Of a stretch of 64,000 nucleotides of DNA, positions 1-64,000 are shown one piece after another. The DNA lies in contig NW_003314263.1 in NCBI RefSeq assembly GCF_000143415.4, positions 2,730,041 through 2,794,040 on the forward strand, read 5' to 3'. The position numbers and the translations under genes were made by a program. The notes below the pieces were generated by a model. The model was not told where the DNA came from and did not search any database. It worked only from the letters and a program-made list of their open reading frames with translations. The first letter of the stretch is position 1; each line of letters starts with the position of its first letter. Source of the DNA: Selaginella moellendorffii (lineage: Eukaryota > Plantae > Lycopodiophyta).

Positions 1-164
1 ATCAACTCTAGCATCTAACAGCACACTCTTTGATTGATAACTACATGCTATGGGGGAAAGAGGGAATGTAATGATGAAGAAATTGAAACACCACAAAAGC
101 TACAAAGAATCCTGGACCAAGGTCTGGGGTGATGTAAAAGGCTAGGATAAATTGAAGTAGGGTG

Positions 165-2510
165 CTACAGCACATGAATTTCTCTCTGGATGGCAGTCAA
201 CACTTCAGGCCCGACTACCTGGAGCTTGCCATTCACAAGCAGGCAGCCTTTGATGGACACCACTGCCTGCTCGTGACAACACTCCTTGCCATTGCCATTT
301 TTATCACTAGCATTGCCACCACCACCACCAGCATCATCACCAGGTACTTGCAAGCTCGTCCTCTCATTAATGACAAGAACTTCACTTCCTTTCTCCACAT
401 CCCAGGCCACAGTAAAAGTGCCGAGTGGATCTTCCTCCTCTTCCTCGTCACAGATCTTTTGTTTCTTTCTCGTGTCCTGATCCTTCATCACTGTAAGTGT
501 AGTGCAGGTGACCTTCTCTTCCACGTCCTCCCAGCTGCTGCTATCACTACAGAGCTCCTTCGAGCATTCTACCAGCCATGAAGGCCGCACTCCTCCAAAG
601 TAGCAAGAGGATGGAAGCATGCCTATAGCACAGGCTTGCCAGTTCCTCGCCAGTGTCCATCTCTGTCGTTGTGAGCCATTATGGAGACCGTCCTCTTCAC
701 CACTCTGCTGCTCGTCTTGTTCTCTCCTCGTTCGTTCGTCTCTAGTGGCTCCTCTTCGTTCTTCCTCAGCCCCGCTACATTTGATATTCCCAGTCGTAAG
801 AATTATCTCCTGCTGCGTCCTTTTCATCTCTGTCAGCCTTGACTCTAAACTGTTTAGCTCGGCCGGACTCTGGACCACACGAGCCTCGCCGTCGTCACCT
901 AAGTCTTGTCCATTTCCATTTGTAATCGTCGTTGCTGGAGTTTGGAATTGACACAGCTTTTGAGCAAGCTGCGACGTTTTCTCCGCGTAATATACGTCAC
1001 CGACGAGCTTGACGAGCCTCAGCTTGACTTTGTGTTGTAGCTCTTGTTTCAGGCACGTGGACAGGAGCTCCCTGGTGAGCTCTTGAGAGATTTGGCCATG
1101 GACTCCACCGTTCTCGAGGTAAATCTCCATTTCCGGCTTTACAGTGACCCTCTTCTCTTTGCGCTCGAGAAGCCACTCGAGCCAGTCCGTCAGCTTGTTG
1201 GCCTCGAGATCACTGGAGATCTTTGCGACTTTGGCACCGTCTTCGCTGATTGCCGAGTAGCCTGTGCCGTCTGCTATTGCCCCTAAGCCTGCTAGTCGCC
1301 TGGTAATCCCGAGAGCCAGCATTGGTAGGATTTGTGGCATTGCGAGAGAGAGCTTGTTTATCGCGAACTTCCAGGAGAGATCCTCGACTGACGCCAGCTT
1401 CCTTGTGTTTGATCCAGTAGTTTCCATTTGATCTTCGTTGTTTGCGTCGTCTTTTTCTAGAAGCGCGTCGTCGATTAGTATCGAGACGATCTCCTGCGGC
1501 ACTGCTAGTGACGCCTTGATGAGTTTTTGGAGTAGCAAATCTCTGTCGTGACGAACTGAAAATGTTTCTCTTAGGAAATAAAAAACGACAATAGAAACTG
1601 GAACATTTACCTCTTTTCAATTGCCTCTTGTCGTGGCCGCTTAGATCCTCGCATGGAACATAGCTTTTTTGCAGCATGGTCACGTACTCCATGAGGAGAG
1701 CTTTAAGATGGGCTCGAGCAGCATGCAAAGTTGTCCTTTGGCGTTGCCAGTAGAAAGCCTTTAGCCACTCTAATGCCTACAAAAAATAGAAAATGTTAAT
1801 CATAGGGGGAAAAAATTGACAAAGAAAAGCATACTAACTTGTTTGCTTGCCATACGTAGCAACGATATCGCAGGAAGTTCTCCGTGAGCAGAATCTAAAA
1901 TACAAGTGATGGATTTCAAACAAGAAAAAGAAAAGCGAGAGAAAAAAGAGCATAGAACATACCATGGCGAATGCTCACTAGCAAGTGAGGAAGCTCTGCC
2001 TGGCAAGCTCGTGTTGCCACAGAACCAAACCGGAAATTCTTCTTATCGTCTACTACGCCATTGATGAGCCTGGAAGAACACTCGTCAAAGAGAAACCTCC
2101 AAAAAATTCATACTCTACCTCATTATCGACATTGCGTACATCAATCGCAGCAGCTGTTCGGAGAGAACTAAATTCTCTGGAATGTTGTCCCTGAAAAAAG
2201 CTGTAACCCTGACTCGTTTTTTCTCACGAAACAAACCTCATCGAAGGATCTCTTAGGTGAATGCTGAGAAGATTGGCCGTGATTTCCACCGCAATCGGGA
2301 CACGCGCTCTTGCCTGCCATGCCGTAATCTGTGCAAATTCCAAGAATCTCGTCAAAGAAATGGACGAGAACAAGAGCGTACCCTGTCGATCGCGGCCGAT
2401 ATTCTCGATGAGCAATCCGAGAAGAGCGCAGATCTCACGCAATCCCATTCCTTCCAGCTGCCCCAGGCGACCAGGCGCACATTCTTCTTCTCTTTCGTCT
2501 TCTTCTTCAT
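165..2510 (-). CDS. LAS1: LAS1-like ribosome biogenesis (pre-rRNA processing) protein, multi-exon
   Basis: N-terminus MKKKTKEKKNVRLVAWGSWKEWDCVRSALF...ISAAIDR and next exon WQARARVPIAVEITA match the Las1 N-terminal pattern; short GT-AG introns; long last exon (165-1538) contains RWTLARNWQACAIGMLP; ATG at 2510. Confidence 0.85.
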
Positions 2511-2518
2511 CGCCCGAT

Positions 2519-2531
2519 AAACCCTAAACCC
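2519..2531. promoter_or_regulatory. Telo-box (AAACCCTA) just upstream of the LAS1 start codon
   Basis: aaaccctaaaccc lies 9 bp from the ATG. Telo-boxes are typical of plant ribosome-biogenesis and translation genes. Confidence 0.6.
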
Positions 2532-4089
2532 GGGGGTTCGAATCCCATTAAAGTAGATTCTAATATTTAAAGGATTGATCAGCTTTGACATGCGGATGCA
2601 TATATGGAGAGGGTTGGGATATAGAGAATTTAAGCGGGTGGTCAATATTTTCTCCAGGCAGGAAGTTCCTTTGCTAGAGGAAATTGATGATTTTAAAGCA
2701 GAACCCATGCTTCCTTAGAAGGATGTTTTGAATACAATTGCAATAGTGTTGCAATTAATGATTGAAGCAAATTTACAAATTTGCTACTTTAAGTGTGATT
2801 CTGACTTCAGAACGTCTTGTTATATTGCTATGACAACCTCTAGAATGACTATGAATATAATGTGTATATATAATTCTGTCCACTATTTAATAATTTTTAA
2901 TTATTGCTTTCAATTAATGTGTACTCAAGCTTAGTACAAGAGCAACATAGAGGTTAACCATCTCTTCTCAGATGATTATGGGTTGATTCTCCTTTTGAAG
3001 CCAAATCCCATTACTGATAGATTGTAAGTGTTTTTCACATCAAGGAGCATAAGAGCAAAACAACAGAGCAAGAAGGAATAAGGAGCAACGGGGAAAGAAA
3101 GAGAACGTGGACAAAGGTTCTCAATCCAACAATTAGTCAAGATCAAGTGAAGATATGGACCAAAGAGAAGCCAAGAGCTTCTCCTTGCTTTACCACCAAA
3201 TGCTCCGTGAGTTATTGAATGTCACAAACAGCAATGCCATCTCTTTCAGCCACAGAGAAGACCACCTTCTTGTGCCATCACACAAGGATTCAAAGAAGAG
3301 ATTAAAAAAAAAAAAAAGCGATAGAACTTGATTACGGATATATATATATATACAGATACTATAAATAGTTTCTACTTCCTGAGACTTTCTATTTTGCCAG
3401 AACTGAAACTTAAAATACACAAAAGGAATGGCAAATCAAAAAGCTGGAATAAAAAAGGTGCTCGTTTGCCATACCTGTCTTTTTCTGCTTGTTTAATCTG
3501 CAGGCTACCTGGACGATTAGAGGCAGCAATGGAAAGTTGATGAGGAGGAGCTCCTTGATCACAGCTGAGAGTGGTGTGAGGCAAGATTGACACAAATTAA
3601 TCCATAGATGCATTAGCAGGGGATGTTTGACCTGAGCTGACTAGAAGGGTCAGTGCCACCCGTGAGCACCTTGACCATAGTTACGGGAGCTTGGAACTAG
3701 ACTACATGATAAACAATATCTTCAATCCAAGCTCCACAACAGTCTTCAACCAATCCAAGCTCGACAGCAGTGCATTCATGCATCATACATAATATCTCTA
3801 GTATTATTGCGCTTAATTAAGAAACAAAACTGGCAAGAACTTACCTGTGAGCGTTCCTGTTTTACTACATGCCTCTCTGGTTTTTGTGCATTCTTTTTCA
3901 AAGCCCAGTCATAATAGAAGCAGCCTAAATCATCTCTAAAGAAACATCTGTTCTAACTTTAGAAATTTAAATAGTTTTGAGCAAAAAATCACAGCCGAAA
4001 CATTTTGAGATAAAGAAACTATCCAACTGGGATCAATACCAAAACAACTTTCCTGGAAGTTGGTTTTTTAAGCCTTTTGAATGTTGCAA

Positions 4090-4940
4090 TCGGCACAAGA
4101 CACCGCTCCCCGCCACTCGGCTTCCACCGCCGCCTTTGCTCTAAAACCATCACCAGCCAAGTCCCTGTGCAGCTTTTAGATCTCCACAAACGCTTGCAGG
4201 AGATCTAAAAGCTGAGGAATCCTGTGCTGAGAAACAACAACGACTGACGCGTCGCCTGAGTGGTCTGGGATGAGGCCTGGCATGAATGTCACCATAGCTG
4301 ACAAGTCCTGGCAGACGACGTTGCGTGCATACACGGAAAAGGAATCAACTGTATTGCAGAACCATCGATCCAGCAGGTCAGGGCAGCACAGTGAGATTCA
4401 AACTGAATTCAATAAGACTAGCACGTACCTGGAAGTTCTGCTCCAAGACTTCCCGCTGCTCCGTAGCCATGTACGAAGGTGCCCGTGGAGTAAGCCATGA
4501 GTCTGCCATAACAACAGAAGCTGCTTGACACAAGCTTTCAAGAGCGAGACATGAAACAAACCTGAAAACTACCAACGGAAGGCTCAAGACGAAATCTAAA
4601 CACTTTAGCATGGCAAAGACCTGCATGGCGCACTTCAGTCGGCACTAGAATACAATACCACACAGTAGCTAACCTGTGTAAAGAACTCTGGGCTGTCGTC
4701 ATCAATCAGAACGACAGCAAGAACGCAACCATATCTGATCTTTGCATGGAACTTGCAAATATCCTCAAGACTCATAACAAAGACATGAAAATCCACTCGT
4801 GGTCTGGGAGACTCCCTAGCAGCATAGGACCTCCTGCGTGTACCTCACGTTTGAGTTCACGACCGCCAGCCTCGGCCTCACCAAAGGCAGCAGCAGCTCG
4901 AGAAGACGAACAGATTTCACAGGAAGAGGAGCATCCTTGA
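4090..4940 (-). pseudogene. Unidentified spliced gene remnant with weak resemblance to VAC14 HEAT repeats
   Basis: Exon-like pieces bounded by AG/GT (LLLPLVRPRLAVVNSNVR; YGCVLAVVLIDDDSPEFFT; EQREVLEQNFQ), with stops and frame changes. The family assignment is only a by-eye resemblance. Confidence 0.25.
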
Positions 4941-5059
4941 ATTCTGTAAGACAAGCATAAGACGGAACGAAGGAGACAAGGGACGACGCACTCCATTCGC
5001 AACGTTAATTCAAGTTTGCCCTAGACGAATATACGAGATATTAAAGGTCTTGCAAAAGA

Positions 5060-6005
5060 ATATACTACGCGCTTCTCGAAGAACGTAGATGTCGAGGATC
5101 TCTCCTGAAGTTCGCGATAAATAAGCTCTCTCTCGCAATACTGCCTCTCGGGACAATCAAGGCAATAGGAGCCCGCACAGGGAGCTCGCCTGAAACACGA
5201 GCTACATCAGTAAGTCAAGCTGAGGCTCTCGTCAAGCTCGTCGGTGACGTAAACTACGCGGAGAAAACGTCGCAGATTGGTGTCAAATCCAAGCTCCAGT
5301 GACGACGATTCCAAATGGGAATGGACAAGACTGCCAAGCTCGAGTGTGGTCCAGAGTCCGGCCTAGCTAAACAGTTTCGAGTGTCAAGGCTGACAGAGAT
5401 GAAAAGGACGCAGCAGGAGATAAATTCTCACGACTGGGAATAGCGAACGCAGCGGGGAAAAGAAAACGCCACTAGAGACGGAAGAGGGACGACAGGACAA
5501 GACGAGCAGCAGGGTGGCGGAAGAGGATGGTCTCCATAATGGCTCACAACGACGGAGATGGACACTGGCAACTTTGGAGCGAGGCTATGGCTGGCAGAAT
5601 GCACGAGGGAGCTCTGGAGCGGTGGCAGCGGCCTGGGAGGACGAGGACGAGAAGGCGAACACTATCACACCTAAAGCGATGAAGCATCAGGACACGAGAA
5701 AGAAACGAAAGACCTGTGAGGAGGAGGAAGATCCACTCGACGCTTTTACTGCGGTCCGGGAGGAAGTGGAGCTGGCGTCCCTGTGTACTGCTGAAAACGG
5801 CCGCATTAATCAGGAGAGGGCGAGCTCGCAAGTACCTACGTGGTGGTGGCAACTCTCCTGGCGGTGGTAAAAGCAGCGACGAGGAGTGTCGTCACGAGAA
5901 GGCTGTGGCGTCTTTCAGAGCCTGCTTTGTGAATGGCGAGCTCCAGACAGTCGGGCCTGAGCTGTTTGACTGCCATCCAGAGAGAAATCCGTGTGCTGAA
6001 GCGCG
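5060..6005 (+). pseudogene. Inverted, degenerate duplicate of the LAS1 last exon
   Basis: 5215-5275 (gtcaagctgaggctctcgtcaagctcgtcggtgacgt...gagaaaacgtcgcag) is the reverse complement of about 968-1030. EEDGLHNGSQRRRWTLA and EEEEDPL recur, with many indels. Confidence 0.9.
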
Positions 6006-6245
6006 ATGGCTCTCCCGTTTCGTCGTTATATAAGTGAGAGTCCCACCTGTGTATCTGTATACCACCTGTGCCTATTTGCAACCCCGACCAGAGTTTCCAT
6101 CTGTGGACGAGGACGAGAGCTTGCCTGTCCCCCACTAGCTACGTACCTCACGCTTCGTCTACACGAAACGAATGGAGAAAGCGAAAGCGAAATCCTCACA
6201 AACCACACCAGCTACGTGAACGACTTTGCGCGGGCGTCCTCCCGG

Positions 6246-8060
6246 TCAGCCGGAGCGTGACGCCGCGATAAGCTCGTCGCAGTCGATCCCCGTCGAGTCG
6301 ACCAAAGGGATCTCGTCGTTTTGATCCGAGAAGTGGTATTTCTGGCCTACCGCTCGCAGCAGCTGGTAGACTTCGTAGGAAGAAGGTCGCTCCTTTGGAT
6401 TCGCGGCAACGCACGAGATGGCTATCTTCAGAAACTGCATCTGCTCGGCGTCCACCTCGGCCCCTTTCAGCGAGCTCTGAATCACGCTCCCAAGTGTGCC
6501 GTTCTGGGACTGCATTCCCACCCAGTCGACGAGATTCCCCCGGAAACCATCCTCAGACACCACCTCCACAGGCTTTTGGCCGGTTGTCAGCTGGAGCAAC
6601 ACCACGCCGAAGCTGTATACGTCTCCTCTCGTGGTCGCCACCAAGGTCCTCAAATACTCGGGCGCTACGTGCCCGACGTCTCCGAAGTCTCCATTGACAA
6701 ACGTGCTGATGTGGGTGTCAACCGGGTTCATGAGGCGGGCGAGGCCAAAGTCCGTGATCCTGGCCTCAAAGTCCTCGTCGAGCAAAATGCTGCTAGCACT
6801 GATGTTCCGGTGGATGATCCTCGGGTTGCAGCTATGGTGGAGCCACGCCAACCCCCTGGCCGCTCCGACAGCCACCCGAAGCCTCTTGGGCCAGTCGAGC
6901 GTAAACTCCCCCGTCCCATGCAGCCAGTCTTTCAAGCTCCCATTCGGCATGTACTTGTAAACCAGCAGCTTCTCGGCGTCGGCGACGCAGTAGCCGAGCA
7001 AAGGCACCAAGTTGCGGTGCTTGAGCTTGCCGAGAATCTCCATCTCCGACTTGAACTGCTTATCCGCATGAGCCGAGAGCTTGAGCCTCTTGATCGCGAG
7101 CACGGACCCGTCCTGAAGCGTGGCCTTGTAGATCACACCTGTGCGGCCGGAGCCGATGACGTTCTCCGGCGAGAAGTCGTTGGTCGCGGCCATGAGGTCC
7201 GTCAGCTTCAACTTGGTAAGAGGCTTCTCGAACAGTGACACGGTCACCGACTGTGGAGCTCGGATCCTCTTGGCCCACTTGTGCTCGTCTCTTGCTCCTC
7301 CACCTTTGATGGGCCGGACTCTCACCGGGAAGAAGCAAATGAGAGCCACCGCCGCCCCCACGAGAGCTAAAACTCCGCCAGCCGCGATGCCCGCTATCAG
7401 TGCCGCGCTCGTCTTCTTCTTCCTAGAGCACTGGTTACGTAGAGGCTGACCGCACAGCCCTGGATTGCTGGCAAAGGCGCTAGACGGGAAGTTCCGGCCA
7501 AGGAAAGATGACGGAATTGGCCCCGAGAACTGGTTGTTGGAGACGTCAAACTTGGTGAGCCGCGGAAGAACTCCAACCTGTCCGGGAATGGGTCCCGAGA
7601 ATCTGTTATGGCTCAAGTCGAGATTGTTGAGATAGGTGCAATTGTTGAAGGAGGTATCGATGGATCCCGAGAAGGAATTTTCGTGAACGTCGAAACCCAC
7701 CAGGTATGGAAGAATGTTGCAAACGTTGGCTGGAATGCTGCCGCTGAGCTCGTTCTGTGAGAGATCGAGGGTCGTGAGGCTGGAGCACTTGTCCAGGCCT
7801 CGAGGAAATTCCCCCGTGAACCCGGATCCTGGAAGAGAGATGCCATACACTCTGGAATCGTTCGGGTGGAGGCAAGTGATCCCGGCGAAGTTGCAGATGT
7901 TAGACGTCGGCGGGAAGACCCACGAGTCGAGGAAGCGCATGGGATCCCTGAACGAGCTCTTGAACTCCCTGAGGCACTCGACGTCGCTCTGGCAAGAAAT
8001 TACCTCGAGAAGCAGCGCGATGACGAGAATGCTCGATAATCCGGCCCTGGCCGCCTCCAT
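6246..8060 (-). CDS. BIR1-like: BIR-type (LRR-Xa) LRR receptor-like kinase, probably catalytically inactive; intronless
   Basis: Signal peptide, DVECLREFK..DP cap, few LRRs, NPGLCG cap, TM, VSLFEKPLTKLKLTDLMAATNDFS juxtamembrane. Kinase has HRNISASS instead of HRDxKxxN and keeps DFGLARLMNPVDTHISTFVNG. First ATG (MEAARAG) at 8060. Confidence 0.9.
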   Translation of the reverse strand: MEAARAGLSSILVIALLLEVISCQSDVECLREFKSSFRDPMRFLDSWVFPPTSNICNFAGITCLHPNDSRVYGISLPGSGFTGEFPRGLDKCSSLTTLDLSQNELSGSIPANVCNILPYLVGFDVHENSFSGSIDTSFNNCTYLNNLDLSHNRFSGPIPGQVGVLPRLTKFDVSNNQFSGPIPSSFLGRNFPSSAFASNPGLCGQPLRNQCSRKKKTSAALIAGIAAGGVLALVGAAVALICFFPVRVRPIKGGGARDEHKWAKRIRAPQSVTVSLFEKPLTKLKLTDLMAATNDFSPENVIGSGRTGVIYKATLQDGSVLAIKRLKLSAHADKQFKSEMEILGKLKHRNLVPLLGYCVADAEKLLVYKYMPNGSLKDWLHGTGEFTLDWPKRLRVAVGAARGLAWLHHSCNPRIIHRNISASSILLDEDFEARITDFGLARLMNPVDTHISTFVNGDFGDVGHVAPEYLRTLVATTRGDVYSFGVVLLQLTTGQKPVEVVSEDGFRGNLVDWVGMQSQNGTLGSVIQSSLKGAEVDAEQMQFLKIAISCVAANPKERPSSYEVYQLLRAVGQKYHFSDQNDEIPLVDSTGIDCDELIAASRSG

Positions 8061-8424
8061 CGCCGCGAGATTCCAGGAGCTCGACCGATATTTCGAGGCG
8101 CTCGACACACCTTGATTTCTAGCGGGACCGCAGCAGCTCGCAATCCTATCCCGCTCGCCTCTCCCTAAAGCCCTAGCCCTGCCGCCTTCTCTCCCTTTGC
8201 ATTATCCTAGCGTGTGCTCTGGGGCCGCCATAGCCAATTCCATGAAAAATGCGCACGGACGGCCTAGATTGCGTTCTTCGGTCAAGGCTAGGAATCCACG
8301 GCAGGTGTTGCGCAATTTTCAACGGCGTGGATCTCACGTAGCAAAGTCTTTGGAAAACTCTGTCTGGTCAAAAAGGCGGGAGCGCCGTGATCGTTCCGCC
8401 ATGATCCTCCCTGGTGGTGTTGTG

Positions 8425-8440
8425 TTGACTTTTCTTGACT
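8425..8440. promoter_or_regulatory. Tandem W-boxes (TTGACT x2) upstream of the BIR-like gene
   Basis: ttgacttttcttgact about 370 bp upstream of the ATG; the same cassette recurs at 14693-14708 and inverted at 21711-21726. Confidence 0.5.
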
Positions 8441-8549
8441 GTGAGACTGGGGACTTTAAATATGGATCGTTGATTGGAGTTCAAATTTTTAAACAAAGAC
8501 TATTTTCAAACAAAGAGAGACATTTTCATAATCAGGTTCTTCTTGACTA

Positions 8550-9299
8550 TCATATGGCCAGAATCAAGCTCAAGACGATCAAGAAGCTAGACAAACTGGA
8601 GAATATGAGAATTGGAGAGGACCCTCGGATAGCCTCCAGCACCTCGGATTGCCAGCTCCTGCGTGGGCATTCGTTACGTAGAGGCTGACCGCACAGTACT
8701 GGATTGCTGGCGAAGACGCTAGAGTCAAACGTGGTTAAAGATGATGGAATTGGCCCCGAGAACTGGTTGTTGGAGACGTCAAACTTGGTTAGCCGCGGAA
8801 GAACTCCAATCTGTCCGGGAATGGGTCCCGAGAATCTGTTCTCGCTCAGGTCGAGATTGTTGAGATAGGTGCAATTGTTGAAGGAGGTATCGATGGATCC
8901 CGAGAAGGAATTCTCGTGGATGTCGAAGGCCACCAGGTATGGAAGAATGCTGCAAACGTTGGGTGGAATGCTGCCGCTGAGCTCGTTCTGTGAGAGATCG
9001 AGGTACGTGAGGCTGGAGCACTTGTCCAGGCCTCGAGGAAATTCCCCCGTGAACCCGGATGCTGGCAGAGAGATGCTATACACACTGGAATCGTTCGGGT
9101 GGAGGCAAGTGATCCCGGCGAAGTTGCAGATGTTAGATGTCGGCGGGAAGACCCACGAGTCGAGGAAGCGCATGGGATCCCCGAACGAGCTCTTGAACTC
9201 CCTGAGGCACTCGACGTCGCTCCAGCAGGAAATTCTCTGGAGAAAAAGAGTTGTCAATACGAGAAGAACTCTTACAAATCCAAGCTCCATTGCTCGCAT
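8550..9299 (-). CDS. Kinase-less BIR-type LRR ectodomain protein with C-terminal hydrophobic tail (RLP / possible GPI anchor)
   Basis: Intact 249-aa ORF. The LRR core is nearly identical to the BIR gene ectodomain, then diverges after CGQPLRNEC into ...GSSPILIFSSLSSFLIVLSLILAI-stop. Confidence 0.85.
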   Translation of the reverse strand: MRAMELGFVRVLLVLTTLFLQRISCWSDVECLREFKSSFGDPMRFLDSWVFPPTSNICNFAGITCLHPNDSSVYSISLPASGFTGEFPRGLDKCSSLTYLDLSQNELSGSIPPNVCSILPYLVAFDIHENSFSGSIDTSFNNCTYLNNLDLSENRFSGPIPGQIGVLPRLTKFDVSNNQFSGPIPSSLTTFDSSVFASNPVLCGQPLRNECPRRSWQSEVLEAIRGSSPILIFSSLSSFLIVLSLILAI

Positions 9300-10252
9300 A
9301 GGGGAATTTCAAATTTCGAGATTTTAAAAACCGTAGCAGTACACCTCTTAATAACATATTTCAAGGAGATCATTTGTTCTCCATTCTGCCTGCTGTTTTT
9401 ACTACTGGAGCTCTACAATTGAGTTTAATATTTATGCTGTGTATGTTCGGGTTGAATTCCACATTCAGAGTGAAGAGCGTTGATAGCACGCTAAGGATGA
9501 TTGTTTTAAAGCCCAACTAAAGCCTCCTCCTCCTCGACAGCTCCTCATTCCCTAGTGCCCTTAATCCTTGCTGCTCCAGTCTTTAAACAAAGTCAATCAT
9601 ATAATTTATTCTTATAAGCTGCTAGATCTGGAAGACATTCTTGTTAGCTTTTATTACAATATATTTTCATTCATTCATTCATACTATTTACAAGGTCTTG
9701 CAGCATGAGACCGGCAGATCAAATATGCCATAGTGACAATTGGTCATACCTGTTTGTCGTCTTCATCATGTTGTCATTCATTAAGGCTTTAGATGTTATT
9801 TTACTATATTCTAGTGATATCAATGCAAGGACTGAAGCCAGGTATTTTGCTAGTGAAGGAAGATCCTTCACTGACGTGGAGTCTAAGCTTGATTTATTGG
9901 ACAATTATGAGTTTGATTTTTAGAAGATATTTATATAATTTGTGAAATTGAATGAAATATTTTTATTAATAAATGACGCAATAAATATTTCCTAGATAAA
10001 AATTATAATATTATTTTATAAATTTAACTGTTTACAAAAGAAAAATTTATATATAAATTAATATTTTCAAATAATAATATTTATAACAAATTAATTTTTA
10101 AATCATAATAAAAATATTACATTATATTAAGATATTTAGATAATAAGTAAAGCAACAATAATATTTTATCTAAAGATTAAGACTCCTTTTGTTATTGTCT
10201 TTATCTATAGTGTCTACAGCTGATTCTCACTCTCTACTCAGGTAGTGTGGAG

Positions 10253-13200
10253 TGTCATATATTTGCTATCTTTTTGTATTTTTTTAAGGAGTATATTTAT
10301 TACTACTATTCATAATAAGAAGTGAACCCCAAACTTCTACTTATATGATTTAAACTCAAGATGAACCCATATCACCTTTTCAAAGTAGGGTTTTTAGGAT
10401 TTATACTTAGAGTACTTAATCTTTTCTCCTCCATTTTATTTGTAATTTTGTCGTCTCCCTTTCTCTCAACGATGAGCTATTGATAGTTTGAACATCTAAT
10501 ATCAACAGTTTTCAATCAGATCTCAATACTTTATAAAAATTAAATCAAATATTAGAGTATTCAATATAACACTTCACTTGTAGGTGTAATAAATTAGCAC
10601 TAACAACGGCTTCTTAGTTTAAAGCTAAATATTGGTATGACAACAATGTTTGATAGCGAGGGTCTAGTTATCAATATAAGTTGTCTAAGGAAAGAAAATA
10701 GGAAGGTTAATGCTCTTACTCAATACAATTATCTTGCATTTTCATCTTGTTCAACCTTTAACATTAAATTATCTTTGATCTCTTGTTTTTAAATTAACTC
10801 TCTTACACAATTCTCTATTCCTTTATCACTCCCTCTTAAACTATTAAACTATTTATTTAAAAGCTTAGCAATAGCTTTTTTGGGGTTTTATTAACCCAAC
10901 ATGGTGATTATCAATTTCTTCTATTTTGGGTTGGACTTATTTATCAATAAGTGCAATTGTATATAACTAAATGGCAAATAAAATTGTTTATTGTCCAAGC
11001 ATGCATGTTATAACATTTTTATATCTACAAAGCATTAAAAATGATCTAATGATAATTTTGTTAGCCCTATATGCACAAGTATATTGTATTTATGATATGC
11101 ATCAATGAACCAAAATGCCTCAATATGCTTTATTTTGTCTTCTCCAAAGACAAAATATTTGTCTTATTTTGTCTTTTCTTGCTTTAAGGTCTTTGAAATT
11201 TATTCCTTACTAATCTTTCACCTTTTTGTGGATTTGACAATATTCTTATTATGGCTAATTTATTTTCCAAAATAATATATTTCTTGCTATGTTACAATAG
11301 AATTAATGGAGACTAACTGGTTGAGCTTATTTATAAGAATATTTTTCAAGTTTATAAATTGTTATATAATGTTGTTAATGATTAAAGGCCTCAATTTATT
11401 TTTATTGTAAATAACTAAAGAGAATGACTCAAGAGACGATCCATAAAGGTTTAAATATAAAAGAAAAATGCCCATATACAAAAGTGAAGGAATTGAAATA
11501 CTTAAGGTTAAACATCATTGGGTTTAATAATGTCAAGAGCTAAATAATATCATAAGGGTTTTAAAGTTAAATATTATCATAGGTGTTGATTGGTGAAATG
11601 AATCACACTATATATTGAGATGTTATTAAATATTATTATAGAAGGCTTGGGTATAAATGTCCTTAGGTTTGAATATTACTGGGTTAAAGATGTTTAGACT
11701 TAAAAGCCCTATAATAATATTTAACTATTGAATTTTGAAGTTACCTAGGTTTGAATAAGAGAATCATACCATATATTGAGATTTCATTCAATATTATTAT
11801 AGGGGTTTTAGGTCTAATTTTGAATCATACCACATGTTGAGATTGACATCTTGGGAAAGTTGTGATTCTCATCTTCCATTCATAAAGGCTTGGTGGATTA
11901 TAAATATCTCAAGAGAACAATTCAAGAAATTATCCATAAAAGTCCTATTAATAAAAATGCACTTTATTTTACAATTAGTTAGTCTTGGGATAGTTGAGGT
12001 TAAGTGTTTTTGTGTTTACATAATACTAGGTTGAATTCAAGAACTTACATCCAGCTTTTGGCACTAGTTTCTTCCCTTTTTTCATATAAAAAACAAATTA
12101 AAATTTTAATATCCTTAAATTAATAGGAAATTAGAGCATACTATTTAAAGTCTTGAGTAATATCTTTGATGCTTTATTTTTCATAAATAAGATGATTGGG
12201 TTAATTTCCTTCCTGCAAATGAATTTACTTATAATAATTTTTAGCACTCTTCAACACATCATTTTCTATTTTTCATCTTCTATGGATCTTCATTGGTCAT
12301 ATTTATTTCCTTCAACATTTGATCTTATAAATAAATTTATTGCTTATGCAACTATCTTAGATTCTTTTAATGAAGAAATTTATCATCACCTTTTTCATGC
12401 TCATGTTATTTATTGCCATAGTGTTGATCATTCTTGACAACCTAATCCTTTTTATTTAATTGGATAAAATGTTTAAGTTTGTCATTATTTAAAAACCACA
12501 CACCATTATAATAAATATTTGGTGTTCTATAGTTTTTTGTTAGAACTTTATGCCCCTTTTAATCAAACTCGTATTCCACCATCACCTCCTCTAAAGGTTA
12601 TTGCTTGTGAGCAAGAGTTTGAGGTTGCTATCATACTTAACTCAAAGTATTAATACTACAAACTTTATTGTTTAGTCAACTTGCTTAGGTATTCTCGTAG
12701 CAATCATATTTGTGAACTTACTTCTCATCTTACTTATATTTCTAAATTTTTTATGAATTTCCATTGATGACATCCATGTAAGTCTACATTTCAATTGCTG
12801 CTTGGTGTTTGGCATTAAAGTGGGGATGGTGTCATATTTGCCAAGATTTGCTTTAAATACTCTAAATAGGAACTCTAGAAACTAATTTGATACAACTTTT
12901 AATTATCTTTCTGTATTTACTGAGGAGTTATATTCATTATTAATGACCATAGTTAGAAGTGAACCCCAAACCTTTAGTCATGAAATTTGAATTCAAGACT
13001 AGTATATATGTGGATGGGCATTGGGATTACTATAGACCCATACCTAAATTAGGTTTCTGAATTTATTTTCTCTATTATTTTAGTATTAATAGTTTTATCA
13101 TCTCCCCTCTTATTAATGACAAGCTTACAATATAAACAATCAAATGTTGCAAATATAACTTTAGGTATCAAAAGATACCTGTCAATCAATTATTTCAAAC

Positions 13201-13253
13201 ATTCTAATAGGATAATACCAATATTAATAAACTAAGTTTAGCATTTGTATCAA
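10253..13253 (+). mobile_element. Degenerate Ty3/gypsy chromovirus-type LTR retrotransposon remnant
   Basis: 5' LTR TGTCATA(10253)...TATGACA(10642). 3' LTR starts TGTCATA at 12830 after a PPT (aaagtggggatgg). Both LTRs share agaagtgaaccccaaac. Integrase relic GFDNILIMANLFSKIIYFL (about 11230) and chromodomain relic PPSPPLKVIACEQEFEVAIILNSK...LYCLVNLLRY...FH**HP (about 12577-12785). The 3' end is approximate. Confidence 0.75.
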
Positions 13254-14504
13254 TATAAAGAAAAAAATCTAAATGTCTATTTAGCCAAACTTACTTAACT
13301 TGGTTTGCTAATTTTCTTTTGCTTTGTCTTGGATTGACTTTGCAAGAACCCTTGTATATTGAGCAGTAATCCCTCAATTCACTATATAATAGTTTACTAT
13401 CAAGGACTCTTATATGTAATATTTTCTTGGTTTCATTAGCTATATATGGAAGGTGTCTAGATTTGTTAATTAAACATATCTATGAAATGTGGAGAGCCTT
13501 CTAAACATGATCCCAAGTCCTAATTTATTATTTAACACTATTTCATATTTAATAAGTTTTCAAACTTATTCTAAATATTATCTTATAAGATTAAGGTGAG
13601 GCTATTATATAAAAGGGGTTTATAGGGGGTTCCAAATATATAGTAAAAATAGTGGTTGAAAACATGACTAATTTAGTTTTTATTATGTCACTCTTTATTG
13701 TGTGTTTAACTTAAGTTTAAGCCCCAGCTCCATACCATATTGCTCAGTGGGGCCTTGTATTAAGCCATCAGTATATTAAATTATGCTAAACTTCTTTACA
13801 CCATTTTGCATATAAAGGCTGAATATAAAGTGTTTGTGATCAGTTTTTTTTATTTTATAACACAATAAGCATGGAGTTTGGCTCCAAATTCATGTGTTAT
13901 ACACCAAAGAGCAATGAGTGAATAAGAAAGAAGAAGCCACTCATTTAATGTGTCTTAAAGACAATAGCTGGATTTGCTAGTTGGGAGCCTAGGCATTTAG
14001 AGGAGCTATTGCAGTGCAACTAGGATTTAGAGCTAGGAGACTGTTCTCAAATTCTTCTACTACCAGGTGAGGCTGGTTTTCAAATCCTAGTGGAAGAGCC
14101 CCAGTAGGAGGCACAAAGAAGTTAATAAAAGAGCATGTCTAGGAATTTGGCAAATAATAAAAAGAAACAAAAAAAGAGAAGCGATAGAAAGAGAGGACCA
14201 AGTAAGCCAAGGAGAAGAAACTAAAACTTGAATCTTATACCTTGGAGAGCATTGTTAGAAGTACCTTTGCACCTTGTATCTACTCAAAGTTTGGAGTGAG
14301 GAGGAAGAGAAGGGGATGCATTGCCCAAGAGATGAAAATGTGATGGTAGTGAGTGTAGAATGGAAGGTGTTGAAAGTGGAACTGGTGCTCAGTCTGGACC
14401 TTTATCACCCATGCCCGTAGAAAGGATGTCTCTAGCTTGCTTCTAGAAAACTCAAGATTTGCCATGTTGTGTAGGAAGAGATGGTAGACATATTCACCAG
14501 AAGT

Positions 14505-14655
14505 ACTGAACGGGATGTCAAACTTGGTTAGCTGGGGAAGAACTCCAATCTGTCCGGAGAATCTGTTATGTCTTGAGTCTAGATTGTTGAAATAGGTGGA
14601 GGTATTGATGGATCCACGCAAGGTATGGAAGAATGCTGCAAACATTGGGTGGAAT
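14505..14655 (-). pseudogene. BIR-type LRR fragment
   Basis: IPPNVCSILPYL / TYFNNLDSRHNRFSGQIGVLPQLTKFD, with deletions. Confidence 0.8.
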
Positions 14656-14787
14656 GCCGTGCCGTGATCTTTCCGCCATTGGTGGTGTGGTGTTGACTTT
14701 TCTTGACTGTGAAACCATAAACAATTTTAAAATATTAACAAATCTCAAAATTAAATGTAAACAATTTTAAATAATACTAAATCGAGT

Positions 14788-15402
14788 TATGGCCTGAGTC
14801 AAGCTCGAGACGACCAAGAAGCTAGATACACTCGAGAATATGAATACTGGAGAGGGGCATCGGATAACCTCCAGCAGCCAGCTCGGGCAGTTGTTACGTA
14901 GAGGCTGACCGCACAGCCCTAAGAGACGTTAAACTTGGTTAGCAGGGGAAGAACTTTAATCTGTCCAGGGATGGGTCCCGAGAATCTGTTCTGGCTCAAG
15001 TCGAGATTGTTGAGATAGGTGCAACTGTTGAAGGAGTTATCGATGGATCCCGAGTGAAACCCAACGAGGTATGGAAGAATGTTGCAAAAGTTGGGTGGAA
15101 TGGCCCCGCTGAGCTCATTCTGTGAGAGGTCAAGAACCGTGAGGCTGGAGTACTTGTCCAGGCCTTGCGGAAATCCACCCGTGAGCCCGGATCCTGGCAG
15201 AGAGATGCCATAGACTCTGGAATCGTTCTCGTGGAGGCAAGTGATCCCGACGAAGTTGCAGATGCCAGACGTCAGCGTGAAGTGGATCCCTGACCGAGCT
15301 CTTGAACTCTCTGAGGCACTCAACAAATCTCTGGCAGGAAATTACCTCGAGAAACAGCTCGATGGCAATAATGCTCGAAAATCCGGCTCTTGCGGCTTCC
15401 AT
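14788..15402 (-). pseudogene. Frameshifted BIR-ectodomain (tailed type) pseudogene
   Basis: MEAARAGFSS...ECLREFKSSVRDP, frameshift, then ICNFVGITCLHENDSRVYGISLPG...LTKFNVS*. The tail region (14790-14880) is homologous to the tail of 8550-9299. Confidence 0.85.
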
Positions 15403-15594
15403 CTCGATCTAGGCGATCTAGCGGGTTAGCAGCCATTGCAGTCCCATGCTCCCTAGCAGTATCCAACGTATGTTCTGGTTCGCCAGAGCTAATTTCAAGA
15501 AATATGCGACGACCCAGATTGCGTTCTTCGGGTGTGGCGCATTTTTCGACGCATTATTTGACTGACTTTCATTTGTTGAATATATATATTTTTT

Positions 15595-15860
15595 TATCTA
15601 TGACCACAGTCAAGCTCCAGACGATCGAGAAGCGACAGTATGAAAATGAAAGAAAAAGGAGCCTTTAATCGTCTCCTCAAGCCAGGACGTAGCTTGGGAT
15701 TGTTTGCGAACGAGGAATTCCCGAAACGCCCTCCAATCATGCTGGAACTTCCCCCGAGAACTCGTTCGAGGAAATATTGAGCTTGGCAGCTGTCCAATCT
15801 CTTAATCTGGGATAGAGCCCGAGAATCTGTTGTGGCTCAAGTCGAGATTATTGAGAGATC
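15595..15860 (-). pseudogene. BIR-ectodomain 3' fragment
   Basis: LNNLDLSHNRFSG at about 15820-15857, FGNSSFANNP, and the hydrophobic tail relic SFIFILS. Confidence 0.7.
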
Positions 15861-15899
15861 TGCAGCTAGATGATATATTCATAGCAAGCCAGTTAGAAT

Positions 15900-16750
15900 A
15901 CGACTACTTCTTGCGTATCTTGAGAACCAATCCAAAATGATCGCTGGGCAAAACCGGAGCTTGAGAAACGATTTCTTCGTCTCCTTCTCAAACGTCAAGC
16001 CAGGAATCGGTTTCGTCCCGAGCATCTCACTGCTTTCCACCTCAAAGTCACGGAAATGGTAGAACACTCGATCCAAACGCTTCTGTAGTCTGCTTCCAGT
16101 GAGCATGAGATTGGCCTTTGCGTCGTAAATTAGCCCAGGCTGCAAAGACAAACACAAGGTGAATCAAACCTCTGCCATAAAAACGAGAGCAAAAGTTCTC
16201 ACCTCAGTTGTGTCCATGCGTCCATCCATCCATCCTCGAGAGGAGGCTGGCAGTCTAGCTTGTCGTCCCAGTTCATGTCTCCTCCAAAGACATTTGGCAG
16301 CGGCTTGAGCGTTGCGAGCGCCTCCTTCATCTGTGCAACGCGCTCGGCGCTAAACATCTGATCGAATTTCGGGGGCGCTGGACACGCACGAGTAGCTGCG
16401 TGATGTTGCCGCAATCGATGTCTGCCGGACAGAGCTCTCTTTCCATGATCGTGTTGTGGAAGGGATTGCGGTACTTGTCTATCGGCAGATTATTAGACTG
16501 AATGACTTCCTGTAAGGAAAGAAAGACCTGCCGTGAGGCTGATAAGCTCTCCGATAGTTTCCATTCTTCGCTCCAGCTCGAGATCCTCACGAAACCAGAC
16601 GCTGGATAAAGTTAAAATTTGTGCGCTCTGTCGTGAGGATTGCCCTGGTTTGTCAGGAGCCGCAGCTTGGATTTCCTTTCTTGGACAATGGCTGTGGCTC
16701 GTCCAGTTCTACCTCTTGGAGCTCGGCTCCAAAATCACCTCCTCCTACTG
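15900..16750 (-). pseudogene. TDP2 partial duplicate with internal deletions
   Basis: Near-identical to parts of 23930-25180 (PGLIYDAKAN, CPAPPKFDQMFSAERVAQM, FGGDMNWDDKLD, WFREDLELERRME). Confidence 0.9.
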
Positions 16751-17084
16751 TCACTGATATCTTTGATCACTACTTGACAAGCCCCCGACCCCCATGGGAC
16801 GAGCTCTTCAACTCTCTGAGGCATTTTAGCTGCCGTAATCCGGCCCAATCGACCGATATTTCGAGGTCATCTAGGCGCTCTATACACATTGCTCAGCAGC
16901 GCTTAGTTGATCGCAATCTCATCTTTCAGCGTGGTAATGGCTGGTGGTGTTCACTTTTCTTGACTGTGAGATTGGAACTTTAATTTACAAGAACTGAAAA
17001 TTGCGTGTAGCGTGGAGCAAGATTCTCAGCAACTCACAAAATACTTGATGTGTATTATCAAGAATTAACACTAAAGAATAATTT

Positions 17085-17802
17085 TCAAACGAAGTCAATC
17101 AAATAATAGAAGAGAGGTTTGGATGACATGTGCGATCTTGATCTGGCCAGAATGATGGTGGAGACGATCAAGAAGCTAGACATACTGGAAAATATGAAAA
17201 TGAAAGAGGAGCTTCGGATAGTCTCCGCAAGCCAACTCTGGGTCCTGCCGGTATAACATAGCTTGCGGAAACGTAGAGGCCCACCACACAGCCCTGGATT
17301 GCTGGCAAAGGACCTAGACGAAAAGTTCCGGCCAAAACTCGTGAAAGATGACGGAATTGTCCCAGTGAACTTGGAGGAGACGTCAAACTTGGTGAGCCGG
17401 GGAAGAACTCCAATCTGTCCGGGAATGGGTCCCGAGAATCTGTTGTGGCTCAAGTTGAGATTGTTGAGAAAGGTGCAATTGTTAAAGGAAGTCTCGACAG
17501 ATCCCGAGAAGGAATTGTTGTGGACGTCAAAGCTGATGAGGTATGGACTGCCGCAAATGTTGGAGGGAATGGTGCCGTTGAGCTTGTTATGTGGGAGGTC
17601 GAGAAACGCGAGGTTGGGGCACTTGTCCAGGCCTCGAGAAAATCCCACCTTGCCGGTGGGAAGATCCACGAGTCGAGGAAGTGCATGGGATCCTGATCGA
17701 GCTCTTGAACTCTTTGAGACACTCGACGTCGCTCTGGCAAGAAATTACCCCGAGGAGCAGCGCGACGAGCATGCTCGATAATCCGGCCCTCGCCACCTCC
17801 AT
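17085..17802 (-). pseudogene. Frameshifted BIR-ectodomain (tailed type) copy; inverted twin of 20712-21464
   Basis: MEVARAGLSSML...ECLKEFKSS, then a frameshift and deletion, then GLDKCPNLAFLDL...NPGLCGGPL...SSFIFIFSSMSSFLIVSTIILA. Confidence 0.85.
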
Positions 17803-20711
17803 CCTCGCAAAACTGTATTTCGACTTGCGGAATCACCGCAATGCTTTCTAGCATGTGTTCTGGTCCGCCATAGCCATCGATTGCGTGGGTCAAAACCAGG
17901 GAATTCGGATGTCACATAGTCTTGCCTGGAATATTGAAAAAATTCTACTTGATTTTTTGTCTACTTGCTCTGGGCGCGCGGACACTAGAATTTGAGGACT
18001 TGCTCTTGGCGTGCGGAAGCGCGAAGATTAGAATTCTGATTCTGTTTGTCTATTTGTTCAAACACAAAGGTCGTAGAAATGAGGAATTCTACGTTTTACC
18101 TAGCCGGGCTTTCTAGCGCCCTGATAGGATTAGAGACATGCAGCTGATTTTAAGTTCTCTGCTACCTTGCGAAAGAGGATCACAGTGTACAGATTGAAGG
18201 TGACCTGAAACGTTTTGATCAAAATCTTCTCAGTCGAATTCAGTGAGACTTTTTCGTAGCTTTTCAGCCATTCGTTATGACTAGAGTCATCAGCACGAAT
18301 GACCCAGACAAACCTTCCAGTTTGCTTGCGATTGACCGCACTGAGTTGAGCGCTACTCTAAGAAATTTTTGTAAGTCGTCTTTGTGCTTGGAAACATTGT
18401 CTTGGATCATATCGGAGAGGATTCATAAATGGATTCTTCGCCTCGTCCTCGCCATCCTAGAGGCTGCTCCGTAGGCACGAAGCCGGTCTTCTTGGGTACT
18501 AGCTCCCTCCCCAGCGATTCCTGGAACAAAACATTATTTTCTTCTTTTTAACTGTTCAACTCGAGCCGTTACAAACCTGAAGTGATATGGCTCTGTGAAC
18601 ATTGCAGTCACTTATGGCTCTATCACCATTGCAGTCTTCCTCTCGTCCAGGGCCAGGATTGCCTTGGTGATTTTAACATTGCCTCGTCTCCCCTGACAGG
18701 ATGTGCTAGTTATCTAGAACATCGGAATTATGAGCGCCCATACAAGGGCCGGACCTCCCGATCTGCTCTACCGGCTCGTAATCCTGGAGCGGCTTGGGAC
18801 CTGTTACCTCCTGAACCGTGCTCTGGACGTGCTTCTCGATTATAGCGCCAGCGCCTGCGTGAGGCTCTTCATGTCAGTGCCATTCCATGGATCTACCCGA
18901 TCGCGTCCGGTGCGATCTAGCATAGTATCAATGCAGCGACCCCGGCTGGGGCTTCGAGTTTGATCCACAGGGACCACAACAAAGAATAGGAGTAGCTGAG
19001 CCACAAACTCGACAGCCTACATAGCTCCCTCCAGTACGGATATGGAAGCTTTAGTCACGGCATCTTAGAGAGCAAACTCTTGATCGATCCAATTTTGCTC
19101 GTTTTCTCTCAGGTGACATGCCTTCTGAATGTGGTACTGCAATCAAGATAATAACGAACGAGGAGATGAGAGCTGCGCTTATGATTCTTGGCAATGTCTA
19201 GATGCTTGGGACGATTGTAGCATAGTTTCGTATCAATAAAAACAATCATAGTTTTCACCTTATCCAGACAAATGCATTTTTCACTAAATATATTTATTTT
19301 CAAGCTTGTTCAAACCATGTTTGTTCAAATTTAATTAAATATACAGTTTCATATTTGTGAGCATCCATTCTATTGAATTGTGTTGTGACTACATTGGCAT
19401 TAGGCCTTATGAAATGGTGAGGGTGGTAGATGGCATGGCATCGCCATCTAGAGCTGGAGTGAAGTTTCACACCAAAAAGCAGAGCTTGCTGGAGACGTTA
19501 CAAGTTGTAACAGTCAAATTTTTGACTGGTGGGAGAACTGCCACTGTGAATTCACGTTTGGAAAAATCAATTAAAAATTCTAATAGAGAAGTTTTACTAG
19601 AGATTTACTGAAACTTTGGCTAGAATTCTTATTTGTATGATCTGGACCAGGTCAGGCACCTCAAGCACCCCAAGCTTGGACTGGAGGTCCCACAGAATTA
19701 TGAATTGACCAGAAAGCCACGGGAGACGTTTTTTGCCTTAGAAGCCTTGAGCAGTCATACTCCTGCTGCTGCCATAGGGAATTCATATAAGCATATATAC
19801 ATAAGAGTGCACGCAAAAATACTTGACAATATTAGTTGAAAGTAATAATCACCACTATACAAATTTGTGATTTACGCCATAAATTTGTTGAGGGAGTTTA
19901 AAATGCGCTTACCTGGAAGATAGCTTCCTTGCAGCATAAATAGTGCGTATACCAAGTATGATTGCTCTGCCAGGTTGAAGTTGGCTTCATACTTTTTCTT
20001 ATAGTTTCCAAAGCCTTGCCTGATGATGAAGAAGTCATAGCCGTGGAGATGTGGTGAAAGCCACCCAAGGAACTTTTAAACTTGAAAAATGGAACGAGAG
20101 CTCAGATCATACCTTTGGCAGTAGCGTGCAGATAATTCTCCAAGGGGAGAGAAGATTACCTGGGTATTCTTTTCAATCTCCATTGCCACCTAGAGAACAC
20201 TTTAGTCTCAACACACTCGGCCCAGCGGCTAGAAAATCCTAGAAATCGAAGCGAGGAGGAAGCAGAACGGAGATTGAGTCCGATAGAGACGCCAAACTTT
20301 CGAGAATCGCCTTCAAGCGCATTCTCCGTCAGATCCAGCAATGAGATCCGAGCAGCCCAACCGTTGCCGCGGCCCAGCGCGAGACAGCTGGATCTATGAG
20401 CGGCATGAGATCCATGGTCCGCGCAATCCATCCAGCTGCCTCGCGCGTCCGCACGCCCAGAGCAAATCCTCAAATTCCAAAGAATTCTAGTGTCCGCGCG
20501 CCCAGAGCAAGTCCTCACCTTCAGTTGATGTTGCCGTGGAGGTCTAAACATTAGACAAAAAAATCAAGTAGAATTTTTTCAATATTCCACGGTCCGCATG
20601 CCGTTGAATTCCCGGTTTTGACCGAAGTACGCAATCGGTGGCCATGGCGGACCAGAACACATGCTAGAAAGCATTGCGGTGAATCCGCAGGTTGAAATAC
20701 AGTTTGCGAGG

Positions 20712-21464
20712 ATGGAGGTGGCGAGGGCCGGATTATCGAGCATGCTCGTCATCGCGCTGCTCCTCAAGGTAATTTCTTGCCAGAGCGACCTCGAGTGTCT
20801 CAAAGAGTTCAAGAGCTCAATCAGGGATCCCATGCACTTCCTCGACTCGTGGATCTTCCCACCGACGTTTAGCATCTGCAAGTTCGCCGGGATCTATTGC
20901 TTCCATGAGGATGAGGTCGTGTATAAAATCGATCTGCCAGGGCTCGGGCTCACGGGTGGATTTCCTCGAGGCCTGGACAAGTGCTCCAACCTCGCGTTTC
21001 TCGACCTCTCACATAATAAGCTCAACGGCACCATTCCCTCCAACATTTGCGGCATTCCATACCTCATCAGCTTTGACGTCCACAACAATTCCTTCTCGGG
21101 ATCTGTTGAGACTTCCTTTAACAATTGCACCTTTCTCAACAATCTCAACTTGAGCCACAACAGATTCTCGGGACCCATTCCCGGACAGATTGGAGTTCTT
21201 CCCCGGCTCACCAAGTTTGACGTCTCCTTCAACCAGTTCACTGGGACAATTCCGTCATCTTTCACGAGTTTTGGCCGGAACTTTTCGTCTAGGTCCTTTG
21301 CCAGCAATCCAGGGCTGTGTGGTGGGCCTCTACGTAAGCTATGTTATACCAAATGCTCAGGCAGGACCCGGAGTTGGCTTGCGGAGACTATCCGAAGCTC
21401 CTCTTTCATTTTCATATTTTCCAGTATGTCTCGTCTCCACCATCATTCTGGCCATATGATATAG
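20712..21464 (+). CDS. Kinase-less BIR-type LRR ectodomain protein with a frameshifted (shortened) hydrophobic tail
   Basis: Open ORF from MEVARAG (an upstream in-frame ATG exists at 20661) with signal peptide, full LRR core and NPGLCGGPL. It ends SSFIFIFSSMSRLHHHSGHMI because of an 11-nt deletion relative to the 17085 copy. Confidence 0.75.
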   Translation: MEVARAGLSSMLVIALLLKVISCQSDLECLKEFKSSIRDPMHFLDSWIFPPTFSICKFAGIYCFHEDEVVYKIDLPGLGLTGGFPRGLDKCSNLAFLDLSHNKLNGTIPSNICGIPYLISFDVHNNSFSGSVETSFNNCTFLNNLNLSHNRFSGPIPGQIGVLPRLTKFDVSFNQFTGTIPSSFTSFGRNFSSRSFASNPGLCGGPLRKLCYTKCSGRTRSWLAETIRSSSFIFIFSSMSRLHHHSGHMI

Positions 21465-21859
21465 TCAACAAGAATTTATAGGGCGAAGATCAAGATTCCG
21501 ATGTCATCCAAACCTCTCTTCTATTATTTGATTGACGTTGTTTCAAAATTATTCTTCCAGATTTGTAGTTTTACATATTTTGAAGTATGCTAATGCTTGA
21601 TAATACAATCAACCATCAAGTATTTTGTGAGTTGATGAGAATCTTGTCGCTCCACGCAATTTTCAAGGTTCATACTCACTGTACCTTGTAGATTAAAGTT
21701 CCAATCTCACAGTCAAGAAAAGTCAACACCATCAGCCACCAGACTTTTCCAACGACTTTGCTACGTGAAATCCACGCCGTTGAAAAATGCGCCACACCCA
21801 CTCTGGGCCGTCGGTGCGCATTTTTCAGAGTAGCGCTAAGAGTTCTGTCGCGCAAGGTG

Positions 21860-22240
21860 TGTAGAGCGCCTAGATGACCACGAAATATCGGTCGATGGGC
21901 CCGATTGTCGCAGCTAAAATGCCTCAGAGAGTTCAAGAGCTCGGTCCAGAAATCCGGGGGCTTGATCAAAGAGATCACAATAGGAGGAGGTGATTTTGGA
22001 GCCGAGCTCAAAGAGGTAGCAACAACGTATCTGGAAAGCCCGTGTCCAGCGCCCCCGAAATTCGATCAGATGTTTAGCGCCAGCGCGTTGTACAGATGAA
22101 GGAGGTGCTCGCAACGCTCAAGCCGCTGCCAAACGTTGTCTTTGGAGGAGACATGAACTGGGACGACAAGCTAGACGGCCAGCCTCCTCTCGAGGCTGGC
22201 TGGATGGACGCATGGACACAACTCAGCGCAAAGGAGGTGA
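21860..22240 (+). pseudogene. Chimeric BIR-leader/TDP2 fragment
   Basis: CLREFKSSV (BIR) runs in frame into KEITIGGG...ATTYLESPCPAPPKFDQMFSA (TDP2), followed by VVFGGDMNWDDKLDG. Confidence 0.8.
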
Positions 22241-23932
22241 GAAATTGGAAGCACCAAGGCAGTCCAGGCCCTGGACGAGAGGAAGACTGCAATGGTGACA
22301 GAGCCATAAGTGACTGCAATGTTCTCGGAGCCATATCACTCACTTGAGGGAACCCTGGTTTGTAACGGCTAAAGTTGAACAGTAATGTTTTGTTTCAGGA
22401 ATGGCTGGAGCTAGTACCCGAGAAGACCGGCTGAGCAGCCTCTAGGCTGGCGATGACGAGGCGAAGTATCCTCTTATGAATCCTCTCAGATATGATCCAA
22501 GACAATGTTTCCAAGCACAAAGACGACTTAAATTTTTTTCTTACAGATCAGTCTGAGTAGAACTCAACTCAGTGCGGTCAATCGCAAGTAAACTGGAAGG
22601 TTTGTCTAGGGTCATGCGTGCTGATGACTCTAATGGCTGAAATGCTAAGAAAAAGTCTCACTGAATTCGAGTGAGAAGATTTTGATCAGGTTCCTCAATC
22701 ATCTTCAACAACGAGTATGCACTGTACACTGTGATCCTCTTTGGCAAGGTAGCAGACAACTTCAAATCAGCTGCATGTCTTTAATTCTATCAGGGCGCAA
22801 GAACTTAAGCTCCTGAATTCCCGATTAGATCAAAGCCCGGCTAGGTATAAACCTCATTTCTAGGTGTGACTCCACCACCTTTGTGTTTGGACAAGTAGAC
22901 AAACAGAATCAGAATTCTAATCTCGCTAGCGCCCAGATACCCAGATCGGCTTGCGAGCAAATGAGACACGGAACAACTCTCACATTCCGCTCGTCTCAGG
23001 TGACTGGAACCTGCAAAGATAAAAGCGAAGGTCGCTGCTGGGCTCCATCCCAATCGCGATTTGAGCGGCCACCAAGACAGAGGGGGAAGAATTCATCCAA
23101 GCATGAAATCACTCGCTGAGACCAGACCTTGGCGACCGCTGGTTGGCCGGCGCACAACATCAATAAACTATTCCAAGACTTAGACGTCCGAGATGATCCA
23201 AGCTCAATCCTCGGGGAAAGTTCCAGCATTGATTGGCGCAAACAATCCCAAGCTACGTGAAAGCAAAGGCCCAGGCAAAGGCTTTTCAAGGCATTTTCAT
23301 GTTGTCTAGCGTCTCGAGCCATAGAGGCTGTTCTAAGAACGAGTTACCCTTCATCCGACGACTCTGATTGGCCAGATCCTGCGGCTCAATTGTTATACAA
23401 AAGCTGGATCTCAGATCCAGGGCCGTGAGGATCCACGCCTCGCAAAGTGGAATTTGAGGGGGGAATTTGCTCTTCTCCGGCCTGTAGACGTGAGGCTAGA
23501 AAATCCAAGAAACTGAAGCGGAACATCGATTGAGTCCCATAGACCCATAAGGTATAATCTGAACTTTTTCAAGTTTTAAGTTCCTTGAGTGGCTTTCACC
23601 ACAGATAGTTTGCTTCATCATCAGGCAAGGCTTTGGAAAAGAAAAATATGAAGCCAGCTTCAACTTTGCAGAGCACACAGGGTGCCCGACCTCGAGGCCG
23701 ATTTTGGGGTGGCAAAACTTCTCTAATTATTCGAATATTCCAAACTCGGGAATAAAGGTTATGAGTTTAAAGAAGTTTTTATCTCAACAAAAGGTACTAG
23801 ATTCTTAAAAAGTAATTTCACAATAATAATCCTCAGATTAAAATAAAATCTATTTTAAATCCTAAAGAGCACAAATCAAGAATATCCTTAGAATCCACTG
23901 ATTTGCAAATCAATGCATCCAAGGAATGCCGA

Positions 23933-25604
23933 CTACTTCTTGCGAATCTTGAGAACCAAACCAAAGTGATCGCTGGGCAAAACCGGGAGCTTGAGCAACG
24001 ATTTCTTCGTCTCCTTCTCAAACGTCAAGCCCGGAATCGGTTTCGTCCCGATCATCTCGATGCTTTCCACCTCAAAGTCGCGGAAATGGTAGAACACTCG
24101 ATCCAAACGCTTCTGTAGTCTGCTTCCAGTGAGCATGGGATTGGCCTTTGCGTCGTAAGTTAGACCAGGCTGCAAAGAACACACGGTGAATCAAAACTCT
24201 GCCATAAAAACGAGAGCAAAAGTTCTCACCTCCTTCGCGCGGAGTTGTGTCCATGCGTCCATCCAGCCATTCTCGAGAGGAGGCTGACCGTCTAGCTTGT
24301 CGTCCCAGTTCATGTCTCCTCCAAAGACAACGTTTGGCAGCGGCTTGAGCGTTGCGAGCGCCTCCTTCATCTGTGCAACGCGCTCGGCGCTAAACATCTG
24401 ATCGAATTTCGGTGGCGCTGGACACGGGCTTTCCAGATGCGTTGTTGCCACGACCAGCTGCGTGCTGTTGCCGCAATCGATGTCCGCCAGGCAGAGTTCT
24501 CTTCCCATGATCGTGTTGTGGAAGGGATTGCGGTAGAACTTGTCTATCGGTAGCTTGCTAAGCTGAAAAGGAGAAGATACGCACTTGAGACTAAGCAACA
24601 GAATGAACGCGAGCGAAAGCTTCACCTGAAGGCAAAAGTAAGCTCGCTTTGCCGCGAGCTCTGAGCTAACCGAGCATCTGTATCCACTCCACCAGTTCGA
24701 TCGCTGGAAAATAGCATAGATACTGGTAGTAACTTCCTGTGAAAATCACTTATCAGTAAGGAGATATATGAACCACCAAAGAAATACCTGGAAACATATG
24801 ACGTGAGGTTGGTGCTGTCTGATAAGCTCTCCGATCGCTTCCATTCTTCGCTCCAGCTCGAGATCCTCACGAAACCAGACGTTGTACGTCATAAAAACGA
24901 TACTGTCGCTGACAATGTTCTTGGAAGTGGAAGAAGTTGACACACCTAAAGAAGAAAAGCAGTGAAAGTTTGTAAACGATCAAGACCTCATACATACCAG
25001 CAGAAGAAGCTATGGAGTTCTTCCTCGACATTCTTTCCATATGGAGCTCGCGAAGGAGAGCGTTTGAGGACTGCCCTGGATTGACAGGAGCCGCGGCCTG
25101 GCCTTCCTCTTCCTCGGACGATGGCTGTGGCTCGTCCACTCTCTGCCTCTTGGAGCTCGGCTCCAAAATCACCTCCTCCTCTTTTGCCGTGATCTCTTTG
25201 GCCACTACCGGAGGGTCTTGATCCAGGGGCTTCTCAGTGTCACACATACCGCAGCGAGGCATCGATCCGGGGCTGAGAAACGTGCACGCCGGGCAGTTCC
25301 ACGAATCCAGACCCGGCATTTCACTCGCGGCCTCTTCCTTCCGCGGTTGCTCACAAACCGCGCACGCATCGCCGGCGCTGTTGAGAAGCGTGCATCGGCT
25401 GCAAGTCCATTCCATGACCGAAAGCGTCGGCCGCAAGGGAGCGATCGAGACGATCGCGAGCGGCGCAGGAGGCGGCGGCGGATCGCCAGATGTAGAGAAG
25501 GAAATGCTACACTTGCAGATCGATACCTTGCGCGATGGCGGTGGCGGCCATCCCCGGAGAAGAATGTGAAGAACCCTAAACCGCTTGAGCCCCAAACCCG
25601 CCAT
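23933..25604 (-). CDS. TDP2: Tyrosyl-DNA phosphodiesterase 2 (EEP family) with two N-terminal RanBP2-type zinc fingers
   Basis: WTCSRCTLLN...CAVC and WNCPACTFLS...CGMC zinc fingers; TYNVWFRED, VICFQ/E, ATTHLESP, FGGDMNW, RLDR and PSDHFG EEP motifs. Start is uncertain (MAGLG at 25604, or a downstream MEW). Confidence 0.9.
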
Positions 25605-25661
25605 GGCTTTTAAAAAATTTCTTGTTTGCCCTGGAGAAATTTTGAGAAGAGGATCTTGGCT

Positions 25662-26892
25662 ATGGCGCTTGCCGCCGCCTGCCACGCATCCATCCCTCCT
25701 CTGTGGAATCCTCGATCCGCCGCTCCAAATCTCCTTCCGCCGTTCTCGAGGATCGTGATCAGCACCAGGGCTTCCATTCCCGCGCATTCTTCACAGGTTC
25801 TTCGCGATCTCGCCAGCGGCGGGCTAGAGGAGCTCCTCCTCGTCCGGCAGGCTTGTGAATCGGAGCTCTCGGCGGCCGCATTCTTGCGCGCAAGGTCATT
25901 CTACAGCTATCCCGAGGGACGCTCCATCGCAGCACAAGAAGTAAGTCTAGAAATATCTCTTCTTGATCATTTCATGGTCGATCGATAGCAACGCAGCCTC
26001 TTTCTTTCGTAGATTTCGAAGAGATCTTTCCTCTCTTCACAAAGATTTTCTCGATCGTTTCTCTCTAACGATTTTTTCTTTGTTTCTTCACAGGCACACC
26101 AAAAGTATATGGCCTCCCTCGAATTTAAGACTCTTTCCTCCAAGATCGCTGGAACCGAGGATGGTTTCGGTCGTGTGGCGTGCGTAGTCGCGCTACTTCC
26201 ACTCAAAGATTTTCCTCCTTCCACAGACGAGATTCGCAAAGCTTGCAAGGTAAACTCTTGGTTGTTTTATACTCTTTTTTTGTCTTGGGTGACTGATAGC
26301 TCTAGGATAGATAGACCGATAGATAGATGATAGATCCATCTATCTATCTATAATCTTTTCTTTTCCTTGGGTGGCTGATAGCTCTAGGATGATTGAGTGA
26401 TGATATAGGTGACTGTTGCTGGCCAAGATCTCCTTGTTGTTGGCACACTTGATGTGAATCGAGGTCGACTAATACCCGGTGAGATATCTGGCTCTCGACC
26501 AAAGGTAAGAACCTTTCTTTCCATCGTGTATCAAGTTTTCTACTGTTTTTTCTAGGACTCTGATCCAGCATACAAGCGTGCCTACATTTCAAACTTCTGC
26601 GTCGCTCAAGAAGCACGTCGAAAGGGTGTAGGCACGGCTCTAGTTCGCGAAGCAAAACGGACTGCCAGAGAATGGGGTACTGAAGAGCTTCTCGTTTTTC
26701 CAGACCTTTGACGCCTTGGCTGCTACAGGTGTGAGTGATCTTTACGTTCACGTTGTGACATCCAACGAGCCGGCTTTCAAACTTTACACGAAGTCTGGCT
26801 TTGTTTTCGAAGCCGAGGAGACTCCAGCGGAATCACACCTTCTTGGTCGACCTCGAAGAAAGCTTCTGTGGTTTGATCTTGGTACAGTGTAG
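25662..26892 (+). CDS. Plastid-type GNAT N-acetyltransferase (resembles Arabidopsis At4g28030)
   Basis: Transit-like N-terminus; LRARSF; KYMASLEFKTL..IAG..GFGRVAC; VVGTLDVN; RAYISNFCVAQEARRKGVG (acetyl-CoA motif); LYVHV..NEPA.KLY.KSGF. An alternative last exon could end at 26963. Confidence 0.85.
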
Positions 26893-26986
26893 AAATTTTT
26901 TCGCAAGCGAGTTTTTCTTTCTCTCACTTATCTTCCAAAGCAGGTCTGGAGTTCGAATCGTGAGGGTGCGAGGGCTATCGCTTGCG

Positions 26987-27596
26987 ATGACTATGGCGAT
27001 GGCTTGGCCGGGAGTGGGCATTCAGCCGTGCGGACCTTCTCAGGTGAATTTGGGTTGCTTTTCTACTCAGAGAGGAAGCTTAGTGCTATCAAGAAGGCAA
27101 CGGAGGATGCTTTCCTTGAGAGCTTCAGCCTCGGACGACGCTGCTCCCTTAGAAGAAAACGCTGAAACTCCCAAGGCTGTGGGAGATGAAGAAGACTCGA
27201 AGGATGCCCAAGAAGAGACTCCCGAGCCCACGAGCAGCGTTTACTCGGACAATCTATCCAAGGTACGAGGAATGTTTGTTTATCCAACTTTGATCTTCTT
27301 TTTTTTGTTTTGGCCAGAAAGATAAGCTGGCTATAAGGTCCGCAGGCAAGCAGATATTGTCGCTACGATTTCTTTGGATGGAGAAGAACATTGGAATTGC
27401 CTTGGATCAAGTTGTGCCGGGCCATGGTACAATTCCACTGTCGCCGTTTTACTTCTGGCCCAAGAAGGATGCGTGGGAGGAGCTCAAAGCCAAGCTCGAG
27501 AGCAAGCCGTGGATCTCACGAAGGCGTACAATTATCCTTCTCAACCAGGCCACCGATATCATCAACCTTTGGCAGCAGAAGGCTTCGAGCTTCTAG
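26987..27596 (+). CDS. PSRP3: Plastid-specific 30S ribosomal protein 3 (PSRP-3/Ycf65)
   Basis: Transit peptide, intron 27263-27316, then [42 protein letters not shown]...[14 protein letters not shown]. Confidence 0.92.
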
Positions 27597-28284
27597 AAGT
27601 AGAGGGCCATTTCATTTTTCCCACTTAAAAGCAAAACCTCTTATGTCAAGTGATTGGAAATGTGGCAAAACTGAGTGGTGAGAGAGATCAACCAAGTGCT
27701 TCAACTCCTCATAGTATAAATTTTACGCTCTCAAAGAAGATTGCATCAGTAATATATATTTAATAAACATTTTAGAAACTATTTCCTTTTGTGATCCTTA
27801 ATATATCCTTTATGATATTAATAATTAATAGATAGCTTTTCACTTACTAATGTTTAGAGAGGTGATAAATGTTGATTTTTTATTTTTAATTTTCTTTAAA
27901 CTTAAACTAATAGTCCTCCTAATTAAAACAATATTACTGCTTGAGCATTATTGAGTGTTATTTGGAGTTATTTGTTTCTATTTTAAAAAAAGTATAACTT
28001 TTTTTAAAATTAATAAAAATTAATTAACCAATAAAACATAACTGATTTAACTTATAAAGATATTTATAAGCATTTTATTTTATATACTTGGTTATATGTT
28101 AATAACAAAGATAAAAACAATAAGTAAATAACAATATCCAAAATACTGAAAAATTATATGTGAAATAAATATTAGTGTGCTTTAAATATAACTAAAAATA
28201 ACAACATTCAAACATTTGAAGCTTAAATAATTTTTCAAAATAATTTATCCCTTTGTAAAATTATAAATATATATATTTGAATAC

Positions 28285-28847
28285 TGTAAAATTTGTAAAT
28301 ATATAAATATGTATATACATGTATTACCTTGCCTAGGTAATACACAAATTATAGTACTAAAGCATATGGATTGTTAATTTGGGTGGTCCATTCATTCTTG
28401 TATATAAGCAAGGGTTTAAACAATAATTAATATATCTATTTCTATATTTTACACACTCACATCAATGGAAGTGAGACACACTAGAATTTGTTCTTGAAGG
28501 ACAAAGCTTTTTAATAATGCTTTGCTTTAGTATTTGGGATCTTGTTTTTTGTTTTCATTCATTTATTCTTTCTTAGATTTAAATCTATATTAGCCTTTTG
28601 CAAGATAACTTGTAGAATAAATTTTACAAATACTAATATTTTAAAATATTAATTGAATTATATATATATATATATAACTAAAAGATAGTAGAAATAAAAC
28701 CTTTTCTCACTTTCAAATAAGATGTTTCAAAGAACAGTTGACATATAAAATTCTAAATTTAAAATAGTAAAACATAAAAGTATATATATTTTATAAACTC
28801 TCCCATATATAGTTGTTAAAATAATTTTTATTACAAATTTCTAAATG

Positions 28848-28924
<77 letters not shown>

Positions 28925-29945
28925 TTTATAATCTATAAAAGGTTATTTACTGTGATTTCATTCTTAAAAATGGTTAATGAAATCTAGACGTGTGCGAATT
29001 TAAATTTCAAAACAAATATAAAAGATAATAATTAGGTAGTATTAAATTTTTTTATCTTATAAAACAATATTAGATTAATAACAATTTCAAAATGGTTTAT
29101 AAACATATTAATTATCAATCATAAATAATAAAGTAAATTATTTTGTATAAAAATATTTTTTAAACTAATTTAATATTTACATAAGCTTTTATATGATATT
29201 TTATTGTATAAACATACTTTCATTTTTATTTATAAGTAAAATAATGGAATGTATATTATATAGAAGCATAAGTAACTAAAGATAAATTTTTAAAAATAAT
29301 TAAATATTTAATTAAGAAAAAAATTTAGAAATGATTTATTAAATTTTAATACATACTTAATTTGAAAATTCATTTTTTATAAGAATGATATTTTAAAACA
29401 TATTTAAATGTAAATAATTTTTTATTTAAAATTTTGAGATTGTAATTATAAAATGTTATGTTTTAATATTTAAGTAGGGTATTGTAATGCTTGATGATCC
29501 AATTTTTAGCACTTAATAAAAATAAATGACTAAATAAAATAAATAATCTTGATATTGTGTGTGTTCAAGATATAGGAATAGGTATATTAATTTGGGTTTA
29601 GACCCCTGCTTATATACAAAAATGGATGGACCAAATTTAGTCCTAAATTTACGGTCGATATGCCTTAATACTATAGTTAGTGAATTACCTAAGCAAGTTA
29701 ATACATGTACATACATATATATATTTACAAACTTTACACATATGAGTGTTTGGTATATAGAAATAAGTATATTAATTTGGTTTTAGACCCCTACTTATAT
29801 ATAAGAATGGATGGACCAGATTCAATCCCAAGTTAACAGTTGATAATTAGTATTAATGTTAACTATAATTAGTGTATTACCTAGGCAAGGTAATACATGT
29901 ATCTATGTATATATATTTATAAACCTTACACCATCCTCCCCTCTG
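28285..29945. mobile_element. Three copies of a ~185-bp LTR-like repeat (28285-28464 on +; 29550-29738 and 29741-29930 tandem on -) with an adjacent PPT
   Basis: Shared core tacatgtattaccttgcctaggtaatacac...ggtccattcattcttgtatataagc; TG...CA-type ends; the minus copy is preceded by the purine tract agaggggaggatgg (29931-29944). Confidence 0.6.
28850..28921. repeat. (TA)n microsatellite, about 36 units
   Basis: Uninterrupted TA run. Confidence 0.97.
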
Positions 29946-32900
29946 AAAGATAAAAAGATGATGATAATAAGTTAGGTGGAACATCTAGAGATTTTGTTGG
30001 GTAATTATAAATTACCATAAGAATCTAAAGCTCTACAAAACCACTAACAAAGTTGTTGATAACTATGACTGAAATAAAACCCAAAGCCATAACATAAATA
30101 TTAGCCAATTACGGAGTCTCAGTGAATCAATTACAATTTTGTATACAGTTCCCAAATGCTCAAACCAACCACATAACTATAACTTTGAACTAAAGCAAGG
30201 GATATTGAGAACCATTATAGTTCATAAAACACCATTATAACAAATAATACATCTTATTTCTAAATTTGTCTGTCGACAATCCTCCAAGACCACCATTAAT
30301 TCAAACTTAAGACCATAAGCAGAATAACTATTGTCCTCATTTAGCATCGCATATAAAAGGTTGGACTCATTTTGTTCGTCCTTTATATCCTCCTTATCCC
30401 TTCCTTGAAGGAAAAAAATTCTGAAGCACTAGCTCTATTTGGACTTGCTACGCTTATCCTCTCTTTGCTATTTATGTTTAGATTATCACATTTGTTCGGC
30501 TTCACTATGTCTATAGCACATATGGTTTTTACCCTTTTTACCCTTTATCTTATGTATAGGATAATTATGAAGCAGAATCTAAACTTTCTATATGCTATAT
30601 GCCACATGTTTAAAGGACAATAAAGTGGAACATAAGTTTCAAGACTTTGAGCCACTAAATGAAGGAATAGAGCTAAACTCCTAAGCATGGAGCCGAGGAA
30701 CACGGAGTAACTCTTAAGCATACAGCCCAAGGAGTGAAGGGAGAAGAGCATAGTTTAACATTTCAATGCCAAAACTAGCACACAAAATGAAGTCAAATGA
30801 AATTTGGTGTTATTTCAACATACCGGTGGTTTAAGTGAGGATATAAGTACTCCATTAGCTAGTATGGTGTGAAACTTAGGCTTTGACTCAATCCAGACGC
30901 AAAACAAAGATAAACACAAAAGTGAGAGTTAAACTATGCCCAGATAGGACTGCCATACCTAATTTACCCACCTCTATTATACATTTGGAACCACTCTGGC
31001 CCCCCCCTCCCCCCCCCCACACACACGCTTTGGGCTTTCACCCTTAGCCATCTTTAGTACTAAGTGTTAGTCTCTAGGACTAACTTGAATAATAAATTCA
31101 TAAAATTATATATAAATTAGATATTCCTTTAAGTTTTTAATCAAAATCAAGTATAGTTTTATTAGCAACAATAATAATAATGGAAACTAATTTTAACTTA
31201 TAAAATAAATACTTGAAATTTCAACTATTAAAACTCTCAAAGTATTATTTTTAATTTTAGGTGGGAAGGTATGTGGAGGAATGCTTGGTGATGTACTCTT
31301 TTTTTAGTTGAGTTAAAAATTATTTTTCTTTATCATATTTTAATTACATAAACTTTTCATATTTGCTATTTTTTTCATGATAGAATATAACTTTTCCATC
31401 ATTAATATATTTTTATATTTTTAAATTCTATCAATTTATTTCACTCTTTCACATTCCATTACAATTATCAAAATCACCATACTATCATGCACCATAGTAA
31501 ATAATATAACCCATGTAAATTGAAGACAATTTAAATTTTAGATACTGTAATCTGAATACTTTGAACTTTTAATTTTAGTCAAACTTTTGTTAATAAGGAA
31601 AGGACCTTTTATATAGTTAGAAATTGTCACAAAAATCTCGAGAAGGAATGTGACAATGGTGCATGCGTCCATGCTCACAATCATGAGCATATGGGCCACA
31701 TGGTCCATACCGCCCGCAGTACAATCAATCGGGGCCACGAGGAAGAGAATGAATGGCCAACGACAAGCCCCTGTACGGCAGAGATTCCGGAAGATAGAAA
31801 GGAGAACCTCTCCATTGTTTTATGTTGTTTTCCACCGCTGGCCGAGAAACTTTCACGACTATATGTTGCGATTCCAATGTTGGTACAGGAAAAAAAAAGA
31901 ATTCTCGTTCACTTGTGAGTGAGAGGCCCCACCCTCTCCCCCCTGGAGAGAAAATTCGTCTTTCCGTACAGCCATGGGGTTACGTTCCATGCGAGCTGGG
32001 ATGAATCAGTGGGATCATTCGTAAGAGACAAGCAAAGCAAAGCAAGCCTCAGCTTTTGGCACCTCTCTCGAGACAACGTGGTCATAGAAATTTCTAGACT
32101 GTACGGACGAGACCACTTAAGCTATGGTTTTGGGCGATCTTATGAGCTTGATCGCCCTGTCCGACTCGGGAGTTTATTTCGTATCTCAATGAAAGCCAAA
32201 AGAAGAGAGGACTGTAGTAAATGTAGCCACTGGCATGGTTTTTATTGGAGGAAAAAGGACAGTGGTCGTGCAAATCGCTAAGCATGAGATGGGGGGAATG
32301 GAAAGATCAAAAGTTTGGAGAACTCTATGCTTAGTTTGGTGAAGTGTTGCTGTTTCTCGTATTGATTGATCGATAGTAGACAGTAGGTGGGTATTGCTGG
32401 AGCTGTATAAAAGTACCTATCATCACAAGCAAAAGAACAAGCTTGGACGACCAAGCTGTGTATCATATCCAAATCCAACGAGGAAGAAATTGTGGAGAAA
32501 TACGCATATTTCTTATCAGCTTTTTCCAGAGGAAAAAGAGAACAAAAGCTCCTCGTTTTGACAGTGGTTTTTTTTTCTCTCTCTCTCTCTTTTCCTGGTC
32601 CAATCCGAGTTGAGCGAGATGGAAAGAGACCTCGTCATGGCGTTTCTCATCTGCCTCGTCTTTGTCTTTTATTCTCAGGGAAGAAGAAAAGAGAGAGAAG
32701 AGCTATGGAGAGAGATGGAGAAAACGGGGTTATAGGCTATAGCTATCCTATACTACGTCCATAGAAAATACATTCTTTCACTCTTCCCATCTAGCCGATC
32801 GATCCCTCTTTTCTCGTCCTCCCGAGAAGCAATCGATCGAGATCAAACTATAGCTCCTCATCTGTCATTCTCTCCTCGAGGAGCTCCATCGCTCGGACCT

Positions 32901-33098
32901 CGCTCCTATGCTCCTCTCAATACCCCGGAAAGCCACAAAGATGAGTTTTTGCTTTCCCTCTTCGCTCGATCGAACAGCCCAATAGAGCATCCTCGCTCGA
33001 CACCGAGGATCACAATGTGGGAAGGTCTCTTCTTTGCTCCTAGAGTACACTTGTTCTAGCTCGTAGAGATTTGCAGCAGTCGTCATAGATTTCTAGAC

Positions 33099-35676
33099 AT
33101 GGGTCTCCAATCGCTGGTGGCTCTGGCGACGCACACCGGCGAGAACAATAGCTACACCGAGGTGGAGAAGGACCGGCAAGAACAAGATGGGCTTGTGGAT
33201 AACTCCATGCGAGCTCTCGCCAAGAAGTTCCTCTGGCACGGTGGATCCGTCTACGATGCTTGGTTTAGCTGCGCCTCCAACCAGGTGAGTAGTGAGAGCT
33301 CAAAGAACACTCCTTTCTTGCTCTTCTTGCATAGCTTCCCCGCGTTTGCTTCGATTCCTTCCAGTCGCAGTATAAAAACCAAAGATCACTCCTTTCTTAT
33401 TGTTCTTCCGTAGCTTTGCAAAAACCAAAGATCACTCCTTTCTTGTTCTATAGCTTCCTCGCCTTTGCTTCGATTCCTCCACTTTCAGTATAGCGAACAC
33501 CAAAAAGAAACCTTTGTTCTTCTTCTTCCTTCGTTGTTTGTCGGAACTTACTTGTTTTTCTCTTTTCTTCTCCACAGGTCGCACAGGTGCTTTTGACGCT
33601 GCCATACTCTTTCTCGCAGCTGGGCATTGTGTGGGGGGTCACCTTCCAAGTGTTTTACGGGCTTTTGGGCTCCTGGACTGCCTATCTTATCAGCTGCCTC
33701 TATGTCGAGTATCGGGCTCGCAAGGAAAAAGAGAATGTCAACTTCAAGAACCATGTCATCCAGGTAGAGTTATGCTAAAGTTTAAAACTTTTTTCTTTCT
33801 TTTCTTCTCTTCTGGCTGTTTGTGAGAAGGCTTGGAGAGTTTAGCTGTAGAACTTTGAGAGCTCCAAGACTTCTTCCAAAGTTCCTGTAGCTAGAACGTC
33901 GAGAGTTTGTTCTCGCTGCTAAAAGAGTGATATTTGTTCTTGACAGTGGTTCGAAGTTCTCGATGGTCTCTTGGGACCATACTGGAAGGCCGCTGGATTC
34001 ACTTTTAACTGTACATTTCTTCTCTTTGGCTCGGTGATTCAGCTCATTGCGTGTGGAAGGTAAGCTCAAGTTCAAGTTCTCGAGAGAAGGAAACAAAAAA
34101 GAAGAGAGAAGCAAGTTGGTTCTTCACTGGCACTAACATCTTCTCCCCTTCTTTACAGCAACATATACTACATAAGCGATAGATTTGACAAGCGGACATG
34201 GACGATTATCTTTGGAGCTTGTTGCATGACAACGGTGTTGGTTCCATCGTTCCACAACTATAGAATTTGGTCCTTCCTGGGGCTTGGAATGACAACTTAC
34301 ACGGCTTGGTACATGACAATCACTGCTCTCGTCCATGGCAAGGTGAGAGAAGCATCTAAAAAAGCTCCACTGGATGATAAGCTTGTCTCGTCAAAGTTTG
34401 CTGTAGAACTAGAATTATCTTTCATTTATCATGGGATAGATTTTAAACTTCTTACATAGGCGTGGTCTAACATCAATAATTCTCACACTTCTTCACTTTT
34501 GCAGGACCCAGGTGTAAAGCATTCGGCCCCAAATAATCTCGTCCAATATTTCACTGGAGCCACCAACATCTTGTACACCTTTGGTGGTCATGCCGTCACT
34601 GTGTAAGTCGATCATGATTCTCACGGCACCACTTTGCTTGATCCTACGATATCATTCCATCGATTCCCTCCTTTTTCTTTCCTGTTCTTCCTGCTCAGAT
34701 CAAATCATTCCCTTCCGGATCAAATCAAGTTTTTTCTTACTTCTTTTTGCAAGACCAGATGATATAGCTAAGTTTGTGGTTTTCTTGCAGAGAAATCATG
34801 CATGCTATGTGGAAGCCTTCAAAGTTTAAGTCAGTTTACCTCTTCTCAACCTTGTATGTGCTCACCTTGACAATACCATCTGCTACAGCCGTGTATTGGG
34901 CTTTTGGCGACGAGCTTCTCCACAATGGCAACGCTCTAGCATTGCTTCCAAAGAACGTCTTCCGAGACCTCGCCGTGGTTCTCATGCTACTCCACCAGGT
35001 AAGAAAGATCATCGTTCTTCTCACTATGAACTATGATCTTCGTTCCTGGAGCTAAACTTCCCATCGTCTCGCAGTTTATTACGTTTGGATTCGCTTGCAC
35101 GCCCTTGTACTTCGTGTGGGAGAAGATAATTGGCGTTCATAGAAGTCCAAGGTTCCTACTTCGAGCAGCTGCCCGGATCCCTGTCGTGATCCCGATATGG
35201 TTCATGGCAGTCATATTCCCATTCTTCGGGCCTATAAACTCCGCCGTGGGCTCTCTACTCGTCACCTTCACAGTCTACATCATTCCTTGCCTCGCACATA
35301 TGCTCACTTTCAGGACTGCCTTTGCACGAGAGGTACGCACTTAAATGCTTTTCCACTTTATCTCGTGGACGAATCTACGAACTTGTAGCTAGCTACTGTT
35401 CATCCTTTTCGTGTGTTCTAGTGTTCACATCAGGACTGATGGATCGATCCTTGGTTTTTTTTGTTTGTCAAACAGAATGCCGTGGAGAAGCCTCCTTTTA
35501 TAATGCCGAGCTGGGCGGCAGTCTACGTTTTCAACTTTTTCGTGGTGGTGTGGGTGTTCGTTGTGGGCGTCGGTTTTGGGGGCTGGGCCAGCACCGTGAA
35601 CTTCGTCCACCAGATCAAAACTTTTGGAATCTTTGCCAAGTGCTACCAGTGCCCCAACAACAGTCATCGCCACTGA
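33099..35676 (+). CDS. AUX1/LAX: AUX1/LAX auxin influx carrier, multi-exon
   Basis: FLWHGGSVYDAWFSCASNQ|VAQVLLTLPYSFSQLG, WFEVLDGLLG, PSFHNYRIWSFLGLGMTTYTAWY, LYTFGGHAVT, EIMHAMWKP, FITFGFACTPLYFVWEK, FGIFAKCYQC. Confidence 0.97.
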
Positions 35677-35818
35677 TCATTCATAAGATCTCTTGTCAAG
35701 CAAAACATCCACGACAATGAAGTGTACAAACTGGGAAAAAAGAGGGATTTTTACAAGATGGTTGGTGATCGCATTATATACTTTTTTTTTATAAAAAATG
35801 GTTCTAGAGCGTGGAACC

Positions 35819-37500
35819 TCAGTGGTGATTACCATGGATTCTAAGATATCCTCGAGAGACTTTGCACTCTGACTTTGTCATGCATGGCCTCTCCTTTCCA
35901 TTGATCTTCGCGCACTCCAGTGCCAACTTTACTGCCCGATACAAAGGCTCCGGTTTCAAAGGAAGTGAAAGTCTTGGATCCAGCACCGAGTTCCACTCGT
36001 CTTGTTCGACCAGCTCAATCGCCCATCTTTGAAGATCAGCATAAAACTTTCTATTGCCTTCTTGCCAGAAAGTAGCTCCAGAAGAACCACCCCAAAGCTG
36101 TAGACGTCGCTCTTTATGCTCAGTTTGACGGAGTAGCCATTGCACTCGGGATCCAAGTAACCCGATTTGCCTTGAGGTTCGTCTAACGATAGTCCAAAGT
36201 TTGACACATGAGCATTCCACTCGTTATCAAGGAAGATGTAGGCTGCGTCCATATGAATGATCTTGGGCCTCGCGCAAACCTGTGCAGCTATCATCCTTGT
36301 CCCATAACTCTAAAAGTGCCGGACAGTTGGACATGAACATATTGTCACAAAGCGTCCTCAAAGACTTCCTCAATGCAAAATCCAACCAATTATACTAGAC
36401 AAGAGTGGTGATTTCTGGAAACAAACGTTTCTTCAAAGAGTTTACAAGTAATAAAGAATTACCTTTTAGAAATACTGCCCATTTTCACGTCTCAAAGGAA
36501 CCTCTTCGCTGTGGCTGCAAAGTCTTCAAAGGTTCTTGTGGAAGTCTTTGAGGACGGTATATGTAACTGTTTGAAGAGGTTCCTGTTTGAAGACCTGAGG
36601 TTTGAAGACTTTAAAATGAGTTTCGCTACTAACTTCAGCTTTAATCTCCATTGCACTGCTGGGCTTTCTTTTCCAAACATAAACCCAAATTCCTAAGAGA
36701 ACGACACCAAAGACGAACATAGCAACAGTTACATATACTGTCACCTTGATGATTGTTTTCTTCTTCCTCACAACTTCCTCCTGGGAATTCTTATATTTCA
36801 GGAAAAGAGGCGAGCATGCGCATTCGGAGTCTAGAACACTCCCAGTCCCACATGTGGAACACTCCAAGAAAACTTTGTCTGAAAACGATGGAGACAACAC
36901 CTTCAACGTAGAATTGAGCTCAAACTGGTTCTTCCCACACTCGCTTGTGCACATTCTAGCACTACCAAAGTCTAGCAATGGTTCACTAGTCAGCCGAGTT
37001 CCCCCAGCAAACAGCCCTGCTGAAATCACTGAAAACTGAGTTTCGGAAGGAGCCTGGAGTTGCGCTAGACCATCCTGACCCCAGCATACCACCCCGCGGA
37101 CACACACATGGTACAGTCACGTAAGAAAACCTGTAACCTGAAGGAGCAATGGAAGAAGCCGAATCAAAGCTTGGCAACCCGCATATCGTACGAGATCCCA
37201 TAGACACCGACGCGAACTTGTGAGGTTGATTGAATGGTTGCTTGATCTACAGCACCCCAGCAATGTACCTCTCCTGCCTGAGAGACACAAGAGGCTGGAT
37301 GAAACCGAGAAAAACTCTAGCTCAGAGCTTGGAAACTCGTCAATCGCCCAGCACTCAACCCCATTGTCGTTTTTACTAATCGCATGATAGGCACCGGAGC
37401 TCAAGCTTACATAGCCTACATTCTTGAACTCAGCATATTGCGAAGTGAGAACCATACGCAAGCCCGCATGCGAATCGAGCGCCTCCTGAGATGGCAAAGA
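35819..37500 (-). pseudogene. CRINKLY4/ACR4-like receptor kinase pseudogene
   Basis: Crinkly/RCC1-like repeats (SLSSGAYH, VECW, GSRTICGL, VVCWG, FSVISAG), Cys-rich TNFR-like stretch, TM, and kinase pieces (FLDNEWNAHVSNFGLS, GYLDPE, KSDVYSFGVVLLELLSG) spread over several frames. Confidence 0.75.
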
Positions 37501-38037
37501 ATTGCCTGTCTAGTGGTGGAGAGAATTTCTTGTCGTTAGAGATCTAGCTTGCAATACACACAGAGAATAAGAACCTTGGCTTGGAATAGGGAAGTTAATC
37601 CACACGGAACTTAGCTTATACCTTGAGAAGAGCTGATTAATGTAGGTAGAACCAACAACCACTAATCTAATTTGTAGAATATGGAACCTTCGTCAAGCAT
37701 ATCGCGACGATCTCTTGCAAAGATCTCTTATGGACAAATTGGTTGTATCAATAACTGAGGTGCTACAGCGTCCATGTAAAAACAAAGAGGTTTGGAGCTT
37801 TTACCTTGGATGATTTCGAAAATTCAGAACTTCACAAGTTTTCGTTATTGTGGCCGGCTTACATATGGCACGTAAAGATTTTATGTTCGTAGTTTGTTTC
37901 TTTCATTGCTGTAGCTTTATCATGAACTAACATTTCCACAGTGTGCCAAAAGATCTAACATCGGCGAGCTCGGACAGAGTTGCGTGACAATGGGATAGAT
38001 CGGTTTTATAAGAGGCTAATGATCCATTCGATGTAAG

Positions 38038-39942
38038 ATGTTGCTCCAGTTCCTATTCCTTACACTTGAACTCGTATCGACTGATACCATTGCTTTTGGC
38101 AGCTCAATTCGATCTGACAATGCTAATCTAACATATCATGGAGGAAGGCTCATGGTTGATCCGATCACGATCTACGTTACTTGGGTTGGCCCCTGGTCGG
38201 AGAACTCCAAAGGAGCTCTTCGCAACGCCATCCGATCTCTTTCTTCCTCGGATGATCACAGACCTTCAGAGCTCCCGACCTTGTCCGGGTGGTGGAAAAT
38301 CGCGACGCAGTACAATGACTCCAATCAAAGGCCAGTTTCTAGCAAGATCTCCTTGTCGACAACCGAGTGCTATGTCAGTATCGCCAACGCGTCAGTCGAG
38401 CTGATAGAATCCACCGTCTCGAAGCAATGCAGCGATGTTCTTCCGGAAGACCCAAATGGGATCTATCACGCAGTCGTCGGCAGCGATCTGGACAGCACGG
38501 GAGTCTACAAATGCTTTGGGAAATTTGAAGGGAATGGTGGCGGAAGAACTTATCTCTTTGCTCGGCAGCCGAGAGAAGACGAGTACTGTAACTTATGGCG
38601 TCGGTTTGGAGGACTTGCGGAGGCACCGAATGGTGACACAGGTTTGGACTCGTTGATCAGCAGAGTTCTAGCCAGCAGCGCCGAGAGAGCTACAAACATC
38701 GACACGATCGGCTGGAAGGACGATTCCGGAGGAACTATCAGCTCCTTGTGTCCGTCTCCAACGGGACTCACCGATGGAAACAGTCCCGTGATCGAGGAGA
38801 ATGGCGTGAGCTGGAACTTGGTCGGGATAAATGGCTCACGGTTCCTCGTCCAGCAACTTTGGAGCCGAGAGAACAGCAATTGTGCTCTCCAGATCATTGG
38901 TAAGTCGTGGCCATGAGTGTGCATGCATGAATGATTTCACGTTGTTTGCTTGTTCGTACAGCGAAATGCCGCTCCATCAAACCGGTTGACAAGCCAAGAG
39001 GCCTGATAAGCGAGGGCTTGATCGTCAACCACAGCGTTGGCTTGCAACCATATCCTCCTGCAAGGAATTGCCTGTGGCTCCTAGACGTTCCAACAGCGAA
39101 GATCTTCCGTGTGACCGTGAACTTCATGGTTCTAAGCATCACAGACAAGCTCAACTTCTACGAGTGTCCCATATTGCCGCGTGCTTCCGGCCGAGTTGAT
39201 AGTTGCGAGGTGCTAAGATCCATGACTGGTGCTAGCTCTCGGATCGTCCTTCCGGACTTCGTTCCCACAAACTTGATACTCGAGTTTAAAACAAGCGCGG
39301 ACGAACAAGCGGCTGGTTCTCTGGGCTGGGAGATCGAATACAAAGCTGGTAAGAACATCATCTTCTAGTTTTGTTTCTGGAAGAAGAAAAAAGCTCTGTT
39401 TTTTTCGTCCTCCAGGATTCTGCAATGGAACCACTGTGGCCTCCGCCCGATCGGGCTCTATATCGGATGGAAGTCCCGAGGGATCGAAGTACTTGGGCTT
39501 GCGCGAGTGTAGGTGGGTCTTAAACGCGAAAAAAGGCACCGAAGTCCGGCTAAAGTTCACTCGTTTCGACACGATCCAAGGCCGAGACGTCCTCACTGTC
39601 TATCAAGGAAACGACAAGCTCCGGGGCTCCATCTTGGAAAGCTTCTCGGGACGCTACTCCATTCTTCCAAACCGGACGTATAGCGGGCCAGTGTTGCTGG
39701 TTTTCACGACCCAAACCGGTGATGGCGATGGCTGGGCCGCGAACTTTGAGATGGATCATCCAGAATCGGAGTCGCAGCGTCGATCTTCCAGGAGAAACTT
39801 GGTCGCAATTATCTCTGGAGCGTCGTGCTTGATGGGACTCTCGTGTTTGCTCTGTGGAGCGTGCTTGATCCGGCGCTCTTATAGTGAAACTACTGCTAGT
39901 GAAACTACTACTAGAAATCCATGTAATGTCATTCTATTTTAA
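38038..39942 (+). CDS. PHI-1/EXORDIUM-CUB-CUB-TM protein, kinase-less (copy 1); exons 38038-38899, 38962-39348, 39416-39942
   Basis: YHGGRLMVDPITIY..W.G.W, PTLSGWWK, APNGDTGLDSLI, SWNLVGINGSRFLVQQLW (PHI-1 pattern); two CUB-like repeats (GSISDGSP..YL...CRW...VRLKFTRFDT...DVLTVY.G); TM, then a stop. Confidence 0.75.
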
Positions 39943-39965
39943 CCAAATAGAGTTAGGGTTTTACA

Positions 39966-41235
39966 ATGGCAGCTTCGTCTCCCCCGGCTCTGCGATGGCG
40001 CCTTCTCAAGCGATCGCTGCTCCGCTCGAAATCTGGTATGTTCTTGAGCTGGATCGGCTCCCACATTGTCCAGACTTGCAATGCCGCAGATGAGATTGAC
40101 GAGGAGGCTGCGAGGGTATCCAGAGTCCCGTCCGGGAGCTTTGGCCTGATCGCGAGCCGCTGCGTGGAAGATAACGAGGAGATCGATGGTATTCTGTGGG
40201 AGTACACGCTCCCGGATGAGCGGACGACTGCATTGCTGATGAGGTTTGGAATTTTTTCTCGATCGCTTTGTTTGTTCTCATTGGTGAATTTTCTTCCTGT
40301 AGGCAATCACGCAGCGGCCAGTTTAAGCTTAGCGATCATTCGAGCTGTAGAGAGCTCGGCATTGACAACACTGGTGTTATTTGTAAGTGGAGATTTCTAT
40401 TCTTTTTCTTAAGTGAAGATCACAAGCTTTTCATAGGTTTGTGGCCAGCTGAAGAGATTCTTGCTTACTATTGCGTTTCACGACCGGAAATGTTTAGGTA
40501 CGTGATATCTCGCTCTTCCATTTCTTTTTCCATCCAATTCCAATCTGTGGGTAGCGTTTGGATTGACAGGAACAAGAGGATTATAGAACTTGGTGCTGGA
40601 TATGGATTAGCGGGACTAGCATTGGCAGCTTGTACCGATCCTGCCGAAGTTTTAATCACGGATGGCAACCCGAAGGTTGTGAATTGTATCCTATAATACT
40701 TTTGCCGCCTCTCTTTTGGCTCCTTGACTTCCGTCCTGGCAGATATCCAGAAAAATTGCAGACTGAATGCCGAGCTGTTTGGGAAGACTAAAGTCAGCTC
40801 AGAGGTTTTGTACTGGTGCAAAGAGCCAGTACCTCTGGACTCTGAATTTGATTTTATTATTGCTGCTGACTGGTAAGAGACGTTCCTCATGACAGATGGG
40901 ATTTGATGGATGCTTTTTTTCTGTGGCTTAGCACTTACTTCAAAGATTTTCATCTCGATCTGGTGCATACTATCAAATCGATTTTGACACGTACAATGAC
41001 TTCCGAGGCTCTACTTTTCTGTCCTCGCAGAGGTGAAAGCCTTTTCAAATTTATTGAGATTGCAAAATCTGCTGGTCTGGCTGTTGCCGTCAAGGAAGTA
41101 TATGATGCTGATATTTACAAGCTGCACAAGGAGTTTTTGCAAGCCGAAAATACGCAATGGTTAAATTATGATGCAGACCACAACTATCCTTTACTTATTT
41201 CTCTTACTGGTATGGCCAACGTTTTGACTGGATAA
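39966..41235 (+). CDS. CaMKMT: Calmodulin-lysine N-methyltransferase
   Basis: LRWRLLKRSL, SFGLI, IDNTGVICLWPAEEILAYY, IIELGAGYGLAGL, ITDGNPKVV, FDFIIAADCTYFKDFH, YDADHNYPLLI. Confidence 0.9.
40686..40742 (+). other. Probable U12-type (minor spliceosome) GT-AG intron in CaMKMT
   Basis: Donor GTATCCT; branch point TCCTTGAC (40721-40728) close to the AG; splicing restores VVN|YIQKN. Confidence 0.75.
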
Positions 41236-41526
41236 TTTGCCTTGCTTGTGTCCTAAGGAAATCACATGCTTGAAAAGTCTGAAGGTTTGTTTCATCGACG
41301 TTCTGTGCATGCGACAAGTTTGCATTCTGTTTTCTGCGTGGCTGTTTGTCCCGTCATAACTTGTCTTCTACCTTGTTAACACCTAGATTTTGCAGATGAA
41401 GCTGCAGTGACAAACATTTATACATTGGTGAGCTCGGACACTGCTGCGAGCCCATCGTGTTGATCGTAACACGGCATGGCTTTTACATGAGGACTAGGAA
41501 GGGAGGCTTTTGAAACTCGAAGAGGT

Positions 41527-44218
41527 ATGATGGCTAAGATGCCGCTTGAAGCTCTTGTGCTTTCAGTGCTATGGGTGGGACTTGCTAATTTATCGATGGC
41601 TTCTGGCAGCACCATTCGATCTGTTATTGGTAGCAACGGTTTTGCATACCAAGGGGGAAGGCTTATGGTTGATCCTATCACGATCTATGTTGCTTGGGTT
41701 GGCCCCTGGTCGGAGCACTCCAAAGAAGCCGTTCGCAGCGCCGTCATATCTCTGTCCGACGACCGGCCTTCTGAATTCCCAACACTGTCGAAGTGGTGGA
41801 GAATTGTGACACAGTACAACGACTCCAGTCAGAGGCCAGTTTCCGGTAACATTTCCTTGTCGAGAATCGAGTGTTCTGTTAGTGTCGGCAACGCCTCCAT
41901 ACAGTTGATGAAATCTGCCGTCTCCAAGGACTGCTTCTCCGTGTTTCCGGAAGACGCAAATGGGATCTATCACGCAGTCATTAGCAAGGAGCTGGACAGC
42001 ACAGGTGTCTACGAGTGTTCAGGACGGTATATAGATGCTGGTGGAAACAGAACTTATCTATACACAAGGGAGCCTCGACCGGACGAGTATTGCAACTTCT
42101 GGCGCCGTTTTGGAGGGTATGCTGGGCCGCCAAATGGAGACACGAGCTTGGACTCGTTAATTAGCGCAGTTTTAGCCAGCAGCGCTGAGAGGGCTACAAA
42201 CACAGAGTCCGATGGCTGGAACGACGATTCTGGGGATACGGTCAGCTCCAAATGTCCATCGCCAACGGGGTGGGCTGATAAAAATGGTCCCGTGATAGAG
42301 GAAGACGGCGTCAGCTGGAACTTGCGAGGCATAAACGGCTCGCGGTATATCGTGCAGCAACTGTGGAGCCAGAAAAACAACAATTGTGCTCTTCAGATCA
42401 TAGGTACTGTCTTGTTTAGGTGATAGAACTGATCTTGTATAACTAATCTTTCTTTGCAGATTATTGTCATGAGCCGGCAGTCCTGAACAAGCCAAGAGGC
42501 CTGATAAGCCAGGGCTTGATTATAAACCATAACGTTGGTTTGCAGCCATATCCACCAGGTCTTGATTGTATGTGGTTCCTCTCTATTCCGCACTCTAAAG
42601 TCATTCGTATGACTGTCAACTTCATGGCTTTAGGCGTTAACGACAAGCTGAACTTATACGTGTGTCCTATATCGAGCTTGATACTCGGCAGAGAGGTTGA
42701 TTGTGACATGATAAAATCTATGGCTGGGACTAGTACTCAAGTAAGCCTTCCGGATGTTGTTCACTCGAATCTGCAGCTTGAGTTTAAGACGAGTGTCAAG
42801 CAAACACCTCTCTCCATGGGCTGGGAATTAGAGTATAGAGCTGGTAAGCTTATTTCTTGCTATTTCTTCAGAAACTCATCAATACGATTTGTTCAGGATT
42901 CTGCTTCGAGACCATTACCACTACCGATCGTTTTGGTTTCATATCAGATGGAAGTCCTGATGGAGCGCAGTACCTGGGTATGCGTGAGTGTAGTTGGCTC
43001 TTCAAGGCAAAACCAGGCAGCAATGTCCATCTTCAGTTTACTCGTTTCGATACAGTGCAAGGGAAAGACTTGCTTACTGTTTACCAAGGAGACGCTAAGC
43101 GCAGCGACTCTATTTTGGAGGTCTTTTCGGGACGTTATTCCGTTCTTCCAAACCGGACTTACGTTGGACCTCTACTGTTGGTGTTTTCAACGGAAACTGA
43201 CGACGGTGATGGCTGGGCTGCAAACTTCCAGATGGAGCACCCGGATTCAGGTTCACACGGTCCATCTTCCAGGAAAAACTTACTGGCCGTAATACTTGGA
43301 GCGCTCTCGGGAATGCTGTGTTTGATTGGCGGGGTCTGGTTGATATTGCGCTCGTGCAAGTACAACATTGGTTTCAGCCTGACTAGCAGACAGTTTTCAA
43401 GAGCAGAGCTGGATGCTGCGACCAGCAACTTCTGCAAAGAAAAGCTGGTTGCACCGGATATGTTCAGAGGAGTTTTGCCCAACCAGCAGCTCGTTCTGAT
43501 ACAACGGTGCATGCGTTCGTGCGAGAAGGAATTCGAGCTTTTGTCAAGGATCAAGCATTCCAACGTGGCCTCCGTCTTGGGTGTCTGCTACGACATCAGC
43601 GAAAGCTTCCTCATTTTCAAAGACATGTGCCACAGCTCCGTCTTCAGCCATCTCTTTGACGACGACAAGTGCTCGGCTCTTTCGTGGGAACGCAGGGTGA
43701 AAGTTGCTACGCAAGTCGCGAGAGCTCTGGGATACTTGCATACGTTTGCGGAGCCTTGCGTGGTTCACCGGTCAGTGAGCTCCATCAACGTCTACCTGGA
43801 CGGTTCCTGGAATGCCAAGCTCGCGGGATTCGGCAGCGCTTTGAGTGTACGTTCCAGGAGCCAGGAACTCAAGCTGAAAGCCGAAGACGTTTACAGGGTG
43901 GGAGTTTTTATCTTGGAGCTGCTCATGGGACAGAGTGCTTTGAACGCAGAAGAGGACCAGCCAACAGTCGTTGCCCGCTGGGCTGTTCATGTTATCGACA
44001 CAGGGTCCGGCTACGAAATTTTGGACAGGAGGTTGGAGGTGCCATGCGAACGAGAAAGAAGTGCGCGAGCTTTGCTGAAAATGGCGGAGATAGGTGCCTG
44101 GTGTATGAAGGACAAGCCGGAGGACAGACCGAACATGATGGAGGTGGCGGCGGTGTTGGCGCAGGTGGAAACTATTTTCTTTGGTCAATCCAAGCGGCAT
44201 AGTAAGCGTCCAGGCTGA
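41527..44218 (+). CDS. PHI-1/EXORDIUM-CUB-CUB-TM-pseudokinase receptor (copy 2); exons 41527-42403, 42460-42843, 42897-44218
   Basis: Spliced frame is continuous. PHI-1 motifs, two CUB repeats, TM (LLAVILGALSGMLCLIGGVWLIL), and a kinase fold with HRSVSSIN and AGFG. Confidence 0.85.
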
Positions 44219-44423
44219 ATCTACTCGAGGACAAAGCTCACTCGAGGATTAAAGCTATTGTTTTGGACGATCTTGCAAAGTCGCTGCCAGTCTGTCGATT
44301 ATGCTTTTCGGCCTTGGTGCTTCCACCGGTCGAGCAAATTATTACGAGGTAGCTTGCACTGTTTAAATTTTCTTTTGTTCTGAATTCTCATGTGAGTTCT
44401 TGGTGTTTTGTTTCTCCAGGACT

Positions 44424-47264
44424 ATGGGCACTGCTTTTCATGTTCTGTGGCTGTTATTACCAGTCATTACAAGATCGGCTTGGGGTTTTTATGAGGATTT
44501 CCCAGCGGCTGACAGGAATATCTACAACGAGACTTATGCTTTCCGCATTCTTGCCCGACATGGAATCCAATCCCCGGCAGAGACGTCTTCCTTTGAATAC
44601 AAGGGTGGTCGTTTACTTGTAGAGCCCATCACTGTCTACTTCTTCTTTATCGGTAACTGGACTAAGCACGCCAAGCAAGCAGTTCGTTATGCAATTCTTT
44701 CGCTTAATGACGAGTCACCCGGCAAGCTTGACAGAAACAATACAGGGTATCCGACACTCTCGAAATGGTGGAAGGTTGCCACTCAGTACGCCGACGCTAC
44801 CTCTCGGCCTGTCTCGAGCAGTATTTCGCTCGGCAGCGAATGCTCACTCAGTTTACGGGAGCTCGAAATGCCAAAGCTGCTGGGAACTTTTGCACAGGCG
44901 TTCAACCGCTCCTCTCCAATTCAGGCAAACTGCACTAAGGTGTTTCGGGCAGAAAACACTGCAGTATATCACGTCCTCTTCAGCAAGCACGTTACATTTC
45001 TGCGTACCGGTAAAGATTTTCTCCCTTTCACGAACTGTGCCGGCCGCGCCAGTTTGTTCCGAGTCGACGAATCCGGGCCAAAGATCAGCTTGGCTTGGGT
45101 GAAAGTGCCCTTTCACAAGGAATACTGCAACCTGGTGACAAGGTTTGGAGAGTCTTACACGCCTCCGAATGGAAAGAGTGGCGGTCTCGACTCACTAATC
45201 AGCAAAGTTCTGGCACAAACTGCCGACATGGCTACCAACTGGGACTTCAAAGGATGGGTGGCGTCAAGCAACTCACAAACTTCGGTGGCTCAACAATGTC
45301 CTTCTCCAACCGGCTCGGAGGACTCCGTCATGCCCGTAATTCATGACCGCGAGAAGATGATAAGCTGGAATGTCTACGGAAGGAATGGAGCGCGCTACCT
45401 CGTTCAGCAGCTTTGGAACCAGGATCAACGGAACTGTGCTCTCAAACCTCTCAGTACGTAACCCCGACAGGCTGTCGTTTAATTTTCTCCTTTTTTCTTT
45501 CTTTTTTGCAGGATCATGCCAAGGCAAACGGAAGCTAACGACAGTCACGGGAACTATTATGGTTAGTCTTATTGTGGATTCAACTCCTGGCGCGAAGGTT
45601 GGCTTGCAGCCTTACAATTCGAACCTTCATTGTCAGTGGACCGTGAGTGTCTCCAACGCAGTTCACATACGCATCCACCTGAACTATTTGGCCCTTGGCC
45701 CGGGTGATACAGTGGAAATTTCTTACGAGTGCAGACACAGAATTTGCAAGAGGATCGTGCTAAAAGGCTATTCACCTGGAAAGAAGCTAGTCGATGCAAA
45801 GGGTGCAAGTTTTCACATCAACTTTACCAGCGGATCACAAGCTTCTCCCAACAGAATGGGTTGGATGATCAGCTACAAAGCAGGTGATTTGTCAGCGTGG
45901 TTTAAACTTTTTAGCGATAAAAATACTTCCATTTTGCAGGCTTTTGTAAACGCAGTGTTGATGTACGCCAGGCAAGAGGATCGATCAACGATGGCTCTCC
46001 AAAAGGCGTCAAGTATATGAAGGGCTCAAACTGTTCGTGGCACTTCCATGCACTGCAAAACAGTAAGGTCCGGCTTTACTTCACCAGACTGGAAACCATT
46101 GCAAGCAGCGACATGATTCGAGTCTACCACCCTGACCATCACAAGGTCCTTGCAGAGTATTCGGGAAAAGCCGAGCTCCCACGTCAGGCATTCAAAGGTC
46201 CTATAACGCTGGAATTTTCCAGCCAAACAGGAGACGGCGATGGTTGGGCTCTAAACTACGTGATGGATTCTCCACAAACTACTACGCAATTGTCATATAC
46301 AGCTAGATCTGCGGCAGTGACTGCACTGGGAGCTGTATGTGGTGTGTTCGTACCGGGTGTGGTCTTCCTTGGAGCTGTGGTTCTTTGCTGCAACTTTTCG
46401 GTCCTTCCGGTCAAACGCTCAAAGATCCAGCCAAGTGAAGAAAAGCCGCGACTCCACACAAGAAGACAGTTTTCGCTGGAAGAGCTCCGAGAGGCGACCA
46501 TGGATTTCTCTCCGGCGAATGTGGTGTCAGACTCAGATGGAAACGTTTTCCGGGGTACCTTGCAAGACGGTCGTGTTGTTGTCATAAAGAAGAAGGTGTC
46601 CGAGCTTGAGCTTGACATCTTGTTGCGCATTCGCAGTGCAAGCATCGTCAACCTGGTCGGCTTCTCGTCCGACGCACAGCAGAAGTGCCTTGTCTTTGAC
46701 TACATGCATCTCGGCCGCTTGTCTCGACGACTTTTCGACGATACGCTGCCTCCGATCAGCTGGGGGAACAGGCTTCGAATCGCTCTCCAGATATCCAGAG
46801 CAGTCGAGTACCTGCACACTTACGCCGAGCCACATATCGTTCACCTCAACATCAGCGCCGAAAATGTTCTCCTCGATGGCTCCTGGAATGCAAAGCTGAG
46901 TGGATTCGGCAGAGCTCAAAGCAGCAGCGTTGCCATCAAACCGGCTCTGAAGCTGCAAGACGTGTACAGCTTTGGCAGCCTGGTGCTCGAGCTGGTGACG
47001 GGAAAGGCTTCGAGCGATCGAAAACACAAGAGAGAAGCCTTGGCCGCGATAGAGGCAGGCATGGGACACACTATCATGGACAAGCGGCTCGAGAATGAAA
47101 ACCAGATTGCGAAGATGGGAGAGATCGCTGCGTGGTGCATGAGCGACAGTACGAGACAACCAAGCATGGTTGAAGTTTCTTCCACGTTAAGCCAAGTTAC
47201 CGCAATGGTTCTACGCTCGGCATCGAAGAAACAGCGTCCGCCACCTGGGAAAAGCAGAGACTAG
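44424..47264 (+). CDS. PHI-1/EXORDIUM-CUB-CUB-TM-pseudokinase receptor (copy 3); exons 44424-45453, 45512-45883, 45940-47264
   Basis: Signal peptide MGTAFHVLWLLLPV; YKGGRLLVEPITVY, PTLSKWWK; CUB repeats; TM; kinase fold with HLNISAEN and SGFG. Confidence 0.85.
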
Positions 47265-47469
47265 AAGCAGCAAAGCAACCTCAAGCTACAATGGGAAGCT
47301 GTCGTCGGGCCTCCTGAAGCGGCGTTCCTTTCGGTTTGTCCTCTTGTACCGGTATCTCGCCACTTGGAGCTTTCTTCTGAGTCCCCGATGCCGCGCTTAT
47401 AAAACAACAGTGCGTACAGGACATCACTGGATCAATTCTTTTCTCTGCTCGAGTTCCGGAAGCAGGGTC

Positions 47470-50273
47470 ATGCTGCTGCTCACGCTTGGTCTGTTTCTCG
47501 GCTTCATGGTGCTGCTTTCTTTCTGCTCGAGCAAGGTAGAGTTTTCTAGCACGAGTTTCCTCGTCGACGGGCCGGATGATACTCCGAAGAGTTCGGGTCC
47601 ACCATTCAGTCTCATAGATGTAACGGCAGTCCATTACCATGGAGGCAGACTGCTCGTGGAACCTATAGTGGTCTATCTCATCTGGCTTGGTCCGTGGGAG
47701 GACAAGTCCAAGGAAGCTCTTCGAAATGCGGTTCGCTCGCTCTCGGTTGAAAGTGGTGATGGACTGCCGGATCTTTTCAACTGGTGGAAGGTTGCTACGC
47801 AGTACACAGATGGGAACGGTCAGCCAGTTTCCAGTAATGTGTCGCTTGGCACGGTGGAGTGCTCGAGTTCTACGGCGTCAAACTTAAGCAGAGAAGCTCT
47901 CACTTCACTTATGCTCCAGGCTTTCAACGTCTCTTCTTCGCCGTCTGAAACGCCTCCGTTGTGCAGTTCAGTGCTCCCTCAAGATGAGACCGCGGTGTAC
48001 CATCTTCTCTTTAGCGAGAAGGTGTCCTTTTCAGAAGACTTCCACACATCTCTTTGCAGCAGGCGGTTTAGACTTTTCAAGGCTGAAGAAGTTGGTCCCG
48101 AGTTAAGCCTGGCATGGTCCCGGGAGCCAGGGGGGGCGGAATACTGCAACCTCTGGAGTTATTATCACGAGTTTCTTTCACCACCAAATGCGAAGGATAA
48201 AGGCCAGTTGGATTCCCTGATCAGCTCTGTGCTCGCACAAACTGTGTCCATGGCAACAAACACTGACTTCGATGGCTGGCACAGCAATCTATCTTCCACA
48301 GTCACGACCTTGTGTCCGTCTCCGACCGGTTTATCAATTTCTGCAAAGCCGGTGATTGACGACGGGAAAATCAGCTGGAACTTAAGCGGGATAAATGGCT
48401 ACCGGTACATGGTACAACAGATTTGGAGCGACAAGACGAAACTCTGTGCACTTCACTCATACGGTATGCCTCTCTCGTTCTCGCCTTTCTTCTAAACATT
48501 TGGACCTTTGACAGAACATTGCAAGGGATTGCGCGAGAGAAATGACTATCATGGGATTATAAGTGAAGGGCTGATTGTCAACCACAGTGTGGGACTCCAA
48601 CCTTACAGCCACGGCTTGCATTGCGAATGGCGAGTCAGCATGCCAGGGGCTGCTGTGGTACGCGTCAAGATAAACTACATGGCCATTGTGAAAAACGTCG
48701 ACTATGTCTACTTGCACTCGTGCTTTGCGCCAGTATATATCTACCGTTTGGATGCATGCTTGGAGAAAATGTATAGCGGGCTTGGCTCACCTCACCAGCT
48801 GGAACTCTACACTTCGGAGTTTCTTCTCGAGTTCAAAACTGGAAACAACCCAACCTTGACCGAGATGGGCTGGGACATCGCGTATCAAGCTGGTAAGCTG
48901 ACTTTCTTGCTTAAGGTACCGCCCTTACACCGAAGTGCTCACTTACTTTGTTCCTTTCAGGATTTTGCTTCGGCACAACAAGAGTGACAGAAAAAAGTGG
49001 TGTTTTAACTGATGGAACTCCCGAGAACGCGACTTATCTCGAACAGCATACTTGCGCTTGGTTTCTTGACGGCCCAAACGTGGAACTCGACTTCGTCCGT
49101 TTCGATACAGTTCAAAACCAAGACGAGCTTCTGGTTTACAGAGGTGACAAGTCTGACGTAGCGAACATAGTGAGAGTCTACACCGGAAGATACTCTTCGC
49201 TGCCTCGAGAAACTTTTCCTGGTCCAGTGCTGCTCGAGTTTCGAACTAAAACTGGGAATGGACGGGGCTGGGCTCTGAAGTACACGATAAAGCCTGCTGG
49301 TGGACTCTCGCCACCGGAAGATCCAGCAGTGATCATAGCAGCCGTGTGTGGAGGACTGGGAGGCATGCTCGTTGCAGGATTGATCGTTCTTACGTATATG
49401 CGGCGTGTGCTCTTGCTCTTCGACGACAACGATCGTGAGATGGAACGTCCATTGTTGCTGCCAAAGAACATTAAAGTCTTCTCTCCACAAGTTTTGCGAG
49501 AAGCCACCGACAAGTTTAGCTCCAGCAACTTGATATCCAGGGGACGCAGAGCGTGTGTTTACAGAGCTAAACTACCTGATGAACAGCAAGTAGTGGTGAA
49601 GAAGACGAAACTGGCACGCGACGAGCTCCTGGTGATCTCCAGCGCCAGCCATTTCAACATCGTTGGCGTCACGGGCTACTGCTTCAATCGCAAGGAAAAC
49701 TTCCTCGTTCTCGAATATGTCCCAAACGGTTCACTAGCGGATCATCTCTTCTCTAACGCTAGCACACTGGCTTGGAGCTCGAGACTGAGAATCGCGGTAC
49801 AGGTTTCCAGCGCTCTCGAGTTCCTCCATTCATACGTGGAGCCGAGCATCACCCACGGCCACGTGAGCTCAGACAACATTCTCTTGGACAAGTCCTGGAA
49901 CGCAAAGCTTGCCGGCTTTGGAAGCTCGCGGAGGAGCTGTGTGAAGAGGGTAGGCTCTCACAACTTCGGCCTCAAGGCGGAGGAAGTTTACAGATTCGGA
50001 GGCTTGGTGATGGAGCTAGTCACAGGGGACAGATCGAGCAGCAAGGCAAGACGGGCATGCGAGGTGATTGAATCTGGAAAGGAGGAAATGTTGGGCCTTG
50101 TTCTTGACAGGAGGTGTGGTAGCAACGACGTCACGGACAAGAGAGCAGTGCTAAAGCTGGCAGAAGTTGGAGCGTGGTGCATGACAAAGGAGGCCAAGGA
50201 GAGGCCAACAATGGTGGAAGTGGCATCGGCATTGAGACAGGTTCTTGCGATCTCCATGCGCTCCAGACGCTAG
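47470..50273 (+). CDS. PHI-1/EXORDIUM-CUB-CUB-TM-pseudokinase receptor (copy 4); exons 47470-48463, 48515-48892, 48961-50273
   Basis: Signal peptide MLLLTLGLFLGFMVLL; YHGGRLLVEPIVVYLIW; CUB repeats; TM; kinase fold with HGHVSSDN and AGFG. Confidence 0.85.
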
Positions 50274-50292
50274 CTATGGTGACACGCAGTTT

Positions 50293-51257
50293 TCATATCC
50301 GTCGTCGTGGTTTCTTCGGGGCTGGCTTGACGAGATCTTTATGGCCTTTGGCTGGAGCTTGGGAAAGCTGCAAGGCAGGCAATAGCAATCGCTCAGAGTG
50401 ATTTGAGACGAAGTTCTCACCTTATCCAGCTTCTCGCGGACGTTCTTCGCAGTAGCATTCATCGATGGCTCGGAGAAGTGCTGATAGCGAAGGTACCAAC
50501 AAGTTTTCGATTGTTGCTTGAAACTCTTGTCTTACCTTTGGGATTGGTGCTTCACAGGCCACTGAGAGAGGAAAGTGTGGCTCCGGTTGGAAACTTTCTA
50601 GCGGTGTGACGTCGAGAGGATCGAGCAGTCCTGTTTGGAGGCGCAATCGTCCATTCACATCCACGTCCTTGAGAACTGGGAGGCGGTGAGTCAAGAATGT
50701 TCCATTCTCTTCGAAACTCATCTCTTTCTTCTTTCTTTACCAGCTTTTCTCTCCACGACGTCCAGTCTGCGCGCTTCTAGTTTGTGCTTAGTGTCCGCCA
50801 AGCTCTCGTACTTTGGGGCGTAGCTCACTTGCAACAGGTTGCCAAAGAACTGGAAATCATCCAGGTTTCTCTTCGCAGCTCTGCGTTTGAGGATGTTACT
50901 CGCAAGGGAAGGAATGGAGAAATGGAAAGAGCGAGGCTACCGTGCGTGGGCGATATCAGCGAACTTGATCCAGTATACGTCGGTGTAAGGCTCGCATTCT
51001 TCGTCATCCAGGAGCAAGTACCTGGACGGCGCGTAAGGTTTCGAGGAAAAAAGAAAGAACGAGAGACTCTACTCTTCAATGTGGCCAAAACTTCCAAGCA
51101 ATTGTAGAAGCTCGCTGGAACAACCCAGCGCCGGGACGTTCTTGACAAGCATGTATCTGGTGTCTCACAAATTCATCCAAAGAAGAGCCTCACAAGATGG
51201 CTATTTCACTCACCTGGATTCATCGCAGACCGTGTACACTTTCACAGCTCGTTCCAT
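50293..51257 (-). CDS. RBM48: RNA-binding protein 48 (minor spliceosome RRM factor)
   Basis: Spliced reading MERAVKVYTVCDES/YMLVKNVPALGC...FGHIEE/...EPYTDVYWIKF...AR/AAKRNLDDFQFFGNLLQVSYAPKYES..DTKHKLE, ending KKPRRRI*. Confidence 0.9.
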
Positions 51258-52599
51258 CTTGCCCTAGCATAACAATGCAAACAAATTAGGACCGTTGGAT
51301 TGAGGAATATCCTCAAGTATTCTAGGAAGCAAACCAAAAAGTCAAATTTATTTTGGTTTAATAAGCCGACGCTCCGTTTGGAGACAAACAAAAGAAAGTA
51401 TAATTAAAAAAGTATTTTTTGAGAAAAATTTAAACACCGTTGTATTAGTACCTTTTGATGGTTGAGATTAAATCTTATAACGTGTTAATCTTAAACCCTT
51501 TTGTTGCTTATATTTGTCTTGAACGAAATTCTTCGGTAGGAAGTTCTCGGGCACGTCCAATGGAGGTGAGTCTTTGCAACAGAGTGTAGCTTCCAATGCA
51601 TGAGTTCGGGCTCGGGAATCCATTCCTTCACAAACACCAAGTTCATGAAATCGCTTGAACTGTACTCATACATTTCAGCATATGGGATGCATGTCATCCA
51701 GATCACCACTCCACCATGCTACACTAGTACACTTGCGGGATAAACAAGATCGCACCACTGTTTACTACTTCATTGATCAATCTGATTGAGGGCCGAACTT
51801 ATCTGTGCGGGCTTTTGTGACATGCCCCTTCATGTTGATGATTGCTGCAACCAGGTCCTCCAGTTGACACAAACTTGAATCCCCAGTAAGTATCGGCAGT
51901 AAGACTCCCATGCACTACCACACTTGTAAACTGTTATTTTTTCCGCATCCCTGACTGCCTCAATGTAAAGCCTGCCGATGTACTAGGTCACGTACTCCCC
52001 AGGCTCTCCAGCAATAAACCGCCTGTCCGGCTTGACCATGCATGACATGGTGACGTAAAGTCGATCTTGGTTAGGTTGTCCACAATAAGTGGCTTGATGT
52101 TCTTGACCTCTGCTACAAACATCTTCAACACATTTTCACACATCTTCACAGTCTTCGTCTTCTCCTAAATAATCCGTATCATCATCAGTAACTTTGAAGC
52201 TCCATCTTGGCTCCTCCGAGTATTCTTCAGATTGTTCACGTTGTTCTTCTTCATAACGTCTGCAGCATCTGTCGAAGATGGACAGCGAGAGGCGGTGAGA
52301 ACCAGTATCGTAATCCAGGCTTGGCTGCAATCTGGGATTACGCCTCATAATGTCGCTTGCGAGTAAGTTCTGAAACACCATAAACACAGACCTGCGCTTC
52401 GCTGATCAAAGGCGCAACCTTTTTGGTGACCGGGCTTTCCCACTCGCTCCCATCATTTGAAGAGAAAAACAAAACTCTTCCACGATCTTGTGTCAAGGAG
52501 AATGAAACTCCGGAATCTGCGTGTCTTCTGCAAAAGAGGAAGCAGGAGAGGGTCGCAGCAGTACGTGAAACTCAGTGCATCGATAAAGTCCTAGCGATT

Positions 52600-53130
52600 G
52601 ATTCAGGATAGATGCCAACAGTCTGAGGGGCGTTTAGTGCAATGGATAAAAATTCTTCAAATGTGATTATCTGAAAACTTCATGTTATATCATGACAAAC
52701 ATATAATATAATTCTGACCCTACTACCATTATAATCGTGGTTGCGGAATGGAAACCTCTACTTGGGTCGAAGTGTTTTAAGCTCCTTCAATGTAAAATCG
52801 ACTGTCCCAAGGAAAATATAAAAACACATGTAGTAAACCAAAGTCAAAAGTGTTGACTTACCGACAAAGTGTCCAGTTATGTTTTTGCCTTAAAATTCGT
52901 AAGTGGATTTCCTATCTGCAAACTGATTTTCAGCATCTGTAGTGCATCAAGGGTTGTATCATGGAAACATATTAAGACGCCATCTTTAATAAGACAGTCT
53001 GCACACAAATACAACATAGCAGCCACAGATTGTTCAGGGAACCCACCAGGGCGGCCGCAATGAGCAAGATTCAAAGCCAGGCCGCCAACTTTCAAAGGTT
53101 TCTTATGCAAAACTCTTGAACTCAATGCCA
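52600..53130 (-). pseudogene. Glycerophosphodiester phosphodiesterase (GDPD5/6-type) 5' fragment
   Basis: NLAHCG..GGFPEQS, KDGVLICFHDTTLD, DFTLKELKTLRPK*RFPFR, IITFEEFLSIALNAPQTVGIYPE; has a deletion, a stop codon and is truncated. Confidence 0.8.
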
Positions 53131-53442
53131 CATTGATAACTTCATAAAGAAAAAAGCACTATATAAGGGGTTCGATCAATTAATATATAAATAGTTTGCT
53201 ACGCTTGGGTTGCTTAATAGTATTCTTACTTCTTATTCAAATTGATCAAACAAAAGTTTATAATTATAAACGTGTTTATAATTTATAAACACAAGATTAT
53301 ATCAACCATTAAGAATAAAAAATAATATACTAGAAAGTGTTTAAGAAAGTTTATAAATTATAAATACAAGATTAATCTAAATAAATAACAACCGTTAGAT
53401 GGTAAAATTTTCTCAAATATTCTAAATATATCACAGGTTTGC

Positions 53443-54475
53443 TTAAGCAAGCCAAATTTGAGACATATATGAGTTTATAGTATTAGAACTATAAAAGCTT
53501 CCTTTTTCATGCTGGTATAATTCCGTAGCATCAATATCAGTTTGCTTCAAGCTCATTGCTGTGGATGGACTCTCCAGAGCAATGGGACTCTCGGGAACGA
53601 TCTCTCGTTGCTTGAGTTTGGGGGAGATACTTTGTTGAGAGGGAGATGCCGCCATTCTAATGGAGGATTGATCATCATCCTCTTCGTCACCACTGTCTTC
53701 TCTGTCGGTAGCCTCTTCTTCTTCGTCATCATCTCTGCTGCTTGATCGTCTAGACGGTGTTGGAACGGCCAATTGGAGCTCGCGAAGCTTGGCTTTTTGT
53801 GAATTGAGCAAGGCCACAAACTGGAGAGATGTGCTCCTCAATCACACAAGCCAAAGTTTACAGGCGATCTTACTTTGCGAATGAGCTTCTCCTCGCATTG
53901 GTTCTTTTCTTGAACGACTCTCTTGTTTTGCTCCAGATATTTATCAACCTCGGCTTTCAAATAGTCTCGTCTTGTTCTTGAGCTCCTCCTGCGCTCTCAA
54001 TCTAGACCTCGAAAGAATCTTCGTGTCTGCTTCTAGAACAAAGTCTAGAATCTGGCAATTTATCGCCTTGGAATCCGATGAGTTTACCAGCTTCCATCGC
54101 GATTCCAACGTGGTTCCAGCTCTCTGAATCGTCCAAGACAACTATACAAGATCAAACGAGAGAGCCTTCGAGATAAAACAAGAATAAAGGCAGAAAGAAA
54201 GAAAGAAAAACAATCGCTTCTTACTTTTGCTTCATTGCTTGAGGTTATACACGGACGAAGCTTGGTGCTCGCTCAATCGGCTCCTCACGTCTCGGAGATA
54301 ATCGGCCACGGATTGATCCCCCGGTCCTCGATCATGTCGCGAGATGCTACACAGAGCTCCAGAGCTGGAATGAGGGCCAAAGCCAAGCAAAGCAGAGATT
54401 TCACTTACGCCAACAGCTCCATGCCCCGATCGATCGTCCTGGAGACACAACCTCGCGCAAGTTACTTCTCCCTCA
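53443..54475 (-). pseudogene. XRCC4: XRCC4-like, apparently disrupted
   Basis: TCARL, DQSVADYL..SSVY, LSWTIQRAGTTLESRWK..SDSK...ILDFVLEA, FVALLNSQKAKLREL. In-frame TGA at 54232-54234, a frameshift near 53945, and no evident ATG. Confidence 0.7.
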
Positions 54476-54588
54476 AATATACCTTTAGGGTAAGAATATC
54501 CTTCCAATTTAAAAAACGAAACTATATTGAAATTTTTGCGACCTTTTGCCTTTGATACTCGGAGCATAGCTCCAAAATTGCTATGAAT

Positions 54589-55924
54589 TTACTCCTTTCC
54601 ATCGGCCTTCCTGAGAGAACCAAGCTGGACCGGAGCTTGAGTTCCCACAACCTTGGAGGAGCTGTAACCCGTAAGTAAGTCTTGAGATCCCTCGCCAATC
54701 TCCTTGTCAAGCTGCTCCTTAATCCACAAGTAAGTGATCCGCAGCCCATCTTTCAATCGCATCGAGGGAGCCCATCCGAGCTTCTCCTTGATCAAACTGT
54801 TCTCCGAGTTTCTCCCGCGAACTCCCTCCGGCCCAGGTATATGACGGATCGGGATTTGCTTGTTCTCAAATCCTAGTATGATCTCTGCCATCTCGTTCAT
54901 GCTCACCATCTCGTCGCTTCCAATGTTGAGCGGTTCCCGGAAATCGGACTTTGTGAGTCGCAAGACGCCCTCCACGCACTCGTCGATGAAGGTGAACGAT
55001 CGCGTCTGCATTCCATCGCCCCACATCTCAAACGAATCGGTGGAAGTCAGGGCCTTTCGACAAAACGCAGCCGGAGCCTTCTCTCGTCCACCTGGTATTG
55101 AAACAATCTCAGTTACTCCCACTCAAGCTAAAGAAGAAAGAAGAAGATCTCAATCTATGAAGTCACCTTTCCAGGTCCCAAAGGGTCCATAGATGTTGTG
55201 GAATCGTCCAATGCGGCACTCGATCCCAAAATCCTTGGTGTAGTGCTTGCACAGCTCTTCAGTGCACAGCTTCTCCAGTCCATAGGCATCTTGGGGCTGC
55301 AAAGTGCAATTTTTTTTCAGATTCCCCGCAAAAGAAAAGAAGCTTTTTTTTTTCGTTTTCATACCTCTGCCGGCCATGCATCTGACTCCTTCAAACTCAC
55401 GTTAGTCTCCAGCTGCTTAAACTCGGGGTAAATGCATGCACTGGACGCATAAAAAAATCTGGAAGCCAAGAAAGAGAGTGAGCTCCAAATCCTTGGGAAG
55501 AACAACTTAGAAACACCACAGGCTACCTTTTGACTCCATTGATCCGGGAGGCCTCGAGCATGTTGAAACTGATCATGGTGTTGTTGAAGAGAATCACAGA
55601 GTGATTGGACTGGATGAATCCCATTCCGCCCATGTCGGCCGCGAGATTGAAGACGTGATCCACGCCCCTTGTCACCGCCAGGCAATTCTCCATGACGCGC
55701 AGATCCACGAGATGGAATTCGTGGCAAAACATGTCCTCGCTCATGTGCTCGTTCTTCTTCCAGTCGGACGCGATCACGTAGTGTCCCTCCGCCTTGAGCC
55801 GCCGCGCTATGTGTGAGGCGATGAATCCTCCCGCGCCGGAGATGGAAATCCGGAGCTTGGCTTGCGGCCAATACGCCTCGCGCTCTAGCTCGGCTCCTAC
55901 GGTGTAAGCTCCAAAGGACTCCAT
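54589..55924 (-). CDS. GME: GDP-mannose 3',5'-epimerase
   Basis: ISISGAGGFIASHIARRLK, FNLAADMGGMGFIQSNH, FFYASSACIYPE, PQDAYGLEKL, GGREKAPAAFCRK, VQLGSLRKADGKE; four exons. Confidence 0.97.
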
Positions 55925-56104
55925 TACACACCTTTCTATCCTTTCGCTCTTCACAGCCCTACTTATGCTAATGCCGAAAGGAAAAATAGGAAAACTTTTC
56001 TTACCTTTTTCAAGGAAAAAAGGTAAAACTGAAAGTTTTTTCCACGATTTTATTTTTTTTTGTGGAAAAAAATACACCTTTAGGTAATGAGTTAGGACTT
56101 CAAG

Positions 56105-57750
56105 TTACCAACGAATTTACTTTTCTTACGAGCTTTCTTCGCAGTTGGCCGTTCATCTCGAAAACCCCCACCTGTGAAAAACGAAAGGTAAAAACATTCC
56201 ACGCAGATGGTAAATTTCAGGACCTCGATTAGGCAGCTAGAGCTCAGGATCGCGCGTCAGTGAAAACTACGTACAAAACCTTTCCCAGGTTTTTTAGATG
56301 GAAAATCCCATCTTCGTTTATCTTGATGCGCGCCTGCAAAAGCCATGAGAGATGCGACAGAAACTTGGAAACTACAAACCTGCTTTCTGGAAACTCTGTT
56401 TGCCGGGCCCTCCTGTGCGAGATCGACATCAATGACGTTTCCTTGCGTCCGTCTACCGATCGAAACCTTGGGTGCAAAGTGTTAGCCAAGCGTGAAGCTG
56501 AAAAGCAGCCATTCTTGCAAACCTCGTTGGCCACCATGAGATACTTCAAGTGGTATCCGCAGAGCATGGCAATGGCGCCTTTACGAGTGAGGTACCGTTG
56601 CATCGCGGCGTTTACACTCTGCTCCAACCTTAGAATGGTCATTTGATGTTGTCCATAGAAACGCTTTGATTCTATGTAATACACACACAAGCCATGGATT
56701 GCGGAGTGTTCATTGTCACCTGGATCCAAGTCCATGTCTAGTATCTGCAGAACAGGATAACGAAGAAGTTGTGAGTGTTCTAGATTACCATGGTCTCAAC
56801 ATCCGAGAAACGAACGATTTCATCGTCGCTTTCGACTTCCGGAGCCTGCCTGTCGTCTCGGTTCCGGGCTCTATCTTCACGTTTGCTAGGACAAAAAACA
56901 AAGCAGAGAATCAACCGGACGAGAAGTCGGTTGGTCACGTTTTCGAACGAAAGCGTACCCGGAATCTCGAGAGAATCTCATTTATGATGGGAGAAAGATA
57001 TATCTGTCCTTCCTACCAATCCAAGGAAAATTCAAGCTTTGATCGATCATTTATATATACTGTTTGGGATGGATGTCGTGAATCCCACGAAGATAATCTC
57101 TATCCGATGATCCTGTACAGCTCAAGCGAGAATTTTTCTCTGTCTCTCTTTTCACTTCGTTTATGTGCCTATAGGTGATCGATCGTCTGGGCTGGCTAGC
57201 ATCACCTGCGAATGAGAACAAAACTTTAGGAGCAAACCAGCAGGAAGAGAATTCTTACATTGCAATCAAGCGCAAATCTTCGTGCCAGCATGATCGCATC
57301 GTTTCGCTCGCGCTCGGACTAGCATGTAAGTCAGGCCTCGCTTCACAAGCCAAAACATGGCGACAGGAGCGGCCTGTCCACCGCCTCTTGCTCCACAAAG
57401 CTGCAAAATGGAAGCTTTCGATCAATATCCTTGTTTTCGCTCAAAGAGTTCAAAAAGCTTACCTGCATGCCAGCAGCGTATTTCTCTTTGATCTTCGTTG
57501 TCAGTCATTTACGGAGCTTCATACGGAGTCTTTCAATCTCCAAAGCATGCAACGGTTGCTTTTCTACGTACTCGCCATTCTGCTGTACAATGACTACCTG
57601 AAAAAACGAAAAGCTTCGTTCCTTCATAAAAAAACGATCTTGTCATCACTAACATTAAACTCTGTATCGCCCTTCTTTGCTAACGCTTCGACGAACAGGT
57701 AGCCCTCAAAGCACAGCTCTCACCCATACCCTTCGCTTCTCCACGTAGAG
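56105..57750 (-). pseudogene. Microspherule protein 1 (MCRS1)-like FHA-domain gene, probably degenerate
   Basis: ILRLEQ...MQR...GAIAMLCGYHLKY...QARIKINEDGIFHLKNLGK, SSCLIE and FEMN match the plant MCRS1-like C-terminus. Upstream exons are unclear and contain a stop; the 5' boundary is uncertain. Confidence 0.55.
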
Positions 57751-57927
57751 TTCCATACCTTTAAATCTTAGCGCCTTGAAGAATGCATCCAATAATTCTC
57801 CCACAGCCGCACTGCATACAAATCTGACGGGTCTCAAAGGTGGCGTGCCAAGGTGTCTGTGGGCGAGGGTTGTGCTCTCTCAGATGGTAAATATTCCATC
57901 TTGCAAGAGTCACTAATTTGTTATACC

Positions 57928-57981
57928 AAAACCCTAATAACAATTTTTTAGGGTTTAGATGGTTTTTTAACCTAGGGTTTA
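57928..57981. promoter_or_regulatory. Cluster of three telo-boxes upstream of APC2
   Basis: aaaccctaa plus two tagggttt within about 55 bp of the ATG at 57988. Confidence 0.6.
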
Positions 57982-57987
57982 GTGAGA

Positions 57988-60900
57988 ATGGCCCAGCTTC
58001 GCGAGATCGCGCAGGCATGGAAGATCTACTGCGCGTCGGCTCTCGATTCTCCAATCCAGCAGCAACAGCAGCAGCAGCAGCGGCCCGGGCGGCGCAAGGG
58101 ATCGGCGGGTTTCAAGGGGCAGGATGTCTCGAGGAGTCTTCGATTCCTGTGTGAGCGTGGCCTCGGTGAGGTCGTAATGCAGCATTTCATGGACGAGCTT
58201 GAGGTACTTGATGGAATTTCTAGCGGCATTTTGTGAGCTTGCCTCAGGTTTTGCTTCTCTAGAGATCACTCAAAGAGAATTACATTCCAGAGTTTTGGTC
58301 ACATTTCACCGATTTTTTGAGCGTCAAGGAAAATTCTGATACTAAACAGGTTCGTCGTTCGTGGATTGCTGACTCTTGAAAATTTCTTTTTGTTTTTCTT
58401 TCCTCTTTGCGTTGCAGCTGAACGAGTGGATACATTTTTCACTACCTGTGGCACTCGAGAAACTATGCTCGAAGAAAGTTTCTCAAGAGGATGGTCTGAA
58501 TGCGTTGATCAAAGCTTTGGAAACAAACGCAAGCGTAAATGGCTCTCAAATTCTTACGTCGCACCAGACAACGGTCACTGCGTTGCTTCTCACGACTTCA
58601 CCTTCGTACTTCTCAGGTTTGTTAAGCATTGTCATTTGGACTGAGAAAAAGTTTTGCTTTTCTCTTGTTGCAGATTTGCTAAAGCTTTATTTCACCGCCC
58701 GCTTGGAAGAGTTTAGTGGATCCTTTCGGAAGCGGCCTTGCAACTCTGACGACGAAGATTGTGAGGCCTCTACGGATGTCGAAGATATGGACGTGCTTGG
58801 GGTGGAAAGTCCCTGCAAAGGTGAAGCCGAAGCTACAGAAGTCAGTGAGGACTCGGTTTCAGTCAGAAACGTTGTGAAGCGTCTCAGAGACCTTGGTTTT
58901 GCTGCTTTGTGTGAGGAAGCTTATGCATCAGCGATTTTGTCTCTGTTAAAGGTAAGTTCTTGCAGCTCGATTTTGAGAACTCAACTCCTGCTTTGGTTGC
59001 AGAAAAAAATCTACTCCATAGCTGATAAGCGCTATGAGAAGCCTGTCCTGGGACCTATTCGTCATTGGATTGAGGTAGCATATAAAAAATTACATTTTCG
59101 TTTTTCTGAAACTTTTACTTGCGTAGGCTGTGCCTATGCGGTTCTTAAGTGCCATTCTGGAATCTTCCGCCGGGAGTTCAAGCTTGTCGCCTTTGCCCGC
59201 TACTCCTTCGCCGCTGGCTTCGTCCTCCACACTCTCAGATCTTTCCAAAGAGCGAATTATAAGATGGCGACTAAGGCTTCAGTTCTTTACATACGAAACA
59301 CTAGGCGATTTGCGAATCAGCGAACTTTTTGACGTTATTGTGGACTACCCTGACAGGCAAGTCACACGCTATTTGTCTAATGTTTTGAGTCCATCTCAGC
59401 CTTCCAGCTATTGAAGACTTGCGGCAGTGCCTTGCAAATACCGGGGAACACTCCAAGCTCGTAAAGTCCTTTCGTTTGGCATTGAAACAAAGACTTCTTA
59501 CGGCTGGAGCGGCCACCACGGACATATTGACACAGTATGTCTCGACTATCAAAGCGCTTAGAACCATGGATCCGACTGGAGTAATTCTCGAGGCCGTCGG
59601 CGAACCTATCAGAGAGTACTTACGGGGAAGGAAAGATACAATTCGCTGTATAGTCACTATGCTGACCGACGACACAGCAACAACAAGTGGCACGACCGTC
59701 GCAGGTGGCGGAGAAGGCCTCCTTGAGGAACTCAGTCGGGGAACTACGACTGTAGAAAATGCGGACAGCGATGAAGAGGGAGAACTCGATGGCGAAGAGG
59801 CTTGGGCTGCTGCACAAAGGTAACTAAACTACACATCATACCATACCGACGCATTTAAAAACTGTCATGTTATAGGTGGGAGCCGGATCCTGTGGAAGCC
59901 GACTTATCACGAACTAGCAAGAGTCGAAGATCGATGGATATTATCAGTATGTTGGTGGGAATATATGGCTCGAAGGAGCTTTTTGTCAACGAATACAGGG
60001 TGATGTTGGCGGAGAAACTGTTGAACAAGTCAGATTACGACACTGACAGGGAAATTCGAACGCTCGAGCTTTTGAAGGTAGTATTTCTTGCGCTATCCTT
60101 TGTACCTGTCTGACATATGTGCCACAGCTGAGATTCGGAGAGAACAACATGCACAGCTGCGAGATCATGTTGAAGGATCTGGCGGACTCTAAGCGCATAA
60201 ACTCGAACATAAAAGCAAAAGGAAAACCGCAGGAAACGTTTCAGAAAGGCGAGGAGTTAACTTTGCACAACGTTGATGCCACTGTTATTTCCTCGCTGTT
60301 CTGGCCTCCTTTCCAAGTAAGCTTTTGCTCTCACTCTCATCTGGTACTGATATGTCTTGCATGGATCGTAACAGACGGAGACTCTCCAAGTTCCCGACTT
60401 CGTTGATAAGCTGCTAGACGACTATGCTCAGCAATACCATACTGTAAAAGCTCCTCGGAAGCTGCAGTGGAAGAAACATTTAGGCACTGTCAAGGTGAGA
60501 AAAGTATTTCCGCTTTCCTTCTGCAAATACTGAAGGATAACAAATGCAGCTGGAGCTCCAATTTGAGGACCGTTCGGCTCAGTTTGTGGTTTCACCAATG
60601 CAAGCGTCTATTATTTTGAAGTTTGAGAGCTGCTCCAGGTGCGTCTTAGCCATTGCTTCAATGCTTCTGATGCATGGTTCGCAGATGGTCAGCCTCGGAG
60701 CTAGCTGCAGCGTCTGGAATCCCCGTCACAACGCTTAGACGCCGGATTGTATTGTGGATCAATCAGGTGAGCTTACTCTTCCATCAAGATAGTAACTTTT
60801 GTTAAGCTGGGACACAGGGTGTTCTTGTAGAATCGCACGGAGACAAAGATGGTGAGGTTTTCTATCAGGTAGTGGAGACTATTGGCGATGGCGGGCAGAG

Positions 60901-61318
60901 AGGGGCGTCTGCTCCAACAGAAGCGGCTGTACCGCTGCTCGAGGAGGAGGACGGGCAGAGTGCCGTAACACCCATGGAAGATCAATGGCAGCAAGAGATG
61001 AACGTCTACGAGGTTTGTAGAGCTTGTTCTCTTCATCCATATAATCGGTGTCTAACGTTTTTGATCCAGTCTTACATCGTTGGAATGCTTACAAACTTGG
61101 AATCTCTCCCGCTGGATCGGATCCACAATATGCTCAAGGTACTCCTCCTCCTCAAGTTCTATGTCATAGATTAAAGTGTTTGATATGATGTCGAGCAGAT
61201 GTTTGTCTCGGATCCTCCCTACGACAAGACACTCCAGCAGCTACAGGGATTCCTTGGAAGTTTGATCGCCGACGAAAAGCTGGAATTTAGAGAGGGAGTC
61301 TACCGCCGGAAGCAATGA
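57988..61318 (+). CDS. APC2: Anaphase-promoting complex subunit 2 (cullin-like), multi-exon
   Basis: YETLGDLRISELFDVIVDYPD, RLLTAGAATTDILTQYVSTIKAL, EPIREYLRGRKDTIRCIV, IYGSKELFVNEYRVMLAEKLL, CEIMLKDLADSKRIN, APRKLQWKKHLG, YIVGMLTN...RIHNMLK; N-terminal polyQ. Confidence 0.96.
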
Positions 61319-61580
61319 AAATCAAAAGGTAGGCCTTTGTTCTTTCCAAGGGATAAAGTTTGTTAAAGTTTCACGCAGTTCTTTGGGAAGATCACCCTCC
61401 AATCAAATCCTTTCTTCTTTCTGAGGTTTGAGAAGCTCCACGAGTCTAGGAAGTTTATTAAAACTTCTAGCTTCTAGAGCTTTGGTCTAGAGCATAGATT
61501 GTATATTTAATCTTTTTTCTTTTACTATTTTACAGATTGATTCTCTCATCCTGCTACACGTAGAAAAATTTGCCAGAATT

Positions 61581-63402
61581 TCACCTTCGGTGTGGCAAAC
61601 CGTGAGGAGGCTTGTTATTACTGTTATTCGTTCCACCGGGAGCCCGTTTTACTGCCTTTGGCCCTCCCGTTCCTTTGGGAAGATCCATCAAATCCATGAC
61701 TTGAACAGTCCGGTTCTTCTTAGCTGAAAAAGAGAAACAAAACGTAAAAAGTTGGGAACCAGAAAAAGCAAAAAAAAATTACCAGTTTCTGCTCGTTGGT
61801 AGCCTTCTTGCAGTTTACGTTTTGCGGCCGCGAGCTTGTCATTCTCAGGGTGACCACTTTCTCGTCTCTGGAGAAAAAACGAAGAAAAAACAAAGGAGAG
61901 TGTGAGAAGACCAAGGAATTCTAGTCTTTAGCGAGCAAACTGTACCGATTGTTGCTGTGGCCTCTCTTTTTTTCTGTGGAAGGGGGCATCCAGCATCGGT
62001 GGCTTCCTTTCATCTTTCCTGGCATGTTTAAGTCCGCTCGGCCGGAAGTGGTCCCCAGAATTATTGTAAAATGGGGACACTGGCATCGGTGAGTGCGAGG
62101 CGCGGCTCGATGAGTTGAGTGGCGATTCGTCCGCCGAGATCGAGCACCCCGTCGCTGAGGAAACGATAAAAAAAGAAAGACAAAAACGAAAAAGCGATGA
62201 GTCACTCCATTAACGTAACGCATGAGGCGGCAAGAATCTCGTGTGACAAGGATATGAAACTCACCCATGTTGTTATCCATGCTATTATCCATGAGATCTA
62301 TGAGCTGCGATCATATCCAAACAAGAGCGCTCAGAAAATGGAATAGAAAAATTCTTTGCAAACCTTTGTCATCTCGAAAGTGGTCGCGAAGAGCTCGTCT
62401 TCGTCAATGGGTGGTGGTGCCGGTGTGCATTGTTCATCGTTTCCTGTGAGAAAACCACAATTCGTTTCCAAATCAAACTCTAGAACACGAGGAAAAATAA
62501 AAACTTGCAAGAGCAACTAGCAGACCTTGCACGTCGTCTAGACTTTTGGCCCATTCGTCGGCTACAGCCTTCCACGATCTGCAGTGAAAGAAACTTTGAT
62601 CCATCATCCTCAACTCTTTGCTTGTCTTCTTTTTACCGGATAAGTTTCCTGGCGGCCGACTTTATTTGATCGCAGCCGTGTCTCCGCAGATTGTTCACAG
62701 GCTTGCCAATCTCAGTCGCCTGGAAAACATATCAAAGAATAAAACAACCGCGTGAATCCCAAGAGCTTCTCGAATGAAAGAAAGAAAGAAAAAAATCCCC
62801 CTAGTAACGAATTCTCTTGTTTACCTTCAGAGTCTCGATCGAGAGATTTAAATCTGTCAATCGCACAAGAAGTTCTAAAATGTCGTCATCGTTCTGTCAC
62901 AAGGGAGACAACGCGTGAGGACAAAGGCAAAAAGAAAGAACAAGAAGAATGAAGAGAGAGAGAGAGAGAGAGGAGAGGAAAGAATGAAAAAAAATGGAGA
63001 GAAGAGGGAGAAGAAGAAATCCTTGCATACCTTATCAAGATCTACCAGCTCCTTTTTAATCTTGAAAACTTCCTTGACATCGCCCTCGCGATTCCCACTG
63101 CCCATGTCCATCACGGAATTCCCATACTCGTGATCGCACGCCGTGATGGCTGGAGAGATTTCGCTGTGGCGGCTCACCGATCCCCGTAGCACCGCGGCCT
63201 CCTCCTCCTCCTCCTCGATCGGCCCCGCCGGGCAAGCGATTTGCTGAAATAGCTTCTCGGCGATCCCATCGCGCCTCTCCCTAAGCTTGTCGGGGTAGTC
63301 CGCCGCCGCGATCGCGATGCCCCGGTCGATCACCGTCCAGAGATCGTGCTCCAAATCCCTGAAGAAAGATCGCCAAAACTCCAATTTCTCTCCTCCGCCC
63401 AT
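61581..63402 (-). CDS. MED26-like: TFIIS N-terminal-domain / Mediator subunit 26-like protein
   Basis: WRSFF...DLWTVIDRGIAIAAADYP..LRERRDGIAEKLF, ATEIGKPVNNLRRH, PPPIDEDELFAT, RTVQVMDLMDLPK. Confidence 0.8.
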
Positions 63403-63961
63403 GGCTAGAAAGAAATCCCAGAGGAGCTCCTCGCCCGAAACTTCCCCTCTGGAACAAGAAACCTTGCCCACCTTAGAACAGCGAGAATCTCCACTCACGA
63501 AAGAGGCCAGCGATTCCCCAGCTGGATCTCCGCATTTTCTCGATGCGATGCTCGCTCAATCAAATCCCTCGCAGACCTGACTCCTCGCGAGAGAATCCGT
63601 CACAGATTTCTCATTCTCCCGATACCTAAGCTAAGGATCGATCAGCAATCCAGGACTGACGCGACAAAGAGAGAGGGAAGAGGAAAGCTTCCTAGGGCTA
63701 ATGGAATTGTTCTTGATCCGACGGCCCAGCGCGCGTGGCGATTAGATCCGACGGTCCAGGACCAAATTGCTGACTAGTCAACGGAGAGCGGCGAATTTCC
63801 GCGTGTAGTGTTGAGCGCCACGTGAAGATATGGCAAAAACTCGTTTCGTTTGACGGGTTGCTAGGTAGGATTCGAACCATGGATTGGTCAACTCTCCATT
63901 GACCATAAGCCCTTAGGTCAACTCTTCGATAAGCCCTAAACCCTAGAGCAGGGTGGGGAGA

Positions 63962-64000
63962 ATGGCGGGGAGGCGCCGCGCAATGGAGCTCGTGTTCCTC
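63962..64000 (+). CDS. Start of the next gene (truncated by the window); MELVFL resembles a metallo-beta-lactamase/tRNase Z N-terminus
   Basis: ATG 25 bp after a telo-box (aaaccctag); only 13 codons are visible. Confidence 0.3.
   Translation, partial: MAGRRRAMELVFL

Follow-up and report, generated by a model that had tools for sequence, protein, structure and literature searches.

BIR pseudokinases restrain SERK/BAK1 co-receptors via their ectodomains. In animals, decoy receptors, among them GPI-anchored TRAIL-R3/DcR1, consist of a ligand- or partner-binding ectodomain that is anchored in the membrane and lacks a signalling part. Solved BIR structures include the BIR2 ectodomain (6FG7), BIR3-SERK1 (6FG8), BIR3-SERK2 (6G3W) and the BIR2 kinase domain (4L68). 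The lateral patch of BIR2 is made up of Phe128, Phe152 and Arg176, and SERK3 binding is disrupted by the F152A or R176A substitution (Hohmann et al., bioRxiv 10.1101/257543). The LRRs of Arabidopsis RFO2/RLP2 closely resemble those of PSY1R, and these proteins have been proposed to be PSY1R decoys (PMC3662643). Rice Xa21D, which belongs to the Xa21 receptor-kinase cluster but is truncated to its LRRs, is cited as an RLK gene that became RLP-like by premature termination (PMC3662643).

Here we analyse a window of 64,000 nucleotides of the Selaginella moellendorffii genome (scaffold GL377567.1) together with the other haplotype (GL377609.1, stretch labelled L003). The window carries a full receptor, A, which is like Arabidopsis BIR1-4 (LRR-RLK Xa) in its whole architecture and has a dead catalytic motif (HRN where HRD is expected), and kinase-less copies of the receptor ectodomain. 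The copies keep the five-LRR ectodomain and both caps and are 41-44% identical to BIR2 and BIR3, but differ from the Arabidopsis BIRs in that the native transmembrane helix, the juxtamembrane region and the pseudokinase domain are missing and an unrelated hydrophobic tail is present. Like Xa21D, they retain only the extracellular LRR part and are paralogues inside a local receptor-kinase array; unlike it, they go back to a duplication junction and end in a hydrophobic tail, and neither a phenotype nor RNA is known for them. Xa21D was reportedly truncated by a transposon insertion, is presumed to be secreted and is said to give partial resistance. With RFO2 the copies share the absence of a kinase, the ectodomain of a signalling receptor, a tandem polymorphic locus and a proposed decoy role, whereas RFO2 ends in the usual C-terminal part of an RLP and is an expressed gene that confers resistance. 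The logic of TRAIL-R3/DcR1, which is likewise encoded beside full-length relatives, is the same, but fold and kingdom are unrelated and the comparison is an analogy only. Our literature search found no paper on the gene identifiers of this locus and none on kinase-less BIRs.

The receptor array on two haplotypes

The initial annotation had counted one full receptor, one intact tailed gene, one open copy and at least four broken copies, and a copy listing by tblastn combined with an ORF listing of the window reproduced this count: A is the full receptor, B the intact tailed copy and G the open copy, D and F are broken, and C and E are fragments. The features are as follows (strand in brackets, evidence last).

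6246..8060 (-): A, intact single-exon BIR-type receptor pseudokinase; Pfam, structure matches, RNA
8061..8549 (-): spacer between B and A, with the 5' UTR and proximal promoter of A; RNA depth, blastn
8550..9299 (-): B, intact kinase-less copy, 249 aa; ORF, Pfam, AF2
9299 to about 9225 (-): signal peptide of B
about 9224-8668 (-): BIR ectodomain of B
8667-8553 (-): new tail of B, with the stop codon at 8552-8550
13049..17908 (no strand): segment unique to this haplotype, holding the decayed C, D, E and F; megablast, tblastn
14514..14636 (-): C, ectodomain fragment, LRR3-4 region; tblastn, 56-59% identity
14788..15403 (-): D, broken copy with tail; tblastn, alignment
15784..15870 (-): E, short ectodomain fragment; tblastn, repeat family D4
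17085..17854 (-): F, broken copy, inverted duplicate of G; inverted repeats, alignment
20712..21464 (+; ORF from 20661): G, open tailed-type copy; ORF listing, alignment
21693..22019 (+): leftover of the spacer together with the first part of a next unit, 3' of G; blastn

Receptor A has 604 aa counted from the ATG at 8060, and lies in a 620-aa ORF (6246-8108) that opens at a GTG (8108) and contains the Pfam LRRNT_2, LRR and Pkinase domains. Among solved structures, its kinase is matched best by that of BIR2 (4L68, E 1.4e-105), its nearest named relatives are At5g48380/BIR1-like proteins (annotated as 'probably inactive', 50-58% identical), and the best Kyte-Doolittle hydropathy of its transmembrane segment is 2.52. 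A belongs to the BIR family (LRR-RLK Xa) by its architecture, with signal peptide, N-cap, five LRRs, C-cap, one transmembrane helix and a kinase-like domain in one chain, and by a kinase domain that is closest to BIR pseudokinases and has a degenerate catalytic motif. In stranded RNA-seq, A is covered to a depth of 10-45x; its RNA 5' end lies at ~8207-8240, where depth falls to zero above ~8238 and a contig stops at 8207 and continues into adapter. The spacer between B and A is part of a 1233-bp repeat unit, and pieces of it recur after D, F and G (blastn). The remnant at 21693-22019 matches 8304-8459 and 16709-16892 and includes a 27-nt match to the ectodomain start (blastn).

Homology between B and A stops at 8667 in B and at 7428 in A. 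B is annotated as SELMODRAFT_404473 and XP_024516567.1, and neither existing gene model was retained: no read or joint backs the JGI model (233 aa, with a 39-nt 'intron' cut from the signal peptide) or the RefSeq model (294 aa, which removes 8596 to 8364 from the tail by splicing and enters the receptor promoter). An antisense ORF at 8197-8688 was rejected as a true gene, having no Pfam match and no reads. The tailed copies are devoid of the native transmembrane helix and the pseudokinase domain, and no kinase ORF follows B; splicing to a downstream kinase exon, which the initial annotation had named among the findings that would overturn its reading, is rejected, as the receptor starts 440 bp past the B stop and the intervening DNA shows no kinase homology.

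D has three deletions, of 23 nt (near 15284), 14 nt (near 14920) and 13 nt (near 14902), and also shows a gap of 18 nt near 15055. F has lost 1 nt near 17694 and 79 nt near 17653, and its stop codon is gone so that the tail reads through; the dS of 0.038 between F and G indicates that the inverted duplication is recent. G encodes 250 aa from the ATG at 20712 (267 aa counted from 20661). The description of G as an open copy with a shortened tail stands in its first part, but the tail is not of a shorter design: comparison with F and with the allele on the other haplotype, G', reveals an 11-nt deletion near 21430 that shifts the frame and removes the hydrophobic half (tail hydropathy 0.79).

On GL377609.1, we identified three intact tailed ORFs, namely G' (261 aa), the intact allele of G, B1' (249 aa) and B2' (263 aa). 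This haplotype has one additional 1233-bp unit and is devoid of 13049-17908, the megablast alignment of L003 to the window jumping from 17909 to 13048; tblastn detected no copies in L003 1850-8779. Thus, the array is structurally polymorphic between the two haplotypes, with the broken copies absent from GL377609.1, which is new here. Loss-of-function forms (G, F and D) segregate. Sequence mosaicism with A is apparent: A', the receptor allele of the other haplotype, is B-like at residues 115-162, B2' carries the 5' end of A, with 490 bp of upstream DNA identical to that of A, and G' carries the N-terminus of A. The dS between A and B is 0.115, vs. 0.255 between A and G. The birth-and-death evolution that had been proposed for the locus is borne out by the single shared junction, the 1233-bp tandem unit and the inverted duplication, and by the differences between haplotypes in the number and integrity of the copies.

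Ectodomain and tail of the kinase-less copies

The architecture originally assigned to the copies, a BIR ectodomain with a hydrophobic tail, is recovered in the AF2 model of B, with a signal peptide, a BIR fold and a terminal hydrophobic helix. The ectodomain is modelled with pLDDT >90, and its best PDB matches are BIR2 (6FG7) and BIR3 (6G3W, chain D; 6FG8, chain B), with target-normalised TM-scores of 0.92-0.95 and rmsd of 1.1-1.2 Å; SERKs rank below BIR2 and BIR3 (TM-score 0.89). Comparison of the copies with BIR3 and BIR2 using phmmer yielded E values from 5e-45 to 2e-42. By this model and these matches, the tailed copies carry the BIR-type ectodomain fold. In the alignment, BIR2 Phe128, Phe152 and Arg176 correspond to Tyr121, Tyr145 and Arg169 of B, an assignment made from the alignment only, and A is identical at these positions. 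G has Phe at the position of B Tyr145 and D has Leu at that of BIR2 Arg176, the aligned arginine being invariant in a 12-sequence alignment; BIR2 Trp73, in the N-cap loop, aligns to Leu in A and B and to Phe in G. The residues aligned with the Arabidopsis SERK-contact patch thus appear to be kept in the copies.

The tail DNA is homologous in B, D, F and G and starts at the same junction, which shows a single origin of all tails. The initial annotation also held that the tail is unrelated to the BIR transmembrane segment and that no cytosolic part follows, and both points agree with our results: the local alignment score of the tail against the transmembrane/juxtamembrane DNA of A is 14, vs. 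a shuffle mean of 14.6, and the tail of B, with a best 19-residue Kyte-Doolittle hydropathy of 2.55, runs to the stop codon without cytosolic residues. A frameshifted receptor transmembrane segment was accordingly rejected as its source. As for capture from another protein, a search of 1.84 billion representative proteins returned no relative except the tail itself, although with so short a query this search is weak. Hydropathy of the tail is transmembrane-grade in B, G' and F, and AF2 models the tail as helices. B, B1' and B2' share one and the same tail coding sequence; between B and G', 13 of 84 bases differ and only one of the changes is synonymous (hand count), while the frame, the stop position and the hydrophobic character are kept in both old lineages. 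By eye, the C-terminus of B contains R-G-S-S followed by PILIFSS and a 14-residue hydrophobic end, with R-S-S-S in G', which is compatible with a putative GPI signal, where small residues at the attachment site precede a short spacer and a hydrophobic end.

Reading frames, RNA and competing explanations

In the comparison of B with G', we identified 149 substitutions, none of which created a stop codon (simulated chance 0.024), and all six gaps are multiples of three; by contrast, D, F and G contain gaps of 23, 14, 13, 1, 79 and 11 nt. The pairwise dN/dS was 0.56 for B/G' (p = 0.0035), 0.43 for B/B1' (p = 0.012) and 0.31 for A/A'. Lineage-polarised counts are near neutral (14 non-synonymous and 7 synonymous changes in B, 47 and 11 in the stem of G), these lineage-specific changes being too few to tell constraint from neutrality. 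Among the intact copies B, B1', B2' and G', ORFs are uninterrupted, gaps are in frame and dN/dS is 0.43-0.56, with lesions confined to D, F, C, E and the tail of G. Taken together, these observations show that the reading frames have stayed open longer than predicted for neutral decay.

No B-type RNA was detected. In two stranded raw RNA-seq runs, depth was zero over the tail (8520-8660), the N-terminus and the upstream region of B; in these runs and in two contig sets, zero depth extends over 8238-8660 and 9084-9900, the coverage of A being that given above. Because the tail coding sequence does not differ among B, B1' and B2', the zero count of tail reads covers all three. A few reads at 8760-9083 bear A-type letters and fit the receptor allele of the other haplotype, which is B-like there. 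Even in the 16 RNA-like runs that match best, which come from 8 studies, just 0.18-0.20 of the sampled words of B are present, corresponding to the receptor-like fifth. A search of Logan contigs for the exact products of B, G' and the JGI model returned none, but is uninformative since the expressed receptor was likewise missed. The B-type, the best-preserved type in the window, therefore makes no detectable RNA in any of the RNA data sets examined (reads, contigs and runs), an outcome that the initial annotation had listed as counting against its reading.

The explanation that we favour, and whose overall chance of being correct we consider even, is that the 5' region and the entire ectodomain of the spikemoss BIR receptor gene were copied in one partial tandem duplication and joined to unrelated, previously non-coding DNA, in which the frame would stay open over 35-40 codons, specify a Ser-rich hydrophobic helix and end at a stop. 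The resulting type of gene would encode a BIR ectodomain preceded by a signal peptide and followed by a hydrophobic tail that ends the protein, leaving no cytosolic part. Later copies would stem from unequal crossing-over of the 1233-bp unit and from inverted segmental duplication; the tailed copies would have exchanged sequence with the parent gene and are now gained, lost and broken differently on each haplotype, the intact ones (B in the window; B1', B2' and G' on GL377609.1) having probably remained protein-coding for the greater part of the time since they arose. Such a protein, if made, would be held at the outer face of the plasma membrane by the tail or by a GPI anchor replacing it, and its BIR surface could bind the ectodomains of SERK-type co-receptors without a pseudokinase, rivalling the full receptor and ligand-binding receptors.

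It is quite possible, if somewhat doubtful, that the copies are instead unprocessed partial pseudogenes, non-functional by-products of local segmental duplication, in which case the open ORFs would be young, or their ectodomains repaired by exchange with the selected parent, and the tail would be an accident of in-frame reading of AT-rich promoter-distal DNA. The lack of B-type RNA is as expected for pseudogenes, as are the four broken copies among the seven of this haplotype, with a fifth having a frameshifted tail, the difference in copy number between haplotypes, the near-neutral lineage counts and the finding that tail changes are nearly all amino-acid-changing; moreover, with mosaicism as clear as in A', B2' and G', exchange with an expressed parent could hold ectodomain ORFs open without selection. 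Yet G', at dS of 0.37 from A and 0.40 from B, has no stop and only in-frame gaps, and its about equal distance from both implies that no recent repair took place, whereas G and F, its close relatives, gained at least three frame-breaking lesions within dS of ~0.03-0.04. Furthermore, the preserved features of the tail lie beyond repair by A, and pairwise dN/dS values are below 1 (p = 0.003-0.02).

Very improbably, the B-type units are upstream parts of the receptor gene, acting as promoter-distal regulatory DNA or as alternative promoters or first exons, whose transcripts would skip one 1233-bp unit and finish as normal receptor mRNA. RefSeq isoform models of A' (gene range L003 10001-13048) do take the B2' ATG as their start and leave out precisely one unit, isoform X2 (P0241) bears the B-type Pro111, and the Pro111 letter (7730 C>G) is present in 20-30% of RNA reads; B2', although it shares the 490 bp upstream of A, yields no tail reads. 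However, read mapping gave no joint between units, and unit-skipping models are what spliced aligners yield in tandem repeats. In addition, 15 of 31 variant read letters match neither assembled haplotype, so that a third receptor allele explains Pro111, and this reading would leave unexplained G, F and D, none of which is followed by a receptor.

Returning to the duplication-born tailed gene type, the chances that the family is protein-coding and functional, now or recently, appear to us balanced, and it is rather unlikely that this function consists in titrating or decoying SERKs. For such a family, translation is inferred, and so are tethering to the membrane, binding to SERKs and any influence on signalling. 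The array is a real birth-and-death family, the decoy function of which is unproven: although some ORFs outlasted the expectation for junk DNA, the B-type makes no detectable RNA.

Kinase-less BIR proteins in other plants

A search for ectodomain-only BIR genes in other plants, as suggested at the outset, found them among annotated proteins of Solanum and Poaceae. At least 8 Solanum species have ~210-aa BIR2/3-like kinase-less proteins that stop right after the C-cap, and in one Solanum contig the ~700 nt past the stop contain no transmembrane or kinase remnant. The Poaceae proteins, found in at least 6 genera (Triticum, Aegilops, Avena, Hordeum, Lolium and Paspalum), are BIR1-like, ~270 aa long, and have a hydrophobic transmembrane-like segment and the conserved end ...SERLRAYVVRI. 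Like the spikemoss copies, these proteins have a BIR ectodomain without a kinase, but they are of independent origin and have other C-termini, which show no homology to the spikemoss tail: the Solanum form has no C-terminal extension and would therefore be secreted, and the grass hydrophobic segment resembles, by eye, a BIR1-type transmembrane helix. It is decidedly unlikely that kinase-less BIR proteins have arisen repeatedly and convergently across land plants (spikemoss, Solanum and grasses) as a class that antagonises SERK co-receptors, or acts as their decoys, at the cell surface. Under this reading, the de novo tail of spikemoss would serve as a GPI signal or tail-less anchor, the Solanum proteins would be secreted and those of grasses would be anchored by the transmembrane-like segment; the spikemoss copies would also be under diversifying selection and polymorphic for presence/absence, as immune-related genes are.

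Should the spikemoss copies be silent everywhere, the locus would be a well-documented case of receptor-gene decay. On the favoured reading, it would show in some detail how a type of gene is born: one partial duplication provides the folded domain, non-coding DNA that is read through provides the membrane anchor, and unequal crossing-over then creates and destroys copies. If true, a naturally occurring BIR that is a membrane-tethered ectodomain alone would add a new level of control to almost all signalling by LRR receptors, and would be a ready-made tool to damp it, and the kinase-less BIR genes of potato relatives and cereals make the question testable in tractable plants.

The receptor gene and its kinase-less copies

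The window lies at ~2.73-2.76 Mb of Selaginella moellendorffii scaffold GL377567.1. Searching it by tblastn with gene A, a full-length BIR-type receptor, we recovered six more pieces of the A ectodomain at 8.5-21.5 kb (B to G) and no pieces of its kinase in that interval, the same inventory of copies that the initial annotation had drawn up:

A, 6246-8108, minus strand: 620-aa ORF, with an ATG at 8060 that gives 604 aa; LRRNT_2, LRRs and kinase domain
B, 8550-9299, minus strand: intact, 249 aa
C, 14514-14636, minus strand: fragment
D, 14788-15403, minus strand: broken; 23-, 14- and 13-nt deletions
E, 15784-15870, minus strand: fragment
F, 17085-17854, minus strand: broken; stop codon lost, 1-nt and 79-nt deletions
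G, 20712-21464, plus strand: open ORF; 11-nt deletion near 21430 frameshifts the tail

The closest named relatives of A are entitled ‘probably inactive LRR receptor-like kinase At5g48380’ (BIR1; 50-58% identity), and no other Selaginella protein is among its best 120 matches. The solved structure closest to its kinase domain is the BIR2 kinase domain (4L68, E = 1.4 × 10−105), and HRN stands in place of the catalytic HRD motif. Weak matches to this domain (24-35% identity) also occur in four other kinase-like stretches, at 36022-36267 on the minus strand and at 43406-44167, 46167-47006 and 49494-50243 on the plus strand. B is already annotated, as a 233-aa model with 39 nt cut from the signal peptide (SELMODRAFT_404473) and as a 294-aa model in which 8596 to 8364 is spliced out of the tail (XP_024516567.1); neither model has read support.

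Origin of the tail and of the array

Homology between A and B ends directly after the C-terminal cap (7428/8667), beyond which B has 37 further codons, the last 21 residues being Ser-rich and hydrophobic, and then a stop. The DNA that encodes this tail is common to B, D, F and G, which indicates that the junction arose once. A frameshifted transmembrane segment of A was rejected as its source (DNA local score 14, shuffle mean 14.6), and this similarity at shuffle level bears out the claim that the tail is unrelated to the BIR transmembrane segment. Among 1.84 billion representative proteins, the only relative of the last 44 residues was the protein itself. The best 19-residue hydropathy was 2.55 for the B tail, 2.52 for the transmembrane segment of A, 2.25 for F, 2.24 for G' (from the other haplotype), 1.60 for D and 0.79 for G. 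The low value for G results from its frameshifting deletion; the tail described as shortened is indeed altered, but by damage and not by a shorter design. Judged by eye, the C-terminus of B looks compatible with a GPI signal: the small residues R-G-S-S come first, then a short spacer, and the chain closes on a hydrophobic stretch. Antisense to spacer and tail runs a 163-aa ORF (window 8197-8688, plus strand; L003 10606-11097, minus strand), which is open on both haplotypes, lacks Pfam matches and is covered by reads on neither strand.

Pieces of the spacer 3' of the B tail (8304-8459) recur behind the tail in each of D, F and G, and the remnant of the start of a further unit is present 3' of both G and F. 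The repeat unit measures 1233-1239 bp and comprises ectodomain, tail and spacer. The simplest history would be one tandem duplication, from upstream of the receptor promoter to just beyond the ectodomain, in which case the tail would be one-time promoter-distal DNA translated in frame. F and G form a recent inverted duplication (core 96% identical, dS 0.038). Through protein cluster look-ups we reached the other haplotype, scaffold GL377609.1, a piece of which (L003) carries, in order along the receptor coding strand:

G': 261 aa, tail intact
B1': 249 aa, intact
B2': 263 aa, intact
A': receptor allele, 98.7% identical to A

B2' is a mosaic, with the upstream DNA, 5'UTR and N-terminus of A and the C-terminal half and tail of B, as would be the expected product if A and B had crossed over unequally. 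Residues 115-162 of A' resemble those of B and the N-terminus of G' is that of A, so sequence exchange among units has been frequent. Window positions 13049-17908, with C, D, E and F, are absent from L003. Copies have thus been gained, lost and broken differently between the haplotypes, which supports the birth-and-death evolution proposed initially.

The surrounding DNA has very AT-rich blocks (GC 26-28% at 10000-14000 and 19.5% at 28000-30000, compared with 45-58% elsewhere), the first of which lies between B and the decayed copies and is 84-91% identical between haplotypes. Inverted duplications around the array (5188-6002 vs. 164-1054, 72%; 22016-22246 vs. 24220-24451, 95%) indicate that local segmental duplication extends beyond the BIR copies.

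Selection and expression

Pairwise dN/dS of the ectodomains was 0.37-0.78. Over whole ORFs, it was 0.31 for A/A' (p = 0.02), 0.43 for B/B1' (p = 0.012), 0.56 for B/G' (p = 0.0035) and 0.67 for G/G' (not significant). Polarised non-synonymous and synonymous counts (7 and 4 in the A lineage, 14 and 7 in the B lineage, 47 and 11 in the G stem) are near neutral, with low power, and nearly all changes in the tail alter the amino acid, which counts against constraint. Maintenance of the reading frame is the stronger signal: 149 substitutions separate B from G' without creating a stop (simulated chance 0.024), and the 6 gaps in their alignment all have lengths divisible by three, whereas gaps that shift the frame occur in the decayed copies. 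Because G' is about equidistant from A (dS 0.37) and B (dS 0.40), its intact state is not accounted for by recent repair from the parent. The integrity of B is weaker evidence, because A and B have exchanged sequence (dS 0.115 for A-B vs. 0.255 for A-G). G and F, both close to G', accumulated at least 3 frame-breaking lesions within dS ~0.03-0.04; next to the intact G', this suggests that the G-type stem was under constraint that was relaxed later.

Onto 5700-9900 we mapped the raw reads of two stranded RNA-seq runs, together with two contig sets (≥97% likeness). A is transcribed on the expected strand at 10-45x, starting at ~8207-8240. Depth was zero in all four data sets across the spacer and B-type tail (8238-8660) and across the N-terminus of B and its upstream DNA (9084-9900). 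Reads located in B were limited to 8760-9083, have the A-type letter at each of 8849, 9004 and 9005, and are compatible with A', itself B-like over that interval. The tail coding DNA is identical among B, B1' and B2', so the zero depth applies to all three, and the best 16 RNA-like runs (8 studies) contained 0.18-0.20 of the words sampled from B, equal to its A-like part. On the present data B-type transcripts are thus lacking, an outcome that the initial annotation had named as telling against its decoy reading; the samples may miss the relevant tissue or stimulus, and the mapping covered the A and B region. It is a puzzle that the 490 bp upstream of B2' equal those of A save one 17-nt gap, yet no tail reads occur.

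Of the 31 variant letters in the reads (window 5820-8106, two raw runs), 16 are A' alleles, showing that the A' haplotype is expressed. The other 15 are found in neither of the assembled haplotypes, which means that the plants sampled for RNA were not purely of the reference genotype; these letters occur as a block in one contig set, and public RNA data labelled S. moellendorffii include either a third allele of the receptor or a genotype other than the reference. RefSeq receptor isoforms (L003 10001-13048) start at the B2' ATG and leave out exactly one 1233-bp unit. The B-type Pro111 is present in isoform X2, and its letter at window 7730 appears in 20-30% of RNA reads. These isoforms may reflect an artefact, a third allele or genuine splicing that skips a unit. 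Depth of 17-40x also extends at least 550 nt beyond the stop of A on the same strand (5700-6245), with a 52-nt intron (5788-5839, GT..AG, minus strand; 5 reads), and would belong either to a long 3'UTR that contains an intron or to a gene that abuts A.

The putative SERK surface, other plants and the possible role of the copies

The AF2 model of B (12-row alignment) has a mean pLDDT of 85, above 90 over most of the ectodomain, with the tail as two low-confidence helices. Its top Foldseek matches are BIR2 (6FG7) and BIR3 (6G3W_D and 6FG8_B), with SERKs lower (BIR2/BIR3: target-normalised TM-score 0.92-0.95, rmsd 1.1-1.2 Å, identity 41-44%). The SERK-binding surface of BIR2 comprises Trp73, Phe128, Phe152 and Arg176, and F152A or R176A abolishes SERK3 binding (Hohmann et al., bioRxiv 10.1101/257543). 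By alignment offsets and the 12-sequence alignment, these positions correspond to Leu66, Tyr121, Tyr145 and Arg169 of B; A is identical to B at all four, and the arginine is invariant in 12 of 12 sequences. Sharing these residues with their parent, the copies would keep whatever SERK-binding capacity it has.

Ectodomain-only BIR genes, which the initial annotation had proposed looking for in other plants, do occur in Solanum and grasses. At least 8 Solanum species have a ~210-aa BIR2/3-like protein (one record is titled ‘putative ovule protein’) that stops directly after the C-cap, with no transmembrane or kinase remnant in the 700 nt past the stop (one Logan contig). Triticum, Aegilops, Avena, Hordeum, Lolium and Paspalum have a BIR1-like protein of ~270 aa that contains a transmembrane-like hydrophobic segment and whose short end is conserved (...SERLRAYVVRI). 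Kinase-less BIRs have therefore arisen repeatedly; unlike these forms, the spikemoss copies have a non-homologous hydrophobic tail and are visibly in flux. Our literature search found no papers on these spikemoss genes or on kinase-less BIRs. The general idea is already known: Xa21D is likewise an RLK-derived LRR-only paralogue, and RFO2 is a proposed decoy of PSY1R (PMC3662643).

Taken together, these results confirm and extend the observation of a receptor accompanied by kinase-less tailed copies. The expression evidence for B-type genes runs against a role as decoys or SERK titrators, and that the copies are relics is a serious prospect, though one we hold at somewhat below even; the intact frames of B and G' speak for coding function. 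We consider the chances about even that the family is protein-coding and functional, now or recently. A decoy or titrator role would be plausible, but we think action on SERKs rather unlikely. Of the initial interpretation, birth-and-death evolution has support.

Follow-up and report, generated by a model that had tools for sequence, protein, structure and literature searches.

A tandem cluster of Phi_1-CUB-CUB receptor genes with predicted pseudokinase domains in Selaginella moellendorffii, and its angiosperm counterparts

Some two decades of work have tied EXORDIUM and PHI-1 proteins to growth, to carbon status, and to responses to brassinosteroids, and we know of no biochemical function, ligand, or partner for them. 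A locus of the lycophyte Selaginella moellendorffii, in which an EXORDIUM-like domain seemed to be fused to CUB domains and a kinase fold, raised the question of whether such a receptor class is real, whether it had been described, and how it could signal. An earlier note, made from the letters of the window (the whole 64,000-nucleotide stretch analyzed), had claimed four paralogues with one three-exon layout at 38038-50273 on the forward strand. The ORF list and spliced models bore this out: the region holds four tandem paralogous genes (c1 to c4), whose coding exons specify, in order, a Phi_1/EXORDIUM-like domain, CUB1, and CUB2 with a transmembrane helix (TM). An RLK/Pelle kinase fold is added in c2 to c4, while c1, which lacks the kinase, is a receptor-like protein form with a cytoplasmic tail of about 24 residues.

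On the forward strand, c1 (591 aa; ORFs, spliced model, and Pfam) occupies 38038-38899 (Phi_1), 38962-39348 (CUB1), and 39416-39942 (CUB2 and TM). It is followed by c2 (860 aa; Pfam and spliced model) at 41527-42403 (Phi_1), 42460-42843 (CUB1), and 42897-44218 (CUB2, TM, and pseudokinase), and by c3 (908 aa; Pfam and spliced model) at 44424-45453 (signal peptide and Phi_1), 45512-45883 (CUB1), and 45940-47264 (CUB2, TM, and pseudokinase). The last copy, c4 (894 aa), has its signal peptide and Phi_1 at 47470-48463, CUB1 at 48515-48892, and a third exon at 48961-50273 that divides into CUB2 (48961-49298), TM (~49326-49400), and pseudokinase (~49506-50243); our c4 model was identical to RefSeq LOC9661189 (894 aa), and LOC112349981 is the c3 allele on the other haplotype. 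All eight internal introns of the spliced models were GT-AG, 51-68 nt long, and in phase 1. Between c1 and c2 lies an unrelated lysine-methyltransferase-like gene (39966-41235, forward strand; ORFs and a Methyltransf_16 Pfam match). When the window was searched by tblastn with the c2 to c4 models, no extra copies were found outside 38000-50300, and the only other matches were two unrelated kinase genes at ~6.3-7.2 kb and 35.9-36.3 kb of the window.

The copies share 38-41% pairwise identity, except for the c1/c2 pair (62%), and synonymous sites were saturated in all pairs but this one, the other pairs having a pN of ~0.4. For c1/c2, dN/dS was ~0.2 (0.14-0.22 by ectodomain part). These values agree with the earlier suggestion that the diverged copies had kept open frames under long-term selection, and they support purifying selection on the family over a long time.

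Exon joints in RNA were in place for two of the copies. In a check covering c2 and c3, the c2 introns 42404-42459 and 42844-42896 and the c3 introns 45454-45511 and 45884-45939 were exactly reproduced by RNA contigs from four runs; c1 words were sought in the RNA assemblies holding c2 to c4 and none was present. A 9.7-kb RNA contig (X1) extends into c4, its loose end being c4 exon-1 sequence. The RNA contigs of all four runs also contained the joint of an extra 5' intron of c2 (41525-41609, forward strand, 85 nt, GT..AG), which takes out ATG 41527 together with the codons for the signal peptide. A stop codon 9 nt ahead of this joint shuts the frame that comes from upstream, and the RefSeq protein of c2 (XP_002962589.2) begins at an internal Met (MVDP...), 46 residues into our model. 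The main c2 transcript is one from which the start codon and signal-peptide codons have been spliced out. In c3, a 71-nt 5'-UTR intron (44349-44419, forward strand; joint in 4/4 RNA runs) sits in the 205-nt spacer past the c2 stop codon and ends 4 nt before ATG 44424. By sequence comparison with c2, c1 may have a homologous 5' intron (38033-38102, forward strand), which would drop ATG 38038 and the signal peptide and bring the upstream ATG 38019 in frame. The c1 copy has no kinase and is apparently silent; within the cluster, c3 and c4 alone have the appearance of complete receptors that are expressed. With the signal peptide lacking from the main c2 transcript and c1 not seen in RNA, two of the four genes may have no function or be active only under certain conditions.

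Exon 1 of all four copies matched Phi_1 (Pfam PF04674) with E values of 7e-25 to 2e-22 and 80-88 bits, and full-length RefSeq and Liquidambar proteins scored 67.5-97.4 bits (cut-off, 25 bits); the match covered positions 2-274 of the 276 in the profile. Since the Phi_1 part came out poorly (pLDDT 25-60) in a first ectodomain structure model built from 19 sequences, the domain was rebuilt with an 80-sequence alignment, giving a pLDDT of 87.8. The ten best matches of this model among Swiss-Prot AlphaFold structures were EXO, EXL1-7, and rice and tobacco PHI-1 (E 1e-21 to 1e-11, TM 0.57-0.76), while a Foldseek search of the PDB gave nothing significant (best E, 0.13) and a Phi_1 profile search of PDB sequences gave no match. 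The receptor domain has its fold, and a Pfam match above threshold, in common with EXORDIUM, EXORDIUM-like, and PHI-1 proteins. However, those are secreted, stand-alone proteins of 278-363 aa in Swiss-Prot, whereas here Phi_1 forms the N-terminal part of a receptor anchored in the membrane. In the receptor clade, Selaginella and angiosperm members alike, the Cys pair conserved across the superfamily (A3 columns 310/384) is replaced, as are the CGxH His, and Glu 472 and Asp 475 near the C terminus. These changes mark the receptor Phi_1 as a divergent sub-clade of its superfamily, which may not be doing what other Phi_1 domains do. With conserved residues lost on a divergent branch, its binding partner therefore need not hold for the stand-alone EXO proteins.

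The Phi_1 fold was also seen to resemble metzincin protease domains. The full set of metzincin hallmarks (a HEXXHXXGXXH zinc site and Met-turn on a zincin fold) was not found. Distant stand-alone Phi_1 homologues, some in Closterium and others in assemblies that are metagenomic or unidentified, keep a helix with the motif AHELxE as well as a His and acidic residues that are conserved among them, all of which are lost in land-plant EXO-like proteins and in the Phi_1-CUB-CUB receptors. The EXO/PHI-1 domain could be a degenerate metzincin-like protease fold, with the receptors, and perhaps EXO proteins generally, acting as pseudo-proteases that bind apoplast peptides or pro-proteins; we put this forward tentatively, as an idea that is more doubtful than probable. 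If true, plants would have in Phi_1-CUB-CUB their own version of the pairing of protease and CUB known from animals (tolloid/BMP-1, PCPE), here connected to a dead kinase. BMP-1/tolloid and ADAMTS13, metzincin proteases with CUB domains, are among the nearest known comparisons.

The CUB profile (PF00431) matched exon 3 of c1 to c3 with E values of 1e-8 to 3e-4 (35.6, 34.5, and 21.4 bits; cut-off, 21.4), and CUB2 scored 35.5-52.1 bits in full-length proteins, so that no copy falls below the cut-off for CUB2. Exon 2 matched it weakly (E 2e-4 to 0.18), with CUB1 at 21.9 bits in c3 and 12.6-14.8 bits in c1 and c2. A Foldseek search of the PDB with the ectodomain model returned PCPE-1, neuropilin a1a2, cubilin, MASP, and C1r/C1s over ~255-300 columns spanning both CUBs (best E, 5e-15), and AFDB matches covered residues 312-553; model confidence was 60-75 for CUB1 and 83-93 for CUB2. 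Because the fold search matched tandem-CUB structures, we regard the predicted CUB identity of exon 2 as settled despite its borderline profile score. For the Tyr/Glu/Asp/Asp calcium site typical of ligand-binding CUBs, only a single candidate Asp (D491, A2 numbering) was invariant. The PDB and AFDB matches showed CUB domains to be otherwise nearly all animal and bacterial. Neuropilin a1a2 and PCPE-1 CUB1-CUB2 have a tandem CUB fold like that of the receptor ectodomain (E 5e-15 to 2e-14), and neuropilin, a single-pass, non-catalytic co-receptor like the one proposed below, served as our working analogy. These are, however, animal proteins without Phi_1 or a kinase fold, and their identity to the receptors is only 16-18%.

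In exon 3 of c2 to c4, the kinase Pfam match had E values of 1e-14 to 1e-20, and the top phmmer matches in the PDB were plant RLK kinases (lectin RK 6cth, E 1e-27; CERK1, NFR5, BAK1), followed by IRAK1 and IRAK4. Pfam and AlphaFold/Foldseek confirm the domains, and the order first proposed for the family, namely a signal peptide, a PHI-1/EXO domain, two CUBs, and a TM, with a kinase fold in copies 2-4, is supported. The catalytic motifs are another matter. HRD is replaced by HRS in c2, HLN in c3, HGH in c4, and HGN in angiosperms, and DFG has become GFG throughout, so that the HRD and DFG aspartates are absent in every member. In c2 the VAIK Lys has become Gln, but c3 and c4 still have it, as do the angiosperm proteins; the catalytic-loop Asn is retained in all. 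From GFG to subdomain IX there are 16-20 residues, compared to 38 in canonical RLKs, with about 20 activation-segment residues, including APE, deleted. Because these aspartates are missing and the activation segment is short, the cytoplasmic domain is, judged by its sequence, an RLK/Pelle pseudokinase, and one that probably died anciently. NFR5/LYK5, BIR2, STRUBBELIG, and CORYNE also have an RLK/Pelle fold that has lost its catalytic residues; the kinase domain of NFR5 can be aligned with the receptor kinase over nearly its full length (E 6e-25), and NFR5 likewise lacks part of the activation segment. In contrast to Phi_1-CUB-CUB, their ectodomains are LysM or LRR, and they have known partner kinases. 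By eye, c3 and c4 each begin with a hydrophobic leader and contain a single further hydrophobic segment, ~25 residues long, with basic residues after it, consistent with a putative type-I layout of signal peptide, ectodomain, single TM, and cytoplasmic kinase. The original proposal of a receptor pseudokinase family holds in that c2 to c4 lack the HRD and DFG aspartates, but c1 has no kinase and the c2 leader is spliced out.

Protein searches turned up an orthologue with an identical Pfam set, exon layout, and dead-kinase motifs in ~25 angiosperms; these range from Amborella through Asimina and Dioscorea to asterids and rosids, and all the proteins are annotated as hypothetical. RefSeq and UniProt contain them, as they do the Selaginella proteins, with the Pfam domains computed. 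Word-indexed protein searches returned only c4 and generic RLKs with full-length c4, and only three Selaginella proteins with the ectodomain alignment A2; the angiosperm family surfaced with a Liquidambar ectodomain query. Domain order and the three coding exons of Liquidambar formosana KAK9274295.1, a Prunus dulcis protein, and Amborella AMTRI_Chr01g129700 match those of Selaginella, as do the dead-kinase motifs of the angiosperm proteins (HGN, GFG, short activation segment), at ~30% ectodomain identity. Two seed-plant-like genomic contigs, whose ORFs were called exon by exon as the Logan proteins P0004 and P0005, have their exon boundaries at matching points of the protein and so support this layout. 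While angiosperms in the search list have one protein cluster each (partial or fragment models aside), Selaginella has a four-gene tandem expansion on long branches, with one kinase-less copy and one whose signal peptide is spliced out. In a search of 1.84 billion representatives, only angiosperm or unidentified-plant family members (P0003-P0006; fragment P0007 was left out) fell between the Selaginella copies and generic Phi_1, and in the tree the Selaginella copies grouped together (support 100), facing a clade of angiosperm proteins that roughly follows species relationships. Together, these comparisons show orthology with single-copy angiosperm genes, with c1 to c4 as old paralogues in a small family of RLK/Pelle receptors conserved between a lycophyte and angiosperms.

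No member from ferns, gymnosperms, or bryophytes was among the top matches of the exhaustive representative search, and none from Arabidopsis, grasses, Solanaceae, poplar, or grape was in the protein-search hit list. Reviewed Arabidopsis entries comprised only EXO and EXL1-7, which to our knowledge are the only ones the species has. The family thus appears to be missing from Arabidopsis. Such an absence would account for the lack of attention to it and means that its study needs other species. Among the 20 commonest multi-ectodomain combinations, the metaRLK preprint (10.1101/2023.12.21.572927) gives CUB/Phi_1 as the sole pair of "Pfam domains not characterised in RLKs". The Phi_1-CUB-CUB architecture does not figure in a 2024 RLK review, and metaRLK 2.0 mentions neither Phi_1 nor CUB. 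Searches of the plant literature on "CUB domain" with "receptor-like kinase" gave no paper treating the family, and searches combining EXORDIUM, Phi_1, CUB, and RLK gave no functional study of it. The family is neither Selaginella-restricted nor wholly undescribed, being present in databases and counted in one receptor survey; the suspicion that this was an undescribed class held for the mainstream RLK literature but not for RefSeq/UniProt, where ~25 angiosperms have it, or for metaRLK.

We consider it rather likely that the locus is a tandem cluster of old paralogues for a Phi_1-CUB-CUB receptor with an anciently dead kinase, working as a non-catalytic, ligand-binding co-receptor. Judged by its architecture, it would be a type-I plasma-membrane receptor binding an extracellular partner, most likely a protein, peptide, or wall-derived ligand, through the Phi_1-CUB-CUB module. 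Because it could not phosphorylate, it would signal by scaffolding or allosteric regulation of an active partner receptor kinase. The plant pseudokinase receptors NFR5, BIR2, and SUB and the animal CUB-CUB co-receptor neuropilin all operate in this manner. An atypical yet active kinase using unusual catalytic residues would fit the universal catalytic-loop Asn and the VAIK Lys that the angiosperm proteins share with c3 and c4, but it is very improbable given the two aspartates missing from every member and the deletion of some 20 activation-segment residues, APE included. That the genes are decaying relics, or an annotation artefact fusing an EXO gene with an adjoining CUB-kinase gene, is hardly credible: the silence of c1 in RNA assemblies and the spliced-out c2 start codon and signal peptide would suit decay, yet RNA from four runs contained the exon joints, reading frames of 860-908 codons have stayed open although synonymous divergence is saturated, and angiosperms have this fusion too, with identical exon boundaries. 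For c3 and c4, the relic or artefact reading is already refuted.

The receptors could instead restrain signaling, with the ectodomain sequestering a ligand or free EXO-type proteins, the dead kinase keeping partners (e.g., SERKs) inactive until release, as in BIR proteins, and c1 serving as a pure decoy. The conserved pseudokinase state and the existence of a kinase-less paralogue speak for such a role, which we nevertheless think unlikely; nothing separates a positive from a negative role, and c1 expression went undetected in RNA assemblies. A reading built on the tethered-ligand idea of the earlier note, in which the EXO-like domain is itself the signal, presented at the membrane or cleaved off while the CUB pair docks, draws on the secreted stand-alone EXO/EXL/PHI-1 proteins (278-363 aa), which indicate that the domain can work alone, and on the matched animal CUB pairs of PCPE-1 and neuropilin, which dock protein partners. 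It seems improbable, however, as the receptor Phi_1 forms a separate, divergent clade without residues kept by the stand-alone forms, and no cleavage site or shed form is known.

The receptors are also a plain example of paired CUB domains in plant signaling, and the natural, anciently conserved fusion of an EXO-like domain, two protein-docking CUBs, and a receptor pseudokinase offers a Rosetta stone for EXO function. It argues for the Phi_1 fold acting at the cell surface within receptor-kinase signaling, and its single ectodomain would be a tractable bait.

Across 38038-50273 (+), long ORFs recur in a three-part pattern and, once these were spliced at canonical GT-AG sites, four uninterrupted coding sequences were obtained, all on the + strand: c1 (38038-38899, 38962-39348 and 39416-39942; 591 aa), c2 (41527-42403, 42460-42843 and 42897-44218; 860 aa), c3 (44424-45453, 45512-45883 and 45940-47264; 908 aa), and c4 (47470-48463, 48515-48892 and 48961-50273; 894 aa). 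The eight internal introns are 51 to 68 nt long and all in phase 1, and the exon for the first CUB domain (CUB1) is therefore a symmetric 1-1 exon. The spacers between c2 and c3 (44219-44423) and between c3 and c4 (47265-47469) are 205 nt each. Copies c4 and c2 are identical to LOC9661189 and LOC9661187 of S. moellendorffii, respectively, and a second-haplotype scaffold carries alleles of the cluster genes. A similarity search found no additional family copies within the 64-kb window. An unrelated multi-exon lysine-methyltransferase-like gene (Methyltransf_16; 39966-41235, +) lies between c1 and c2, and there are RNA contigs that connect its 3' side with the 5' region of c2. The opposite strand carries a receptor-kinase-like gene directly upstream of the cluster (35880-37500, -), with a TM-containing ORF (36526-37107), kinase similarity (35879-36309), and an ectodomain without a Pfam match. 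It was also noted that 10001-14000 and 28001-30000 of the window are very AT-rich, with a GC content of 0.20-0.29 compared to 0.45-0.55 elsewhere.

Pfam placed Phi_1 in the first exon of all four copies (E 7e-25 to 2e-22), and the third exon opens with a CUB match (E 1e-8 to 3e-4 in c1-c3 and 1.4e-8 in full-length c4), while the second exon gave a weak CUB score (E 2e-4 to 0.18). In an AlphaFold model of the c4 ectodomain, CUB2 was confident and CUB1 moderate, and the best PDB matches were proteins with adjacent CUB pairs (PCPE-1, neuropilin a1a2, cubilin, MASP, and C1r/C1s). Since these tandem-CUB structures matched across 255 to 300 aligned columns (best E 5e-15), exons 2 and 3 both encode CUB folds. 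The Phi_1 domain, modeled separately from an 80-sequence alignment (pLDDT 87.8), matched AlphaFold models of EXO and EXL1-7 from Arabidopsis and of PHI-1 from rice and tobacco (E 1e-21 to 1e-11, TM 0.57-0.76). A typical hydrophobic leader is found at the N-terminus of c3 and c4, and each copy has a single hydrophobic segment, about 25 residues long, with basic residues directly after it; the c1 protein stops about 24 residues past this segment. The open spliced models, Pfam results, and fold matches thus bear out the proposal of the earlier note that four paralogues share a three-exon Phi_1-CUB-CUB-TM layout.

The kinase fold, which had also been read from the sequence as a pseudokinase, was recovered after CUB in c2-c4 (Pfam, E 1e-14 to 1e-20). 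The closest solved kinases were plant RLKs and IRAKs, assigning the fold to the RLK/Pelle group. HRD is replaced by HRS, HLN, or HGH and DFG by GFG, the glycine loop is absent, and the VAIK lysine is Gln in c2. Only 16 to 20 residues separate GFG from subdomain IX, whereas canonical RLKs recovered in the same searches have 38, and the activation loop and APE motif are therefore missing. Judged by these motifs, the kinase domain is predicted to be dead. Another kind of Phi_1 fusion was met in P0015, a 914-aa protein from an EukProt transcriptome in which Phi_1 is joined, without CUB, to a TM-like segment and a full-length, well-scoring kinase domain (Pkinase E 2e-40), and this may be an independent EXO-kinase fusion of another lineage.

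Pairwise identity among the copies is 38 to 41%, and 62% for c1/c2. Synonymous sites are saturated in every pair but c1/c2, for which the ectodomain gave a dS of 1.0-1.5 and a dN/dS of 0.14-0.22; even the kinase-less c1 keeps an intact 591-codon frame. Together with the open frames, these values support the long-term selection suggested previously, and the duplications are old, with the proteins kept under constraint.

An exhaustive search of 1.84 billion representative proteins with the Phi_1 profile of c1-c4 gave 557 matches at E 1e-3 or better, and next below the Selaginella proteins was a Liquidambar protein of 871 aa with an identical Pfam set. With its ectodomain as the query, about 25 angiosperm proteins of 800 to 1060 aa with Phi_1, CUB, and kinase, named hypothetical or similar, were found, with members in Amborella, Asimina, Dioscorea, Tetracentron, Liquidambar, Nyssa, Camellia, Actinidia, Ilex, Prunus, Ziziphus, Trema, Castanea, Acer, Xanthoceras, Pistacia, Hevea, Punica, and Quillaja. 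The angiosperm members also carry the dead-kinase motifs (HGN, GFG, and a short activation segment), and exon boundaries match those of the Selaginella copies in two genomic contigs carrying family members. In a maximum-likelihood tree, a Selaginella clade stood opposite an angiosperm clade (support 100 each), the latter in rough agreement with the species phylogeny, each species having one gene. The shared architecture, motifs, exon boundaries, and tree argue that the architecture and the catalytic loss are older than the lycophyte-euphyllophyte split and that the cluster is a lineage-specific expansion in Selaginella. This word-based search returned no Arabidopsis, Brassica, grass, legume crop, Solanaceae, poplar, or grape protein, and the reviewed Arabidopsis entries were only EXO and EXL1-7; given the limits of such a search, absence of the family from these groups is likely, short of proven.

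In the 80-sequence alignment, several residues that are 84 to 97% conserved in other Phi_1 proteins are replaced in the receptor clade (Selaginella and angiosperms), i.e., one Cys pair, the His of CGxH, the His-Glu of the AHELxE helix, and one Glu and one Asp near the C-terminus. A subgroup of stand-alone Phi_1 proteins also lacks the AHELxE His-Glu and keeps the remaining conserved residues. When the Phi_1 model was compared with the PDB by Foldseek, no match reached significance. That Phi_1-CUB-CUB represents a dead protease with a CUB pair seems unlikely, but is worth testing because the matches to a protease-like fold are consistent, AHELxE occurs in distant homologues, and animal metzincins often bear CUB domains.

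The metaRLK preprint (10.1101/2023.12.21.572927), which surveyed RLKs in >500 plant genomes, lists CUB/Phi_1 as the sole combination of "Pfam domains not characterised in RLK" among the 20 most populated multi-ectodomain combinations and gives nothing more on the pair. Neither metaRLK 2.0, a 2024 RLK review, nor a literature search for plant CUB-domain RLKs added anything on CUB/Phi_1 RLKs, and the architecture is thus catalogued, yet uncharacterised. The interpretation of the earlier note is thus supported in part: the receptor class with its unusual ectodomain is real, ancient, and expressed, but it was already in databases, had been counted in one survey, and extends well beyond Selaginella.

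Many RNA runs, filed under two organism labels, contain 0.25-0.91 of sampled words from the c2-c3 stretch. In contigs from four runs of four studies, all four internal joints predicted for c2 and c3 were reproduced exactly, which confirms that the Phi_1 exon is joined to the CUB/kinase exons. Across c2 and c3 (41400-47350), about 1% of positions differ in one run of the same species (X6), which fits the second haplotype, with the allelic proteins LOC9648196 and LOC112349981 on another scaffold. RNA contigs lead out of the c2 coding sequence across a spliced 71-nt intron into c3, and one of 9.7 kb (X1), which extends upstream of c2, continues into c4, where its loose end matches c4 exon 1. Such contiguous RNA reflects either transcription that reads through the cluster or an assembly in which overlapping UTRs were merged, and a merge may apply to the 9.7-kb contig, given spacers of only 205 nt.

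Each of the four runs also shows the joint of this 71-nt 5' intron of c3 (44349-44419), which ends 4 nt before the start codon, and that of an 85-nt intron of c2 (41525-41609), whose splicing takes out the ATG together with the signal peptide. In keeping with this, RefSeq begins c2 at an internal Met, 46 residues into the spliced model, and the frame of a short uORF upstream of the c2 joint is closed 9 nt before it. A homologous donor and acceptor are retained in c1 (38033-38102), and their use would bring an upstream ATG (38019) into frame. Splicing at these sites could be unproductive or regulatory, turning receptor production off. Words from c1 were present in none of about 17 listed RNA assemblies of the species, several of which contain c2-c4, and part of c1 was found only in three small runs whose kind is not given. 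By these data, c3 and c4 are receptors that are both complete and expressed, c2 is probably expressed mostly as a form unable to enter the secretory pathway, and c1 is silent in the available data. Only c3 and c4 look fully functional.

Family members combine a secretory-type ectodomain of three folded modules and a single-pass membrane anchor with a kinase fold that is non-catalytic, conserved, and subject to purifying selection. The closest analogies are pseudokinase receptors such as NFR5 and BIR2 in plants and, in animals, the CUB-CUB co-receptor neuropilin. Most likely, such a receptor would bind a ligand via its ectodomain without catalysis of its own and would signal through an active partner kinase, acting either as a positive co-receptor or as a BIR-like brake.
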